Assembly (NCBI GenBank): GCA_963666285.1 | Contig: OY762711.1 | Source: Sedimentisphaerales bacterium | Lineage (GTDB): Bacteria; Planctomycetota; Phycisphaerae; Sedimentisphaerales; SM23-30 | Direction: 5' to 3' (one strand) | Length of the DNA: 64,000 bases | Part shown: positions 1 to 64,000 of the stretch, piece after piece | Numbering within the stretch: the stretch's first letter is position 1 | Layout of the letters: the number at the start of each line of letters is the position of its first letter | Position numbers and translations under genes: made by a program | Notes under the pieces: model-generated | What the model was told of the DNA's origin: nothing | The model's input: only the letters and a program-made list of their open reading frames with translations | Databases searched by the model: none

Positions 1-22
1 AGATAAAGTTGAAGGAGTAGTC

Positions 23-2380
23 ATGAAGAGCCTGGCGATATTTTTTACGTTACTTATGTTGTTGTCAACACTTGCTTTAGCCGATATTGAAAGCGGGCTG
101 GTTGGCCATTGGGGTTTTGACAATGGCAGTGGTTTGGTTGTTACTGACTCTGCCGGCTCCAATGATGGAACTATCGTTGGTGAATCGAACTGGAATAGCG
201 ACGGATACCTGAACTTTGATGGAGATCAATATGTAACTCTTGATGGCATTAGCGGCCAGCAGCCAGGCGATGAAATGACTATCTCTGCCTGGGTGCGTCT
301 TGATAATCTATCTGGTGTTAAAGTTATTTATAACTGTAACAGCTGGTGGGCCGATGGTTTATTTCATTTTCAGATCTATAATGACCATATAGAGTTTGCC
401 GTATGGGGATATGAAGCATTAAGTGTCCAAAGTTTTAATGATGTTGGTTCCTGGTATCATGTAACGGCAGTATATTCAAATTCAAATAGCGATAGTGCTA
501 TCAAACTATATGTTAACGGCGAAGAAGCCGCTGCTATGGCTGCTGATCAGACATTACAGGTTGATCTGAGTAATGCGGCCTGTATCGGTGCCTGGGATAA
601 CGGTACTGCTGTCGAACGTATATTCAGTGGCGGGATTGATGAGTTGCGAGTATATGATCGTATGTTGTCTGCTGCAGATATTGCAGAGTTATACGACAGT
701 GATGGCGATGGTATAATCAATATAGATGATCCATTCCCTTATGACCCTGACAATGATATTGATGGTGATGGTATCAGCGGTGATACAGACAACTGTCCAA
801 CTACTACGAACAGCGACCAGCTCGATACAGACGGTGATGGCATTGGTGATGTTTGTGATATGTATCCGAACGATCCTGATAATGACATAGATGGCGATGG
901 TATAAGTGGCGATATAGACAACTGTCCAGTTACGTATAATCCAGGTCAGGAAGATGCTGACGATGATGGTGTCGGCGATACTTGCGATGATGACAGCGAT
1001 AACGATGGAGTGATTGATATTACTGACAACTGTCCTGATACAGCCAACAGCGATCAGCTTGATGCTGATGGTGATGGAATTGGCGATGTTTGTGATGTGT
1101 ACCCGAACGATCCGGATAATGATATAGATGGTGATGGCATAAGTGGCGATATCGACAACTGCCCATATACGTATAACCCAGAGCAGGAAGATTCAGACGG
1201 TGATGGGATCGGTGATGTTTGTGAAGGTATAGAGTTTATTGTTGACCATAATGCAGATAATCCTGATAGAGATTTTGACTGTATTCAAACGGCGATAGAT
1301 TTTGCTCGTGACGGCCAGATAATTACCGTTATGCCTGGAAGGTATTATGAAAACATTAATATGAATGGTAAAGCGATAATATTGCAAAGCAGCAATCCGA
1401 ACAATACTGAAATCATCTTGGCTACGATTATTAATGGCGACCGGGCAGGTAGTGTAATAACCTGTAATAGCGGAGAAAGCAGCGATACAGTAATAAGCGG
1501 ATTTGTGATTACTAATGGCAAAGCTGAAAAAGGTGGCGGTATTTATAATTCATATAGTTCCCCAACAATAACTAACTGCGTGATCAGCAAAAATTTTGCA
1601 ATGGGAATCAGTGTGGGTTCTGTGACCAATACGAATACATCTCTTAATGGCGGTAGTGCCTATGGTGGTGGAATATACAACCAGGTCAGTTCCTCCCATA
1701 TTGTCAATTGCACAATCAGTAATAATGAAGCAACAGGTGGCGATGGTGGTGAAAGAGATGATGATAATGGCGGCAATGGAGGCAATGGCTATGGCGGTGG
1801 TATATATAATTACTCAGGTTCGTCTATACTGACTAACTGCACAATCAGATATAATGAAGTAACAGGTGGCGATGGCGGCGATGCTAAAGGTGATTACCTA
1901 AGTTATGGCGGCGATGGCGGGAATGGCTATGGTGGAGGATTGTATAATGCAATTTCCTCTCTCCAATTGAACAAATGTGAAATTGAAGAAAATTATACAA
2001 GTGGCGGAGAAGGAGGTAGTAGAAACAATGCTCCGTATGAATACGACGGCGAAGATGGCTATAGTAGAGGTGGTGGAATATGCAATGCATCCAGCTCAAC
2101 CTGGTCAATTAGTAACAGTATAATTTGTAATAATACAGCCGATAGCGGCGGTGGTGTATATAGTACAAGCAATTCTTTAGAATTAACAGCTTGCAACTTT
2201 TGTGCAAATTCACCTGAGGCAATTTATAGAACATACACTGACGGCGGCGATAATGTATTCACATTATACGATATTCCGCCAATACCAGGTGTTGTCACAG
2301 ATTATTTTGGTGATAGTGATGGCGATGGCGATGTTGACCTGACAGACTTTGCGGCATTTGCAGCAAACTGGCTAAAGTAG
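23..2380 (+). CDS. Secreted multidomain protein: LamG-like jelly roll, thrombospondin type-3 Ca-binding repeats, Gly-rich right-handed beta-helix, dockerin/EF-hand-like C-tail
   Basis: SD GAAGGAG and signal peptide. LamG motifs GLVGHWGFD, WYHVTAVY, FSGGIDELRVYDRMLS. Repeated DNCP..N..Q.D.DGDG.GD.CD and GGGIYN. Ends DSDGDGDVDLTDFAAFAANWLK. Confidence 0.85.
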   Translation: MKSLAIFFTLLMLLSTLALADIESGLVGHWGFDNGSGLVVTDSAGSNDGTIVGESNWNSDGYLNFDGDQYVTLDGISGQQPGDEMTISAWVRLDNLSGVKVIYNCNSWWADGLFHFQIYNDHIEFAVWGYEALSVQSFNDVGSWYHVTAVYSNSNSDSAIKLYVNGEEAAAMAADQTLQVDLSNAACIGAWDNGTAVERIFSGGIDELRVYDRMLSAADIAELYDSDGDGIINIDDPFPYDPDNDIDGDGISGDTDNCPTTTNSDQLDTDGDGIGDVCDMYPNDPDNDIDGDGISGDIDNCPVTYNPGQEDADDDGVGDTCDDDSDNDGVIDITDNCPDTANSDQLDADGDGIGDVCDVYPNDPDNDIDGDGISGDIDNCPYTYNPEQEDSDGDGIGDVCEGIEFIVDHNADNPDRDFDCIQTAIDFARDGQIITVMPGRYYENINMNGKAIILQSSNPNNTEIILATIINGDRAGSVITCNSGESSDTVISGFVITNGKAEKGGGIYNSYSSPTITNCVISKNFAMGISVGSVTNTNTSLNGGSAYGGGIYNQVSSSHIVNCTISNNEATGGDGGERDDDNGGNGGNGYGGGIYNYSGSSILTNCTIRYNEVTGGDGGDAKGDYLSYGGDGGNGYGGGLYNAISSLQLNKCEIEENYTSGGEGGSRNNAPYEYDGEDGYSRGGGICNASSSTWSISNSIICNNTADSGGGVYSTSNSLELTACNFCANSPEAIYRTYTDGGDNVFTLYDIPPIPGVVTDYFGDSDGDGDVDLTDFAAFAANWLK

Positions 2381-2385
2381 AATAG

Positions 2386-2437
2386 CGATGTTGTGTGTTT
2401 GTACCATAAGAATCAATTCACGACATTGCACCCAATA
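2386..2437. repeat. 52-bp dispersed hairpin-forming repeat, copy 1
   Basis: 43/52 identical by manual ungapped alignment to 27409-27460. Confidence 0.7.
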
Positions 2438-2440
2438 TGA

Positions 2441-4285
2441 TTAATTTTGTAATATACCAAAATATACCGCAGCCAAGAAGTCAGCATTCCAGCCCTGGAT
2501 ACAATGGCCGCCGGTGCTGCCGTTAATTGAGTTAATGTATTCGTATGGCAGGTATTTGTTGTTATTTTCTAATGTTGCCTTTGCACATTTCTTCATTAGA
2601 TTAATTCCATCATCAGTTCTCCCGGATTTAAGCAATGCCCAACTATGAATGTAATTGAGGTAGGGCCACATTCCGCCGTTATGGTAACATCCCTGGGGAT
2701 AGCCGAAGCTGTCAGGGTAGAATGGCATTGTTTCAGCAGTTCCATATTCGGTAATTGAGGCATCTAATGCATTTAATACCAGGGTTGCGCGTTCTTTAGG
2801 CATTACATCGAATACAATGCCAACAACCTGATCCTGTAAAAGTTTTTTATTTGTCTGGTTTTTGGCGGTATCATTCCATGTTTGCTGGTAAAATTTACCG
2901 TTCCACAGTCCGCCGGATTCAACAGGTAGATTTATGAGTTTATCAGCTTTCGTATACATAGCCTGATATACTTCGGCGTCATCAGAGTATTCTAGTATTT
3001 TTGCTGCATTTATCATTTCTTTCAGGGCGGCAAGGTATGTGAATGCCATATGGGGAGCGTATTTCCTTCCTTCTATGCCGTTAACATCTTTCCAGTCGGC
3101 CCAAAATGAGTGCTGCTGCGGCATTCCCTGGTTATTTATGTCAAGTGATTTAAGGAAACCGATTGCGTTTTTCATTGCCGGGTAGCAATACTTTAAGAAT
3201 TGTGAATCTTTATGATGGTTATAATATCGAGCTGCCCTGAGTATAAAATAGCAAGTAATATCGATATCGTCATTGCGTTCTATCGTTGGGAGTATTGTGG
3301 TAGGAATTTTCCCATCATTTCTTTGATGTTCAATCGATTCAAATATCATTTTCTTCTCCAGTTCAGGCCAGAGCAGCAAATGAGCGAAACTTGTCCAATA
3401 TGAATCTCTTTGGTTTAACTCGGAATACCCCATGGTTAAAACATTGCCGTCTTTCATTGTTTTAGTGAGTATTACTGCAGGAATCATATGCCAGCGGAGA
3501 TAGCGATTGATTTCACGGTCGTTTACAACGGGTAATTTTTTAGTGAAGTCATTTGTCTTATTTTCAAGTAATTCCAGGTTATCTGAGGCGTAGGCCAATA
3601 TTTCCTGCGGTGAATTAAAAGCCTGGGCGGATTTACTCATATCATCGTAAATGCCTGTAATAATATGTATTGTTTTTGCTTCTCCTGGTTTTAAGATTAC
3701 CGGAGTTGAAAGCCGGTCAATAATATAATTAACATTTTTCTGATGCAAGACCGCGACAAACTTGTTGCCGGAACACAGCATAGTAAAGTCTTTGTTCGAT
3801 CGATCTATATAATAAGGGGTGTCAATATATTGGCTTGTTTGAAGATTTAGTTCCAGCTGTTTTGTGTCTCCAGAGTTAATAAAGTCAATTTTACTTATTA
3901 TAAAAGGGAGCGAAGATGTGAAATCGTCATTATACGCTATTGGTGCATAGGTCAAGGTGTTAACCTGGATATCATTTATTTTGGGGTCCGATTGCTCTGT
4001 CTTGACAAAAGGCCAGTTCCGGTTAATTGTTTTATTCTGGAAGTCATCAAATTCAATAGAATTTGTGTTGTATGTGATACTTGCAGTTATGTTTCCTAAA
4101 CTGCTGAGCCACTGTCCGTACCCTGAAGGGTTGTGGATTATATTGCCAAATATTTTGCCTTCTGCCGAAATATTGGCCCCAATTTTAAAATTACAACACG
4201 GGTAACCATCTACACTGTCTATTTCATAAGCTATTAAATGATTACATACAATTAAAAAGCAAAATGCGTACATCGTAAATTTCAT
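2441..4285 (-). CDS. Secreted six-hairpin (alpha/alpha)6 glycoside hydrolase (GH116/GH63/GDE-like)
   Basis: Signal peptide. Motifs RDSYW, QRNDGKIP, YHNGGMWPY, PYEY...QGW. Confidence 0.7.
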   Translation of the reverse strand: MKFTMYAFCFLIVCNHLIAYEIDSVDGYPCCNFKIGANISAEGKIFGNIIHNPSGYGQWLSSLGNITASITYNTNSIEFDDFQNKTINRNWPFVKTEQSDPKINDIQVNTLTYAPIAYNDDFTSSLPFIISKIDFINSGDTKQLELNLQTSQYIDTPYYIDRSNKDFTMLCSGNKFVAVLHQKNVNYIIDRLSTPVILKPGEAKTIHIITGIYDDMSKSAQAFNSPQEILAYASDNLELLENKTNDFTKKLPVVNDREINRYLRWHMIPAVILTKTMKDGNVLTMGYSELNQRDSYWTSFAHLLLWPELEKKMIFESIEHQRNDGKIPTTILPTIERNDDIDITCYFILRAARYYNHHKDSQFLKYCYPAMKNAIGFLKSLDINNQGMPQQHSFWADWKDVNGIEGRKYAPHMAFTYLAALKEMINAAKILEYSDDAEVYQAMYTKADKLINLPVESGGLWNGKFYQQTWNDTAKNQTNKKLLQDQVVGIVFDVMPKERATLVLNALDASITEYGTAETMPFYPDSFGYPQGCYHNGGMWPYLNYIHSWALLKSGRTDDGINLMKKCAKATLENNNKYLPYEYINSINGSTGGHCIQGWNADFLAAVYFGILQN

Positions 4286-4985
4286 ATATGGACTCCTGTT
4301 TGTGCTTTATTATTACTGCTGCTTAATTATAAATGATCAGCGATTTCAAATAAATGAGATATTATGAGTTGTATTTGTTTTATATCAGAATTACTAACAC
4401 AAACTGCCAGACAGTCAGTTTGAAAGGTATTAAGCGAGGGTTTCCTGAAAGCGGTAGGCTATATATTTTTTATCCGACATATTGTCTTAGGGTTTGTGAC
4501 AGGAAAACAAATATAAAATCGGTAACTTCGATTTACTAATTGGATTTCAAGTATATGAAAATTATTATTTATCAAAAGTATCAAGATATAATAAGCTATG
4601 TTTGGCGATCAAATTATCCTTTGTGAAGAGTATTCGCATGTAATGCCGCATATAATGAAGTATATGGGTGTTTTTGCGATATTTCGACAATATCTTACAT
4701 ATCAATATATCAAAGGCAGAGGTCACTATTTTCTATTCATTCAATAATGAAATATGTTATAGTTGATAATGTGAAATATGTGATATCTTTTATTAATTTC
4801 TGTTAAATATAGCTCTAAAATATAAATCTTTTTACGAGAATTGTATGAAGAGGCATATTCGCATGTTTTAGACGAAGGTGTGGTTAAGCACTTTTGGCTG
4901 TTCAACATTATTATAACATCAATAACGATATTTAATTAATGCTAATACGTAAACAATTATGGCGATCTAATTTGAAACGAGGTAA

Positions 4986-5858
4986 ATGATGAAAAGTAAA
5001 CAAGCTTTTACATTGATAGAGCTTTTGGTAGTAATTTCTATAATTGCATTATTGGTGAGTATTTTAATGCCTGCCCTAAACAGAGCCAAAGAACAGGCGA
5101 AAGCTTCAGTGTGCCTTGGTAATCAGAAAGCACTAATAAGTGCCTGGATTATGTACCAGGTTGATAATGATGACAAGCTTGTTGGCGGAATCGTAAGTTC
5201 ATATGACTCCACAGCGAATGCAAGTTACTGGGGAGGAGCATTGGACTATCCTGCAAAAATATCGTGGGCACATGCCCCGCTTCGCAGTGATTTGAGAAAT
5301 GCAACAAAAGATGATCTTATATCGACTGATGGGCTGAATTGCAGGAAACGAGGGGTCGAATATGGCAAATTATGGAAGTATACAAAAACACATGATGTTT
5401 ATAACTGCCCAGGTGATAGAAAATTCAAAAATAACCCACCATATGATACTTTTGTATCATATGCCATTTCAGCTACGATGAATGGAGAAGAACATACCTG
5501 GAATGGTAATATCAAACCATATATCAATAATAGCCAGATTAAGATACCAACCGAAAAAATGGTATTCATAGAGGAAAATCCAATCGAACAAGAATGGCTG
5601 GCAGGTTCATTTGTGCTTGATTCAACAGGAAGCACTACAATGCCAAAATTAATCTGGCGAGATTATCCGGCACCATGGCACATTAAAAAAGCAACTGTTA
5701 GCTTTGCAGATGGTCACGCTCAGACAACAGACTGGAAATCTAAAACAACTCGTGAGCTGGTTATGCATGAGACGAGAATGACATTTAGTATTGGTGATGA
5801 ATTCTGTGCCGATAATCTTGATCTCTTCGATATGAATCAGTGGTATGGAGGAAGATAA
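4986..5858 (+). CDS. Prepilin-type N-terminal cleavage/methylation protein with H-X9-DG motif (DUF1559-like)
   Basis: AFTLIELLVVISIIALL..PAL.RAKEQA...C..N; HIKKATVSFADGH; SD GAGG. Confidence 0.92.
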   Translation: MMKSKQAFTLIELLVVISIIALLVSILMPALNRAKEQAKASVCLGNQKALISAWIMYQVDNDDKLVGGIVSSYDSTANASYWGGALDYPAKISWAHAPLRSDLRNATKDDLISTDGLNCRKRGVEYGKLWKYTKTHDVYNCPGDRKFKNNPPYDTFVSYAISATMNGEEHTWNGNIKPYINNSQIKIPTEKMVFIEENPIEQEWLAGSFVLDSTGSTTMPKLIWRDYPAPWHIKKATVSFADGHAQTTDWKSKTTRELVMHETRMTFSIGDEFCADNLDLFDMNQWYGGR

Positions 5859-5912
5859 GCCTTTTATTGGCATAATAGTGATATCTTTGACACTTTGAAA
5901 TATATTAAGTTA

Positions 5913-5939
5913 CTCAAACTGACCGGCGGTCAGTTTGAG
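5913..5939. other. 12-bp perfect inverted repeat (terminator-like hairpin or operator)
   Basis: CTCAAACTGACC-GGC-GGTCAGTTTGAG downstream of the DUF1559 gene, no U-tract; related site at 4400-4427. Confidence 0.5.
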
Positions 5940-6443
5940 AGGGAGGGGAGGTGTTGGTTTTGATATCAGGTCCAAAAGTCGAGTACGACAAATAAGATTA
6001 GATTTTAACGCAATAGTGTATATACGGGCATTGCAGCAATATACGGCCTCAGGCTGTTGTTATGCGTATATTTTAGCAATAAATCCGAAATGCAATTAAC
6101 GAGTATGTTTCATAAACCATGATATATATAGTGCTTATGAATGATATTGGGGAGCTGTGACTTATATGTTTGCATGATTATTTTATTGTTTAATGGCGCA
6201 ATTCCGGGGTTTAATAAATCTATTATCAAATCTTTTACTTACATAAAGTATTTCTAATTCTATTAATCTATAGTCTTATCTTGTATTGAGTTACATTCGT
6301 TTGCATTCATGTAAATATGATATTATTCATATTTGTTAATGAATGATTTAATATTATCTATATAAATGTAAAAAAGGTGTAACTTTATCTACATATGAGT
6401 GTAAAATTAATAAAATGATTAATAATAATGACTTGTATTTCTC

Positions 6444-6472
6444 TTGACACTTGTATGGTCGAGAGATAATAT
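6444..6472 (+). promoter_or_regulatory. Putative sigma70 promoter of the psp/flotillin operon
   Basis: TTGACA-N17-TAATAT about 185 bp upstream of the first pspA. Confidence 0.4.
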
Positions 6473-6656
6473 CAGTAGAGTTATTGAGATTGTTTTAAGA
6501 GATTTAGTATTCCAAACATGGTTTGCGCCATCCGTGTGTGATGGGTAACTGCAAAGCATTTTGACGATCAGGCGGTATCGAGAATACCCGATATTCAGCC
6601 GTCGTCGGTTATTCCAGTGTGTGTTTCTGGAAGCCTAATATAAGGAGTATTACATT

Positions 6657-7337
6657 ATGGGACTGTTCAAACGTTTACACAGAATCACCGTAGGCAGGAT
6701 CGAAGCATTTTTAGATCGCGTAGAAGATCCGGAAGTTGTATTTCCAATTCTAGTAAAAGAGATGGAAGCTCAGCTTGAAGAAACGGCCAAAGCAGAGTCG
6801 CGTGCGAGCGCGAATTTGAAGCAGGCTCGTCGTGAGTTGGAGCGACATCAGCAGCGATTGGAAAAATACAATCAAGGTGCAGTGCTGGCGATCAAGAAAA
6901 ATGACGAGCAGACGGCACATTTGGCGGTAGAGGCTCAGATTGACCTTGAACGTGTTATCGAACTGTCGCAGCAGAACTATGACAGGGCCGTTGATGCACT
7001 GGAACATGCAACAGCAAGTCGTCAGCGTATAGCCAGGCAGCTGGAAGAGCTGCGATCAAAGAAACAGGAGTTGCTGGCGCGTGTCAAGATAGTAAAGGCA
7101 CAAAAGAAAGTGCAGCGTAGTGTCTCGGGCGGGATTGGTTGTTCAGATAGTATTTTAGATTCGGTTGCCAGATTGGAAGCTAATATCGAAGAAGCAGAGT
7201 CAAAACTCGAGATACAGGCTTCATTAAATGGCGATGATTTACTTTATAGTCCGTTGGACAGGCAGTTGCGAGAGCTGGACCATGAAGCAGAAGTTCAGCG
7301 CAGGCTGGATGAGGTCCGAAAGCTGGCAATGAGCTAA
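6657..7337 (+). CDS. PspA/IM30 (Vipp1/ESCRT-III-like) family protein, paralog 1
   Basis: 226-aa coiled coil; MGLFKRLHRIT...LDRVEDPE; SD TAAGGAG. Confidence 0.88.
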   Translation: MGLFKRLHRITVGRIEAFLDRVEDPEVVFPILVKEMEAQLEETAKAESRASANLKQARRELERHQQRLEKYNQGAVLAIKKNDEQTAHLAVEAQIDLERVIELSQQNYDRAVDALEHATASRQRIARQLEELRSKKQELLARVKIVKAQKKVQRSVSGGIGCSDSILDSVARLEANIEEAESKLEIQASLNGDDLLYSPLDRQLRELDHEAEVQRRLDEVRKLAMS

Positions 7338-7464
7338 AAAAACGGATAGTATTGGAAGCTACTTAGAAAAATAATTTATGCCGGGCTGCGGCATGATTTG
7401 CAGCCTGGCAGTAAATATATTTCATGAATAACAAATGATGGTTAAATACCATCGGGAGGCAGCT

Positions 7465-8130
7465 ATGGCTATTTTTGAACGAATAAGCAGGATTATCAAA
7501 GCAAATATTAATTGGATGCTGGATATTGTTGAGCCTGCTGAAAATGAGTTAGAATCTAAAATAAAAGAACTAGAGGAAATTATCCATGAGGGCCGTGAAA
7601 GTGCGGCAATGTATGGTGCAACATACAGGCGTCTGGAGAACGATCTTGCCGAACAGGTCAAAAGTCGGGATAAATTGGCGGTTGAGGCAGAAAACGCGAT
7701 TATGGCCGGTGATGAAAACCACGCCCGAAAGCTATTGGGTGAGAAAGTCAGAATTGATGAAAAAATCGCACAGCTTGAACCGAGTGTTGCGAAAGGTAAG
7801 AAGTCTTTTGAGATGCTAAATGCAAATATTCAGAAACTACAAGGTCAGCTGCGAGAATCGAAGATGAAGCTTCGAAATTTGCAGGCCCGTAAGGATATTG
7901 CTGATGCCCAGAATGAGTTTGATAAGAAGTTGGGTGCTGCCGGTATTGTAGATGGTGACAGCGGCTTTGAGCGTTTAGAGGATGAGGTTTTGACCAGTGA
8001 GGCAGAAGTAGAAATACGACAGCAGATGCGGGGTGAGACTTTAAGTGATTTTGACCTTGAAGAGCGTTCGCGTGAATTGCAAATTGAGGCTGAATTGCAG
8101 GAATTAAAGGAAAAAATTGAAAAGAATTGA
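7465..8130 (+). CDS. PspA/IM30 family protein, paralog 2
   Basis: MAIFERISRIIKANIN..LD..E..E, AIMAGDENHAR, FERLED. Start moved from 7435 to the ATG after SD GGGAGG. Confidence 0.9.
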   Translation: MAIFERISRIIKANINWMLDIVEPAENELESKIKELEEIIHEGRESAAMYGATYRRLENDLAEQVKSRDKLAVEAENAIMAGDENHARKLLGEKVRIDEKIAQLEPSVAKGKKSFEMLNANIQKLQGQLRESKMKLRNLQARKDIADAQNEFDKKLGAAGIVDGDSGFERLEDEVLTSEAEVEIRQQMRGETLSDFDLEERSRELQIEAELQELKEKIEKN

Positions 8131-8202
8131 CTTTAATAATTACAGTGTTACTACTGTGACCTGATTTACTAATCTTCGGCCAAACATACCGTATTGTAAA
8201 AG

Positions 8203-8862
8203 GTGATTGATATGCCAGAATTATTACAAGAATCATTTTTGTCGGTGAACCTGATATCTACCACATTGCTGATATTGGTTATTATATATTGGCTGATGGT
8301 GATACTTGGAGCTTTGGATGTCGAATTATTTGATTTTGACTTGGATGCCGACGCAGACGCAGATATAGATATGGATGCTGATATAGACAGCCCCGGCTTT
8401 TTGCGGGCAGTATTGGAGTTTTTCTATATTGGCGAAGTGCCGATTATGGTGCTGGCAAGCATATTTATTCTTACATCATGGGTGATTTCTGTTATGGGTA
8501 ACTATTATCTTAATCCGGAAAGAGGAGTTTTGGTCGGAAGTGGTATTGCAGTTGGTAATTTATTTGTAAGTATAATATTAACAAAGATATTTTCTATGCC
8601 GGCCAGGAAGGTATTTAAGATGTTTGATAATGACCCTAATGCACCGAAGAAAGTAATTGGAAGAATAGGTGTTGTTCTGACCAGCCAGGTTTCAGATAAA
8701 ATGGGGCAGGTTGAGATAAAAACCAAAGGCGCCCCGATTGTGCTGAATGCCAAGACTGAGGATGGTACAGTATTAAAAAAAGGTGAAGAAGCGATCGTTG
8801 TAAGGCAAAATGAAGAAAAAACGTTGTATTATGTCATGCCTGTAGAAGTAGAAAAAGTATGA
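8203..8862 (+). CDS. YqiJ/DUF1449 (NfeD-like OB-fold) membrane protein, flotillin partner
   Basis: TM helices, acidic DADAD linker, GEVPIMV, C-terminal OB-like GRIGVV...GQVEI...LKKGEEAIVV. Alternative ATG at 8212. Confidence 0.8.
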   Translation: MIDMPELLQESFLSVNLISTTLLILVIIYWLMVILGALDVELFDFDLDADADADIDMDADIDSPGFLRAVLEFFYIGEVPIMVLASIFILTSWVISVMGNYYLNPERGVLVGSGIAVGNLFVSIILTKIFSMPARKVFKMFDNDPNAPKKVIGRIGVVLTSQVSDKMGQVEIKTKGAPIVLNAKTEDGTVLKKGEEAIVVRQNEEKTLYYVMPVEVEKV

Positions 8863-8939
8863 ATATAAGATATATATAGGCATAAGTCGAGTAACTTACC
8901 TTTTTCTTAACATACTGAAAAGAACAAATTTAGATAGTT

Positions 8940-9512
8940 ATGTTAGCAGAACTTTCAAAACCTATTATAATAACAATGGCAGTTTTCGTCGGCTTGAATA
9001 TTTCTACTTTCATTATGCTATTGTTATGCTATCGAAAGGTACCGCAAGGTAAAGCTTTGGTCAGGAATGGATTCAGCGGCTTGAAAGTTACTTTTAATGG
9101 TAAAATCGTTATACCACTATTGCATAAAGCTGAGTTTGTAGATGTTACATATAAGCGAATATTGGTGGATTGTATAAGTGATAACGCCTTTATTACTAAG
9201 GATAATGTACAAATAAATGTTCTGGCAGCTTTTTTTGTACGAATTAATAATACAGAAGAAGATGTAATAAGAGTTGTACAGGATTTGGGGTGTGAGAATG
9301 CATCTAAAATTGAGGTTATTGCAGATTTATTTAGCAGCAAGTTTAGAGAGAAATTACGAGATGCAGCGAGACAGTTTAATTATATTGATTTGGATGAAAA
9401 CCGTATGGCGTTTGGTAAAAGGGTTATGGGTTTCATAGATAAAAATCTTAACGGATATATTTTGGAAAATGTTATTATTGAAAATGTTGTAAAGATGGGT
9501 AATGATGTATAA
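8940..9512 (+). CDS. SPFH/band-7 domain-only paralog of the downstream flotillin
   Basis: Aligns to residues about 1-188 of 9609..11597 (CYRKV.QG.AL.RNGF, KIVIP.LHKAE, KDN, FFVR.NNT.EDV); has no coiled coil. Confidence 0.8.
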   Translation: MLAELSKPIIITMAVFVGLNISTFIMLLLCYRKVPQGKALVRNGFSGLKVTFNGKIVIPLLHKAEFVDVTYKRILVDCISDNAFITKDNVQINVLAAFFVRINNTEEDVIRVVQDLGCENASKIEVIADLFSSKFREKLRDAARQFNYIDLDENRMAFGKRVMGFIDKNLNGYILENVIIENVVKMGNDV

Positions 9513-9608
9513 CATCTGGCAAAGCCAGAGTGAGTATTAAAAGAATATGATCAGGTACAGGACAAATACTTTGGTCGGTAAGGAAAACTAGAGACAAGGA
9601 GTTAAATT

Positions 9609-11597
9609 ATGTTAGCAGCAATTGGATCAGAAATTATAATAACAAGTATTGCTATTATAATATTATTTATAATAGGGTGTCTGGCATTATTGATGAAATG
9701 CTATAGGAAAGTCTCGCAAGGTGAGGCTTTGATTAGAAATGGTTTCGGCGGAACCAAAGTTATTTTTTCAGGTAAAATTGTTATTCCGATTTTGCATAAA
9801 GCGGAATATATGGATATATCTGTTAAGCGTATTGAAATTGACAGACGCGGCGAACAGGGATTGATCTGCAAGGACAATCTGCGTGCTGATATTGTAGTTG
9901 CTTTCTTTGTGCGGGTTAATAATACGGTTGAAGATGTTAAACAGGTAGCACAGGCATTAGGGTGTAAACGAGCTAGCAGCCAGGAGGCCCTGGTAGAGCT
10001 GTTTGATGCAAAATTCAGTGAAGCCTTGAAGACTGTAGGTAAGCAATTTGATTTTGCCGAGCTTTATACGAATCGTATGGCATTTCGCGAGCAGATTCTG
10101 GATATCATTGGTACTGACCTTAGTGGATATGTCTTGGAAGACGCGGCGATTGATTATTTGGAACAGACAGATAAATCCATGCTGAAGCCTGATAATATAC
10201 TGGATGCCGAAGGTATTAAGAAGATTACCGTGCTGACGGCTGAGCAATATGAGCTGGCTAATGCTCGTGAACGTGAAAAAGATAAGACGATAACACAGCA
10301 GAATGTTGAAGCGCAGGAAGCTATTCTGGAGTTGAATAAGCAGCTGGCGGAAGCTGAAGCCAAGCAGAAACGAGAAGTGGCGTCTATCCAGGCACATGAG
10401 GAAGCCGAGACCAAACGTGTGCAGGAAACAGAGCGTGAGCGTGCCGAACGAGCGCGTATCACAGCTGATGAAGAAATTGCAGTTGCGGAAGAGAATAAAA
10501 ATCGCCAGATAATTGTTGCGGCGAAAAACCGTGAGAAAACAGATGCGGTTGAAACCGAGCGGGTAGAACGCGATCGTGGTCTGGAAGCAACAGAACGTGA
10601 ACGCCTGGTAACGATTGCCCAGGTTGAAAAAGATAAAGTGGTGGAAGGTCAGAAGAAAGAATTACAGGCTGCTATTCGCGAGCGTGTGACAATTGAGAAG
10701 ACTGTTGTTGCCGAACAGGAACGGATTAAGGATACCCAGGAATTTGCCGGTGCCGATCGTAGCAAGCAGGTTCAGGTTACCAAGGCAGAAGAAGTTGCAG
10801 AAGCAGCATTGGTTAAAGATATCAAGGCAGCGGAAGCATCTAAACGAGCCGCTGAGTTATATGCCGAACAGCAGTTGATCGAAGCGGATGCCAACCAGAA
10901 AGCCGCAGATAAGAATGCAATTGCCAAGAAGACCCTTGCCGAAGCGTCAGTTAAGGAAGAGGCTGTTAACGGTGTAGCGGAAGCAGAGGTAATGGAAGCC
11001 AAGGCTGCGGCAATAGAAAAACAGGGAACGGCAGAAGCCAAGGTCATGGAGCTTAAATATCATTCTGAAGCAGATGGTATTCGTGATAAGGCTGAAGCGA
11101 TGAAGATATTCGACAGTGTCGGTAAAGACCATGAAGAATTCAAACTGCGTCTTAACAAGGACCTGGAAGTTGATCTTGCAGCTATTCATATCCAGAAGGA
11201 TATTGCCGAACAGCAGGCGATTTTGATTGCAGAAGCATTGAAATCAGCACGAATCGATATTATCGGTGGTGATAATACCTTCTTTGATAAGCTGGTCAGC
11301 TCAATAACCGCCGGTAAGAGTGTTGACAGGATGATTTCCAATAGTGAAGTATTGAGCGAAGTCAAGGACACATTTATTACAGGTGACGCGGAAGAGACAT
11401 CAGGTAAGATTCGAGAATTTGTCAGTCAGTTTGGTTTAAGCAGTGAAGATATCAAGAATTTGACAGTGTCAGCTTTAGTGGCCAAGATGGCAGGTCTGGC
11501 TGATAATGAACAGAAGCCTGTTTTGGAAAACCTGCTTAGTACTGTTAAATCTTTGGGTATTGGAGATAAAACTGCCAAGCAGTTCTTGAAGAAATGA
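9609..11597 (+). CDS. Flotillin family (SPFH plus coiled coil, YqiK-like) protein
   Basis: N-terminal TM, GLICKDNLRAD, NILDAEGIKKIT, long Ala/Glu-rich coil; SD AAGGAG. Confidence 0.9.
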   Translation: MLAAIGSEIIITSIAIIILFIIGCLALLMKCYRKVSQGEALIRNGFGGTKVIFSGKIVIPILHKAEYMDISVKRIEIDRRGEQGLICKDNLRADIVVAFFVRVNNTVEDVKQVAQALGCKRASSQEALVELFDAKFSEALKTVGKQFDFAELYTNRMAFREQILDIIGTDLSGYVLEDAAIDYLEQTDKSMLKPDNILDAEGIKKITVLTAEQYELANAREREKDKTITQQNVEAQEAILELNKQLAEAEAKQKREVASIQAHEEAETKRVQETERERAERARITADEEIAVAEENKNRQIIVAAKNREKTDAVETERVERDRGLEATERERLVTIAQVEKDKVVEGQKKELQAAIRERVTIEKTVVAEQERIKDTQEFAGADRSKQVQVTKAEEVAEAALVKDIKAAEASKRAAELYAEQQLIEADANQKAADKNAIAKKTLAEASVKEEAVNGVAEAEVMEAKAAAIEKQGTAEAKVMELKYHSEADGIRDKAEAMKIFDSVGKDHEEFKLRLNKDLEVDLAAIHIQKDIAEQQAILIAEALKSARIDIIGGDNTFFDKLVSSITAGKSVDRMISNSEVLSEVKDTFITGDAEETSGKIREFVSQFGLSSEDIKNLTVSALVAKMAGLADNEQKPVLENLLSTVKSLGIGDKTAKQFLKK

Positions 11598-11711
11598 TAA
11601 GGCATAAAGGGCGGTTAACGCCTTTGGCAAGCCTAAAATAATTGGTGTGGGCAGTATTTCTTCGGGAATTTTGTCCGCACTACTGAATGAATATGCGTAA
11701 GGATTGAGATC

Positions 11712-14700
11712 ATGGTTGATAATGATTCTACTGCTGATGTACAAAAGCCGGTTCAGGCTGATAGTACTGAACAGCTGCAGGGTGGTACATATGAGATATT
11801 GCGTGACAGATTGCTGAGTCACGGCAAGGAGCTTCAGGATCGTCTTGGGAAACTGAATGATGACCGCAAGAGCGTCTTTGGCTCTATTGAAACTAAATTG
11901 CTAAGCAGTCAGCGAATAAGTACCGATAACAATTGTGTGCCGCGTGATATGGTGCCGGTTGGCAATAAGTTTATCTTCGGCTATAATGTTTTTGTCGGGC
12001 TGCGTTCTGAGATGCAGATATCAGATGTTTTTGCTGTTTACAGCTGGCAGGACGGGCATTTTGCGGCGGAATCATTATCGCTGTTGGAAGACGAGGAATT
12101 CGCGACAGACTTTTTCAATCTGTACAAATATTATCGTAATGCTCGTTTTGTAAAATTTGCAGTTATCGGCGCTTATCTGTATATGGTTTTTCGTGTAGGT
12201 AAGTCGGTAAATGATATCAAGACATTCAAGTGGCTGATGAAGGGCGATAGCCTTAAATATTGTGATAACCGCAGCGACCATGAATATGTTTTTCCGGCTC
12301 AACATGGTTTTGAATGGAAAAAAGCTACCCAGGATATGCACCGTTCCGGTTTGAGCCCGCATATATCAATAGAGGACATTGTTTTTGTCGAGACTATCGG
12401 CGGTGATTTAACTATCAAGATCGAAGATAATACCGAGTCCGGCGAGGGCATATATTCTGAACCGGTTGAAAATCCTGACCAAACGCTTGCAGATGCAGAA
12501 ATATACTATTCCATAATCGATCATATGGTAGTTATGAAGATACGTCCATACCAGGAGCAGAAATTCAGGTATTTGATATATAACTCCAAAGTTGAGCAGG
12601 TAACTAAGGTTGATTCGATTAAAGATGCCTGTGTTTTATTGCCGGAAAATCACGGCTTGATATTTCCCAAAGGATATTATCTTCAGACTGGTGAATGCAA
12701 GAAATTTAATATAGATATCAATGATATGGTTTTTGAAAAGCAGATAAGCTCGCCAAATGGTGAAGATTATTTATTTGTTTTTTATAACAGAGAAGACGGT
12801 GTTTATGTTTTATTGTCTTATAATACAATTAACCAGTTGATCGAGAACCCGTTTATTTGTAACGGCTATTCCTGTTTCGATGATGGTACAATGCTGTTTT
12901 TTAAGGCTGATCAGGACCCGCAGAAACATCATGTTGTGCAGGTGTGGCAAACGCCGTATTACGGCCCTGATTACAGTATGGATATTCGGCATGATTCCGA
13001 GCTGTACAAGATAGGTAATAAAGATATCGTCCGGTGTATGGCTGAATGTTCGGCACTGCTTAATCTGATAGATAAAAAAGAAGGTTATGTAAACCTATAC
13101 ATGGATATTAATAAGCAGTCGCAGGATATACGTGATGCTTTTTTCTGGCTTGATTCTGAAGTCGCATATAACCTTGTTGAGCCATTGGCTGAGATATCTA
13201 TTGCGGCGGCAGCAGCGGTAGATGAATATGAAAAAGTTGTCCGAACACGGGAGAACACACGCAAGCAAATAAAAGATGTTCATAAACGGGTGACGGAGCA
13301 TCTTGAATCGATTGATTATGGAGCGTTGAATGATGTAGATGTGTTTGTGGAACATCTTGCTACATTGCGAGGTTTGCGAGGTGAGATAATCTCGCTCAAG
13401 GATTTACGTTATGCAGATTTGGAGCTGATCGAGAAGCTGGAAGAAGATGTAACCGTAGAGACAGACAAACTTAGTGACCTTTGTGTTGAATATCTGCTGC
13501 AGCCAGACGCACTTAAACCTTATAAGATTCGTGTTGATAAGTTGGGTAAGGTAGTGCCGGAACTGAAAAAGGTAACCGATGTAAGAGATAAAACCGAAGA
13601 GGTTAATCAAATATCAACAGAACTGGAGATGTTGACAGAGATTGTAAGTAATCTTAATATCTCCGATGCTACTCATACGACCGCAATTATTGACGCAATA
13701 TCACTGGTTTTTGCGGTGGTGAACCAGGTTAAGGCGGCATTAAAGAATAAACTTAACGAATTAGCGGTACTTGAAGGTAAGAGCGAGTTCAGTGCCCAGA
13801 TAAAGCTGCTGGATCAGTCTGTTATTAATTATCTGGATCTATGTGATACGCCGGAGAAATGTGATGAATATTTGTCTAAGGCATCAGTACAGCTGGAAAC
13901 TCTGGAAAGCAAATTTACTGATTTCCAGGAGTTCATTTTAGAGCTAAGCGAGAAGCGAGAGGAATTATTTAATACGTTTGAATCTCGCAAGGTTCAATTA
14001 GTTGCGAAGCGTAATCAGCTGGCAGACGCTATGATGACATCCGGCAAGCGGATATTAAATGGTATAAAAAAACGTATTGCTTCACTGGGTGATGTAAACG
14101 CTATCAACGGTTTCTTTGCATCTGATATGATGGTTCAGAAACTGCGTGAGACCGTTGAGAAATTATTGGAACTGGGTGATTCAGTTAAAGCTGATGATAT
14201 TAACAGCCGGTTGAAGAGTATACAGCAGGATGCGGTACGACAGTTAAAAGACAGGCAGGCCCTGTTTGAAGACGGTGATAATGTAATTAAGCTGGGCGAA
14301 CATCGCTTCAGGGTGAATAAGCAAAACCTGGAAGCAACGATGGTGGTTCGTGATGACCAGATGTATTATCATCTGACTGGCACAGGTTTTTTTGAAAAGG
14401 TCGCAGATGAGCAGTTGAACGGGACGAGAGAAGTCTGGCAGCTTGATAGTATTTCCGAATCCGTCGATTTATATCGGGGTGAATATTTAGCTTATAAGAT
14501 GCTGGAACATTTGAATAATGATGATGTTAAGCTGAAAATGCAGCTTTGCCGGGCAGAGTCAAACAAGGTTCTTGATTTTACTCGTGAGTTTATGGCACCA
14601 AGGTTTGCGGAAGGATATGTGAAAGGAGTTCACGATCATGACGGCAGTATGATTCTGCATAATTTGCTGCAATTAGAAAATGAGATAGGGCTACTGAGAT

Positions 14701-17039
14701 TTTCAACTCAGGCTAGAGCTATGGCTCTATTATTCTGGCAGCAGTGGCCTAACTTAGTTCAGAAAGAGATCCTTGCCGCGAAGATAGAAAGTGTCGGGCA
14801 GTTACGGCAAACGTTCAGTGCCGAACAGGCTAAGTGTAACTATATCTGCCTGCTGCGAGATTGTATGGAAGAGTATTTCGAAGGAACAGGTTTATTTGAT
14901 ATGAATCTTTTGGATTCAGCTTCTGAGTACCTTTTTGAAGAATTGGCAGATAATGACAAATGTTGTGTCAGTAAAGCTGCCAATGATATTGTTAGTGATT
15001 TTGAGAGACGTTTGAGTAAAGATCAGCATGCAAAACTGACCGAAACCATTAAAAAGTTAAAAGATGATACCTTAGGTGGTTTTATGTTGGTGCGAGACTG
15101 GGTAAGGAGTTTTGTTGAGCAGGAGAAAGGCAACCTGGTTTATGCCGATGAGGCTGCTGTATTGATCCTGGATGCCGACCGAGGCAAACGTTATATTATC
15201 AGCCAGGATATTGAACGCAAGCTGGAAGGACTAGTTGGTTCGCATAGATTAATTGATAACGGCAATTATGTTTTGAACTATTGCGACTTTTCGGACAGAT
15301 TGAGTTATCATGAGAAGGTTGTTGTTCCTAAATTTAACATGTATCGCGACCGCAAGAGAGAGCTGATCGACCAGTTTGCTGTTGATATGAAGCTTTCAGA
15401 GTTTAAGCCCAGAATATTGACTTCATTTGTACGAAATCAGTTGATAGACAAAGTTTACTTGCCGCTGATTGGTGATAATCTGGCTAAGCAAATAGGTGAT
15501 GCAGGTGAGAATAAACGTACTGATTTGCAGGGTCTGCTGTTGTTGATATCACCTCCGGGCTATGGCAAAACAACATTGATGGAGTATATCTCCAACCGGC
15601 TTGGCTTGATATTTGTAAAGATTAACGGTCCGGCAATAGGTAATAAAGTTACCAGTTTTGACCCCGGTGAAGCGCCCAATGCTGCCGCGAGAGAAGAATT
15701 GAACAAGCTCAACCTGTCATTTGAGATGGGTGATAATGTGATGATCTACCTGGATGATATACAGCATTGCAATCCGGAACTGCTGCAGAAATTTATTTCT
15801 CTTTGTGACGGTCAGCGTCGCGTAGAAGGTGTTTATAAGGGTAAGAGCCGTACTTATGACCTGCGCGGCAAGCGGGTTTGTGTTGTGATGGCTGGAAATC
15901 CTTATACTGAGAGTGGTGAGAAGTTCCGGATTCCTGATATGCTGACCAACCGTGCAGATACTTACAATATAGGTGATATTGTCGGCAATAATTATGATTC
16001 TTTTGTTTTGAGTTATATTGAAAATAGTATAACTTCCAATCCGGTACTGGGTAAGCTTGCCAATCGCAGCCAGAAGGATATTGCCGCTGTTATAAGGCTG
16101 GCTCAAACGGGTCAGCGAGAAGGGCTTGACTTTGAGGGAAGTTATACCAGTGATGAGTTAAACGAATATGTATCGATCATGAAGAAATTATTCAAGGTTC
16201 GTGATGTGGTACTGAAGGTAAATCGACAGTATATCGATTCTGCGGCACAGGCTGATGAATATCGTACTGAACCGCCGTTTCTGCTCCAGGGCAGTTATCG
16301 AAACATGAATCGTATTACAGAACGGGTATTACCTGTAATGAATGATGATGAGCTTTGGACACTGATAGAATCGAATTATCAGCAGGATGCCCAGACACTG
16401 ACCTCCGGGGCGGAATCCAACCTGCTTAAGTTTGCCGAACTTGTCGGCAGGCAAACAGAGCAGCAGGCTGCTCGCTGGCATGAGATCAAGCAAACCTTTG
16501 GCAGAAATCTGCTTCTGGGCGATGAAACACAGGATAAGGTGGCAATGGTTGTAAGGCAGTTGAATGCTTTTGGTGCCGGGCTGGATTCGATCAAGGATGT
16601 GTTGGCAAAAGGGGTTGATTCTATGGTGAATATTCCTCAACCTGATCTAAATATGAAAGAGGACGAGGACCAAAGTAAAGCGTTTGCCGAGGCATCGGCA
16701 GCAATGATTGATAAACTTGATTCTGTTGTGGGTGAATTACATCAGAGTAGAAAACAATTTACCGAGCAGGCTGAGCAGTATAGGGCGGTTGATGTTGAAA
16801 AGAATGCGGACATGTTGCTTTCTGTGCTGCAGGAGCAATATAATACAATGGAGACCTGGCTGATGAGGGTTACCAGGAATCGTAAAGGTCAGCTTAAGTA
16901 TGTAAATGAACTTGTGACACGATTTGAGAATATGATTGAGGGGTATAGCAATATGATAGAGTATTTGCGGGGCAGGTATCTGACAGATAGCAAAACAAAG
17001 TCGGCTGATGAGAATGATAAAAAACAGTCAGATGAATAA
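11712..17039 (+). CDS. Giant coiled-coil AAA+ ATPase (resembles the DUF3686 'DNA repair ATPase' family)
   Basis: Walker A SPPGYGKTT, Walker B VMIYLDDIQH, sensor VVMAGNPY, Arg finger MLTNRAD; beta-rich N-terminus and long helical middle. Confidence 0.82.
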   Translation: MVDNDSTADVQKPVQADSTEQLQGGTYEILRDRLLSHGKELQDRLGKLNDDRKSVFGSIETKLLSSQRISTDNNCVPRDMVPVGNKFIFGYNVFVGLRSEMQISDVFAVYSWQDGHFAAESLSLLEDEEFATDFFNLYKYYRNARFVKFAVIGAYLYMVFRVGKSVNDIKTFKWLMKGDSLKYCDNRSDHEYVFPAQHGFEWKKATQDMHRSGLSPHISIEDIVFVETIGGDLTIKIEDNTESGEGIYSEPVENPDQTLADAEIYYSIIDHMVVMKIRPYQEQKFRYLIYNSKVEQVTKVDSIKDACVLLPENHGLIFPKGYYLQTGECKKFNIDINDMVFEKQISSPNGEDYLFVFYNREDGVYVLLSYNTINQLIENPFICNGYSCFDDGTMLFFKADQDPQKHHVVQVWQTPYYGPDYSMDIRHDSELYKIGNKDIVRCMAECSALLNLIDKKEGYVNLYMDINKQSQDIRDAFFWLDSEVAYNLVEPLAEISIAAAAAVDEYEKVVRTRENTRKQIKDVHKRVTEHLESIDYGALNDVDVFVEHLATLRGLRGEIISLKDLRYADLELIEKLEEDVTVETDKLSDLCVEYLLQPDALKPYKIRVDKLGKVVPELKKVTDVRDKTEEVNQISTELEMLTEIVSNLNISDATHTTAIIDAISLVFAVVNQVKAALKNKLNELAVLEGKSEFSAQIKLLDQSVINYLDLCDTPEKCDEYLSKASVQLETLESKFTDFQEFILELSEKREELFNTFESRKVQLVAKRNQLADAMMTSGKRILNGIKKRIASLGDVNAINGFFASDMMVQKLRETVEKLLELGDSVKADDINSRLKSIQQDAVRQLKDRQALFEDGDNVIKLGEHRFRVNKQNLEATMVVRDDQMYYHLTGTGFFEKVADEQLNGTREVWQLDSISESVDLYRGEYLAYKMLEHLNNDDVKLKMQLCRAESNKVLDFTREFMAPRFAEGYVKGVHDHDGSMILHNLLQLENEIGLLRFSTQARAMALLFWQQWPNLVQKEILAAKIESVGQLRQTFSAEQAKCNYICLLRDCMEEYFEGTGLFDMNLLDSASEYLFEELADNDKCCVSKAANDIVSDFERRLSKDQHAKLTETIKKLKDDTLGGFMLVRDWVRSFVEQEKGNLVYADEAAVLILDADRGKRYIISQDIERKLEGLVGSHRLIDNGNYVLNYCDFSDRLSYHEKVVVPKFNMYRDRKRELIDQFAVDMKLSEFKPRILTSFVRNQLIDKVYLPLIGDNLAKQIGDAGENKRTDLQGLLLLISPPGYGKTTLMEYISNRLGLIFVKINGPAIGNKVTSFDPGEAPNAAAREELNKLNLSFEMGDNVMIYLDDIQHCNPELLQKFISLCDGQRRVEGVYKGKSRTYDLRGKRVCVVMAGNPYTESGEKFRIPDMLTNRADTYNIGDIVGNNYDSFVLSYIENSITSNPVLGKLANRSQKDIAAVIRLAQTGQREGLDFEGSYTSDELNEYVSIMKKLFKVRDVVLKVNRQYIDSAAQADEYRTEPPFLLQGSYRNMNRITERVLPVMNDDELWTLIESNYQQDAQTLTSGAESNLLKFAELVGRQTEQQAARWHEIKQTFGRNLLLGDETQDKVAMVVRQLNAFGAGLDSIKDVLAKGVDSMVNIPQPDLNMKEDEDQSKAFAEASAAMIDKLDSVVGELHQSRKQFTEQAEQYRAVDVEKNADMLLSVLQEQYNTMETWLMRVTRNRKGQLKYVNELVTRFENMIEGYSNMIEYLRGRYLTDSKTKSADENDKKQSDE

Positions 17040-17091
17040 AACTATGTTTTGATAAATAAGCAAGAGAAAGCAGTTTATAGAAAAACAGCAT

Positions 17092-17766
17092 ATGTCATTA
17101 ATAAAAAAATTAAAACGAATAACACTTAGCCGTATCGAGGCTTTTCTTGACACACTGGAAAATCCGGAATATATTCTGCCGCAATTGCAGAAAGAACTTG
17201 CCGGTAAGTTGGATCAGGCGATAAACGCGCAGGCAAAGTCTTTGACTGCGGTTAAATCGGCAAGGCGAAAACTGGATGAGCTTGAGGGGAAGCTGTTGAG
17301 ATATGATAAACTGGTTACCGCGGCTGTTGCGGAAAAGGATGAGCAGTTGGCGCGTAAGATATTGTCGGCTCAGATACAGGTTGAGGAAGAGAAAGGCAGG
17401 CAGCAGTCTCAATTGCAGGGTACTGAGCAGGCATATTTACAGGCGAAACAGGTATGTGAGCAACTTAAGAAAAGCCTGGATAGCTTAAAGCAGAAAGTCA
17501 GGGATTTGAAATATCGGGATACGATGACTAAACAAATGCAGGCAATGCAGAGAAAAGCCGGCTGGACCGACGATTGCAAGGCGGATTCTATCCTGGAAGC
17601 AGTCGCAAGAATGGAAGAGAAGGTAATTGAGAGGGAATCAGAGGTAGAGGTTCGGCAGGAGATGACACATCTGCTTCTGGATGATGATTCAATTGAAGAA
17701 TTGGAGAAAAAGGCAGAAGTTGATCGGCGACTTGCTGAGCTACTAAATAATAACAAGAATAACTAA
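17092..17766 (+). CDS. PspA/IM30 family protein, paralog 3
   Basis: MSLIKKLKRITLSRIEAFLDTLENPE; DSILEAVARMEE; clearly similar to paralog 1. Confidence 0.85.
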   Translation: MSLIKKLKRITLSRIEAFLDTLENPEYILPQLQKELAGKLDQAINAQAKSLTAVKSARRKLDELEGKLLRYDKLVTAAVAEKDEQLARKILSAQIQVEEEKGRQQSQLQGTEQAYLQAKQVCEQLKKSLDSLKQKVRDLKYRDTMTKQMQAMQRKAGWTDDCKADSILEAVARMEEKVIERESEVEVRQEMTHLLLDDDSIEELEKKAEVDRRLAELLNNNKNN

Positions 17767-18233
17767 ATATTAGTATCTGTCTGGTGACTTACCTAACTCC
17801 TTTACCTTTGATAATTTATAGTTAATATCCCTGAAATGCAGAAATGAATTGTCTAAGTTATTGTAAAACAATGCTTTAGGGGGGGGGTTCACTAAGCGAT
17901 CTGTACGTTAGGCAGTATCGTTTATTCAATTCTGGCAATATCATATAAATCAGCCTCAATTTGTACCAGGCGAATCATGCTATAACACTTTATCTAACAA
18001 TGCTTTATATTAATCTTTTCAGTCGAATAGGAAGTGTTGATTATTTATTGGGTTGATAATTATGTGGTTGGACTGATTATATATATGTGTGATATTAATT
18101 TAGGAGATTATCTGTAGAAAGAGGATATTCAATTCTTGTCAGTTTCACATGATTTGGTGGCAAAAGGCGAAAATTCTTTTTGAACTATATTTACAGTATT
18201 ATCTATGATTTATCTTTGGAGCAAGGTGGAAAT

Positions 18234-21200
18234 ATGACCTGTAACATGAATTTGCCTGTATTAATTTGTATATTTATGGTACTTTTCTCAGGGTTAAGTT
18301 CGGATATTTATGCTGACAGTGTTGTTACTTTTAATGAGATTATGTATCACCCGGAAGATAGCCAGGCTGATAGTGAATGGATAGAACTGTATAACCAGAT
18401 GGCTGTGGATATAGATTTATCTGGCTGGGCTATTAAAGGAGCCGTTAAATATACATTTCCAGAAGGTACATTTATATCAGGCGGGAGCTATATAGTTGTC
18501 GCAAAGCTACCGGATGAGTTAATTTCACTAGCCGGAACAGAAAATGTTTTCGGTCCGTTTGATGGCCAATTATCTAATAGTGGTGAATCGCTCAGGCTGG
18601 AAACAGGCAGTGGTCGAGTGATGGATTCTATTACATATAACGATAAAGGCAGCTGGCCGATTGGTCCGGATGGCTCCGGGGTATCACTTTCAAAGAAAAA
18701 TAAGAATCAGGCCAGTCTATATTCTCAAAACTGGACTCATAGTCATCAGGTTGGTGGTACTCCAGGCGCTGAGAATTTTCCGGTAAAGGATCTGAGACAA
18801 AATCGTGTTGAGTTAGTAGGAAAAAATGATGTTTGGAAATACTGGGACTGGGGAATAGATTTGGGTACTGAATGGAAAGTTTCAGGTTATGATACTACAT
18901 ACTGGAGGCAAGGTGCAGCTGGATTTGTCTTTGGATATAATGTTGAAACGGGTGAGATGGAACCCGTTACGACTTTATTTAGTACAGGTTTGGATGATGA
19001 TGGCTTTCCGCTTACTACTGGAAGTTATGATTTGCATTATGAATTTACAGCTACCGGCGAACCTGTTTATGCTATGATTAACCATTCGGCATGGCTTGCT
19101 AATGACAGCAGTTCACAATGGATTGGATTCAGTAGTTCAGGAACTGATTCGCAACCTGTTGGACTTTTTCCAATTTCGACAACATTTGATCTCGATGGAT
19201 GGGACCATGAAACTGTTGGTATAACGATGTACATCGCAGTTGACAATGCTGTTGGCGATGTGCTGATCAATGGAATTAGTACAGGCATAACTTGCAATGT
19301 TTATGATAGCTGGTGCGGTCCTTTTGTGATAGATTCCGGTTTTGTTGCAGGCCGGAATGAATTGACTTTTAACTTTATAAATGAAGGTGACAGTATTAAT
19401 CCGGCAGGTTTGCGGGTTTGGATGGAAGCCGAAGCAATGACCAGCCTTGGTAATACTGAACTGACGTCCTGTCCTCAAACGTGTTATTTTCGAAAAAACT
19501 TTCTATATGATCCGACTGATGAGACAACAGTGGGGTTAAGTCTGGATTTTACTGTTGATGATGGTGCGGTATTTTACCTGAATGGTCAGGAAATATATCG
19601 CTATAATATGCCTGACGGAGCAGTTGAATACAGTACGTATGCCGAGACAGATATTGTAGAGATTTTATCAAATGGAGAGATTCAAGTACCGGCGGAAGCA
19701 TTGGTTGCAGGAGAAAATATTTTTGCTATAGAGGTGCATAATGTCGCAGCAGGAGAGAGTGATTTTTATTTTCAGGCTGAACTAACAGCAATTGAAACTC
19801 CAATAGATACAGCAGAAACAGTAAATCTGGTATTTAATGAATTATCTGCTTCTGAAGCTGGTCCTTTTTGGGTTGAAATGGTGAATTATGGAAATGAAAC
19901 GCTTGATTTGACAGGTGTGGTAATTCACCTCGATGGTCAAGTAGACCAGGAATATGTGTTACCATCAGGGGTATTAGGTGCTGGAGACTATATAGTTCTG
20001 GATGAAACAGTGCTTGGTTTTTCTCCTGAAGTAGATGATAAAATGTATCTTTACTGGGCAGGTAAACAGTTATTGATGGATGCCGCAATTGTTAAGGATG
20101 TCCTGCAAGGTAGAGAAACGCCTGATTCGGACTATTTTTCTTATCCGCAAATATGTACACCGGGTGAAGATAATATTATTGGAACTAATAATGATATTGT
20201 CATTAATGAGATAATGTATCACAAGGGAGATATCTTTGCCAGTCCTGGTGTCTACGAAACAGTTGTACTTGTCTCGAAAGGTCATCAGGCCAAGGTTTTG
20301 GTACCTTCTGCCAGTCAGGTCGATACCTGGACTGGTGCAGATGAGCCGTTTGATGATTCTTTATGGCAAGATGGATATTTAGGAGTCGGCTACGATAACG
20401 AAGGTGACTATAATTCTGATATTGGAATAGATATTCATGATGATATTTATAACCAATGTCAAACTTTTTATGTTCGGACCGAGTTTGAACTGACAAATAC
20501 TACAACTGTGGGTTCAATGACATTGAGGATGAAATACGATGATGGATTCATCGTTTATCTAAACGGAATTAAAATTGCTGAGGTGAACGCACCTGATGAT
20601 CCTGATTGGACTAGCAGTTCAACTGGTTCGCATGAAGCAAGTGAATATGAAACGTTTGATGTTTCTGATTACGTAGAGGCATTAAAAAACGGAAGTAATA
20701 TTCTGGCCATACAGGGTTTTAATTATGGTGTGACAAGCTCTGACTTGCTGGTTCTGCCTGAATTAAGCATTGTAGATGAAATTGTAGCTCCAATTGAAGC
20801 CGATGAATCCTCTGAAGAATGGGTAGAATTATATAATCGGGGTGCAGATACAGTTAATCTTGAGGGATGGGAATTAGATGGAGATATATCATATGTATTT
20901 GAAGCTGCTACTCTGCTTAATGCCGGTGATTATTTGGTTGTAGCGCGTGATCGCGAGGCATTATTGACGGATTGGCCAGAAATTAATATCGTAGGTGATT
21001 TTGATGGGCGGTTGAGCAATTCTATTGGTTCAGTTATTTTACGTGACCCGCATGATAATATTGCAGATGAAGTAAAATATTATGATGGAGCACCATGGCC
21101 TGAGGATGCTGACGGTTATAATGCCAGTCTTGAATTATGTAATCCTTTTGCAGATAATAATTCGGCTCTCTCATGGTCGGCAAGTAACGAGCAGGATAAG

Positions 21201-24200
21201 TCATCATGGCAAACTTACACTTACCGAGGTATAGCAAGCCCGAGTATAATATCACAACCAGACAGTCAGTGGCGAGAATTTGTATTGGGCATGCTGGATG
21301 CCGGAGTGCTGCTGATTGATGATATTAGTGTTGTAGAAGATCCCGATGGTACTGCGATTCAGCTTTTGCAGAACGGTACTTTCGAAGATACTCCGGGTGA
21401 AAATTCCTGGCGATTATTGGGCACCCACCGCCATAGTTCTGTTGTTATTGATCCGTATGACTCGGCAAATCACGTCTTGAAGCTGGTTTCGACGGGTACA
21501 ACTGATCATATGCATAACCATATTGAAATCACTCTGGCAAATGGTAAAAGTGTTACAAATGGACAGACATATGAAATTTCGTTTCGAGCCAGGTGGGTTT
21601 CTGGTTCAAACCAGCTAAATACACGCTTATATTTTAACAGATTAGCAAACACTACACTGGTAGAAAAGCCGCGTTTGAATGGCACTCCGGGCACATTAAA
21701 TTCTCAATATGTCGTAAATCCCGGCCCTGTATTTTCTAATTTTAGTCACTTTCCAGCAGTGCCTCGCTTTGATGAAGACATAACAATTTCTGCAAAAATA
21801 AGTGATCCGTCCGGCATAGCAGGCGCAATAATGGAATGGCGTATCGATGGAAATACATGGAATTCAATCTCGATGACCACAAATGGTGATAGTTTGTATT
21901 CGGCTGTAATTCCTAAACAGGCCAGTGGTTCAATCGTTCAGTTTTATATCAGAGCAAGTGACCTGCAAGGGGCAATATCTGAATATCCGGTAGGCGGTCC
22001 TGATTCGCGGGCATTGTTCCGAGTCGATGATGGTTTAGCATCTGAAAATGGACTCCACAACATGCGTATTCTCACTACCAGTGATGATAATTCATGGCTG
22101 CATACAGACATTAATGTTATGAGTAATGACAGGATAGCTGCTACTGTAATTTATGATGAGGAAGAGATATTCTACAATGTTGGTATTCGGCTGAAAGGCA
22201 GCCAGCATCATCGTACACCATCTAACGAGGTTGGTTTTAATGTACAATTTCATGCTGACCAGCTATTTCGAGGTGTGCATAAAACTGTTGCTATAGACCG
22301 GTCACAGGGAGTAGGCTTCGGTCAGCGTGAGTTATTAATAAATCAGGCAATGAACCATTCTAATGCCGTAGCAAGCAAATATACCGACCTGATCAAATTG
22401 ATGCCAAATCTGGCTGTACATACCAGTACGGCAGAGCTGCAGCTTGCCAGGTTCAATGATGAGTTTCTTGATGGTCAGTTTGAAAATGGCAGCGATGGTA
22501 ACTTATATGAATATGAACTGGTTTACTATCCTCTCGCGACCAATAATGGTGACGAAGAAGGGTATAAAATACCACTTCCGGACAATCCCGTTGGGGTTGG
22601 AATTTATGATTTAGGTGTGGATAAAGAAGCATACCGTTGGCTATATCTGGGCAAAAATAACAGGGCCTGGGATTCGTATGATACTCTAATGGATTTTTGT
22701 AAGTTTTTCGGTGATTCATCCAATGTATACTACGAACAACTTGATTCGGTAATCGATATTGACATCTGGCTTGAGTCGTTTGCTATTGCAGTTGCAAGTG
22801 GTTCAGGTGATAATTATGGTGGTGACAATGCCGCACATAATGCGATGATTTATGTTCGGCCAGAAGATGGACGTGTATTATACTTCCCTCATGATCTGGA
22901 CTATGCATATGAAACAACTCGTTCTATTGTGCCAAACAGTGATTTAAACAAAATGATTGCTAATCCAAATTTGGAACGCCTGTATTATGGTTACTTGTAT
23001 CATATCCTCAACAGTTCTTATAATGTGACATATATGTCACATTGGACTGACCATTTTGGCGAACTACTGGTGGGGCAGAACTTTGATTCTTATCTGACTT
23101 TTATCGGTGAAAGATATAATTACTTGTCAGGAGAGTTGAATGCCAGGATCGCGGCTGATTATGGCTTCGTAATAACTGATTTAGATAAAGTTGTTGATAG
23201 TGATTCGACTACTATTGAAGGAAAAGCATGGATCAATGTTAAATCAATTCGATTGGTCGGGATGGATGGTGACCTTGATATCTCATGGAGTAAAACAGGC
23301 AGTGGAAGCAGTTCTGAATTCCATTGGCAGGCCAATGTGCCTTTAGAGCCGGGCGTTAATAATCTTGTTTTTGAAGCTACCGGGTTTAATGATGAACTGA
23401 TTGGCCAGGCATCAATTATAGTAACCAGCACGCTTGAGGACAGACCGCTACGAGAATTCTTCAAAATCAGTGAAATTATGTACGATCCACAAGGTGGAAC
23501 AGATTATGAATTTATCGAGGTTACAAACACTGGACCTGAATCTTTGGACTTGACCTATGTTTCATTTAATGATGGGATTGATTTTGCCTTTCTAAACAGT
23601 AATGTTAATAGTATAGATCCCGGTGAGTATGTTGTAATAGTTAAGGATATATCGGCATTTACATCACGGTACGGCTCGTCCGGTATTGTTGTTGCAGGTG
23701 AATATAGCGGCAAGCTGAGTAATGATGGTGAGAAACTTTCTATTATTGGCCAGTGGAATGCAGAGCTTGGCACAGTTACATATAATAATGGCCGTGGCTG
23801 GCCACTGGCAGCTTCTGGTGCCGGGCATTCGATAGTACGGGATAATAGTTTTGACGGCTCCGATGATTATGGTATGAATTGGAGGGCCAGTACTTATATG
23901 AATGGCTCTCCGGGGCAGGCTGATGTACAGTTGTGCCAATCTGTCGTAATTAACGAGATAATGGCACATACTGATTATTCTGATAATGATTATCCGGAAT
24001 ATGATTCTAATGACTGGATCGAACTTTTTAACCCTGGTTCATCTAACATTGTCCTCGACGCTGGAGAATGGTATTTAAGTGACGATGAAGATGATCTGAA
24101 AAAGTGGGAATTGCCACAAACAAATATATCAGCATTTGGTTATGTAAGTTTCGATGAAGTCACCGGTTTTAACAATCCGATTGGAACCGGTTTTGGATTA

Positions 24201-25079
24201 AATAAATCAGGTGAGAAACTTTACCTATCTTATCTGCCGGGTAATAATATGGACCGAATAGTGGATTGTGTTAGTTTTAAAGGTCAGGAAAATGATATTT
24301 CACTGGCACGATTACCTGATGCCGGAGTCTTTTGGCAGGCAGCAGTACCAACCAGGGACTACCAGAACCAGGTTGGCTTACCTCATGCTGTTATTAGCGA
24401 GCTAATGTACGATCCAATTGTTGACAATTATGAGTTTGTTGAGCTTTATAATCCAACAAATGATACAATATCGCTCTGGGATGACGAAACTAATAGTGGG
24501 TGGAGATTAGACGGAGGTATTTCCTATGACTTTAGTACAAACTCAGAAATTCCCCCATATGGTTATCTTCTTATTCTTCCATTCGATCCGACCGGCCTTG
24601 AGTATGAAGATTTTCTTGTACAGTATGGTATTTCACCGGCCGTATTGGAAGGTCCATATTCAGGTAAGCTTTCAAATGATGGAGAACGAGTAGCTCTGGA
24701 AAAGCCTGAAGCTGCCGATGACGGTACTGACGATAATTCTTGGGTTATCGTAGATGAGGTAATATATTCGGATATGGTACCGTGGCCAGGGGGAATCGCC
24801 GAGACCGGGTTAAGCTTGTGGCGTTTTGATAACTCAACCTCTGGTAACAATCCTGACAGCTGGAATATTGCATTAGCAAGTCCCGGGGCAGCAGTATGCG
24901 ACTTTAATGCCGATGGAGTTGTTAATATTGTCGACTGGTCCCTTATGGCCGACAATTGGTTCGTTTCTTCTACTGAACAGAATACACCATTTACTGGTGA
25001 TGTAATAAATACAGATTCAGGTATTGTTGATTTTGCTGACCTGGCTGTCCTGGTAGATATGTGGTTAAAGGGAAATTAA
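18234..25079 (+). CDS. Giant secreted lamin-tail-domain / CotH-kinase protein with dockerin-like tail
   Basis: About six LTD starts (xxNEIMY/SELMY...WIELYN). CotH-like GIRLKGS, DNYGG..HN, PHDLDYAY. Ends with two D.N.DG.V...D...WF/WL motifs. ORF is open from 18180; the ATG at 18234 follows AAGGTGG. Confidence 0.85.
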   Translation: MTCNMNLPVLICIFMVLFSGLSSDIYADSVVTFNEIMYHPEDSQADSEWIELYNQMAVDIDLSGWAIKGAVKYTFPEGTFISGGSYIVVAKLPDELISLAGTENVFGPFDGQLSNSGESLRLETGSGRVMDSITYNDKGSWPIGPDGSGVSLSKKNKNQASLYSQNWTHSHQVGGTPGAENFPVKDLRQNRVELVGKNDVWKYWDWGIDLGTEWKVSGYDTTYWRQGAAGFVFGYNVETGEMEPVTTLFSTGLDDDGFPLTTGSYDLHYEFTATGEPVYAMINHSAWLANDSSSQWIGFSSSGTDSQPVGLFPISTTFDLDGWDHETVGITMYIAVDNAVGDVLINGISTGITCNVYDSWCGPFVIDSGFVAGRNELTFNFINEGDSINPAGLRVWMEAEAMTSLGNTELTSCPQTCYFRKNFLYDPTDETTVGLSLDFTVDDGAVFYLNGQEIYRYNMPDGAVEYSTYAETDIVEILSNGEIQVPAEALVAGENIFAIEVHNVAAGESDFYFQAELTAIETPIDTAETVNLVFNELSASEAGPFWVEMVNYGNETLDLTGVVIHLDGQVDQEYVLPSGVLGAGDYIVLDETVLGFSPEVDDKMYLYWAGKQLLMDAAIVKDVLQGRETPDSDYFSYPQICTPGEDNIIGTNNDIVINEIMYHKGDIFASPGVYETVVLVSKGHQAKVLVPSASQVDTWTGADEPFDDSLWQDGYLGVGYDNEGDYNSDIGIDIHDDIYNQCQTFYVRTEFELTNTTTVGSMTLRMKYDDGFIVYLNGIKIAEVNAPDDPDWTSSSTGSHEASEYETFDVSDYVEALKNGSNILAIQGFNYGVTSSDLLVLPELSIVDEIVAPIEADESSEEWVELYNRGADTVNLEGWELDGDISYVFEAATLLNAGDYLVVARDREALLTDWPEINIVGDFDGRLSNSIGSVILRDPHDNIADEVKYYDGAPWPEDADGYNASLELCNPFADNNSALSWSASNEQDKSSWQTYTYRGIASPSIISQPDSQWREFVLGMLDAGVLLIDDISVVEDPDGTAIQLLQNGTFEDTPGENSWRLLGTHRHSSVVIDPYDSANHVLKLVSTGTTDHMHNHIEITLANGKSVTNGQTYEISFRARWVSGSNQLNTRLYFNRLANTTLVEKPRLNGTPGTLNSQYVVNPGPVFSNFSHFPAVPRFDEDITISAKISDPSGIAGAIMEWRIDGNTWNSISMTTNGDSLYSAVIPKQASGSIVQFYIRASDLQGAISEYPVGGPDSRALFRVDDGLASENGLHNMRILTTSDDNSWLHTDINVMSNDRIAATVIYDEEEIFYNVGIRLKGSQHHRTPSNEVGFNVQFHADQLFRGVHKTVAIDRSQGVGFGQRELLINQAMNHSNAVASKYTDLIKLMPNLAVHTSTAELQLARFNDEFLDGQFENGSDGNLYEYELVYYPLATNNGDEEGYKIPLPDNPVGVGIYDLGVDKEAYRWLYLGKNNRAWDSYDTLMDFCKFFGDSSNVYYEQLDSVIDIDIWLESFAIAVASGSGDNYGGDNAAHNAMIYVRPEDGRVLYFPHDLDYAYETTRSIVPNSDLNKMIANPNLERLYYGYLYHILNSSYNVTYMSHWTDHFGELLVGQNFDSYLTFIGERYNYLSGELNARIAADYGFVITDLDKVVDSDSTTIEGKAWINVKSIRLVGMDGDLDISWSKTGSGSSSEFHWQANVPLEPGVNNLVFEATGFNDELIGQASIIVTSTLEDRPLREFFKISEIMYDPQGGTDYEFIEVTNTGPESLDLTYVSFNDGIDFAFLNSNVNSIDPGEYVVIVKDISAFTSRYGSSGIVVAGEYSGKLSNDGEKLSIIGQWNAELGTVTYNNGRGWPLAASGAGHSIVRDNSFDGSDDYGMNWRASTYMNGSPGQADVQLCQSVVINEIMAHTDYSDNDYPEYDSNDWIELFNPGSSNIVLDAGEWYLSDDEDDLKKWELPQTNISAFGYVSFDEVTGFNNPIGTGFGLNKSGEKLYLSYLPGNNMDRIVDCVSFKGQENDISLARLPDAGVFWQAAVPTRDYQNQVGLPHAVISELMYDPIVDNYEFVELYNPTNDTISLWDDETNSGWRLDGGISYDFSTNSEIPPYGYLLILPFDPTGLEYEDFLVQYGISPAVLEGPYSGKLSNDGERVALEKPEAADDGTDDNSWVIVDEVIYSDMVPWPGGIAETGLSLWRFDNSTSGNNPDSWNIALASPGAAVCDFNADGVVNIVDWSLMADNWFVSSTEQNTPFTGDVINTDSGIVDFADLAVLVDMWLKGN

Positions 25080-25214
25080 CTTTATAAGTATATTATTTAA
25101 GGTAGGAATATTTATGTGCCCAAAACTGTAAATTGTGTTTTATTTATCTTTAACCGTTAATGCGGCACAGAAAATGCATTTTTGCTTAAAAGCAGTTATT
25201 TAAAATAAATTGAC

Positions 25215-26510
25215 ATATTCAGTTTTTAAAGAGCATTTATATGTTCAAGACGAAGTTTTCGTCGTTGTTAAGTTTTATCGAGAGCTGATTTATGTTGGTA
25301 CTTATTTTTTGTCGGCTCTCTACTATTGGACGGTATGTCGAAAGTGCGCTGATTTTTTTGGTGTGATGGTTGGCCCGAAAGTTTGTAAAGTGTTGGGGAT
25401 AATCGGGATAAAATTTTTGAAGACTTTAAATTTTCGCGTTTTGGTGGTTGTAAAAACGCAGTGATTTTTTCTTTGAAAAAATCAAGTGAAGAATTGCGGT
25501 GTCGCTTCGCGACGGTTAATTGATGGGTGACGAGAGGTGTGCGGGATATATACGGGGCAGCGCGGCGGGTGTGCGGAGGTGAAAAGGCAAATGGATTTGA
25601 ACGGGGCCGAATTGCGGGCTGCGGGCAGTATGCGGAGGAACGTTGAATGGGTGCGGCGGTATACGGACGGGAACGGAGCGGAAGCAGGGAAGTAGGTAAA
25701 AAGTAAGAGGTAAGAGGTAAGAGTTGAGGTGTCGCTACGCGACCAATTTTAAACGGCTACGCCGAAAAGCAGAACCACAGATTCACACCGATGCACACTG
25801 ATAAAGAAAAGAAATGGAAAGCGTTTCTAAAGTATCAAGTATAAAGGATAAAGTATAAAAAATCAAGAGAGCTGTCAGCAACAAGCTGTCAGCAACAAGC
25901 TATCAGCGGCCAGCGGCTAGTGAAGAGGAAATACGTGCTTCGCACTCTGGCACATCATTGGACAAGTCCAATGATGTGAAGGTGTCGCTTACGCGACCTG
26001 TTTTTATTATCGTGCCGAGTTTGTGCTAAGCGTTCACAGGTGTGAAAAGGTGTTGCCTTCGGTGAGGCAAATTGACTTATAAATGACAATAGCGGGGTGA
26101 AAGAAGGGTTAAAAAACGGAATGAAATTGAAGGTTTCGGGGATATAAGAATGAGTTCATGGCGGGTTTTGGAAAGTGTGCGGCGGGAAGGGGATTTTGCA
26201 GACATTATCGTAAGTTGTTATTGTTGGATTTTGGGCGGACCAGATGTCGCAGGGCGGCGAGCTACGCTAAATGAAAAATGAATAATTAAAAGTGAAAAAT
26301 TAAGGTGTTCGCCTGGCGGCTCACGGCTTGTTTAAAATTAGAACAGATGAGCAGCGAAATAGCAACCAGCTACCATTAAGCCAGCGAAGATAAAAACGTG
26401 CTGCGCACTGGGGCACATCATTAGACAAGTCCAATGATGTGAAGGTGTCGCTAGTGCGACGGTTGTTTTATGCTCAGCGTCTTCGACGAGCTCAAGATTT
26501 TAAACGGGGA
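25215..26510. repeat. Non-coding mosaic element, copy A
   Basis: Block-wise homologous to 48038-49740 (offset 22823 at the start); many hairpins and short tandem units. Confidence 0.85.
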
Positions 26511-26575
26511 CGAGGTTATTGCGTAAATGAGAGATATTTTATATCAAACTATTCTTCCTTTATTTTTGTTATTGG

Positions 26576-27328
26576 ATGTGTATTATATTATACTATCACA
26601 TGATGGTGGTTCATTTAGATAACAAAGGTTACATGATGGCTAAAATCTTTATAAACAATAAATTTCAAAAAATTAAAAAGCTAGTTTACTTGCACCTGGG
26701 CTTACTTCTGAGTATTATATTATATTTTGGCTTCCTTAATTTCTGCTTTTTTCAAGCAGGTTATGCAGCTGCCATAAATGACAGTCCATATTTCAATATA
26801 ATAATCTATACAGCATTTGCTTTGCCACTGTTTTTCTTAATACTCTTAGTCATTTACGGAGTTGTGCTTGTAAAGATCGGCATTCGATATATTTTTTATT
26901 CATTAGCTTTATGGATATTGTCTTTTCTAATTTATTGCTTAATAGGTTATTCTCTTAGTTTCTTTTTGAATTTTCCTATCGCAAAAGGTTATTATTGCTA
27001 TGTTAGGAATAATGTTGATATCTCTGAATTACAGACATGGCTAGCAGAATATGAGCATACAATTACAACTCAGGATAAATATAGCTCAGATAGAATATTC
27101 AAAGATAATTGGCCTGCTTGTATCAAAAAACTCAATCCAGTAGATGTGAGAATTTCAGGAGAAGAGCCCCAAAAATATATTCGAATCCAATATGGGAGTT
27201 TTGTTATTCCAAGCTTTGGTTTGTGTGTTATGGAAAAGCCCGTTGATATACCCTTAGATTCATATTATGATTCTGAGTATCGTATAAAACTATCTGATAA
27301 TGCATTTATATGGCAACAGATAAAATGA
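26576..27328 (+). CDS. Hypothetical membrane protein (3 TM plus soluble C-domain)
   Basis: 250-aa AT-rich ORF with three hydrophobic segments; start may be 26633. Confidence 0.7.
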   Translation: MCIILYYHMMVVHLDNKGYMMAKIFINNKFQKIKKLVYLHLGLLLSIILYFGFLNFCFFQAGYAAAINDSPYFNIIIYTAFALPLFFLILLVIYGVVLVKIGIRYIFYSLALWILSFLIYCLIGYSLSFFLNFPIAKGYYCYVRNNVDISELQTWLAEYEHTITTQDKYSSDRIFKDNWPACIKKLNPVDVRISGEEPQKYIRIQYGSFVIPSFGLCVMEKPVDIPLDSYYDSEYRIKLSDNAFIWQQIK

Positions 27329-27408
27329 TTTTTATGGGTAAGAATTAAAGGATATTTAAGGTCGTCAGACATGCTCTGTAGAAAAGCTCTTTAACAAATG
27401 AACAACAA

Positions 27409-27460
27409 CGATGTTGTGTGTTAGAACCATCAACATCAATTCACGGCATTGTGCCCAGTA
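27409..27460. repeat. 52-bp dispersed hairpin-forming repeat, copy 2
   Basis: 43/52 identical to 2386-2437. Confidence 0.7.
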
Positions 27461-27592
27461 TTTGCACGCATAGATTGTATCGCCAAAGTTACGTTTGATC
27501 ATGCTGATTATTGTATTCAAATTGACATCGATATTTCAGGTTTAACAGATTTTAGTGATCTTCAGATATTTGTTTCATTCTGGCTTGAATGA
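27461..27592 (+). pseudogene. Orphan remnant encoding a dockerin-like C-terminal tail
   Basis: Translates FARIDCIAKVTFDHADYCIQIDIDISGLTDFSDLQIFVSFWLE*; in-frame TAG at 27422 and no ATG. Confidence 0.55.
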
Positions 27593-27644
27593 TTATCGAA
27601 AGGGTTGTGAAACTGGTAATTATTTTGAGGCGATCGCAGTCAGT

Positions 27645-28385
27645 TTAGAACCAGATGCCGGAGGTTTCCCGCCTGATTCTGATTTCATCAATAACACCTC
27701 GACCAGATTTGGAGGCGGCTAAAAACAATATCGCATCAGCAATTTCACCAGCTTGTATGAGCTGATCTTTATTTATATCAGGGCGTACCTGCCCAACCAT
27801 GTCAGTATCAACACCACCAGGGCAAACAACATGAACTCGAAAGCCTTCCGGCTTTAATTCCTCAGCCAAGGCGATTGAGAAGCCACGAACGGCATGTTTT
27901 GATGCTGTGTATGCCGACTGTAAAGCATAACCTTTAACACCAACAACACTGGAAATATTGATAATAAGGCGTAATTCACCATTTCTCAATAAATCGAGGC
28001 ATTCGCGACACATAAGGAAAGTGCCACGTGCATTTATTGCCATGACCTTATCCCAATCTTCTGTTGAAGTATCAGCGATTGAACCGGAATGTGTTATGCC
28101 TGCATTATTTATCAGGCCATCAAGCTGTCCGAAGTCATTGTGTATCTTTTCGGACAAGCTGATAATATCCTGTTCAACGGCCATGTCAGCAACATAGTAT
28201 TCAGTTTGGGATTTCGAAATAGTAGAAAGCTGTTTTGCAGCATGTACAAGAGAAACTTCGTTTCTGCCACTAATGATAACTCTGGCACCAACTTCAGCAA
28301 AACATCTGGCTATCTCAAAACCGATGCCACGGCTGCCGCCTGTTATCAAAAAAACTTTATCTTGTAAAATTGAGTAATTAATCAT
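27645..28385 (-). CDS. SDR family NAD(P)-dependent oxidoreductase
   Basis: TGGSRGIG, NNAG, YTASK, CPGGVDT. Confidence 0.93.
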   Translation of the reverse strand: MINYSILQDKVFLITGGSRGIGFEIARCFAEVGARVIISGRNEVSLVHAAKQLSTISKSQTEYYVADMAVEQDIISLSEKIHNDFGQLDGLINNAGITHSGSIADTSTEDWDKVMAINARGTFLMCRECLDLLRNGELRLIINISSVVGVKGYALQSAYTASKHAVRGFSIALAEELKPEGFRVHVVCPGGVDTDMVGQVRPDINKDQLIQAGEIADAILFLAASKSGRGVIDEIRIRRETSGIWF

Positions 28386-28404
28386 AATAGAATTTTAGCT
28401 GAAA

Positions 28405-29865
28405 TTAATCAGCAGAACAGTATTTTTTTACAGTCCGCCAATTTAACCCTGTAATTTTTGAGACTTCCTGGTAGCTTTGATATTTATCATAGAGCTGACG
28501 GCAATATTGAGCGGTCAGGTCGGAAACTGTTAGCTCTTCAGAAAAAATATTATTTGAAACAGGGGGGGCAGAGGTATGAATCTCTGGCAATTTGCATGTT
28601 TTCTTAATAATTATCCGGCGGATTAATTGGGCCAGTTCTCTTACATTGCCAGGCCAGGAATAATTAAATGGGATTTCGCGTTGTAAAGTATCAAGAATTA
28701 GATTTATTAAAGAACTATCCTTATGTCCAAGCATTCGTTCGAATAGATGCTCAACAAGGTCAGTTAAATCATCAGGACGTTCGTCCAGACGCTGTCTCAA
28801 TGAAGGTACATTGATAACATCACTGCAAAGTCTATAATACAAATCGTCTCTGAATTTTCCTTCGCGACAAAACTCGTCAATGGGCTGGTGGGTTGCACCT
28901 ATAACACGGCCTTGAAAACGATTAACCGTATGGCTACCTAATGGTGTGTATGTACGTTCTTCCAGTACTTGTAATAATTTAACTTGAGTATGTAATTGTA
29001 TTTCAGCAATTTCATCCAAGAAAATTGAACCATATTGATTGCAACGTGAAAACATGCCATTATAACTGTCAACAGCACCGGTAAATGCACCTCGAGAGTG
29101 GCCAAATAGCTCAGATTCTACAAGTGTTTCAGGAAACTGAGAAAGATTGACAGAAACAAAGTTTTGCAAATAGCTGACATCAAACCGTTTCTTGTCATAA
29201 TTAAAAGGGATAAAACTACTATAACCTATAGCCTGAGCGGCAGCACCTTTGCCGCTGCCTGTCGGCCCGAGAAATAAAGTAGAGAAATCTTCCATTCGGT
29301 ACCAAAGTGTTTTAGTATAAATTTCAACGCTGCTGGTAAATATATTATTCCATAATGCTGCTCTAAAATTCTGCATGCATGAAGAATTACCTGAAAGACG
29401 TGTAGTAATAAACAACCAAGATCTTCTTAACTGATAAAAATAACTAAAAACCATACAAGTATGCTCTAAGTCAAAACCGCGATTACATAACTGCCCAATA
29501 ATATTATCAGCAAATGGAACAGTTAACGATTTGTTTTCCTGAGATAATTGTTTGAGTGCCAGCTCATCAAAATCAAAAATGCAATCATGATATAGCCGAA
29601 AACAAACGCAATAATAGAATAATTCACGATCCTTCCCAGAAAAATTATCCAATACGGCAGGGCGGCCCAATCTGGTGTCAATGTCGGAAATAAATTTATC
29701 AATTACGATATTGAACCCATCAGCTAAATCCTTACCGTCAAGCGGACCTTTATTTCCGGTAATGGCAATTTCCAATTCTAATGAATAGTCAGTGAATGGA
29801 TTAACTAAAACCTTGGAATATATAAGATTAAAAAAATTACGTTCTTTTGCTTTTAACTCGATCAT
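28405..29865 (-). CDS. Sigma-54-interacting AAA+ transcriptional activator
   Basis: GPTGSGK, ESELFGH.RGAFTGA, FLDEI, FRDDLYYRL, WPGNVREL, C-terminal HTH. Confidence 0.9.
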   Translation of the reverse strand: MIELKAKERNFFNLIYSKVLVNPFTDYSLELEIAITGNKGPLDGKDLADGFNIVIDKFISDIDTRLGRPAVLDNFSGKDRELFYYCVCFRLYHDCIFDFDELALKQLSQENKSLTVPFADNIIGQLCNRGFDLEHTCMVFSYFYQLRRSWLFITTRLSGNSSCMQNFRAALWNNIFTSSVEIYTKTLWYRMEDFSTLFLGPTGSGKGAAAQAIGYSSFIPFNYDKKRFDVSYLQNFVSVNLSQFPETLVESELFGHSRGAFTGAVDSYNGMFSRCNQYGSIFLDEIAEIQLHTQVKLLQVLEERTYTPLGSHTVNRFQGRVIGATHQPIDEFCREGKFRDDLYYRLCSDVINVPSLRQRLDERPDDLTDLVEHLFERMLGHKDSSLINLILDTLQREIPFNYSWPGNVRELAQLIRRIIIKKTCKLPEIHTSAPPVSNNIFSEELTVSDLTAQYCRQLYDKYQSYQEVSKITGLNWRTVKKYCSAD

Positions 29866-30254
29866 ACAGTCATTTAACCTCTAAATCATAATATGTACAA
29901 ATAATGTACATAGGATTATGCTGTATTACAAGATTAAAATATATACCATATCGAACAATATGGACAGGCAGTATATTCAAGGTATATAATTCGGCTTCAA
30001 TGTAATTAATGAATATTTTTAACAGAACAGTGACTTGATAAGGTGGTTTTAATGTAAAAGGGGCATTTTCTCCATATACCTCCAAGGTCCCATAATATAT
30101 ATTATGTTTCATTAGGGGTGGTAAGCTCAATGAAATCTATCTTATTGAAAATTCAGTAGTTATGAAAAGATAAAGTGACAGATTTTTAGTAATTAATGTG
30201 ACTTCTCGAATATGTTACATTACAAAATGATTTTGCGTATATTTGACCCTGGGC

Positions 30255-31775
30255 CTATTTTTGTATTTCAGCCAATCTATAACAACGCATTTCAGTGAAA
30301 TCTCTAACTACCAGTAAGCCATCGGCAATTGCCATTAATCCCCAGGATTCTCTGCCAAATAATATTTGCTGCCTGGTTAGTAAATTATATTTATCTGATG
30401 TTAATTCAACCAGACTTAAAGTACCATGATCATCGAGTGCAATAAGTTGGTTATTAACTATCATGAACGGGCTGTCACCATATTTGTCATTAACAGGCGA
30501 TTCCCACATTATGTTTGCATCGAAATCAAGACATACAAGTCTTTTGTCTTGCCTGATGCCATATATATGGTCATCGTAAATAACCGGAGTGTGTTGAACG
30601 GCACCAAAAACGGTTGCAGGCTTGGTATATACCATTTGAGCCGAGTAATTAATGTTTTCATAAGTGCTTAATGTTTCGAGATTTGTGTTTTCTGGTAAAT
30701 TATCTGATTTATCAGAATCGACGTTTTTGGTCCGATAAACTTTAAGTAGGGCGCATCCCTTATTATACCCTGCACAGAGAAACAGACGGCCTTCGCCGAT
30801 ATATATGGGTGTTGGGACATTTGTTCTCATTGACCAATCATAATTAACCCATAATTTCTTTCCAGTCTGTGCGTCGATACCGCATATGCCGCCGTCACCG
30901 CAATATACATACATTTGATGACCGTCAAGCTCTATTGGCATAATACTTGAATGAGTCATTGCCCATTTATCATCATTTGGTGTTTCCCATATAATATCTC
31001 CTGTTGCACAATCAACAGCGATCATTAGTTTAGAACCGGCTGGTGCTAATATTGCTTTATTGTCTATGATAATTGGGCATTGTGAAGCGTGCCAGAGCGG
31101 AACTTTTGTGCCGTATTCAGCGACCATATCTATATGCCAGAGTTTTTTGCCAGTTTTTCTTTCCGCACAAACCACATGGCATCTGGGGCCAATTGTTACA
31201 ATGAACTCATCAGTTACTGCCGGAATTGAACGGCTCATGCCATGATCACGTTTAACTTTGATCGGGTATGATAAATTCCAGATATCAGTTCCGGTTTTTA
31301 ATGAAATTGCCCGGATAACATCTTTTTCCTTTTCGGTGTCATAATCAAGCATGTAAACAATTCCATTGTATATTGTAGCTCCAGCATAACCTTCGCCAAC
31401 CGGGATAGCCCAAATTGATTTCAAAGGATCAGTTTCCCAATTCTGGATTACCTGGTATTTATCATTTTCCCAATTTGCATTACGATTTGGTCCGCGAAAA
31501 TGCGGCCAGTTTTCGCTGGGAATAATTTCAATATGCGGTAACTGCGTTGGTGCAGGAGTCGGATCCGGCTGATAAGCTCCGGTAGGGGTCGCCAATATAT
31601 TAAGAGCAAATTCGAGCTCTCCCCCCTGCTTGTTTGCCCCCCCTTCCGGTCTATTATCCAGACCTGGGACCCTCACAGGTAATGTTACAGGGTCCGGAAT
31701 GACAACTTGCCAAGCAGCAATAGTTATCAATAAGGTTGAAACTATTACAACTATGATTGTTTGATATTCTTTCAT
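30255..31775 (-). CDS. PQQ-like beta-propeller repeat protein (BamB-like)
   Basis: WPHFRGPNRN; repeated A/C.D..TG...W blades; N-terminal anchor. Confidence 0.85.
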   Translation of the reverse strand: MKEYQTIIVVIVSTLLITIAAWQVVIPDPVTLPVRVPGLDNRPEGGANKQGGELEFALNILATPTGAYQPDPTPAPTQLPHIEIIPSENWPHFRGPNRNANWENDKYQVIQNWETDPLKSIWAIPVGEGYAGATIYNGIVYMLDYDTEKEKDVIRAISLKTGTDIWNLSYPIKVKRDHGMSRSIPAVTDEFIVTIGPRCHVVCAERKTGKKLWHIDMVAEYGTKVPLWHASQCPIIIDNKAILAPAGSKLMIAVDCATGDIIWETPNDDKWAMTHSSIMPIELDGHQMYVYCGDGGICGIDAQTGKKLWVNYDWSMRTNVPTPIYIGEGRLFLCAGYNKGCALLKVYRTKNVDSDKSDNLPENTNLETLSTYENINYSAQMVYTKPATVFGAVQHTPVIYDDHIYGIRQDKRLVCLDFDANIMWESPVNDKYGDSPFMIVNNQLIALDDHGTLSLVELTSDKYNLLTRQQILFGRESWGLMAIADGLLVVRDFTEMRCYRLAEIQK

Positions 31776-31790
31776 TCAGTTGCGTTATAC

Positions 31791-32750
31791 TTAAAAATCT
31801 ATATTTTTTATCATCCCTTTAGAATCGAATTCCATTCTATCAACACAGATTTGCCTGGTAAGCTCTTCGGGGTTATAAGGCAATGCGTGACGATGGTAAA
31901 ATATGTACCATTTATTGTTATATTTCAAGACTGAATGATGCCCGGGGCCATAAACGTCGTTTTTGGGGTCAGATTTGAGGATTGGGCTGTTTTCTGCCTG
32001 TTTGAATGGCCCAAAAGGATTGTCTCCGATAGCATATCTAACTTTGTATGTATCGTTTATACATTTACCATCAGAATACATTAAATAATATTTCCCGTTA
32101 TTTTTGACCATAAATGGAGCTTCAAAATATCCTTCAGGGGTAACCTCTTTAACCTCACTAGCAAAAGAACACATGTCTTTGCCAAGCTTGACGACTAAAC
32201 AATGACCGTTTACCCAATTCCAGCCAGATCCCCAGTACAAGTATGCCTGACCGTCATCATCGATAAAAGCTTCAGCATCAATTTCATGTACGCCATCTCG
32301 GAAATCACCCGGGATAAGTGGTTTGTCACCTAATGGATTATGCCATGGACCTTCTGGTTTGTCAGCTTTTCCTACCCAAACTTCAGAACCCACTGAGACA
32401 TACATGTAGAATTTTCCATCAGTGCCTTTGATAACTGACGGAGCCCACACAGTATGCTCATTTGAAGTAGGTGAAGTACACGCCTGTTTTGTTGGCCAGT
32501 TAAGCTGCAGACGCTCAAAGTTAATCATGTCAATGGTCTTCAGTAACGCTAATTCATTACCGCCCCATGGATCAATGGTTGCGTAAATATATAAATACCC
32601 ATCATGAACGACAACACTAGGATCTGCAAACAAACCGTCAATTAAGGGGTGTGCAGGCTCAATTGAATCTAATTTACCTATATTAGATGAATTACAGCCG
32701 GCGATAGCAATTAAACATGCTAAAAATAGAAACATACAACACTTTTTCAT
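31791..32750 (-). CDS. GH43 glycoside hydrolase, lipoprotein
   Basis: Lipobox IAGC; FADPS, WAP, IDAEAFIDDDG, EAP, GPGHH. Confidence 0.9.
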   Translation of the reverse strand: MKKCCMFLFLACLIAIAGCNSSNIGKLDSIEPAHPLIDGLFADPSVVVHDGYLYIYATIDPWGGNELALLKTIDMINFERLQLNWPTKQACTSPTSNEHTVWAPSVIKGTDGKFYMYVSVGSEVWVGKADKPEGPWHNPLGDKPLIPGDFRDGVHEIDAEAFIDDDGQAYLYWGSGWNWVNGHCLVVKLGKDMCSFASEVKEVTPEGYFEAPFMVKNNGKYYLMYSDGKCINDTYKVRYAIGDNPFGPFKQAENSPILKSDPKNDVYGPGHHSVLKYNNKWYIFYHRHALPYNPEELTRQICVDRMEFDSKGMIKNIDF

Positions 32751-32771
32751 TTAAGTCCCTTTCGATAATGA

Positions 32772-34715
32772 TTATGTTCTTTTGAACATTTTCCGTAACT
32801 CGTTCAATGTTATAGTAATTGTAGTTGGTCTTCCATGCGGGCAATTTCCAGATCGATTTACAATTGGACGCTGAGCCAGTAACTCTCGAATTTCATCTTC
32901 TGAAAGCGGGTCACCAGCTTTAACAGCAGCTTTACATGCCATCATATCTAAAATGCTGTGTAAAAGTTCTTCACGAGATAATTTACCGGAGTTTTCACTT
33001 AATTTATCCAGCATCTCAATAACTATTTCAGACGGATTAGCCCTGTCCAGCAGTTGAGGGAATGAATTGATTGCAACGGTATTGGGTCCAAATTGCTCTA
33101 ATTCTATGCCAAGTTCTTTCAATGTTTCTTGATTTGATTCTATAACCGCGAGCTGGTCAGAAGTAACATCGACAGTTTCAGGGATCAATAACCGTTGGGC
33201 CGGCATATTCCCGGATAGAAATCGTTCATTCAATTGCTCATAAATAATTCGCTCGTGTAATGCATGCTGGTCAATTATAGTAACACCCTGGTTGTCCTGT
33301 TCGATAATAAATGAATTATGAACCTGCAATACGGGTAGATTGAAACCTGGCTCATCAGTTATGAGATCAGTATTTTGAGGATTAACAGAAGGATTAGATA
33401 TATCAGAATTGATATTGGAAACAGACTCATATTGTCTATTGTTTGCAATAAATGGTTTTTCAGCCTGCCTTAAAGTTGGATTTTCAGTTTTACTATTTAT
33501 CGAAGGGTGAGCAGCCGTAAAGTTCATCTGCTGTTGAGGTTGGGATTGAGTCGGCGTGTTCTTAAAGAAGTCCAGCAATGCTTTACGAGTTTCTACAACC
33601 CTGGGATTTTCAACTGTATCACTAGCGGCATTGATATCTGATGTTTGACGGTCAATATTCTCTATGGCCGGCGATTGCGGCTCGGAAGATTTGGATATTG
33701 ATTCCGCCTTGACATCTACAGTCATACCTCCGCCAAGCAGTTTGTCGCGGATAGCAGCCAAAACCTGAGAATGAACAGAATTGGAGTCGGCAAACCTGAC
33801 TTCTATTTTGGTAGGATGAACATTAACATCGATCTGATCAGGTGCCACATTTATAAAAAGAAAGACAACAGGCTGACGGTTAACCTCCATAAGTGACCTG
33901 TATCCTTCCCGGATAGCGTGAGAAACAAACTTGTCGCGTACGAACCTGCCATTAACGAACACGTACTGCCATTGACTGCCGGATCGTGCCTGCTGAGGGC
34001 GACCGATTAAACCGCTGATAGAAACACCACGATCGTTTCTAGCGATAGGGATCAAATCGGCAGCTAAATCGTTACTGAATAAAGCAGCGATACGTTCTCT
34101 CAGGCCCTGGCCGCCGGGCAGATCTTTTAATTTTCTGCCGTTATGGGTTAAGGTGAAATGGACAGCTTCATTTGCTAAAGCAATTCGGGTAAACTGCTCA
34201 CTTATATGATTCATTTCGGTATTAGCTGTTTTGAGGAATTTACGACGGGCAGGAGTATTAAAGAACAGATTTCGTATGGAAAATGCGGTGCCCTGGGGAC
34301 CGGGAGCAGGAACAGGTCCGTTAATATCACCACCAAAATCAGTAATTTTGGAAGCTTCTATTTCCGTTTCAGGTCTGCTTATAATCTCCATCTGGGAAAT
34401 TGAGCCAATACTGGCAACAGCTTCGCCACGGAACCCCATGGTGGAAATATTAAATAGATCTTCCTCGCTGGATAATTTACTGGTAGCATGGGGCATTACA
34501 CACTTTGCCAGATCGTCAGAACTCATGCCAATGCCATCATCCTGTATCTGGATAAGTTTTTTTCCGCCATCTTCAATGGTAACATCGATTCGCATAGCAC
34601 CGGCATCAAGCGAGTTTTCCATCAGTTCTTTTACAACACTGGCCGGACGCTCGACAACCTCGCCTGCAGCGATTTTATTAACTAAATTTTGCGGTAGTAT
34701 ATTTATTTTTGACAT
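32772..34715 (-). CDS. mutL: DNA mismatch repair endonuclease MutL
   Basis: KIAAGEVVERPASVVKELMENSLDA, GFRGEA, DQHALHERIIYE, CPHGRP. Confidence 0.97.
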   Translation of the reverse strand: MSKINILPQNLVNKIAAGEVVERPASVVKELMENSLDAGAMRIDVTIEDGGKKLIQIQDDGIGMSSDDLAKCVMPHATSKLSSEEDLFNISTMGFRGEAVASIGSISQMEIISRPETEIEASKITDFGGDINGPVPAPGPQGTAFSIRNLFFNTPARRKFLKTANTEMNHISEQFTRIALANEAVHFTLTHNGRKLKDLPGGQGLRERIAALFSNDLAADLIPIARNDRGVSISGLIGRPQQARSGSQWQYVFVNGRFVRDKFVSHAIREGYRSLMEVNRQPVVFLFINVAPDQIDVNVHPTKIEVRFADSNSVHSQVLAAIRDKLLGGGMTVDVKAESISKSSEPQSPAIENIDRQTSDINAASDTVENPRVVETRKALLDFFKNTPTQSQPQQQMNFTAAHPSINSKTENPTLRQAEKPFIANNRQYESVSNINSDISNPSVNPQNTDLITDEPGFNLPVLQVHNSFIIEQDNQGVTIIDQHALHERIIYEQLNERFLSGNMPAQRLLIPETVDVTSDQLAVIESNQETLKELGIELEQFGPNTVAINSFPQLLDRANPSEIVIEMLDKLSENSGKLSREELLHSILDMMACKAAVKAGDPLSEDEIRELLAQRPIVNRSGNCPHGRPTTITITLNELRKMFKRT

Positions 34716-34899
34716 AATAATATGGTTATATTCCAGTAAGCTTTCGTATTATGCAGCTTGAAAAGTGCGAAAGTTAACTTCTGTTTGGGGATAATTATTC
34801 TTTACTTTTTATATGGCAATCACTTACAATTGCATTTTAATAATTGTAGCTGAATTTTCTGCCAAAAGCAATTACAGATTGTAACACAGGTGTAAATAG

Positions 34900-35430
34900 T
34901 TGGAAATTAAGAAATTAGATGAACTGACAAGTTTATTGTCAGCAGAAAACCCACCAGTAATCGATACCGTGGATTGTGAAGTCAGTGTATTTGAACTGGC
35001 AAAAAACGATTGCGTGAAAGCACTTGAAGATATTGCAAAAGCTATCGAACTGGCCGGGCAGCTGGAAATGAAATATTGCAATGCTAATCCAGACCGTAAA
35101 AGTAAGTTAAATCCCCATCAAGCCATAGCCGTAGTTATCAGGGGAATCAACTCAACTGAAAGTCTGCCTGGGTATGAAAGTGGTATGAATAATCTTTACT
35201 TTTCATTGGAAAAGCTATGTGAAATAGTTTCTGTTAAGGGTATCTGGCTGCTAATTGAGAATCCGTCAGAGAAGTTATTGTTTTCACCTCTGGAATTGAG
35301 AGAGTTAATAGATAATTTATCATGCCCATGGTTAGGTATATTATTTAATGAGAATAACGTTCCAACCAGCAGTAATATTGATGACTGGATAAAGATACTG
35401 GGAAAACGAATAAGAATATTCATGAAATAA
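34900..35430 (+). CDS. Hypothetical protein, degenerate sugar-phosphate isomerase/TIM-barrel-like
   Basis: LLIENP...SPLELRELID...WIKILGKRI resembles xylose-isomerase-like barrels; TTG start. Confidence 0.5.
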   Translation: MEIKKLDELTSLLSAENPPVIDTVDCEVSVFELAKNDCVKALEDIAKAIELAGQLEMKYCNANPDRKSKLNPHQAIAVVIRGINSTESLPGYESGMNNLYFSLEKLCEIVSVKGIWLLIENPSEKLLFSPLELRELIDNLSCPWLGILFNENNVPTSSNIDDWIKILGKRIRIFMK

Positions 35431-35521
35431 TTCTTAGTGCTGCAAGTCTGGATTATCGTATAATTACATTTACTTGACGTAATACTGAATAGTTTGCGGG
35501 CAATCAAAAAGCAGATAATTG

Positions 35522-38500
35522 TTATAATTTGACACTTTGGCCCGGCTTTAGAAAATACAAATAACAATTAGAGACACTATTCCCGGTAATTTCTTTAACC
35601 GCCCTACTGTAAAAATCAAGCTGGAATTTATAGTGTGCAGCCCGTTTTGAAATCTCAACGCCTTTGACATTGTCAGTTTTGAAATCGATAATTGTATAAG
35701 AACGGCCATCCCAGACAAGACAGTCGATAATACCACGGACAATTACAATATCATTATTATGATCGATTATTTGCATTATTTCAGGGTATACTTCATCAGC
35801 AGCAGCAACTTTTAATGTAAATTCCCATTCTCGATATACAGTATCGTACCTGGAAATTAATAATGTACCAATATCAGAATTAAACAACGTTTCAATTGAC
35901 TCTAAATCAATATTTTTTGCTTGCCTGGCGGTGAAATTTCCTGAAGAAACCATGTTTTCCAGCTGTTCTGTCAGCCCGGATGTATCTAATGCAGAAGTCA
36001 GATCTAATAACTCTATAAATCTATGTGTCAATACTCCTTTTTCCGCAGCGGAAATCTTACCGGAACCGGTTTCCATAAATAACGGCTTTCGAGAAAAATC
36101 CAATATAGAATAACTCTCCAGGGTATCGTCAACAATTTTCTGGTGGTCAATAATGTCGTCATACTCAATTGCACTATCCAATGTTGCATTCATTGCTGTA
36201 ACACTTGCCCTGGCCTGGCATGAAGTGATATTAAGGTTTGGATATTGCCACTTAACCATCCTGCTGATGTTGTCTGAATCACCTGAGTACTGATCTGTGT
36301 CTAATACTGAATGAATATTTATGTCTGTATTAGAAGTATTTGATGATGATAATAATTTACTACCTATATCATTAATAATGTCAGAATTATATACTTGAAC
36401 TGCTACGTGAGGAATATTGATATTATCGCCAATTGAGATGCCTGAAATCTGTTCAAAATCCGGATGGCCGGATAATGCAGCAGCATACCAATCCAAAGGA
36501 CATTTGGCTGATGCCAGAAGATTGGCAGGTAATACAGTTATTTTTTCTGAACTATTAGGAGCGGCAATATTGGCTATTCTTCTTTCAGTTATGATATCTG
36601 AACAATAATTGGATAATTTATCTATTGAAGTATCAGCAAAAAGAATCAGGTGCTCCTTGGCGCGTGTTAAGGACACATATTGTACCCTCATTTCTTCATA
36701 CAAACATTTAAGGCGTTCTTTCTCAGTTAAGATAGCATACGGCAGAGTTTTCCAGGATTCACCAGTTGCCGGATCACGCAGCCTAAGAGCTATACCCCCC
36801 TCTTCTGCCTGGGCAAAGAAAACCGGCTTTGACAGGTCTCTCAAATTAAACTTTTTACCTAGTCCGGCAGCTATAACAACAGGAAATTCAAGCCCTTTAC
36901 TCTTATGTACACTCATTAACTGGACAACATTGTCTGACTCAGATAAAATATGAGCCGGGCCAAAATCTTCTGAAGGCTGACTGCTCAAGTCTTCTATAAA
37001 TCTAAGAAACCGTCCTAGCCCCTGTGTACTGAATGAATCATAATCTTTTGCAGTATTATAAAGATGAATAAGATTGGCATATCTCTGTCTACCATCAGGC
37101 ATCCCTCTATAGTGCGTCAGCATATTAGTGTGAGAATAAATATTACGAATAAGGGCAGCAAGAGTTCCGGAACGTGCCAGATCTCTCCATAAGTTAATAT
37201 CCTCCAGAAACATAGCTAACCTGCTACGCAAAGAGTCGTTAGAGCCTTTATCAATATAAACCATAACTGCAGAATAGAACGAATTATCTGGAAATGCATC
37301 TCTAATATGAGCCAGGTTATCTTCAGTTAAACCAACGTAAAAGCTTCGTAAAGCTGCGGCTAAGGCTATATCCTGTCGTGGGTTATCAATAAGCTGCAAA
37401 ATACTCATGATGTTTGAAATTTCCACCGAATCAAAAAAGCCCCCTTCCTGCTGTACAAATAATGGTATTCCGCACTGATCAAATACTTCTGAATATATTT
37501 GCGCCTGTGATTTTGGGGATCTCAATAAAATCACAATGTCTTTATATGTGACAGGTCGTATTTGCCTGCCAGAAGGACATAAAATATTGAACTCTGAACT
37601 ATCAACTATTTGCCTGATGCGATTGGCAACCATAGCTGCTTCTCGTCTTGTAGAATCACAAAGCTCATTATTATCCGAGTTAAGTTCACAGTTATTATCA
37701 ATCAAATGGAGCTCAATCGGAGTGTCGTACTTACCTTTATAATTATCAGAATGCTCATCATAAAAAGATGCCCCAAACAGCATACGACCATCGCCGGAGT
37801 AGTCATATCCGCCAAATTCCTTACTAATGCATTTTTCAAATACATAATTCACAAAATTGATAATTTCTTCCCTGGAACGAAAATTCTTACTCAGTTCAAT
37901 CCGCGATGGAACTCCAGTGGATTGCTCCAGTTCAATTTCACCATCAAATGTCGGTTGATACGATTTATGTTTGCTCAAAATTATATCAGGGTCAGCCTGC
38001 CTGAAACGATAAATGCTCTGTTTTAAATCGCCAACCATAAACATATTACCCTTTTGAGGGTCAGGCTTTTTTATGATTTCAAATAGAGCTTCCTGTAAAG
38101 GGGAAATATCCTGATACTCATCAACTAAAATATATTTATATAGTTTCTGCTGCTCAATTGCAGCTATTGACGGTCGGCCATTATCATTTAATATTGCCAA
38201 GAGCTTGCGGCTTATGTCTGAATAGTCTAAAACCTTGTTGGATTTTTTATATTGTTGATACCTTACATCGAACTCAGTATAAAGTTTAATAATAATCTCT
38301 ATATGCGGGGTTACTGCATTGATTTGGCGAATTAAAGTATTCGAATCAATCAGTAATTCAGCAGGTATTCTTTTTAACGTTTCTTTGACGTTTTTAATAA
38401 TATACGTAATAGCTTCTTTTTCATTTATATCGACACCTTTACTTTTAGAGGAAAGTCTTTTTGAGACAGGTAAAGTGTCGATATTATTTAATATATTTTT

Positions 38501-39313
38501 ACTTACATCACCAGAATAAGATTGAAGCTTTCTATGTGCATCCTGCAATATTTCCAGAGTAGGTGATATGTATTCTCTATAGTGCCCTACTGTAGAAAAT
38601 ACTCCGAGGAGATTCTCACCTATGCTTAATTGAGATATCAGTAATTCGATATGATTTGTTAATGCTGCATGCTGGATCTTTTGGAAGTAATTATACTTAT
38701 CTTCTATTTGACAAGAGCCTGGCTCGCAAAAATTCAATAAATTTTCACTGTCAATTAAACTATCAATAAAAAATCCTAGCGAACGAATTATTGCCGGAAC
38801 CTGCGAATCATCTCTGCGTCCTCCATAAGCACGCACAAAATTATAGAATTTATTGATATCAATTTCAGCTTGACCGGAATAAAACTCTTCCAAAATCTCA
38901 TCTATGAGATTAGATAAAATTAGAGATTTTTCCTTCGGATCAATAATTTCAAATGAGGGGTCAATATCAGCAAGATAAAAATACTCTTTCAGCAATGATG
39001 AACTATATGAATCTATAGTGCAGATTTTTGCACAGTTCAACATAGATAGCTGTCGCCTGGCGTGAAAATCATTAGGATTGTCTTCGACATGCTTGAGTAA
39101 ACGGTCACCAATACGTTTGCGCATTTCAGCTACTGCTGCACGGGTAAATGTAACTACAAGTATCTTGTCAATATCACAAGGATTTTGAGGGTTAATTATC
39201 AGTTCGAGGAACCGCTCTGTTAATACTGCAGTTTTACCTGATCCCGCGGAAGCAGTTAAAAGTAAGTCAGAATCTGTCTTATAAATAGCTTTTTGCTGCT
39301 GAATAGTCCACAT
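35522..39313 (-). CDS. addA: ATP-dependent helicase/nuclease AddA (UvrD helicase plus PD-(D/E)XK nuclease)
   Basis: ASAGSGKT, DEYQD, VGDLKQSIYRFR, HKSKGLEF, YVSLTRAKE, GIID...IIDFKT. ORF is open from 39334; likely start is MWTIQQ. Confidence 0.9.
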   Translation of the reverse strand: MWTIQQQKAIYKTDSDLLLTASAGSGKTAVLTERFLELIINPQNPCDIDKILVVTFTRAAVAEMRKRIGDRLLKHVEDNPNDFHARRQLSMLNCAKICTIDSYSSSLLKEYFYLADIDPSFEIIDPKEKSLILSNLIDEILEEFYSGQAEIDINKFYNFVRAYGGRRDDSQVPAIIRSLGFFIDSLIDSENLLNFCEPGSCQIEDKYNYFQKIQHAALTNHIELLISQLSIGENLLGVFSTVGHYREYISPTLEILQDAHRKLQSYSGDVSKNILNNIDTLPVSKRLSSKSKGVDINEKEAITYIIKNVKETLKRIPAELLIDSNTLIRQINAVTPHIEIIIKLYTEFDVRYQQYKKSNKVLDYSDISRKLLAILNDNGRPSIAAIEQQKLYKYILVDEYQDISPLQEALFEIIKKPDPQKGNMFMVGDLKQSIYRFRQADPDIILSKHKSYQPTFDGEIELEQSTGVPSRIELSKNFRSREEIINFVNYVFEKCISKEFGGYDYSGDGRMLFGASFYDEHSDNYKGKYDTPIELHLIDNNCELNSDNNELCDSTRREAAMVANRIRQIVDSSEFNILCPSGRQIRPVTYKDIVILLRSPKSQAQIYSEVFDQCGIPLFVQQEGGFFDSVEISNIMSILQLIDNPRQDIALAAALRSFYVGLTEDNLAHIRDAFPDNSFYSAVMVYIDKGSNDSLRSRLAMFLEDINLWRDLARSGTLAALIRNIYSHTNMLTHYRGMPDGRQRYANLIHLYNTAKDYDSFSTQGLGRFLRFIEDLSSQPSEDFGPAHILSESDNVVQLMSVHKSKGLEFPVVIAAGLGKKFNLRDLSKPVFFAQAEEGGIALRLRDPATGESWKTLPYAILTEKERLKCLYEEMRVQYVSLTRAKEHLILFADTSIDKLSNYCSDIITERRIANIAAPNSSEKITVLPANLLASAKCPLDWYAAALSGHPDFEQISGISIGDNINIPHVAVQVYNSDIINDIGSKLLSSSNTSNTDINIHSVLDTDQYSGDSDNISRMVKWQYPNLNITSCQARASVTAMNATLDSAIEYDDIIDHQKIVDDTLESYSILDFSRKPLFMETGSGKISAAEKGVLTHRFIELLDLTSALDTSGLTEQLENMVSSGNFTARQAKNIDLESIETLFNSDIGTLLISRYDTVYREWEFTLKVAAADEVYPEIMQIIDHNNDIVIVRGIIDCLVWDGRSYTIIDFKTDNVKGVEISKRAAHYKFQLDFYSRAVKEITGNSVSNCYLYFLKPGQSVKL

Positions 39314-39317
39314 ATAA

Positions 39318-39344
39318 AGAAAAAAGCCGGACATAACCGGCTTT
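39318..39344 (-). terminator. Intrinsic terminator after the hydrogenase genes
   Basis: Minus strand AAAGCCGG-TTATGT-CCGGCTTT followed by TTCTTT. Confidence 0.65.
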
Positions 39345-39358
39345 AAAATACTAAATAA

Positions 39359-39871
39359 TTATTCGTACCTGGCTAAAAGGCTTTCAATATCTTCGGGCTT
39401 CACACACGCATGGACATCATCATTAATAATAACTACCGGTGCTAAACCACAGGTACCTAAACAACGTGAAGCATCAAGCGTATAAAGCTTATCTTGTGAA
39501 GTCTCGCCTGGCGTTATACCTTTAAGCTCAGTAATTTTGTCAATAATCTGCTGGGCACCTTTAACATAACATGCAGTTCCGAGGCAAACATTAATGATAT
39601 TTTTCCCACGCTCTTTTAATCGGAAAAAATGGTAAAAAGACGCTACTCCGCTTACTTGTGATGCCGGGACATCTAATAAAAGTGCAACAGCATCAAGCTG
39701 CTTACTGCTAAGCCAGCCATTTATTGCCTGAACCTTGTGTAAGACGTTAATTAACTCACTTTCCGATCTTTCTTTCTGAAGACACTCGTTAATAAACTCA
39801 ACAACTTCAGGTGTCAGCGTTGCTTTGGCTTCATCATAGACTTTATTGATATTTTCATTTAATTCTTGCAT
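39359..39871 (-). CDS. NuoE/HydC-like thioredoxin-fold [2Fe-2S] hydrogenase subunit
   Basis: VCLGTACYVKGA, CLGTCGLAP; ORF is open from 39898. Confidence 0.9.
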   Translation of the reverse strand: MQELNENINKVYDEAKATLTPEVVEFINECLQKERSESELINVLHKVQAINGWLSSKQLDAVALLLDVPASQVSGVASFYHFFRLKERGKNIINVCLGTACYVKGAQQIIDKITELKGITPGETSQDKLYTLDASRCLGTCGLAPVVIINDDVHACVKPEDIESLLARYE

Positions 39872-39915
39872 GATTCTATTCCGTAAAATTATGAACATCT
39901 TAACTATTGAATATA

Positions 39916-41664
39916 CTATACACCCCTGGGATAATTAGGTGTATATGACGTATGTAGAAGCTCATGAGCTTTGTGACCGCCCTGCTCACCAAGATAATCT
40001 TCATAGAGTTTTACAATATCAGGGTTTTCATGTGAAGAACGATACTTTTTATCTTTATCAAGCTTATAAAGCGCTTCAGCGCGTTTTGCTCTTAGCTCTT
40101 TATTTAGCACATATTGCCCTGTCGGCGGATAAGGTTGTCCACCACCATTGATACATCCACCGGGACATGCCATAATTTCAATCAGATGAAACTCTTTTTC
40201 GCCACTCTTAACAGAATCAAGTACTTTACGGGCATTGCCAAGCCCATTTGCTATAGCCAGCTTAATTTCAGTACCAGCTACATTGACTGTTACTTCACGA
40301 AGACCTTCTACGGCTCGCACATCTTTAAACTCAAGTTCTTCAAGTGGTTTTCCTGATAGTTTTACCGCAGCGGTCCTCAAAGCGGCTTCCATAACGCCAC
40401 CTGTAGTACCAAAAATATCACCGGCACCTGTTGCTAAGCCCATTGGTGAATCAAACGGCTCATCTTCAAGGGCTAACATGTCAATTCCGTAGCATTTAAT
40501 CATCCATATAAGTTCTCTGGTGGTAAGTACTGCGTCAGTATGAGGAGTGCCGTCAGCATCAGCCAACTGCGGACGTGCCATTTCATACTTCTTGGCTGTA
40601 CATGGCATAATTGCAACGTTAAATATCTTTTTAGGATCTATATCTTCATGCTCTGCATACCAGGTTTTAGTTAAAGCAGACATCATACTCATTGGTGACT
40701 TACATGATGAACAGTTAGGGATAAATTCAGGATAGAATTTTTCGACAAAATTCACCCAACCTGGCGAACAGCTTGTCAGCATAGGCAACGGTCCTGTTCC
40801 CTTTGTAACCCTTTGCAGAAATTCATGAGACTCTTCCATGATAGTAAGGTCTGCACTGAAATCAGTGTCAAAAATTACGTCACATCCAAGTTTTCTTAAG
40901 GCGGCAACCATTTGGCCCACTATAGGTGTGCCAGGTTCCAATCCAAATCCTTCTCCAATAGCAGCACGTATCGAAGGCGCAATCTGAACAACAACAATTT
41001 TTTCCGGATCAGCGATTGCTTCCCATACACGTTCAGTATGATCTTGCTCCAAAAATGCTGCTGTAGGACAGACGTTTATGCACTGTCCGCATTGTATGCA
41101 TACAGATTCATCCATATTTACGCTATGAGCAGGAGCAACTTCTGTATTAAAACCTCGATGCTGCTGGCATAAGTTGCTTACCGATTGAACTTCTTCGCAT
41201 ACACGGAAGCATCGGCCGCAAAGTATACATTTATTAGGATTTCGAACAACACTTTTACTGGTATTATCAATAGGAAGATTTTTGCGTTTGCCTTCAAATA
41301 ATCTTTCTCTTACACCATGTAAATATGCCAATCTTTGTAATTCACAATTTCCATCACGCTGGCAGGTTTGACAGTCTTTGGGGTGATTATCAAGAATCAA
41401 TTCGATAATATCTCGACGAGCCTCACGAATTTCAGGACTGCAAGTATTGATTTCCATACCTTCCCATACTTTTACAGAACAGGATGCCATAAAAAATGGT
41501 ACCCCTATCACTTCGACAATACATACCCTGCAGGCACCTTCAAGTGACAGGTCTGGATGATAACAAAGTCTCGGAATCCGTATTCCAATACTGTCAGCAG
41601 CTTCCATAATTGTTGTTCCGTCGGCAACACTTAACGGTTTACCGTCAATTCTGATATTAATCAT
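39916..41664 (-). CDS. hydA: [FeFe]-hydrogenase catalytic subunit, group A (HndD/HydA-like)
   Basis: H-cluster motifs TSCSPGW, MPCTAKKYE, EIMACPGGCINGGGQP; N-terminal [2Fe-2S], His-ligated and 2x[4Fe-4S] motifs. Confidence 0.95.
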   Translation of the reverse strand: MINIRIDGKPLSVADGTTIMEAADSIGIRIPRLCYHPDLSLEGACRVCIVEVIGVPFFMASCSVKVWEGMEINTCSPEIREARRDIIELILDNHPKDCQTCQRDGNCELQRLAYLHGVRERLFEGKRKNLPIDNTSKSVVRNPNKCILCGRCFRVCEEVQSVSNLCQQHRGFNTEVAPAHSVNMDESVCIQCGQCINVCPTAAFLEQDHTERVWEAIADPEKIVVVQIAPSIRAAIGEGFGLEPGTPIVGQMVAALRKLGCDVIFDTDFSADLTIMEESHEFLQRVTKGTGPLPMLTSCSPGWVNFVEKFYPEFIPNCSSCKSPMSMMSALTKTWYAEHEDIDPKKIFNVAIMPCTAKKYEMARPQLADADGTPHTDAVLTTRELIWMIKCYGIDMLALEDEPFDSPMGLATGAGDIFGTTGGVMEAALRTAAVKLSGKPLEELEFKDVRAVEGLREVTVNVAGTEIKLAIANGLGNARKVLDSVKSGEKEFHLIEIMACPGGCINGGGQPYPPTGQYVLNKELRAKRAEALYKLDKDKKYRSSHENPDIVKLYEDYLGEQGGHKAHELLHTSYTPNYPRGV

Positions 41665-41810
41665 ATTTTGTGCCCCTTGACATATATGTCATTTTCATAG
41701 ACAAAATAGCTATAAGTTTCTATTGCCAATAATTTTAACCAGCAAACACTAAAAATTATAGTAAAAAGTATAGATAAATTTCCATAAAAATAATTAATCA
41801 TCTAAAAACA

Positions 41811-41831
41811 TTCATTCAAGTCGTGAATGAA
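41811..41831. promoter_or_regulatory. Palindromic candidate operator in the hydA/permease divergent region
   Basis: TTCATTCA-N5-TGAATGAA. Confidence 0.3.
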
Positions 41832-41911
41832 CATTCATATGATTGTACCTTAAGTATGGCAATAAAAATATATTGCTACTACTTGTTTATTTACTGTAAG
41901 TTAGATATTAT

Positions 41912-43315
41912 ATGTCTATGCACACTATTTACCTGGCTTTAAAATATTTAACAAGAAGAAAAATAGCATTTTTTGCTATTTGCTCGGTTGGCCTTTGTGT
42001 GGCATTAATGATCATTATTACCAGTCTTTTTAATGGTTTTCTGGATAAATTTGAAGAATTCTGGCAATATGAATACGGGCAGATAATGCTAATATCCGAC
42101 AATGATGTGCCGGATATATCTGCCGCAGCTGATTATCTGGGTGAAATTCCTGAAGTGGAAAGCACCAGGATAAATATTACCAGCGGCGGCCTGCTTTTGC
42201 TTGGCAGAGGTAATGTAAAAATGGCAATTGTAAAGGGTATAGATCTTGAGAGAGAACTCCGGCAGGAGCATTTTAGAGACGGTCTGGTAATAGATGAATC
42301 CTGTACAAATGAATTTGAACTGTCTGATAAGCAGATCGATTTATCAGAAAAATGGCTGGAAAAGAAATTACGCCGTGAAATTACTGATGCCGATCGACCT
42401 GTAAACGTAGTTCCATGTATAATGAGCGTTGGCTTGCTCACTGAAGAAGATTCACAATCTGACGGGTATGATTACAGCAATATCAAACAAAAGTTAACCG
42501 ACTGGAAAAGCCCTGCTACACTTTTTAGCGGCTCTATCGATAGGGCCGAAGATGGAGTTACCCAGGTAAAACGAAATCAATATTATTGCTGGCCAATAAA
42601 TGCTGTAGAAGTCGGTTCATATCAAATCGACAAAAATACGTTATTTCTGCCCTACGATTATGTAATTAAAAATTTTAATGTATTGCCGCAAATTTTAATT
42701 ACCGGGAAAAAAGGAATTTCTGAGCCTGAACTTCAGGAAATTGTCAGCAATGCATGGATTAATTACCGACAAAATGTCTTAAAACTGCCAAGTAGAGATA
42801 TTTACAGGTTCAGATGCGTAATTTCAACAGAAGATCAATGGTTGCAAATGTTTATTGGTGAAATCCATAAACAATTGATGATTATGAAAGTAATTCTGGG
42901 TTTTGTCTGTCTCGTCGCCGGTGTTCTAATATTTGTAATACTGATGATGGTTGTTATAAACAAGAAAAGAGATATTGGTATAATTCGTGCATCAGGTGGT
43001 TCAAGATCTTCAGTTTCCGGATTATTTTTGAACTATGGTTTATCAATCGGTGTTTGCGGGACAATATTGGGATTAATCTTTGGTTTTATAATCGTTAACA
43101 AAATTGAAGTATTAGAAAATTGTCTATCAGCTATCCTTGGATATAATATATGGTCAGCTAAAAGTTACGCTTTCAGTAAAATACCAGATCAGGTTCATTT
43201 ACAAAGTCTTTGGTGGATAATATTATCCGGAATTTTGACTGCCGGTGCTGGAGCGGTTATTCCGGCCTATAAAGCGTCAAAGATTGAACCGGCTGAAAGT
43301 CTTCGATATGAATGA
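41912..43315 (+). CDS. LolC/LolE-family (FtsX-like) ABC permease
   Basis: LALKYL...GLCVA..I..SLFNGF; KKRDIGIIRASG; PAYKASKIEPAESLRYE. Confidence 0.88.
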   Translation: MSMHTIYLALKYLTRRKIAFFAICSVGLCVALMIIITSLFNGFLDKFEEFWQYEYGQIMLISDNDVPDISAAADYLGEIPEVESTRINITSGGLLLLGRGNVKMAIVKGIDLERELRQEHFRDGLVIDESCTNEFELSDKQIDLSEKWLEKKLRREITDADRPVNVVPCIMSVGLLTEEDSQSDGYDYSNIKQKLTDWKSPATLFSGSIDRAEDGVTQVKRNQYYCWPINAVEVGSYQIDKNTLFLPYDYVIKNFNVLPQILITGKKGISEPELQEIVSNAWINYRQNVLKLPSRDIYRFRCVISTEDQWLQMFIGEIHKQLMIMKVILGFVCLVAGVLIFVILMMVVINKKRDIGIIRASGGSRSSVSGLFLNYGLSIGVCGTILGLIFGFIIVNKIEVLENCLSAILGYNIWSAKSYAFSKIPDQVHLQSLWWIILSGILTAGAGAVIPAYKASKIEPAESLRYE

Positions 43316-43317
43316 GC

Positions 43318-44535
43318 TTACTCTTTGATATCAGTAAGAAGCCGATTAATAATCGTATCTGCATCAATTCCTTCGCCTACAGCGGCAAAATTCAGAAAAA
43401 TCCTATGCCGCATTACAGGTAATGCGTATCTTCTTATGTCATCACAGCAAATATTATACTTGCCGTTTAGTACTGCGTGAGCTTTGGCAGCAAGGATTAA
43501 TGCCTGTCCTGCACGCGGTCCGCTGCCGTATCTTACCCATTTTTTTATAAACTCAGGGCAATCCTCATTTTGCGGACGAGTAGCCCTGGCAAGCCTTGCA
43601 GCAAAATTGGCGACATGTTCGCTAACCGGCACATTCCTGACCAGTTTTTGATAGCTGATTACAGAAGGAATATCGATAACAGGCGTTAAATCTTCCGGAT
43701 CTTCTCCAGTAGTAGATAGAAGGATTTGCCGTTCATGTTCGAGATTTGGGTAGTCGACCTTCACCAGGAATAAAAACCGGTCAAGTTGAGCTTCAGGAAG
43801 AGGATATGTGCCTTCCTGTTCTAACGGATTCTGGGTAGCCAGCACACAAAACGGGTTCGGAAGTGGGAATGACCGCCCTACCGAGGTTACGTGATGCTCC
43901 TGCATCGCTTCCAGCAGCGCTGCCTGGGTTTTGGGCGGAGTCCTGTTTATTTCGTCAGCCAGCAAAATATTGCAGAAAACGGGCCCTTTGTGGAAGATGA
44001 ACTTTCTTTTACCGGTTTGCGGGTCTTCTTCCAGGATATTAGTACCCGTAATATCGGTTGGCATCAGGTCAGGAGTAAACTGTATACGCTGGAATACCAG
44101 ATTCATAGTCTGGGACAAACAGTGAACCATTAAGGTTTTTGCAAGTCCCGGTACACCAAGCAGTAAGCAATGCCCACGAGCAAAGAAAGCGGTAATTATC
44201 TGATCGATTACCTCATCCTGCCCTACAATAATCTTGCTAATCTCTGAAATCATTTTCTGCTTAACAGCGGCCAGCTGTTTAACAGCCTGCACCGGGTCTC
44301 TAAGGATATCAAGCGAAGAATTGTCAGAATTATTAGTATTCTGCTTTTTCTGAGGTTGCATCTGGAGTAATTCTACCGGACTGTCGCCGGTAAACTGCCC
44401 CGCAACGAGGTTTTCAGGGCCAACGTTAAATTCAACTCCGCAAGGACATTTAACCAATTGACCTGTTTTTAGATTTGCAAGCTCATACAGATGGTTGCAT
44501 GCCAGGCATTTTATGATAATTTTTGATTCAGACAT
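43318..44535 (-). CDS. MoxR-family AAA+ ATPase with N-terminal Zn-ribbon
   Basis: GVPGLAKT, RIQFTPDLMP, LADEINR, ATQNPLEQEGTYPLPEAQLDRF; N-terminal CLAC...CPC. Confidence 0.93.
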   Translation of the reverse strand: MSESKIIIKCLACNHLYELANLKTGQLVKCPCGVEFNVGPENLVAGQFTGDSPVELLQMQPQKKQNTNNSDNSSLDILRDPVQAVKQLAAVKQKMISEISKIIVGQDEVIDQIITAFFARGHCLLLGVPGLAKTLMVHCLSQTMNLVFQRIQFTPDLMPTDITGTNILEEDPQTGKRKFIFHKGPVFCNILLADEINRTPPKTQAALLEAMQEHHVTSVGRSFPLPNPFCVLATQNPLEQEGTYPLPEAQLDRFLFLVKVDYPNLEHERQILLSTTGEDPEDLTPVIDIPSVISYQKLVRNVPVSEHVANFAARLARATRPQNEDCPEFIKKWVRYGSGPRAGQALILAAKAHAVLNGKYNICCDDIRRYALPVMRHRIFLNFAAVGEGIDADTIINRLLTDIKE

Positions 44536-44572
44536 AACAGGCCTCGTTTAGAATAGAACAATCTCTTATCGA

Positions 44573-45340
44573 TCAAGCAGTTTTATCGTGTTTAAGTTTT
44601 TCTTTAAGAGGGCTTAAAATACTTTCAGTAATAATTTCAGCCTCTGTCATAATGCCGTCAATTCGATTTCGAAGAACCGATAAGAAGAATAAAGAAGGAA
44701 TAGCGACAACGAGTCCAAGGCAGGTTGTAACCAAAGCTTCGGATATAGCTCCGGCCAGCTGAGCCGAGCGTGAAGCCCCTTCCAAAGCGGCGATAAAGTT
44801 AAAAGCTGATATCATACCGGTTACGGTACCCAATAAGCCGAGCATCGGAGCGGAATTGGCAATAAAAGACAAATATTCCAATTTTCGATATAGAAATCCA
44901 GATTCGCGGCGGGCCGCTTCTTCAACGGCCTTTTCAATATCATAATATCCCATAATTGAATTACGTTGAGAAAGGCCAAAAGCTAAAACCCGGGTTAAGA
45001 AGTTGTCGTAATTATCGCAAATTTCTACAGCTTGCAGAAGCTCATCTTTGGCGATATGTTCGCGAATACTATCACTGAGATCTTCAGGCAATAATACAGA
45101 TTTTCTTATGGTTAGCATATGCTCGATAACCAAAGCAGCTGCACATACACTCATCCCGATAATTATATAGCCAATGATACCACCTTTTGCAATAGTCCCC
45201 CAAAGCGTAATTGTTTCAGAGGTTTCTGCAAGCACAAGGTCAGAACCGGGAGCATCTCCTGCCAGCAATATTGCAGAAGAAATAGCGATAATAAATGTAA
45301 TAATAACTAAACTGATATTTTTCATATATAGAACTCTCAA
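44573..45340 (-). CDS. MotA/TolQ/ExbB proton channel family protein
   Basis: APMLGLLGTVTGMISAF, LAGAISEALVTT..GL.VAIP; start may be 45325. Confidence 0.93.
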   Translation of the reverse strand: MRVLYMKNISLVIITFIIAISSAILLAGDAPGSDLVLAETSETITLWGTIAKGGIIGYIIIGMSVCAAALVIEHMLTIRKSVLLPEDLSDSIREHIAKDELLQAVEICDNYDNFLTRVLAFGLSQRNSIMGYYDIEKAVEEAARRESGFLYRKLEYLSFIANSAPMLGLLGTVTGMISAFNFIAALEGASRSAQLAGAISEALVTTCLGLVVAIPSLFFLSVLRNRIDGIMTEAEIITESILSPLKEKLKHDKTA

Positions 45341-46251
45341 TTACTTCCAATAGGAATAAACCTGTATTTACCACCATTCTGAGTTGCGATAGCTCGCAAT
45401 TGAACTTCTCCTTCATTGCTGCCAAAGGCTAAGGTGTGAATTTGTACACCTTTCTTATTTGCTTTTTTGATTGTTTCGACTGCTGTCTGATCAAACTGAC
45501 CATCAGAGAGCAACCATATTGAATCCGGTTTCAAAGATAAAGCTTTTAGCATAGCTTCTGTAGGATCGGTACCACCCTGCGGCCCGATACCCTGGGCCCA
45601 ATGCAGAAATCGAGACTTATTAGACCTGGAAGCACTTACAAGCGAAGATGCGTCCATTGTTATAAACTCAGAATCATAAAAGATTATATAGAATGTCATA
45701 TTTTCGCTAAGCGAATTTACAGACCGGCATAACTCATCAATAGCCGTAGAAAGCCTGATGCCTGCCATGCTTCCGGACCGGTCAATAACATAGACGAAAT
45801 TGGTGCCGCCAGCAGTTAAGCCAAAGAAACCGGCAGTACCGGATGTGTCGCTACCTGCAAGTGACTCGGCAAAAGAAGTAGAATCAGCAGGTGAAATGGC
45901 CTGCTCGATACTCTGGACCGGAAGAACAACATCAGTAGAATCGACAGTATCAACAATAATGTTTTCAGTTACTACCGGAGTGACAACAGTTGATACAACA
46001 GAAGAATTGGCCTGCTGTTCAGTAGGTTCAATAGAAGCAGTAACTGCCTGATCTGGTGTTTGTACGCCAAGCTGGACCTCAAAAGATTCCGGCTCGTTGC
46101 CTGAACCAGTGTTGTGCCGGTACAAGGTAATAAACATCAATAAGGCAATCAGGACCAAATGGACAGCAACAGAAATAGTCCAGCTAATAGCAGAAAACTC
46201 TACCTGGGTTGTGAGAAATTTTATCCTGCTTTCCTTTTTGGCCTGCTGCAA
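45337..46251 (-). CDS. Membrane-anchored von Willebrand factor A domain protein
   Basis: TonB-like anchor S...H; MIDAS DRSGS, GGT, LLSDG; IHTLAF. Confidence 0.85.
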   Translation of the reverse strand: MQQAKKESRIKFLTTQVEFSAISWTISVAVHLVLIALLMFITLYRHNTGSGNEPESFEVQLGVQTPDQAVTASIEPTEQQANSSVVSTVVTPVVTENIIVDTVDSTDVVLPVQSIEQAISPADSTSFAESLAGSDTSGTAGFFGLTAGGTNFVYVIDRSGSMAGIRLSTAIDELCRSVNSLSENMTFYIIFYDSEFITMDASSLVSASRSNKSRFLHWAQGIGPQGGTDPTEAMLKALSLKPDSIWLLSDGQFDQTAVETIKKANKKGVQIHTLAFGSNEGEVQLRAIATQNGGKYRFIPIGSN

Positions 46252-46295
46252 CAGCCCGCTCCATAACTACCTGACAAAAGGCAAAGAATAACAAT

Positions 46296-46334
46296 AAAAA
46301 AGTTGAGGTACATAATCGAAACCAGTACCTCAAC
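46296..46334 (-). terminator. Probable intrinsic terminator after the GntR gene
   Basis: GTTGAGGTAC/GTACCTCAAC stem with an adjacent A6 (U-tract on the minus strand). Confidence 0.55.
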
Positions 46335-46356
46335 ATTAAGTTTAGAAATAATAAAT

Positions 46357-47688
46357 TTAAGCTAATCGTTCGCAAATACTGTCAACTGTATCCAGCCCCA
46401 TCCAAAGCTCAAATAGCAAATCCTGGAAGGTGTTAGTCGCATTAATAGTACATGGAACATTAGCCGGTATAGCGTCACGCGTTTGAGCAGTAAATACACC
46501 TGCAACCGCCTCATCAAGGCCAGCGTTTTTCATGGCATCAAAGTTAAGAACATTTCCATGTACCGGAAGCAGTAAACCGCTACCAGCAATGATTTGCTGA
46601 TGACGGAGAATCAGCATATTGCGAATAACATCTTCGATAAGCTGATTTTCTTCCTGACTGCGTAAAGCGAGAATAATAAAACCACCGGTAATGCTTGAAC
46701 CAGTGCGAGCGCCAGGTAAACAAGCAACGCCAAATTCATCGCCAAGCGCCTGCCTGTATGGGTTCAAATAACCGATACCGTCAATTGCCATAGCACAACG
46801 ACCATCGGCAAATAAGTTGACCTGTCCTTCTTTGTCGAGTCTTGGGGTAACGTCATCTTTAAGAAGAGTATTGACATATTTCATAGCCGTTTTAATCTGC
46901 GGCATACACTCCTGGTTGATTTTGCCCATACCATCAAACAACTCACCGCCGAAGCAAGATACAAGTGATGCGAAGTGGCTAAATCTAGGACGAATCTGGA
47001 AGCCGTAAGATCCTTCAGAGCTACAAGCTTTAGCTATATCAGTAAGCTGATCCCAGTGCCATTCACCCATAGGAACATTGAAACCCTTTTCGCCTAGAAT
47101 TTTACGGTTATAATATAAAACCATCGGCGAGATACCGCATGGGATGCCAGACAGCTTGCCATTGACAGTGAATTTACTGCGAAGTTTATCCGGGATGTTT
47201 ACATCGTTTACAATAGAGGTAGAAAACGGTTTGAATAACTCAGGCTGATCCCAAACGCAACCAGCATATTCAAAATTGCAGACGAGTATATCAGCGCCAC
47301 TAGTGGTTCCAGTAGCTAACTGGTTCAGAGCGTCTTTTTCTCTCATGTCTACAAGATTGACCTGAGTGCGATGCGGCATTAATTGCTTTTGAGACAAAGT
47401 TCTAAATAACCCGGCAAGTTTTGAGCTGCTGCAAGCTATTCTCAAACTAGGAGTTACGTCTCTTTTGATTGTGACAATAGCACTGCGACGATCACGGCGA
47501 GTGATCAAGCCTTCCTGTTCGATATGCTGAAGTGCAGTTCTAACAGTTGCGCGAGAGGCGTCAAACTGAATAGCTATTTGTCTTTCTGAAGGTATTTTTT
47601 GACCAGGTTTCAATTCACCGTTTGAGATTTGACGACGAATATCTTCTGCTATCTTTCTATGTATAGGCATTGCCTTTGATTCTGACAT
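46357..47688 (-). CDS. GntR wHTH regulator fused to a solute-binding-protein-like domain
   Basis: GELKPGQKIPSERQIA..F..SRATVR.AL; then VLYYN...W.WDQL, FADGRCAM. Confidence 0.87.
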   Translation of the reverse strand: MSESKAMPIHRKIAEDIRRQISNGELKPGQKIPSERQIAIQFDASRATVRTALQHIEQEGLITRRDRRSAIVTIKRDVTPSLRIACSSSKLAGLFRTLSQKQLMPHRTQVNLVDMREKDALNQLATGTTSGADILVCNFEYAGCVWDQPELFKPFSTSIVNDVNIPDKLRSKFTVNGKLSGIPCGISPMVLYYNRKILGEKGFNVPMGEWHWDQLTDIAKACSSEGSYGFQIRPRFSHFASLVSCFGGELFDGMGKINQECMPQIKTAMKYVNTLLKDDVTPRLDKEGQVNLFADGRCAMAIDGIGYLNPYRQALGDEFGVACLPGARTGSSITGGFIILALRSQEENQLIEDVIRNMLILRHQQIIAGSGLLLPVHGNVLNFDAMKNAGLDEAVAGVFTAQTRDAIPANVPCTINATNTFQDLLFELWMGLDTVDSICERLA

Positions 47689-48037
47689 TATTGTGGTCTC
47701 CTTAGCGTTATGAATGTCCTTATCACTCAGTTTACATCCTTGTATTTATATCAGAAAGCCTCATAAGGGCCTACCTTTTATGATTTTAATTATATATATC
47801 CTAAAAGCAACTTAAAATTATATAAAAAGTGATATGCCGTTGCAAATAACATTATTATTAAATATTGCCTAGTTTTACATTATGGCGTAAATATCTATAT
47901 AAAATAGACTTAAGTGATTGTTATTTTGAAAACTATCATATTTATAATATAAAACCATGTTTTATGAGAGGCCATCCGGGTATTCAGGTGAGACAAGTAT
48001 AAGGATATGCATTGCTACGATTTGGAGATCAACTGCA

Positions 48038-49740
48038 ATATTAAGTTTTTATAGAACGTTTTTATGTTAAAGACGAAGTTTTCGTCGTTGTTATGTTTTA
48101 TAGAGAGCTGATTTTTGTTGGTAATCATTTTTTGTCGGCTCTCTACTGTTGGATGGTATGTCAAAAGTGCGCTGATTTATTTGGTGCGAAGGTTGGCTTG
48201 GAAGTTTGTAAAGTGTTTGTAGTAAGCGGGATAAAAAATTTGGGGAAAGTTATATTTTCGCGATTTGGTTGATGTAAAAACGCGGTGATTTTTTCGAGAA
48301 AACCAGTAGTCAGGAATCGGGTTTCAGATGCCAGGGAAGGTTGCTCGCTACCGCTCGCGGGTGATTGATGGGTAACGGGAGGTGTGTGGAAAGGTAACGG
48401 GGGCATCGCGGCGGTGGGATGGCTGCGAAAAGGGGTACGGATTTAAACGGCGGTGAATTGCGGGCCGCGGGCAATATACGGCGAGACGTTGAATGGGTGC
48501 GGCGGTATGCGTACGGGAACGCGAACATAGGTAAGAGGTAAAAGTGATAGGTAAAAGGTAAGAGTTGAGGTGTCTTGTACCGTACGGTACAGGACCTTAT
48601 TTTAAACGGCTACGCCGAACGACCGAAGGTCGTTAGAAATTAGAACAGGTGAGCAGCAGAACAGGGAAACAGCGGCGAGCGACCAGCAGTCAGCTAACAG
48701 AAAATACGTGCTGCGCACTCTGGCACATCATTGGACAAGTCCAACGATGTGAAGGAGTCGCTTACGCGACCTGTTTAAATAATGTGCCGAGATTGTGCTC
48801 ATCGTTCCCAGGAGTGAAGGAGTCGCTTCGCGAACTGTTTAAAACGGCTTCGGCGAGGCTAATTGAATTATAAATGATAATGGCGGGGTGAAAGATTGGT
48901 TAAAAAACGGAATGAAATTGAAGGGTATGGGGATGTTATAACGGGTGCGGGAATGATAACGGCGGGGAAGGGATTTTGCGGGTATTTACGTAAGTTGTTA
49001 TTTTGGGGAGTTGGGCGGACCAGATGCCGCAAAGCGGCATCAAAGTGTAAAGGGTAAAATAAAAAGCGTAAAGAAGGTTTGCAAAATATCATTTTAAATA
49101 TAGCACTGACTGACACGGACAAGCACAGACAAATACGGTAGGCAGAAAACAGCTGCGAGCGACCAGCAGTCAGCTAGAAATTTTAATCCCGATGTGTATC
49201 TGGATTTTGCTATGCTCAATAATTGTGATGGCTAAGCAGTCTACTCGTGGCGATGTTGGATTGGATGGAAATGATATTATTGTGGAGGAATATTTTGGTT
49301 GCTCGCAAAGGCCGCAAAGTTCGCAAAGTATCATTTTGAATATAAAACACTGACTGACACGGACAAGCACAGACAAACACGGTAGGCAACAGCAGCGAGC
49401 TATCAGCGGCCAGTGAAGAGGAAATACGTGCAACGCGAACGACCGAAGGTCGTTAAAGATTAGAGTAGATGAGCAGTAGAACAGGAGGAAGATAAATACG
49501 TGCTTCGCACTCTGGCACATCATTGGACAAGTCCAATGATGTGAAGGTATCGCCTAGCGGCGAGGATAATTTAAAATAATGGGTAGGTTTGTCCCCCCTA
49601 GTTGAAACCGGGGGGCTACCGGGTATCAGCAAACAGCGGAGAGGTACGCTAAATGAAAAATGAATAATTAAAAATGAAAAGTTATGGTGCCCTGGTGTAC
49701 GTTGACATCAGGAATAATTCGCTGGGGGGCACAACTTATT
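48038..49740. repeat. Non-coding mosaic element, copy B
   Basis: Homologous to 25215-26510; internal direct repeats 49081-49144/49323-49388 and 48618-48635/49438-49455. Confidence 0.85.
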
Positions 49741-50015
49741 TTAAAGCTAAGGCATATGAATGTTTTTCACGAATTTGTTGATAAATGTATCAAGGATGAA
49801 AAAATGTAGATGAAAAGAGAGGAATAATTGGGGAAAGTGGTTTGGTATATAGGATGGAATAAGTGCGAAATGGGGGTTTGGGGTGTGTTTATGCCGGAGC
49901 TGCGGGAGACGGAGGAACGGTAACTTTGGGAGATGGGCGGGTGTATTTGGGGTAAGTATATGATATGGCGGGTTTTATGCTGGTTTGGAATGGTTAAGAA
50001 ATTGTTAGATCGGAC

Positions 50016-50044
50016 TTGACAAGGGGTAACTTGTTATCTATACT
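50016..50044 (+). promoter_or_regulatory. sigma70 promoter of tRNA-Glu
   Basis: TTGACA-N17-TATACT, 40 bp upstream of the tRNA. Confidence 0.8.
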
Positions 50045-50083
50045 GTTTAATCCTTGATTTGATCAAGGGCAAGAATACATTTT

Positions 50084-50156
50084 GCCCCCATCGTCTAGCG
50101 GCCTAGGATACATGGTTCTCATCCATGTGACAGGGGTTCGAGTCCCCTTGGGGGTG
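50084..50156 (+). tRNA. tRNA-Glu (anticodon CTC), CCA not encoded
   Basis: Acceptor GCCCCCA/TGGGGGT, anticodon arm CATGG-TTCTCAT-CCATG, T arm AGGGG-TTCGAGT-CCCCT. Confidence 0.95.
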
Positions 50157-50943
50157 TTCGCTGTAAGTTGTTGTAATTGCAAGAGTTAGCAACGTTTTGC
50201 AAAGTCTCGCAATTACTATGACTTACAGCACTTTTTATGAAATGGTCAATATTTTCTTTCGAGTCATTACGAGCTAATTCAGCTACTTGCTGCGCTGTAT
50301 TTTGCGCTGCTTTTCGATAGTGATCTTCTGTAATTTGCAGATAATGCTTTTTAGCTATTTCCGGACTGTTTCCTATCCATTCTGTTACTACGTGAATTGG
50401 GAAGTCTTCAACTAATTCCGTCTCTCCACTAGAACGCAAATTCTGGAAAGTCTTTGGCCAAGGTGTTAGCCCCGCCCTTCTGATTATCCTGTGGGCTTGT
50501 GAACGTAAGTTCTGACTATTAGCATCATACTTGGTTATTACTCTGCTTTCGCCCTCAGGTGCAAGCTCAAAGGCTTCTTGAAAGTATGGCAATAGTTCAG
50601 TAAACAACGGAACAATACGAGATTCTTTGCCCTCTATATGTTCGGTTTTTGGGCTTTGAACAATAAACCGCCCTTTAAGTAGTGTAATGAAATTGTCCTG
50701 TTCAACTTTGTAGATTAGTCGTTGCCATCCATCAGTAATTTGGTTGGCATATCCTTCGCGTTTAGGTAATTCTTCAAGAGAAGAGGGGAACTTGTGATGT
50801 TCCTTAAGGTATATATGCATTCTTACAAAACTTTCAACAATGGTTGATTTTCTCTGCATCAGGAGGAATAACGCAAACAAGCGATTATGACAACCAAATA
50901 CTAAGCCTATAATGCTCAATAATAAGACCAAATTGTTTTTCAT
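50119..50943 (-). pseudogene. Chimeric ORF: lipoprotein-like N-terminus fused to the C-terminal half of a tyrosine recombinase; overlaps the tRNA 3' half
   Basis: From about residue 90: SPKT..RIVPL...FQNLRSS...WIGNS...KHY. The integrase N-terminal half is absent. The C-terminal TPPRGLEPLSHG is the tRNA read antisense. Confidence 0.8.
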
Positions 50944-50956
50944 TTATATGATCCTT

Positions 50957-51313
50957 CTATTGCATTCCATTAGCGTCGGTTTCGGGAACTAAGTTACTCT
51001 TTTTCTTCAACTGCCATAGAAAAGTAGTTCCTGTGAATAATAATGGGCAGAGTGATGATGCTAATGAATTCACAATCCATGCAGCCCCCATTTCATCCTG
51101 AACAGATTGACTGAAAAAGGACTCAAGAAAAGCTTCGTGGTATGATGCATATAATAAAAACAGGGAAATAATTCCTCCGATAACAAACATTATTAAAGCA
51201 ATTTTTTGATGAATTATACCGAGTACGCTCATGATCACACTATAAATAATCATAGCACTCCACATTTGTAGAGTTGTCGGCATCTTATCTGCAATTTCAG
51301 CAAGAAATATCAT
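50957..51313 (-). CDS. Hypothetical small membrane protein
   Basis: 118 aa, three hydrophobic segments, SD AAGGA. Confidence 0.7.
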   Translation of the reverse strand: MIFLAEIADKMPTTLQMWSAMIIYSVIMSVLGIIHQKIALIMFVIGGIISLFLLYASYHEAFLESFFSQSVQDEMGAAWIVNSLASSLCPLLFTGTTFLWQLKKKSNLVPETDANGMQ

Positions 51314-51570
51314 TATAATCCTTTTCCAGTTAAGTTTGTGTACTTAAACAGCTACATGATATAAACTCTTGATTAGGTTTAGGAGTATATTCTTTTTTTT
51401 ACACCTCCGCATATAAGTAACAGCATAACTACCATTATTTATACGATCAGTATTTTGACGAAATTGAAGAATTGCTGTTTATTGCTATTTTAACTGATTC
51501 TGAGTATTTTCTGTCCGGGTTCAACCCGTAAAAGGAACCTCATAAGAAAATGAAATATTTTCAGTAGCGA

Positions 51571-52377
51571 TTACGCTTTTTTGTTTTTTTGGAAAGCGGT
51601 TGAGATACCGAAGAAGATAAGTACAATGCCGCCGATTTTCAGGTATCTAGAGAAATTGCTTCTAGTTGGAACTTCGTCGGCGACCATAGTGCTGTTATCA
51701 CGGAATGTATCAGCGGCCGCTGAGCTGCTGACCTCGTCAGAGACAGCGGTCAGTTCAAGATTGTCGTCAATCATCTGGATCAAATCGTCTAAACTTTCCC
51801 TGCTGTCAGTTGTAAGGTTGGCGACGATCAGATAGTCATTGTGTATTTTTGCCAGCTGAGCGGCGTAGATATCGATACCCTGCAGGCTGTATTCGATATC
51901 AATTAAGTAAAAATCTTCGTTCCCCAGTTTTTTTGGGGTGATACTGCCGGTTTTTGAATCGAAAAGCTGTTTTATGCCCTGGGTGGCCAGCCTTAAATAA
52001 TCGGCCCCGGAACTGATTTCGCTCTCAAGTGTCCTGGCGTTGAGTACCATAAAGAGAATATTCTTATTTACGGAGTCAGATTGGCTATTTAAAGGGCGTT
52101 CAGAAATAACCAGTATAACTTTGCCGGGCATCTGGTCCATAATTGAATCAAAGGACGGATCGTCAATATCCATGATTTTATCGGCGTTATCGAAAACATC
52201 CACAATTTCAGTATCTGCGGCAACATACCATTGCTCGGGAACTGAGAATTTTATTCCGACAAATTCATTTTTGTAAACGTTGCTATTGGAATCATCAACG
52301 GCGAAAATCGGATTATTGACAACAAAGAAAGAAATAGTAAATAGAAAAAATGCCCGTTTCATAACCATACTCCTCAA
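51571..52377 (-). CDS. Hypothetical exported protein with C-terminal TM anchor
   Basis: Signal peptide, acidic soluble domain, C-terminal TM followed by KNKKA; likely start about 52368 after GAGGAG. Confidence 0.75.
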   Translation of the reverse strand: MRSMVMKRAFFLFTISFFVVNNPIFAVDDSNSNVYKNEFVGIKFSVPEQWYVAADTEIVDVFDNADKIMDIDDPSFDSIMDQMPGKVILVISERPLNSQSDSVNKNILFMVLNARTLESEISSGADYLRLATQGIKQLFDSKTGSITPKKLGNEDFYLIDIEYSLQGIDIYAAQLAKIHNDYLIVANLTTDSRESLDDLIQMIDDNLELTAVSDEVSSSAAADTFRDNSTMVADEVPTRSNFSRYLKIGGIVLIFFGISTAFQKNKKA

Positions 52378-52656
52378 TTAAAGTTAGAATTAAAAAACCA
52401 TATTCAAACTGATTACAAACAGTTTGAAAGAGTAAAGAATGCGACACTATTATAAATATTACGAACTAAAATACTTATAACATAAATTTTAGATTTAGTA
52501 AATAAATTAATTCAGGACGGACAAGTGGGCAACCTAATTAAGGTATTAGGTGCCAGTTCATAAAATTTCAATCCTACAATTCAGCATTTGCTGAGTGTGC
52601 GTATTGGCGTCAGCAACGGTTTATGATGAGCAGGCAGATTTTTAGCTGTGGTGCTA

Positions 52657-54522
52657 TTATTCCGGTACTTTGGTGAGTCTGAGCAGATGCGAATCGTGGG
52701 CCTTGACGTTTGATTCGAATTTGTGAGAAAATGTGCCCAGGTCGGCCTTGTCCCACAGGCTGCGAATTTTGTATTTACCGGAAATGCCGAGCTCGCTAAA
52801 GTGGAAAATAATCGGTGATGAAAACTCAGGATGAGTTGGCGGAATGGTCGTATAGATAAAACACTGGATAGAAGCGCCTTCTGTTTGGGCCTGGTTGGCA
52901 CCGCCGTCGTCAAGAGCAGCCGAACCGCTGAGAGACTGGTATTTTCCCTGGGGCAGGTCATATTCGATAATGGATATCGAGTGGGTACCTATTCCGTTTT
53001 CGTATTTGGTGCCGTTGACGAGCAGATCATTGCCGGAAATGCTTTTGTTAATGCCTATGTCGCCCCAGCCTGTGGAGGCTTTGTGCCAGGTAAGGTCTGT
53101 CAGATTGGCAGTGTTGCCCTGAGAATCGGTAAGTTTCATATCCAGCCAGTCGGCATGGTCGCAGGCAAAGCCGTCGAGGGCATCTTCGACGATAAGATAA
53201 AGTTTGCCGGAGCCGTTAAGATTGACATTAAACGGAATGATTTTGCTATCAGATTTGCGAGTAATAACAGGCCCTACCCATGCGGCAGCGGGAGTATCAT
53301 AAATAGATTTATCCTGGGCGTTGATCAAAGCCACGAAAATGTCTTCGCTGTTGCGGTCGTTGGCGGACCAGACGATGAGGTCGTCGTTACGTGACAGTTG
53401 TTTGCCATTTTTGCTATGCTGGTTGACGTATATTATTTCCTCATTGGTGAGAAGTGAAAGAGTGTACTGGTCGTTATTGGGCATATGGCCGCCCATCATA
53501 TACGGAGACCGGGCAATGGCCCATGTAGTCATCATGGTTTTCTGCTCGGTGGTAGTGAATCTAGTCCAGCCTTCTTTGCTTCGTGCCCGGATATTGCCAA
53601 GAGGAAGCATGTCGGCATCCGGATAATGGCCGTCATCGCAAAATTTGGACCAGTTATCGAGTCTTTCAAACTGATCTTTGAGCAGCCGCCACTGATCCCA
53701 GAAATCATCGCTGATACGCCAGAGATTAGCATGGGTTGAGACATGCGGTCCGGCAGTAAGCGGAGTAGCGCCGGGTGAGGTGCTGAATACCATAGGGCGT
53801 CCGCAGTTGTCAATGGCGTTGCGAATAGCAGTAACCTCGGATTGATGATATGGTCTGCTGAGGTCGTCAATTTTGACATAGTCAACATCCCAGGATGCCA
53901 TTAATTCAAAAATAGAATTGTAATATTCCTGGGCACCGGGCTTAGTCATATCAACGCCGTACATATCCGGGTTCCAAGGGCAGGTACTGGAGGTATCGGC
54001 AATGTCGCGGGCGGTAAAATCAGTGCCCTTGATTTTTGTGTTGCGTTCGTATGCCAGCTTGGGAATTCCGCGCATCATATGTACGCCGAATTTAAGCCCT
54101 AGAGAATGGACATAATCAGATAGCGGTTTGAAGCCTTTGCCGTCGATTGATGATGGATGCTTGTTGGCAACAGGCCATACCCTGCCGAATTCATCGATGT
54201 TGGTGTCGAGTTTAGGTGGATATGAGTAAGGGTCCCTGCTGTTCAGATCAGATTTTGGTTCGTACCACTGTATATCGACGATAATATATTCCCAACCGTA
54301 CTGCTTGAGATTTTGGGCCATATAGTCAGCGTTTGCTTTGACTTCATCTTCTGTGACACTACATCCGAAACAATCCCAGCTATTCCAGCCCATGGGCGGT
54401 GTTGGGGCAAACTGCCAGTAATTGGTGTTTTGAGAGAAAGCAACAGAAGATGAGATGAATATAGCGGCAAAAAGTAAAAATAAGGTTTTATAACCCGTGT
54501 TATTATTAGAAGATATATGCAT
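52657..54522 (-). CDS. GH27 alpha-galactosidase-like enzyme with NPCBM/NEW2 module
   Basis: TPPMGWNSW, VDIQW, VDYVKIDD, WRISDDFWD, PDADMLPLG; GWG...NKSISG...YENGIGTH. Confidence 0.9.
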   Translation of the reverse strand: MHISSNNNTGYKTLFLLFAAIFISSSVAFSQNTNYWQFAPTPPMGWNSWDCFGCSVTEDEVKANADYMAQNLKQYGWEYIIVDIQWYEPKSDLNSRDPYSYPPKLDTNIDEFGRVWPVANKHPSSIDGKGFKPLSDYVHSLGLKFGVHMMRGIPKLAYERNTKIKGTDFTARDIADTSSTCPWNPDMYGVDMTKPGAQEYYNSIFELMASWDVDYVKIDDLSRPYHQSEVTAIRNAIDNCGRPMVFSTSPGATPLTAGPHVSTHANLWRISDDFWDQWRLLKDQFERLDNWSKFCDDGHYPDADMLPLGNIRARSKEGWTRFTTTEQKTMMTTWAIARSPYMMGGHMPNNDQYTLSLLTNEEIIYVNQHSKNGKQLSRNDDLIVWSANDRNSEDIFVALINAQDKSIYDTPAAAWVGPVITRKSDSKIIPFNVNLNGSGKLYLIVEDALDGFACDHADWLDMKLTDSQGNTANLTDLTWHKASTGWGDIGINKSISGNDLLVNGTKYENGIGTHSISIIEYDLPQGKYQSLSGSAALDDGGANQAQTEGASIQCFIYTTIPPTHPEFSSPIIFHFSELGISGKYKIRSLWDKADLGTFSHKFESNVKAHDSHLLRLTKVPE

Positions 54523-54649
54523 TAGTACTCCAATTTAGCAATATGCTAAGTTCAATCAAAACAACTATCGCAAAACTATCATTTTTAAGCTTAGAATACT
54601 ATAAAATGATATATTGAATTAATCAAGCCGCAAATAGACTTTACGTAAT

Positions 54650-56224
54650 TCATTTTTGTAAATTTACAGCGTCAATCTGATCGGAAATTCGATAAAAATC
54701 AAAGTCAACATAGCCGCCGGGAGTTTTGGAGGCATAATTGAACAGCCCGAAACGATATCCCATAAAATGTGGTAAAGTGTATTCCATTTGCAGCATAGGG
54801 CCGATTGGAGACCAATTTGAGCCATCGAGGCTATAATAAAAATATGCTTTGTCGGTACGGTCAGTGAAATCGCAATCGATTCTTAGATGTATATTGTTGG
54901 TATTTAACGGTATGGTATGGATTTGCTGATTGCGGTCTGACTGAGAATTTGCCATGGTAATGAATAAATCAGGGCCGTCCTTTTTTACTCCTACATATCC
55001 GTATTTTTTCTGGAGAGCGATCAGCCCGGCACAATCTCCATCTTTCATGTTTGAAGCGTCAATTTTGATGGAAGCAGAACAAGTCGGGCCAAAAGTCCGC
55101 TGAGTAAGCATATTGCGGGCTTCGAGTACGTTATGGTCTACTCTGCCTGTTGTTATCCTGAGGAAACCGGGCCGCTGGGAAAGAGACCAGTTACTATTGA
55201 CCGGATTATGGTTCCATTGCCAAGCCAACGGCATAGATTCGCCTTCTTTTCGGCTGAATTCATCAGATGCGACAATGTTTGCCATGGAGCGATTGTTGCC
55301 CGGAATGTCGAGCTTGACCGGAACCTTTCCATCTATGCCGAGGATAGGCCAGCCATCTTCCCATTTTACCGGAACCAGAAACGGAATACGCCCTACCGCA
55401 CCATGATCCTGGAAAAGCATGGCATACCAATTGCCATCGGGTGTGTCGATTAGGCAGCCCTGGGCGATTCCCTGGTCGTGTAGAACGACTTTACCTTCGT
55501 AAGGGCCGGTGATATTATCGGCACGATGAATGATCTGGGTACGCATGTCATTCCTGGGCCAGGTAATATTCATAATGTAGTATTTACCGTTAACCTTTAA
55601 CATCTGTGAGCCTTCGGCGCGTAATCCTATGTTTGGCCCGGCGACAGCACTGGCATTTTTAATAATAATATCATTGAAGCCATGGGGTTTGATGCCTGAA
55701 AGATCTTTATTTAGCTCAACTAACCGTAGATCACCAGCACCGTAAACCATATATACGCGGCCATCATCATCGAAGAAAAGCGAATGATCGTGCAGTGATG
55801 GTGAAAATGAGGTTTCGTGCCACTGACACTTATCGATATCTTTGGTGGAAAATATATGAGTTTTGCCGCTTGTGCTGGAAAAAGTAGAGACGTAGTAAGT
55901 GCCGTTATGGAAACGGAGACTACTGGCCCAGGAACCGGCCCCATAGCAACTTTTGCCGTTTTCAAGGTTCATGAGGTCGTTATCTACTAATGTGTCGTAG
56001 GCGTAGCCAAGCATCTGCCAGCCGGCCAGGTCTTTTGAAGTCATAATCGGAAGGCCGGGATTCATGTGCATTGTAGTACTGCTCATATAATATGTATCGT
56101 TTACTCGAATAACGGCAACATCGGGTACATCGGCCCAGATAACAGGATTTGAAGCTGAAAAGGCATTTGAGCAGAAAGAAAAAATGGAATAGAACATTAA
56201 AATAAAAAGACGGTAATTTCTCAA
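54650..56224 (-). CDS. GH43 glycoside hydrolase with C-terminal beta-sandwich (beta-xylosidase-like)
   Basis: NPVIWADVPD, GSWASSLR, HDHSLFFDDDG, AEGS, WQWNHNP, HFMGYRFGLF. Confidence 0.92.
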   Translation of the reverse strand: MRNYRLFILMFYSIFSFCSNAFSASNPVIWADVPDVAVIRVNDTYYMSSTTMHMNPGLPIMTSKDLAGWQMLGYAYDTLVDNDLMNLENGKSCYGAGSWASSLRFHNGTYYVSTFSSTSGKTHIFSTKDIDKCQWHETSFSPSLHDHSLFFDDDGRVYMVYGAGDLRLVELNKDLSGIKPHGFNDIIIKNASAVAGPNIGLRAEGSQMLKVNGKYYIMNITWPRNDMRTQIIHRADNITGPYEGKVVLHDQGIAQGCLIDTPDGNWYAMLFQDHGAVGRIPFLVPVKWEDGWPILGIDGKVPVKLDIPGNNRSMANIVASDEFSRKEGESMPLAWQWNHNPVNSNWSLSQRPGFLRITTGRVDHNVLEARNMLTQRTFGPTCSASIKIDASNMKDGDCAGLIALQKKYGYVGVKKDGPDLFITMANSQSDRNQQIHTIPLNTNNIHLRIDCDFTDRTDKAYFYYSLDGSNWSPIGPMLQMEYTLPHFMGYRFGLFNYASKTPGGYVDFDFYRISDQIDAVNLQK

Positions 56225-56426
56225 AACAGAACTCCTAAAAAAAACACAATATCTTCCTAAAACACATACCCGTCACTCAAAGGCAAGAAACTTTGACTGG
56301 TAATGACAGGGATTCAATCAATTAAAATACTATATATCAGAACAAAATAGAACTGAAGCATAATCAATATTACATAGCAAATCAGCAGCAAGGAGCTAAA
56401 GTAAAGTATATTGCATTGAAAATCAA

Positions 56427-56657
56427 TTACAGTTGAAGTAATTCTTTTGCATAGTCAACATCATCCTGAAAAACAATAAGATCGAAACCGCCGGATGAAA
56501 AAGCGATTTCAGGTCTAAGCCCGCCGCAATCGTCCCCTTCAACAATTGCCCTGATATAGTTAGATTCAAGAAGTGATTTGGCCATTTCGGCATCAACTCG
56601 AGTAGCATACGATTGTATAGTGACAGTCTGGCTCATAATGCCTCCCTTATAAAACAA
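56427..56657 (-). CDS. DUF2007-like small protein
   Basis: AEMAKSLLES..I...V...D...AKELL; likely start at MSQTV after AGGGAGG. Confidence 0.7.
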   Translation of the reverse strand: MFYKGGIMSQTVTIQSYATRVDAEMAKSLLESNYIRAIVEGDDCGGLRPEIAFSSGGFDLIVFQDDVDYAKELLQL

Positions 56658-56660
56658 AGA

Positions 56661-57311
56661 CTAATTGTCGTCTAAGACTTCTATATCCTTCATATGGGCA
56701 ATGTCGCCCCAGGTGTCAAGAACCCAACGATTATTATCAACTGTAAACCTTGAAATACAAGCATTAAAAAGCGAAAAACATCGCGGATTGGAAAGGTCCA
56801 TGCCGACAGCATGGTGGAAGAAGCTGCTAAGCACTCCGCCATGGGCGACAATTAAAATAGTCTGGCCTGGATGATTGGCACAAATGTCATTTGCAGCAGA
56901 AACGCACCTTTCAGACCGCTGAATAAGACTTTCACCGTCAGGGATAGGCCAAGCAGGATCAAAAGTAAGATATTTTTTGAGACGATCGGGAGCTATTTCA
57001 CCATACATTTCATGGGTGAGGCCTTCCATTTCGCCCATATTGCGTTCTCGCAGTCGAGAATCGATATTAACCTTCACTTTAAGCCGATCAGCAATAATGT
57101 TGGCGGTATCAACCGCCCTTTTAAGATCACTAGAGTATATAAGCTCTACATGTCTACCGGCCATGCCTTCGGCGACTGCCCGGGCTTGAGCGAGACCTAA
57201 ATCAGTAAGGGGGCTGTCGTGCCAGCCCTGCATTTTACCGGCCCTGTTCCATTCGGTTTCACCATGTCTTACGGCATACATAATAGTCGGCGAAGTACCA
57301 CCCATATTCAT
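56661..57311 (-). CDS. Histidine phosphatase (phosphoglycerate mutase family)
   Basis: RHGETEWN, SSDLKRA, LRERNMG, VAHGG. Confidence 0.93.
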   Translation of the reverse strand: MNMGGTSPTIMYAVRHGETEWNRAGKMQGWHDSPLTDLGLAQARAVAEGMAGRHVELIYSSDLKRAVDTANIIADRLKVKVNIDSRLRERNMGEMEGLTHEMYGEIAPDRLKKYLTFDPAWPIPDGESLIQRSERCVSAANDICANHPGQTILIVAHGGVLSSFFHHAVGMDLSNPRCFSLFNACISRFTVDNNRWVLDTWGDIAHMKDIEVLDDN

Positions 57312-57543
57312 ATCTCTCTTTCATTAAATGGTTTATGGAATTATCAAAAAGATATTATATATAATTATCAGCTTTAAGCAACGATCAAAATTGTGTAAAT
57401 TTGAAACAATGTTAAAGATATTATCAGAGAAGGAATTTTGTAATCTTGACATATTTTATCAAAAGCCTATAATTATCCTATTTGTGTTCTCTAAGTTGAA
57501 TTATGATGGACACTTATACATGATTTATTAAGAGCAGGAGCAT

Positions 57544-58587
57544 ATGACAACCATACAAAAAACTGTAGCAGAACTGGCAGAACACGTCGGCGGCACAATA
57601 GAAGGTGACGAAAATGCCATAATAACCGGAGCTTCAACTCTTTCGGAAGCAGGCGGAAGTGATGTCAGCTTTTTAGCAAATTCTAAATATGAGAAAGAAT
57701 TTGAAACATCAAAAGCCGGCGTAATTGTAGTAGATATGGAAATACCAAACAACGGAAAGAACGTAATCCGGTGTAAAGATCCATATTACGCATTTATGCA
57801 AATGGTAGTATTGCTGCATGGTCATCGGGAGCATAAAGAGACAGGAATAAGCGAAAAAGCCAGTGTATCGAAAACCGCGAAAATCGGAGAGAATGTCGAT
57901 ATCCAGGATTTTGTTTATGTATCAGAAGATGTCGAAATAGGTGACGGAACAAATATTTACCCTAATTGTACGATCGGACCTGGAAGTAAAATCGGCAAAG
58001 AGTGTATCATTTATCCAAATGTGACTATATATGATGGATGTGTTATAGGTGACCGAGTAACAATTCATGCCGGAACAGTCATAGGCCAGGATGGATTTGG
58101 CTATGCAACTCATGACGGCGTTCATCATAAAATACCTCAGATTGGCGGAGTGGTTATTGAAGATGACGTAGAACTTGGTGCGGGCTGTACAATAGATCGC
58201 GGCACATTGGGTGACACGGTAATTGGTGAAGGAACAAAAACCAGTAACCTGATAGCGATCGGACATAACACAAAGGTAGGAAAGCGTTGTCTGCTGGTTG
58301 CACAAGTAGGCATTGCAGGCAGTGTCGAAGTAGGCAACTATTGCGTATTTGGCGGCCAGGTTGGTGTAGTAGGTCATATAAAGATAGGTGATAATGTTCA
58401 GATTGGCGCCCAAGCCGGGGTAACGCATGACCTGGAAGGAAATCAGGCCGTGGTCGGCTCACCAGCAATACCGATGAGTCAGGCACGTCGAAGTTATGCA
58501 TTACTGAAAGATCTGCCGGAATTTCGTAAGAAGCTTCGCGCAATAGATAAGCAGATAAGCAAGATGGTTTCTGATGAAGATGAATAA
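57544..58587 (+). CDS. lpxD: UDP-3-O-acylglucosamine N-acyltransferase
   Basis: Hexapeptide repeats, [34 protein letters not shown]. Confidence 0.96.
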
Positions 58588-58623
58588 TAAAATCATCATC
58601 GTTCCTATCCAATATATTCAGAT

Positions 58624-59466
58624 ATGGAAAAAGAAATAATAGGATTAATTGCAGGTCAAGGAAGACTACCATTTATGGTCGCACAAGGAGCCAAGCGTGC
58701 AGGTTTGAAGGTTGCGTGTGTTGGCTTTCGCGATCAGGCAGACCCCCTGCTAGCAGACGAAGTTGATACATTCAAATGGGTTTCGGTAGCGAGACCGGGT
58801 GGCTGGATCCGCGAGCTTCGCCGCCAGGGTGTAAGTGACACAATAATGGTTGGCCGGGTGGCAAAGACAAATATCTATACCCCATTTCGCATAATTCAAT
58901 ACCTGCCAGACTGGCGAGCATTTCGTGTCTGGTATGGCCGCCTCGGAAAAAAAGATAAACGAAACGATACATTGTTATGTGCATTGGCCGATGAGCTGGC
59001 CGGAGGAGGTGTTGTACTGGTGGATTCGACAAAATACATAGAAGAAAATATGGCCAAAGAAGGCGTATTAACAAAATGCAAGCCATCCGAGACAATAGCC
59101 GGTGATATCGATTTTGGCTGGACTATAGTAAAACGAATGGGCGACCTTGATATAGGCCAGGCAATAGCAGTTAAAGAACAGGAAGTTATTGCTGTCGAAG
59201 CCATTGAAGGTACTAATAAGATGATAAAGCGTGCCGGCGAATTATGCAGAGCCGGCGGCTGGACCTTGATAAAAACGGGCAAACCCAGTCAAGACATGCG
59301 ATTTGACGTACCAACAGTAGGCCCGGACACAATCGAGAAATTGCGAGACAGCGGCGCAAAATGCCTGGCAATAGAAGCAGGTAAAACAATAATAGTCGAC
59401 TTAGAACAAACCATGGCTCTGGCTGATAAGAATAAGATTTGCGTGGTAGGAGTCGGTGATAAATAG
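58624..59466 (+). CDS. lpxI: UDP-2,3-diacylglucosamine diphosphatase LpxI family
   Basis: GLIAGQGRLP, DIGQ, AVEAIEGT, QDMRFDVPTVG. Confidence 0.92.
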   Translation: MEKEIIGLIAGQGRLPFMVAQGAKRAGLKVACVGFRDQADPLLADEVDTFKWVSVARPGGWIRELRRQGVSDTIMVGRVAKTNIYTPFRIIQYLPDWRAFRVWYGRLGKKDKRNDTLLCALADELAGGGVVLVDSTKYIEENMAKEGVLTKCKPSETIAGDIDFGWTIVKRMGDLDIGQAIAVKEQEVIAVEAIEGTNKMIKRAGELCRAGGWTLIKTGKPSQDMRFDVPTVGPDTIEKLRDSGAKCLAIEAGKTIIVDLEQTMALADKNKICVVGVGDK

Positions 59467-59494
59467 CTCTTTTTGGTTTACTTCTTAACATTTC

Positions 59495-60784
59495 ATGAAA
59501 ATTAATATCCATAATCAATTATCAGGATGCCAAAGCTATTCTTGCATTAATTGCGGTCATGGCTGTAAAAGTTTTATGGTACCGGTTTCTATTGATGAGC
59601 AACGAAGCATTATGGATTTAGAAGACTGGTTTTCAACCTTGAATACCGATACACTCTTTGTTGACATTTCAGCTCCCGGTTTCACTGACGGAGCATTAGC
59701 CAAAAGGACGGATAAAAGCTGTGTATTCCTGGATGTTGAAGACAATTTATGCATGATCCATAAGAAATACGGCTTTCAGGCCAAGCCAAAAGCGTGCCAG
59801 TTGTTCCCATTTGTAATAACTCCCTTTGACGGAGAAATCAGAATTGCTCTCAGGTTTGACTGCAGCGGAGTGTGCAAAAATTCTGCAGGCAGGCTTGATG
59901 ATAATATTAAAGATATCAAAAGACTGGCACAATCAATCTATTCCCCTGCTGCATTAGAGAAGATACAAAAAACATCGATTCCGCCGATCTATGGAAACAT
60001 GATAATAGAATCAGATAAGTTTAACCATATTAATGATTCAATATTGGCTAAGATCGTAACAAGACAATTACCTATTAATAAATTGGTGTTGTGGCTGGTG
60101 AGTTTTGCAGAACACATAAGTAAAGTTAACTGGAAAAATGTCGAAACAAATGATTTTAACGGTTTACTTAGTCTCCTTGCTGACGGCACCTTCAAAGAAG
60201 CAGAAAATCAAAATATAGAGACAGGATCGGTAACAGCCAAAGCCAGGGCAATGTTCGGTCAAATACTGTATATTTTATGCCGAGGGCCAGAAATTATAAC
60301 AGAAGACAAGATAGGTTATATAAAAAGACTCAAAAACCGATTATCAGATGCTGCTGCATTAAAACAATTCGGGAATAATAGAGGGCCAGTACCAAAACTA
60401 TGGGATAATTGGGAAAAACTGGATTTTTCCGAGATGGAGAAGAGTTATGGAAAAATGCCAGAAGAGGCGACAGATTTGCTTTATCGGTATTTAATAAATC
60501 GAATAGCCGGATTGAATTACTGTGGGCCAAACTATTATAATTACAGCATGGTCAACGGAATTTACAGTCTGGCTTACGCAATATCAGCTATAGGCTGGCT
60601 AGCCAGGGCAAATGCCGCAATTAATAATAGAACTGAGTATCAATATGATGATTTTGCCAAGGCAGTAATGGTTGTGGATAGTAATAACGGGTATGGATCA
60701 GCTCTGAATGCCGGTGGTGCCGGTTTACGATTAAAATACCTGCATAACCACTGCAACAGCATAATTAGACAATATATAGATTAG
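59495..60784 (+). CDS. YkgJ/FliB-like cysteine-cluster protein
   Basis: C..C..GC, CVFLD...LC.IH, KP..CQLFP, C; C-terminal helical domain with LLYRYL. Confidence 0.7.
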   Translation: MKINIHNQLSGCQSYSCINCGHGCKSFMVPVSIDEQRSIMDLEDWFSTLNTDTLFVDISAPGFTDGALAKRTDKSCVFLDVEDNLCMIHKKYGFQAKPKACQLFPFVITPFDGEIRIALRFDCSGVCKNSAGRLDDNIKDIKRLAQSIYSPAALEKIQKTSIPPIYGNMIIESDKFNHINDSILAKIVTRQLPINKLVLWLVSFAEHISKVNWKNVETNDFNGLLSLLADGTFKEAENQNIETGSVTAKARAMFGQILYILCRGPEIITEDKIGYIKRLKNRLSDAAALKQFGNNRGPVPKLWDNWEKLDFSEMEKSYGKMPEEATDLLYRYLINRIAGLNYCGPNYYNYSMVNGIYSLAYAISAIGWLARANAAINNRTEYQYDDFAKAVMVVDSNNGYGSALNAGGAGLRLKYLHNHCNSIIRQYID

Positions 60785-61093
60785 TTTTGAATAATGCCAG
60801 AGATACGGCCTGAAAACAGTTATTAACGTAATCCCTTTCAGCAAAAGAGATTATATTATTCTTTATTTTGCGATAATGTTAAAATAGCATAGTTCAGGAT
60901 TTGGAGTTGCCAGATAATTATAAGGGTATTATAATTTTTATAATATAGCTGTCTTTCAGATAGTCTAAATATGTAAATTGAGTATGATACATTTAATTTG
61001 CATATAAGTTTAGCAACAAAAAAGAAATTAAAGCACACAAAGGACTGTGCTTTTTGGTGCTCAAAGCAACTATTTTAAACATGGAGGTAAATT

Positions 61094-62284
61094 ATGAGTC
61101 CCCAATCAAAATGCATTGGAATCTTAACCGCTGGTGGCGACTGTCCCGGTTTGAATGCTGCAATTCGTGCAATCGCCAAGCCAGCACTATCCATGGGAAT
61201 GACAGTGCTGGGAATCAATGACGGCTTTCGCGGACTGATCGAAAACAGATTTATCTCTTTGGATAATAAAGCAGTAAGCGGAATATTAACAGAAGGCGGG
61301 ACAATTCTTGGTACCAGTCGTACAAAAATCCATAAAGTAAGAGTTGGTGATAAAATAATTAATATGACCGACCTGGCAATGGAAAACATAGAAAAGAACC
61401 ATATCGACTGCCTGGTATGCCTGGGAGGAGGCGGAACCCAGAAAAATGCCCTACGATTAATGAAAAAAGGCGTAAATGTCGTAACATTACCTAAAACAAT
61501 AGATAACGATGTTTGGGGGACAGAAGTAACATTTGGTTATGATTCAGCGCTTCAGGTCGCAACAGATGCAATTGACAGGCTGCATACAACAGCAACCAGT
61601 CATCACAGAATCATAGTCTGTGAAATAATGGGGCATAAAGCCGGCTGGCTGGCATTGTCGGCAGGGATTGCCGGGGGAGCTGATGTAATCCTGATACCCG
61701 AGATCCCCTATGACCTTAATGTAATAACAAGCTACATTAAGAAACGTCGTAAAACAGGCAAGCGTTTTTCTATAATAGCTGTTGCAGAAGGTGCTATAAG
61801 TGTTGAAGAAGCCCAACAGCTAGAGGAAGAAAATAATGGTAAAAAGAAAGAATCGAACGGCAATAATACATTTGATTCACTCAAGGAAGCCGAAGAAGAA
61901 CTGGCGAATGCAGATGACAAGATAGTAGAAAAACGCATTGATGGTGAAACAATGACATATCATCTGGTGAGTGAACCAATTGCCAGCAAGGTGGCAAGAA
62001 ATCTACAAGAAATGACCGGAATAGAAGCCAGGGTAACTACCCTCGGTCATGTACAGCGAGGCGGATGTCCATCAGCGGCAGACAGGCAATTATGTACTTT
62101 ACTGGGTACAAGTGCGATAGACCATATATCCAGGCAGGAATATAATGTTATGATTGGCTGGAAACACAATACATGTAAAGCATTTGACCTTGAAGATATA
62201 GCCGGAAATCGTAAAACAGTTCCACTAAATCACTCATTGGTGAAAGCTGCACGAATGGTTGAATCATGCCTGGGAGATCTGTAA
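61094..62284 (+). CDS. pfkA: 6-phosphofructokinase (PfkA family)
   Basis: TAGGDCPGLNA, GGTILGTSR, PKTIDND, EIMGH.AGW, LGHVQRGG. Confidence 0.93.
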   Translation: MSPQSKCIGILTAGGDCPGLNAAIRAIAKPALSMGMTVLGINDGFRGLIENRFISLDNKAVSGILTEGGTILGTSRTKIHKVRVGDKIINMTDLAMENIEKNHIDCLVCLGGGGTQKNALRLMKKGVNVVTLPKTIDNDVWGTEVTFGYDSALQVATDAIDRLHTTATSHHRIIVCEIMGHKAGWLALSAGIAGGADVILIPEIPYDLNVITSYIKKRRKTGKRFSIIAVAEGAISVEEAQQLEEENNGKKKESNGNNTFDSLKEAEEELANADDKIVEKRIDGETMTYHLVSEPIASKVARNLQEMTGIEARVTTLGHVQRGGCPSAADRQLCTLLGTSAIDHISRQEYNVMIGWKHNTCKAFDLEDIAGNRKTVPLNHSLVKAARMVESCLGDL

Positions 62285-62358
62285 AAAGTTTAGAACCTAA
62301 CGCAAATTATAAAGGCAGCAAAATAGATACACGCAACATATAATAATAAAACTATCAA

Positions 62359-63504
62359 ATGATATATTACATATTAGAAAACCATCTTAGAAAATTCATG
62401 TTTGAAACCCTAGGTTTTTATTCATGGGAAGAAGTATTGTTAAGATCGCTATTGTCCATGCTTACCAGCCTGCTGTTAAGCCTGTGGTTAGGTCCCAAAG
62501 TTATCCGATGGCTGAAGAAGAAAAAAATTGGCGATTGTCCTAACTTTGACCATGACATATTAAATCAAAAAAACAGCCACAAAGATCAGACACCCACAAT
62601 GGGCGGCATTCTCATTTTATTGAGTATCCTGATAAGTACGTTATTATGGGCAGATCTATCTAATCAATATGTAATAAAAGCAATTGTAGTTATTATCTGG
62701 CTTGGCGGTCTGGGCAGTATCGATGACTGGCTGAAACTGACCCAGGCAACAAAGAATCGATCAAGAGACGGTCTGTTAAGCTGGGAAAAAATAATGTTCC
62801 AGATGGGTTTGGGAGCCCTGGTAGGAATATTTTTATACCAGTTTGACTTTAAGAATATTGAAGACGGCCAGAAACTCTGGATCCCCTTCTGTAAAACAGG
62901 TTTTGATATTGGTTTTTTCGGGTTTATGGCAATATCAATAATAGTAATAACAGGTACAAGCAACGCCGTAAATTTAACTGACGGTATGGATGGACTGGCT
63001 TCCGGCAGTGTAGCAATAGTAGCCATAGTTCTGGCAGTATTGTGTTACCTGGCAAGTGAGCCCCTGTCAATATCAAATAACCAGTCGTGGGCAAGTTACC
63101 TGCGTCTTCCGCAAATTCCCGGTGCAGGCGAACTGTCTATAGTATGTACGGCAATGCTGGGGGCATGTTTTGGTTTTCTCTGGTACAACTGTTATCCCGC
63201 CGAGGTATTCATGGGAGATACCGGCAGTCTGCCGCTGGGGGGACTAATCGGCTACACCGCGATAGTGACCCGGCATGAACTATTATTAATCATACTGGGA
63301 GGCGTCTTTGTTATTGAAGCGGCCAGTGTAATCATACAGGTCACCTATTTCAAGAGGACCGGAGGTAAGAAGATATTTAAATGTTCGCCGATACATCATC
63401 ATTTTCACTTAATAGGATGGAGTGAGCCAAAAGTTGTAGTGCGATTCTGGCTGGTATGTATAGCTTTTGCCACATTAGCATTGGCAACACTAAAGTTGAG
63501 GTAA
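62359..63504 (+). CDS. mraY: Phospho-N-acetylmuramoyl-pentapeptide transferase
   Basis: TPTMGG, IDDW.K, SNAVNLTDGMDGLA, FMGDTGS, PIHHHF. Confidence 0.96.
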   Translation: MIYYILENHLRKFMFETLGFYSWEEVLLRSLLSMLTSLLLSLWLGPKVIRWLKKKKIGDCPNFDHDILNQKNSHKDQTPTMGGILILLSILISTLLWADLSNQYVIKAIVVIIWLGGLGSIDDWLKLTQATKNRSRDGLLSWEKIMFQMGLGALVGIFLYQFDFKNIEDGQKLWIPFCKTGFDIGFFGFMAISIIVITGTSNAVNLTDGMDGLASGSVAIVAIVLAVLCYLASEPLSISNNQSWASYLRLPQIPGAGELSIVCTAMLGACFGFLWYNCYPAEVFMGDTGSLPLGGLIGYTAIVTRHELLLIILGGVFVIEAASVIIQVTYFKRTGGKKIFKCSPIHHHFHLIGWSEPKVVVRFWLVCIAFATLALATLKLR

Positions 63505-63505
63505 T

Positions 63506-64000
63506 ATGCCGAAAGAATTTGAAATAATCGACTATTTCCGTAAAAACAGCCATATAACGGGTGAACATCTAATAAAAGGCCCCGGAGACGACATGGCCGT
63601 AATGAAAGTTGGCGGAGAGGAATTACTAATAACCGCTGACACACTGCTTGAGGGAGTTCATTTCGATCTGTCAACAGCAACGCTCGAACAAGTAGGCTAT
63701 AAAGCGATGGCATGTAGCTTGAGTGATTGCGCAGCAATGTGTTCAAGCCCGATAGGTGCGATAGGCTGCACTTCGTTTCCAACATATTTAACCATGGCTC
63801 AAATCGAACAGCTCCACAGCGGAGTGCAAAAAGCAGCACGGAAATACAATTGCCCGATAATAGGTGGTGATGTAACCAGTTGGGATAACCCCCTGGCAAT
63901 CAGCATAACAATGTTTTCCGTAATGAAAAACGGCAGAAAACCAGTATATCGAAGCGGAGCAGTTGTCGGCGATAGAATTATGGTTACCGGCAAACTGGGC
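63506..64000 (+). CDS. thiL: Thiamine-monophosphate kinase, runs off the window end (not in the ORF track)
   Basis: MPKEFEII...GPGDDMAV...DTLLEGVHF...GYKAMACSLSDCAAM...IGGDV...RSGA..GD.I.VTG.LG. Confidence 0.93.
   Translation, partial: MPKEFEIIDYFRKNSHITGEHLIKGPGDDMAVMKVGGEELLITADTLLEGVHFDLSTATLEQVGYKAMACSLSDCAAMCSSPIGAIGCTSFPTYLTMAQIEQLHSGVQKAARKYNCPIIGGDVTSWDNPLAISITMFSVMKNGRKPVYRSGAVVGDRIMVTGKLG

Follow-up and report, generated by a model that had tools for sequence, protein, structure and literature searches.

Three PspA paralogues and a structured RNA leader join a flotillin-linked giant AAA+ ATPase in a probable membrane-stress operon of Sedimentisphaerales

The seven-gene run found in the window (the whole analysed stretch of 64,000 nucleotides from contig OY762711.1 of a Sedimentisphaerales bacterium) represents a catalogued bacterial membrane-stress gene set in a lineage-specific form, the role being assigned by family knowledge, which also supports the membrane-stress function proposed in the earlier note. 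In this gene set the ATPase is tied to flotillin and YqiJ, and PspA is optional. Two features of the lineage-specific version appear to be new: three PspA proteins, which by their sequences represent old, position-fixed paralogue clades, and a putative cis-regulatory structured RNA that covers the pspA1 ribosome-binding site.

The genes are located on the plus strand in one orientation and include pspA1 (6657..7337; 226 aa, of the PspA/IM30 family, its clade A1 being sister to A3), pspA2 (7465..8130; 221 aa, clade A2, more acidic and more distinct than the other two paralogues), yqiJ (8212..8862; NfeD-like membrane protein of YqiJ/YuaF type), the gene of an accessory SPFH-only protein (8940..9512; 190 aa), the gene of a long flotillin-type SPFH protein (9609..11597; 662 aa), the giant AAA+ ATPase gene (11712..17039; 1775 aa), and pspA3 (17092..17766; 224 aa, the fastest-evolving paralogue, clade A3). 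The coordinates and the order had been given in the earlier note and were confirmed by the open reading frame check, and the spacing is operon-like (gaps mostly below 120 nt with several overlaps); the gene identities of the note also held in the HMM check, where PspA_IM30, YqiJ_N, Band_7, and DUF3686 were all matched, and pspB, pspC, and pspF of the PspFABC system are absent among the seven genes, in agreement with the Pfam scan of their products. The most likely start of pspA2 is 7465, which has a Shine-Dalgarno sequence and gives the 221-aa database form, and that of yqiJ is 8212. Ten of 80 other loci show the full order pspA1-pspA2-yqiJ-flotillin-ATPase-pspA3 (11 loci with three PspA hits in a separate count), and with this recurrence the arrangement is not due to chance.

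The unit extends 5′ of 6657, where a sigma-70-type promoter-like site (6444..6472, plus strand; −35/−10 with a 10/12 match and 17-nt spacer) is followed by the leader. The promoter-like sites of the region numbered 36 against 33.5 expected by chance, so the scan alone provides no evidence; a TTG-type −35 hexamer lies 34–37 nt 5′ of the leader in 10 of the 18 loci examined and 61 nt in this locus. Terminator-like sites numbered 14 against 8.3 expected, with none after pspA3 within the scanned region, and a 13-bp hairpin between pspA1 and pspA2 (7378..7406, plus strand) is predicted by folding.

The spread of the set was followed in 80 ATPase loci with at least 6 kb upstream. Most of these are best hits, many of them closely related, and the 11 genomes with the PspA trio are related too, so that the counts overstate independence. 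Flotillin and YqiJ both accompany the ATPase in 77 of these loci, and in three (L034, L035, L041) flotillin is absent in the 10 kb upstream. Zero, one, two, and three PspA hits were obtained in 40, 26, 3, and 11 loci, respectively, where 40 is an upper bound for loci without PspA because the profile misses divergent PspA-like genes (four loci, family f15). The linkage expected in the earlier note was borne out for flotillin and YqiJ; PspA is optional. Within the order 16 of 151 genomes carry the ATPase, within the class 15 of 401 genomes do so over the cut-off, and it was not found in any of three same-genus genomes (two of them 94–98% complete), which speaks against the suggested link to the elaborate membranes of the phylum. 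The core is also present in Bacteroidota, Pseudomonas, Streptomyces, and Deinococcus, and a related gene set is carried by plasmid pQBR103.

The YqiJ_N score is 25 bits against a cut-off of 23. The 662-aa flotillin consists of a membrane segment, an SPFH domain, a long coiled coil, and a conserved C-terminal cap; its Band_7 domain was missed in the Pfam protein scan, where PF15975 (Flot) also gave no hit at E 0.05, and scored 52 bits, above the cut-off, when the genome was searched; sequence search against solved structures gave no match. The NfeD-like partner and the long coiled coil fit the SPFH2 flotillins as presented in the available part of PMC2636767. The flotillin consensus is alike in trio and trio-less loci. 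The 190-aa SPFH-only protein (Band_7 48 bits) is 49% identical over 158 aa to the N-terminus of the neighbouring flotillin, its gene has a GC content of 32% against 39–48% in the other six, and it is found also in L010, L011, L027, and L123/L124 and is absent from the nearest locus L008; by sequence it is a sporadic truncated duplicate, and not the core component that it had been taken for.

The three PspA proteins are members of the PspA/IM30 family (ESCRT-III superfamily) on sequence grounds, and may, like that family, polymerize and remodel membranes. Their PspA_IM30 scores (90.6, 91.5, and 69.9 bits) exceed the cut-off of 33.9, they are the only PF04012 matches in the genome, and all of them are full length and similar end to end to solved PspA/Vipp1, with a basic amphipathic N-terminal helix (mean hydrophobic moment 0.37/0.51/0.29 and net charge +2.4 to +3.1, means that include some rows with mis-set starts). 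The enterobacterial PspA equivalog TIGR02977 gave 44–82 bits, below its cut-off of 243. In the tree of 45 of the 76 rows the clades follow gene position with support of 99/98 (A2), 99/97 (A3), 80/70 (A1), and 100/99 (A1+A3); in an earlier quick tree, which carried long-branch warnings, A1 was not one clade. Mean identity is 42–59% within clades and 21–35% between them, and the paralogues differ strongly in rate and in mean net charge (−4, −7, and +2).

The trio is distributed nearly as a unit. Eleven of the 151 genomes of the order hold all three PspAs, always with the ATPase, and five ATPase genomes hold none; at 214 bits or more there are 33 matches, to which every one of these 11 genomes contributes exactly three, and the next best match scores 143 bits. 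In the ATPase tree (21 trio and 7 trio-less rows) all trio loci belong to one clade with SH-aLRT of 100, where trio presence requires five changes, three of them forced by strong branches. All three PspAs have been lost repeatedly with the core left in place, and each joint loss would need two deletions, because pspA3 is separated from pspA1 and pspA2 by a 5.3-kb gene. In one genome pspA3 is relocated elsewhere and still kept, and in another (G480) a 133-aa PspA2 remnant is kept. A strict all-or-none rule was rejected, since G407, outside the order, has PspA2 and PspA3 with no PspA1 and with a leader remnant. Complex prediction for PspA1, PspA3, and PspA2 scored 0.00 in both runs, which is no evidence either way, and a metagenome scan with PspA1 gave two loci, apparently of one organism.

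The leader (6505..6659, plus strand; 155 nt), overlooked in the earlier reading of the locus, is modelled as a four-way junction, in which helix P0 pairs 6507–6513 with 6644–6650 over the pspA1 Shine-Dalgarno sequence, P1 (about 6518–6559) contains an internal loop, and P2 (6563–6606) and P3 (6607–6635) each carry a 2-nt NA bulge beside a U-G pair. Compensatory changes are found in 23 of 38 pairs, a level reached in 0 of 500 shuffles, and 92.8% of cells are paired, the slid controls being 32–54% paired; four loci left out of training were matched at 30–85 bits. One strong copy occurs in each of the same 11 trio genomes among 150 searched, in addition to two weak hits (24 and 28 bits) before unrelated genes, and in 14 of 14 leaders the Shine-Dalgarno sequence is predicted to be 70–80% paired. 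Loss of the leader along with pspA1 is expected from adjacency alone. An alternative "open" helix between the 5′ end of the leader and the 3′ strand of P3 was not supported, having no covariation and being equalled in 352 of 500 shuffles. No Rfam 15 family reached the gathering threshold for two members (best 16 bits, E at least 1.1), and no description was found in the literature covered, Rfam being the motif collection searched.

The 1775-aa protein contains DUF3686 (613 bits), DUF7902, AAA, and AAA_5 domains. In the predicted structure a β-propeller (62–413) is set in a helical bundle and followed by four tandem three-helix bundles (489–848) and a helical domain, while the AAA+ module has Walker A at 1280–1288, Walker B at D1348-D1349, N1396, and R1414. 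According to structural modelling the motor resembles MoxR ATPases, including the displaced-lid fold, and not Vps4: the two best matches are CbbQ (Z 17.6, rmsd 3.5, 250 aligned) and NorQ (Z 17.0), against 11.7 and 11.1 for Vps4, and in Foldseek CbbQ is at the top, with MCM and RuvB at similar E-values. Vps4 is of the classical clade, whose AAA module lacks a pre-sensor-1 hairpin, and the model contains this hairpin at 1370–1383. No von Willebrand A Pfam hit or DxSxS motif was detected in the seven proteins. The ATPase would work like MoxR and is not filed as a MoxR member. The bundles gave no Pfam MIT hit and only generic matches within the 1200-residue model (Z at most 11.5); one entry among many (Z 9.7) is an Atg1 C-terminal domain, which is a tandem MIT. 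Foldseek of the 1–1200 model returned generic propeller and three-helix proteins as well as coat and tether proteins, residues 430–1230 had no usable hit in ESM Atlas, and by sequence solved structures were matched only around Walker A. Trio-specific features of the ATPase amount to eight weak columns, none clear. An extra C-terminal tail serving the PspA trio was rejected, since this helical tail is Planctomycetota-wide and is found in trio-less members too. With such a motor the Vps4 analogy is weak, and the ATPase as Vps4 counterpart, suggested in the earlier note, loses ground also because PspA goes undetected in 40 of 80 loci and flotillin is missing in only three.

The best reading, held with slightly better than even confidence, is a translationally gated membrane-repair module, in which the three PspAs would act jointly at a cage of flotillin that the ATPase services. 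The operon, with a host range of Sedimentisphaerales and a few other Phycisphaerae, would act in membrane stress and repair in two layers. In the old and widespread layer, YqiJ and the long flotillin would form a membrane microdomain cage, and the MoxR-like ATPase, to which they are linked, may bind and service the cage or its contents with its long arms. In the lineage-specific layer, the PspA trio was probably gained once and then retained or lost as a unit, and its paralogy and joint retention suggest joint action as a composite ESCRT-III-like polymer or as a fixed set at the stressed membrane near the cage. A precedent for SPFH-dependent recruitment of PspA is YdjI of B. subtilis (available parts of PMC9239133 and PMC11188069). 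The transcript would arise from the housekeeping-type promoter. Its folded leader, whose structure is backed by covariation, would keep the ribosome-binding site of pspA1 hidden until the structure is opened or locked by a trigger, for which a protein bound to the bulge motifs repeated in P2 and P3 is the most plausible candidate; the leader may stand in for the repressor and CesT-type genes of other phyla. A more specific version can be offered only tentatively: a convergent three-subunit composite ESCRT-III polymer nucleated at the flotillin cage and turned over directly or via the cage by the MoxR-type motor, its output being set by a new regulatory RNA class responsive to a membrane-stress signal or to free subunit.

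Some other readings share part of this evidence. The ATPase could act on the PspA polymer directly as a convergent Vps4 stand-in, gripping it through the three-helix bundles or the propeller and pulling out subunits. MoxR-type motors do remodel protein substrates, the ATPase is present in 14 of 14 genomes seen with trio-type PspA, pspA3 directly follows its gene, and the tandem bundles belong to the fold class of MIT domains; however, the ATPase persists after each trio loss and in the 40 loci without detected PspA, and with a motor that is not Vps4-like, generic bundle matches, and no trio-specific feature this reading appears unlikely. PspA1 and PspA3 end in an E-x-x-x-R-L helix similar to Vps4-binding motifs; it aligns, however, with ordinary helix 5 of PspA/Vipp1. 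Division of labour without co-polymerization, where one PspA is the polymer and others serve as a cap or chaperone replacing CesT, a cage adaptor, or a reader of the leader RNA, would explain joint loss equally well and fits the divergence of the paralogues in rate and charge, the absence from trio loci of the repressor and CesT-type gene that Bacteroidota loci have, and, in the available part of PMC10948618, the negative control of its own operon by CesT-fold BacA of P. aeruginosa. Nevertheless none of the three proteins is shortened, and each has the N-terminal helix and resembles polymer-forming PspA/Vipp1 from end to end; this reading is considered rather doubtful.

Anti-phage or anti-toxin defence at the membrane, which the patchy distribution and the related set on pQBR103 might indicate, is very improbable: PADLOC matches are only weak (E at least 0.0015), the scanned neighbours are carbohydrate-processing, secreted, and housekeeping genes with no defence genes, and the PspA and ATPase subtrees are congruent by eye, as for long vertical descent with losses. 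Even less can be expected of machinery for the internal membrane architecture or division of the phylum. ESCRT-III relatives shape membranes, and the propeller-plus-helical-rod layout brings Foldseek hits to coat and tether proteins, but the coat-protein TM-scores are 0.06–0.14, the core is shared with the other bacteria listed above, and the ATPase was not found in 135 of the 151 genomes of the order.

Whether bacterial PspAs form composite polymers and how they are disassembled without Vps4 are stated as open questions in the available part of PMC7619361, and for both the operon provides a candidate motor and three soluble paralogues, each of about 25 kDa and retained together, which could be reconstituted directly. 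If true, the composite-polymer reading would be a bacterial parallel to staged ESCRT-III/Vps4 systems. The widespread DUF3686 family carries the misleading label "DNA repair ATPase", which its placement close to MoxR and next to flotillin corrects, and the resulting testable model should be informative for the P. aeruginosa bac operon as well. The leader would control a Psp-type response at the RNA level; the consulted portions of the literature describe only protein regulators for such responses.

Among known systems the closest is the CesT-PspA-YqiJ-flotillin-AAA+ operon catalogued, together with abbreviated PspA-less forms, in the available text of Ravi et al. 2024 (PMC11237479), so the combination of PspA, flotillin, and ATPase, for whose expanded form the earlier note knew of no characterisation, had already been described. 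Four gene types, their order, and the ATPase architecture are the same, and the Bacteroidota loci examined here match that operon, with the CesT cluster in 20 of them. In contrast, the present locus has three fixed PspAs instead of one, with one after the ATPase, the RNA leader, and the sporadic SPFH-only duplicate, and, as in other trio loci, no CesT/Tir gene or adjacent repressor. The three-PspA form and the AAA+ clade of the ATPase are not mentioned in the available text of that study; neither this form, which the earlier note had rightly held to be special, nor a MoxR assignment was found in the open-access literature covered.

According to the available part of PMC10948618, the bac operon (bacA-F) of P. 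aeruginosa similarly contains genes for PspA and a CesT-fold protein together with four others, whose co-transcription was shown by RT-PCR, and differs in having one PspA, a proposed sigma-54 promoter, and control through BacA; PA3728 is listed as "ATPase" in the accessible part of PMC8190622. Identity with P. aeruginosa Arc2 was rejected, as Arc2 is PA4317-23 (PMC8926400, available part). The P. fluorescens plasmid locus has the order YjfI-PspA...SPFH-ATPase with 56% identity in the AAA region and no match to the leader model. BacD and BacE are presumably flotillin and the same ATPase family. In B. subtilis pspA-ydjGHI (samGHI) an SPFH protein is likewise linked to PspA membrane recruitment (available parts of PMC9239133 and PMC13713150), with one PspA, other membrane partners, and no giant ATPase. 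The MoxR chaperones CbbQ/NorQ, along with midasin/dynein modules, come structurally closest to the modelled motor, its lid included, but here the protein has a 1200-residue N-terminal arm and DD as Walker B, identity is only 13%, and none of the seven genes encodes a von Willebrand A partner. According to the available part of a 2025 review (PMC7619361), bacteria seem to lack a Vps4-like ATPase, and PspA duplications with the capacity for composite filaments occur in fewer than 10% of lineages. Compared with archaeal and eukaryotic ESCRT-III and Vps4 (CdvB/B1/B2 with CdvC), the operon likewise encodes several paralogues with an AAA+ ATPase and possibly a composite polymer, differing in that its paralogues belong to the PspA branch and its 1775-aa ATPase is MoxR-like and tied to flotillin.

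All seven reading frames listed in the earlier note for this plus-strand operon (pspA1, pspA2, yqiJ, an SPFH-only gene, a long flotillin gene, the gene of the 1775-aa AAA+ ATPase and pspA3) were recovered as stated by ORF calling, with the expected domains in profile searches, and the starts of pspA2 and yqiJ are probably 7465 and 8212. The intergenic gaps measure 52–127 nt, and most of those in 11 related loci are below 120 nt, with several overlaps; such spacing is what a single transcription unit would show, and the seven genes are considered one putative operon. Two predicted hairpins between the flotillin and ATPase genes (window 11598–11711, -36 kcal/mol together) may set transcript stability or stoichiometry. 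The SPFH-only protein matches the beginning of the following flotillin at 49% identity, and its AT-rich gene, which occurs in few loci, is accessory. PF04012 has no match in the source genome (97% complete) other than the three pspA genes. The nearest ATPase relatives in the GTDB genome search are Phycisphaerae and Sedimentisphaerales records, so that the window probably belongs in or close to this group.

The linkage sample combined the 80 best GTDB loci, the stretches around genome-sample matches and 6 of 13 plasmid-collection matches, and 80 loci were left after removal of duplicates and of loci with less than 6 kb upstream. Flotillin and YqiJ were each seen in 77 of the 80 ATPase loci; for PspA the profile search gave 0, 1, 2, and 3 matches in 40, 26, 3, and 11 loci, respectively, in a sample skewed toward close kin and with a profile that overlooks a divergent PspA-like gene (family f15) adjoining four loci. 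Despite this bias and these misses YqiJ, flotillin, and ATPase form the constant unit, and according to Ravi et al. (PMC11237479) PspA encoded elsewhere could serve abbreviated operons. Three loci (L034, L035, and L041) have a full-length ATPase with neither flotillin nor YqiJ within 10 kb upstream, and at L062:10001-14871 the ATPase gene is broken into three frames by frameshifts or assembly errors. In four Rufibacter loci (L051, L061, L067, and L073) the PspA genes are shortened (186–210 aa) and fast-evolving, with CesT, YqiJ, flotillin, and ATPase all intact.

The PspA clades, named by gene position, were supported at 99/98 (A2), 99/97 (A3), and 80/70 (A1) in a tree from which 31 of 76 rows (long branches, degenerate sequences, near-duplicates, and surplus outgroups) had been removed; the quick tree of all rows did not recover A1 as a single clade. 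Identity is 42–59% within clades versus 21–35% between them, and the three PspAs are not recent copies. The ATPase is present in 16 of 151 genomes of the order Sedimentisphaerales, and a custom PspA profile gave 33 strong matches there; they come from 11 genomes, each with exactly three and each carrying the ATPase, and the Pfam search concurs. With this profile no comparable trio-type match was obtained in the 135 ATPase-less genomes of the order, and no intact trio-type gene was found in its remaining five ATPase genomes. One trio-less ATPase genome contains a degenerate PspA2 remnant of 133 aa before yqiJ (L120:5127-5528). Outside the order two genomes have the complete trio, while G407 (96% complete) has lost pspA1 and its other two PspAs lie on long branches; helices P2 and P3, the Shine-Dalgarno, and the start codon of the RNA leader are retained there (L088:194-280), followed by ~250 nt without PspA1 similarity and then pspA2, a pattern pointing to deletion of pspA1. 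In genome G274 an intact pspA3 lies on a different contig, away from the operon (L109:8572-9228). A single clade of the ATPase tree takes in all trio loci plus seven trio-less rows, and the trio history requires a minimum of five changes, three of them forced by strong branches, which would correspond to a single gain followed by at most four losses. Because joint loss recurs though pspA3 lies beyond the ATPase gene, it suggests that the trio members depend on each other.

The regions upstream of pspA1 have far more sequence words in common than chance would give: the best gapped word occurs in 17 of 18 loci, versus at most 8 in 20 shuffles. The leader (6505–6659) is predicted to fold as a four-way junction (window z-score -2.1) closed by helix P0, in which the 5' end is paired to the Shine-Dalgarno. 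When 14 of the 18 loci are aligned by sequence alone, 92.8% of cells are paired and 23 of 38 pairs, including 3 in the closing helix, have changes on both sides; these values were reached by 0 of 500 shuffles, and slid controls were 32–54% paired, a comparison that favours the structure over its slid versions because it had been drawn from these same sequences. The covariance model scored 85, 80, 69, and 30 bits on four held-out loci and 17.6 bits on the G407 remnant, with no match in the trio-less and other-phylum loci among 86 sources. One strong copy per trio genome (11/11) and one weak match were detected in 150 genomes of the order; the 150 genomes of the class Phycisphaerae contained four strong copies, each in a trio genome, besides two weak matches. 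Weak matches at L136:1501-1681 and L138:1501-1593 (24 and 28 bits) each end at the start codon of an unrelated gene; the former has a P3-like hairpin before a Shine-Dalgarno. At L018:5494-5681 and L029:4528-4734 a long hairpin is inserted into the loop of P3 (~46 nt) or P2 (~65 nt), and the core is intact. Rfam gave no match to the leader, and the literature search on it nothing apt. The predicted cost of freeing the Shine-Dalgarno is 2–10 kcal/mol; one candidate alternative helix failed when tested. A putative protein site is suggested by the motif repeated in P2 and P3, a U-G pair beside a two-base NA bulge. A -35 hexamer lies 34–37 nt upstream of the leader in 10 of 18 loci, and therefore the leader probably begins at the transcript start.

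Taken together, the observed gene content, linkage, paralogy, joint retention, motor fold class, and RNA structure are read here as a flotillin/YqiJ cage that would be serviced by the ATPase, PspA1-3 that would act jointly at the stressed membrane, and a leader that would gate translation, a whole for which the chances are slightly better than even. That the PspAs divide labour without co-polymerisation is the foremost of the rival explanations, and an unlikely one. A direct, Vps4-like action of the ATPase, the analogy drawn in the earlier note, comes just after it and is likewise doubtful, since the motor is closest to CbbQ. The AlphaFold model of residues 1170–1760 (116 sequences, pLDDT 87.4, pTM 0.70) contains a pre-sensor-1 hairpin and a split helix 2, and among 48,161 chains CbbQ was the top structural match (Z 17.6, rmsd 3.5, 250 aligned), followed by NorQ (17.0), Rea1 (14.6), and dynein (13.7), versus 11.7 and 11.1 for Vps4; CbbQ also headed the Foldseek list, where MCM and RuvB had similar E-values. 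Conserved elements are Walker A, a DD Walker B (found in DnaA too), the sensor-1 Asn, and one invariant Arg, and therefore activity is likely. In the model of residues 1–1200 (63 sequences, pLDDT 85.0, pTM 0.53) four tandem three-helix bundles carry a beta-propeller at their end, with generic fold-search matches and no specific MIT assignment for the bundles, and a Pfam/motif scan of the seven operon proteins revealed no vWA partner. By these models the ATPase would act as a remodeller of the MoxR type that brings its own arm, and it is not Vps4. A defence system is improbable, and a function in morphogenesis even more so; an essential role is argued against by the patchiness of the system (16/151 genomes of the order; 0/3 of the same genus).

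Elsewhere in the window, the minus strand of 43318–46251 encodes a conventional 405-aa MoxR protein (AAA_3), preceded by two ORFs, that is unrelated to the operon, and the [FeFe] hydrogenase large subunit and 2Fe-2S thioredoxin-like genes (39359–41664, minus strand) are consistent with an anaerobe. Two large, probably secreted proteins are encoded on the plus strand, a LamG/thrombospondin-3 repeat protein of 785 aa (23–2380) and a lamin-tail/CotH/CBM protein of 2299 aa (18180–25079). The 2.4 kb at 47689–50118 have no ORF of at least 150 aa and overlap the GC skew peak of the window (0.35 at 48001–50000).

The giant ATPase family studied here presumably includes PA3728. This protein is listed as an ATPase in PMC8190622, and the P. 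aeruginosa bacA-F genes are described in PMC10948618 as a co-transcribed operon with a CesT-fold regulator and a PspA. Another PspA-AAA pairing consists of a divergent PspA-like coiled-coil protein, with no Pfam match at E 0.01, and a tandem AAA protein whose pore loop is of the classical aromatic type and whose Walker B reads DE (L090:1647-2504 and 1-1545; L092, L096, L100; L111, L112; L121, L122; L076). In family f15 this pair lies next to the flotillin operon, and in two trio-less ATPase genomes of the order it stands elsewhere, unrelated to the trio; it looks more like a pairing of Vps4 type than the giant ATPase does, and is probably the two-AAA-domain context of Ravi et al. On plasmid pQBR103 (L103) YjfI-PspA, DUF350/glutathionylspermidine synthase genes, and YqiJ-SPFH-ATPase stand in one run, joining both CesT-PspA contexts of that study. 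The combination of PspA, flotillin, and ATPase at the head of the earlier note is already in print there (PMC11237479), in a CesT-PspA-YqiJ-flotillin-AAA+ operon. The operon is a variant of a catalogued system, and what it truly adds is the fixed PspA trio and the RNA leader, making testable the two open questions of whether PspAs form composite polymers and how they are disassembled without Vps4.
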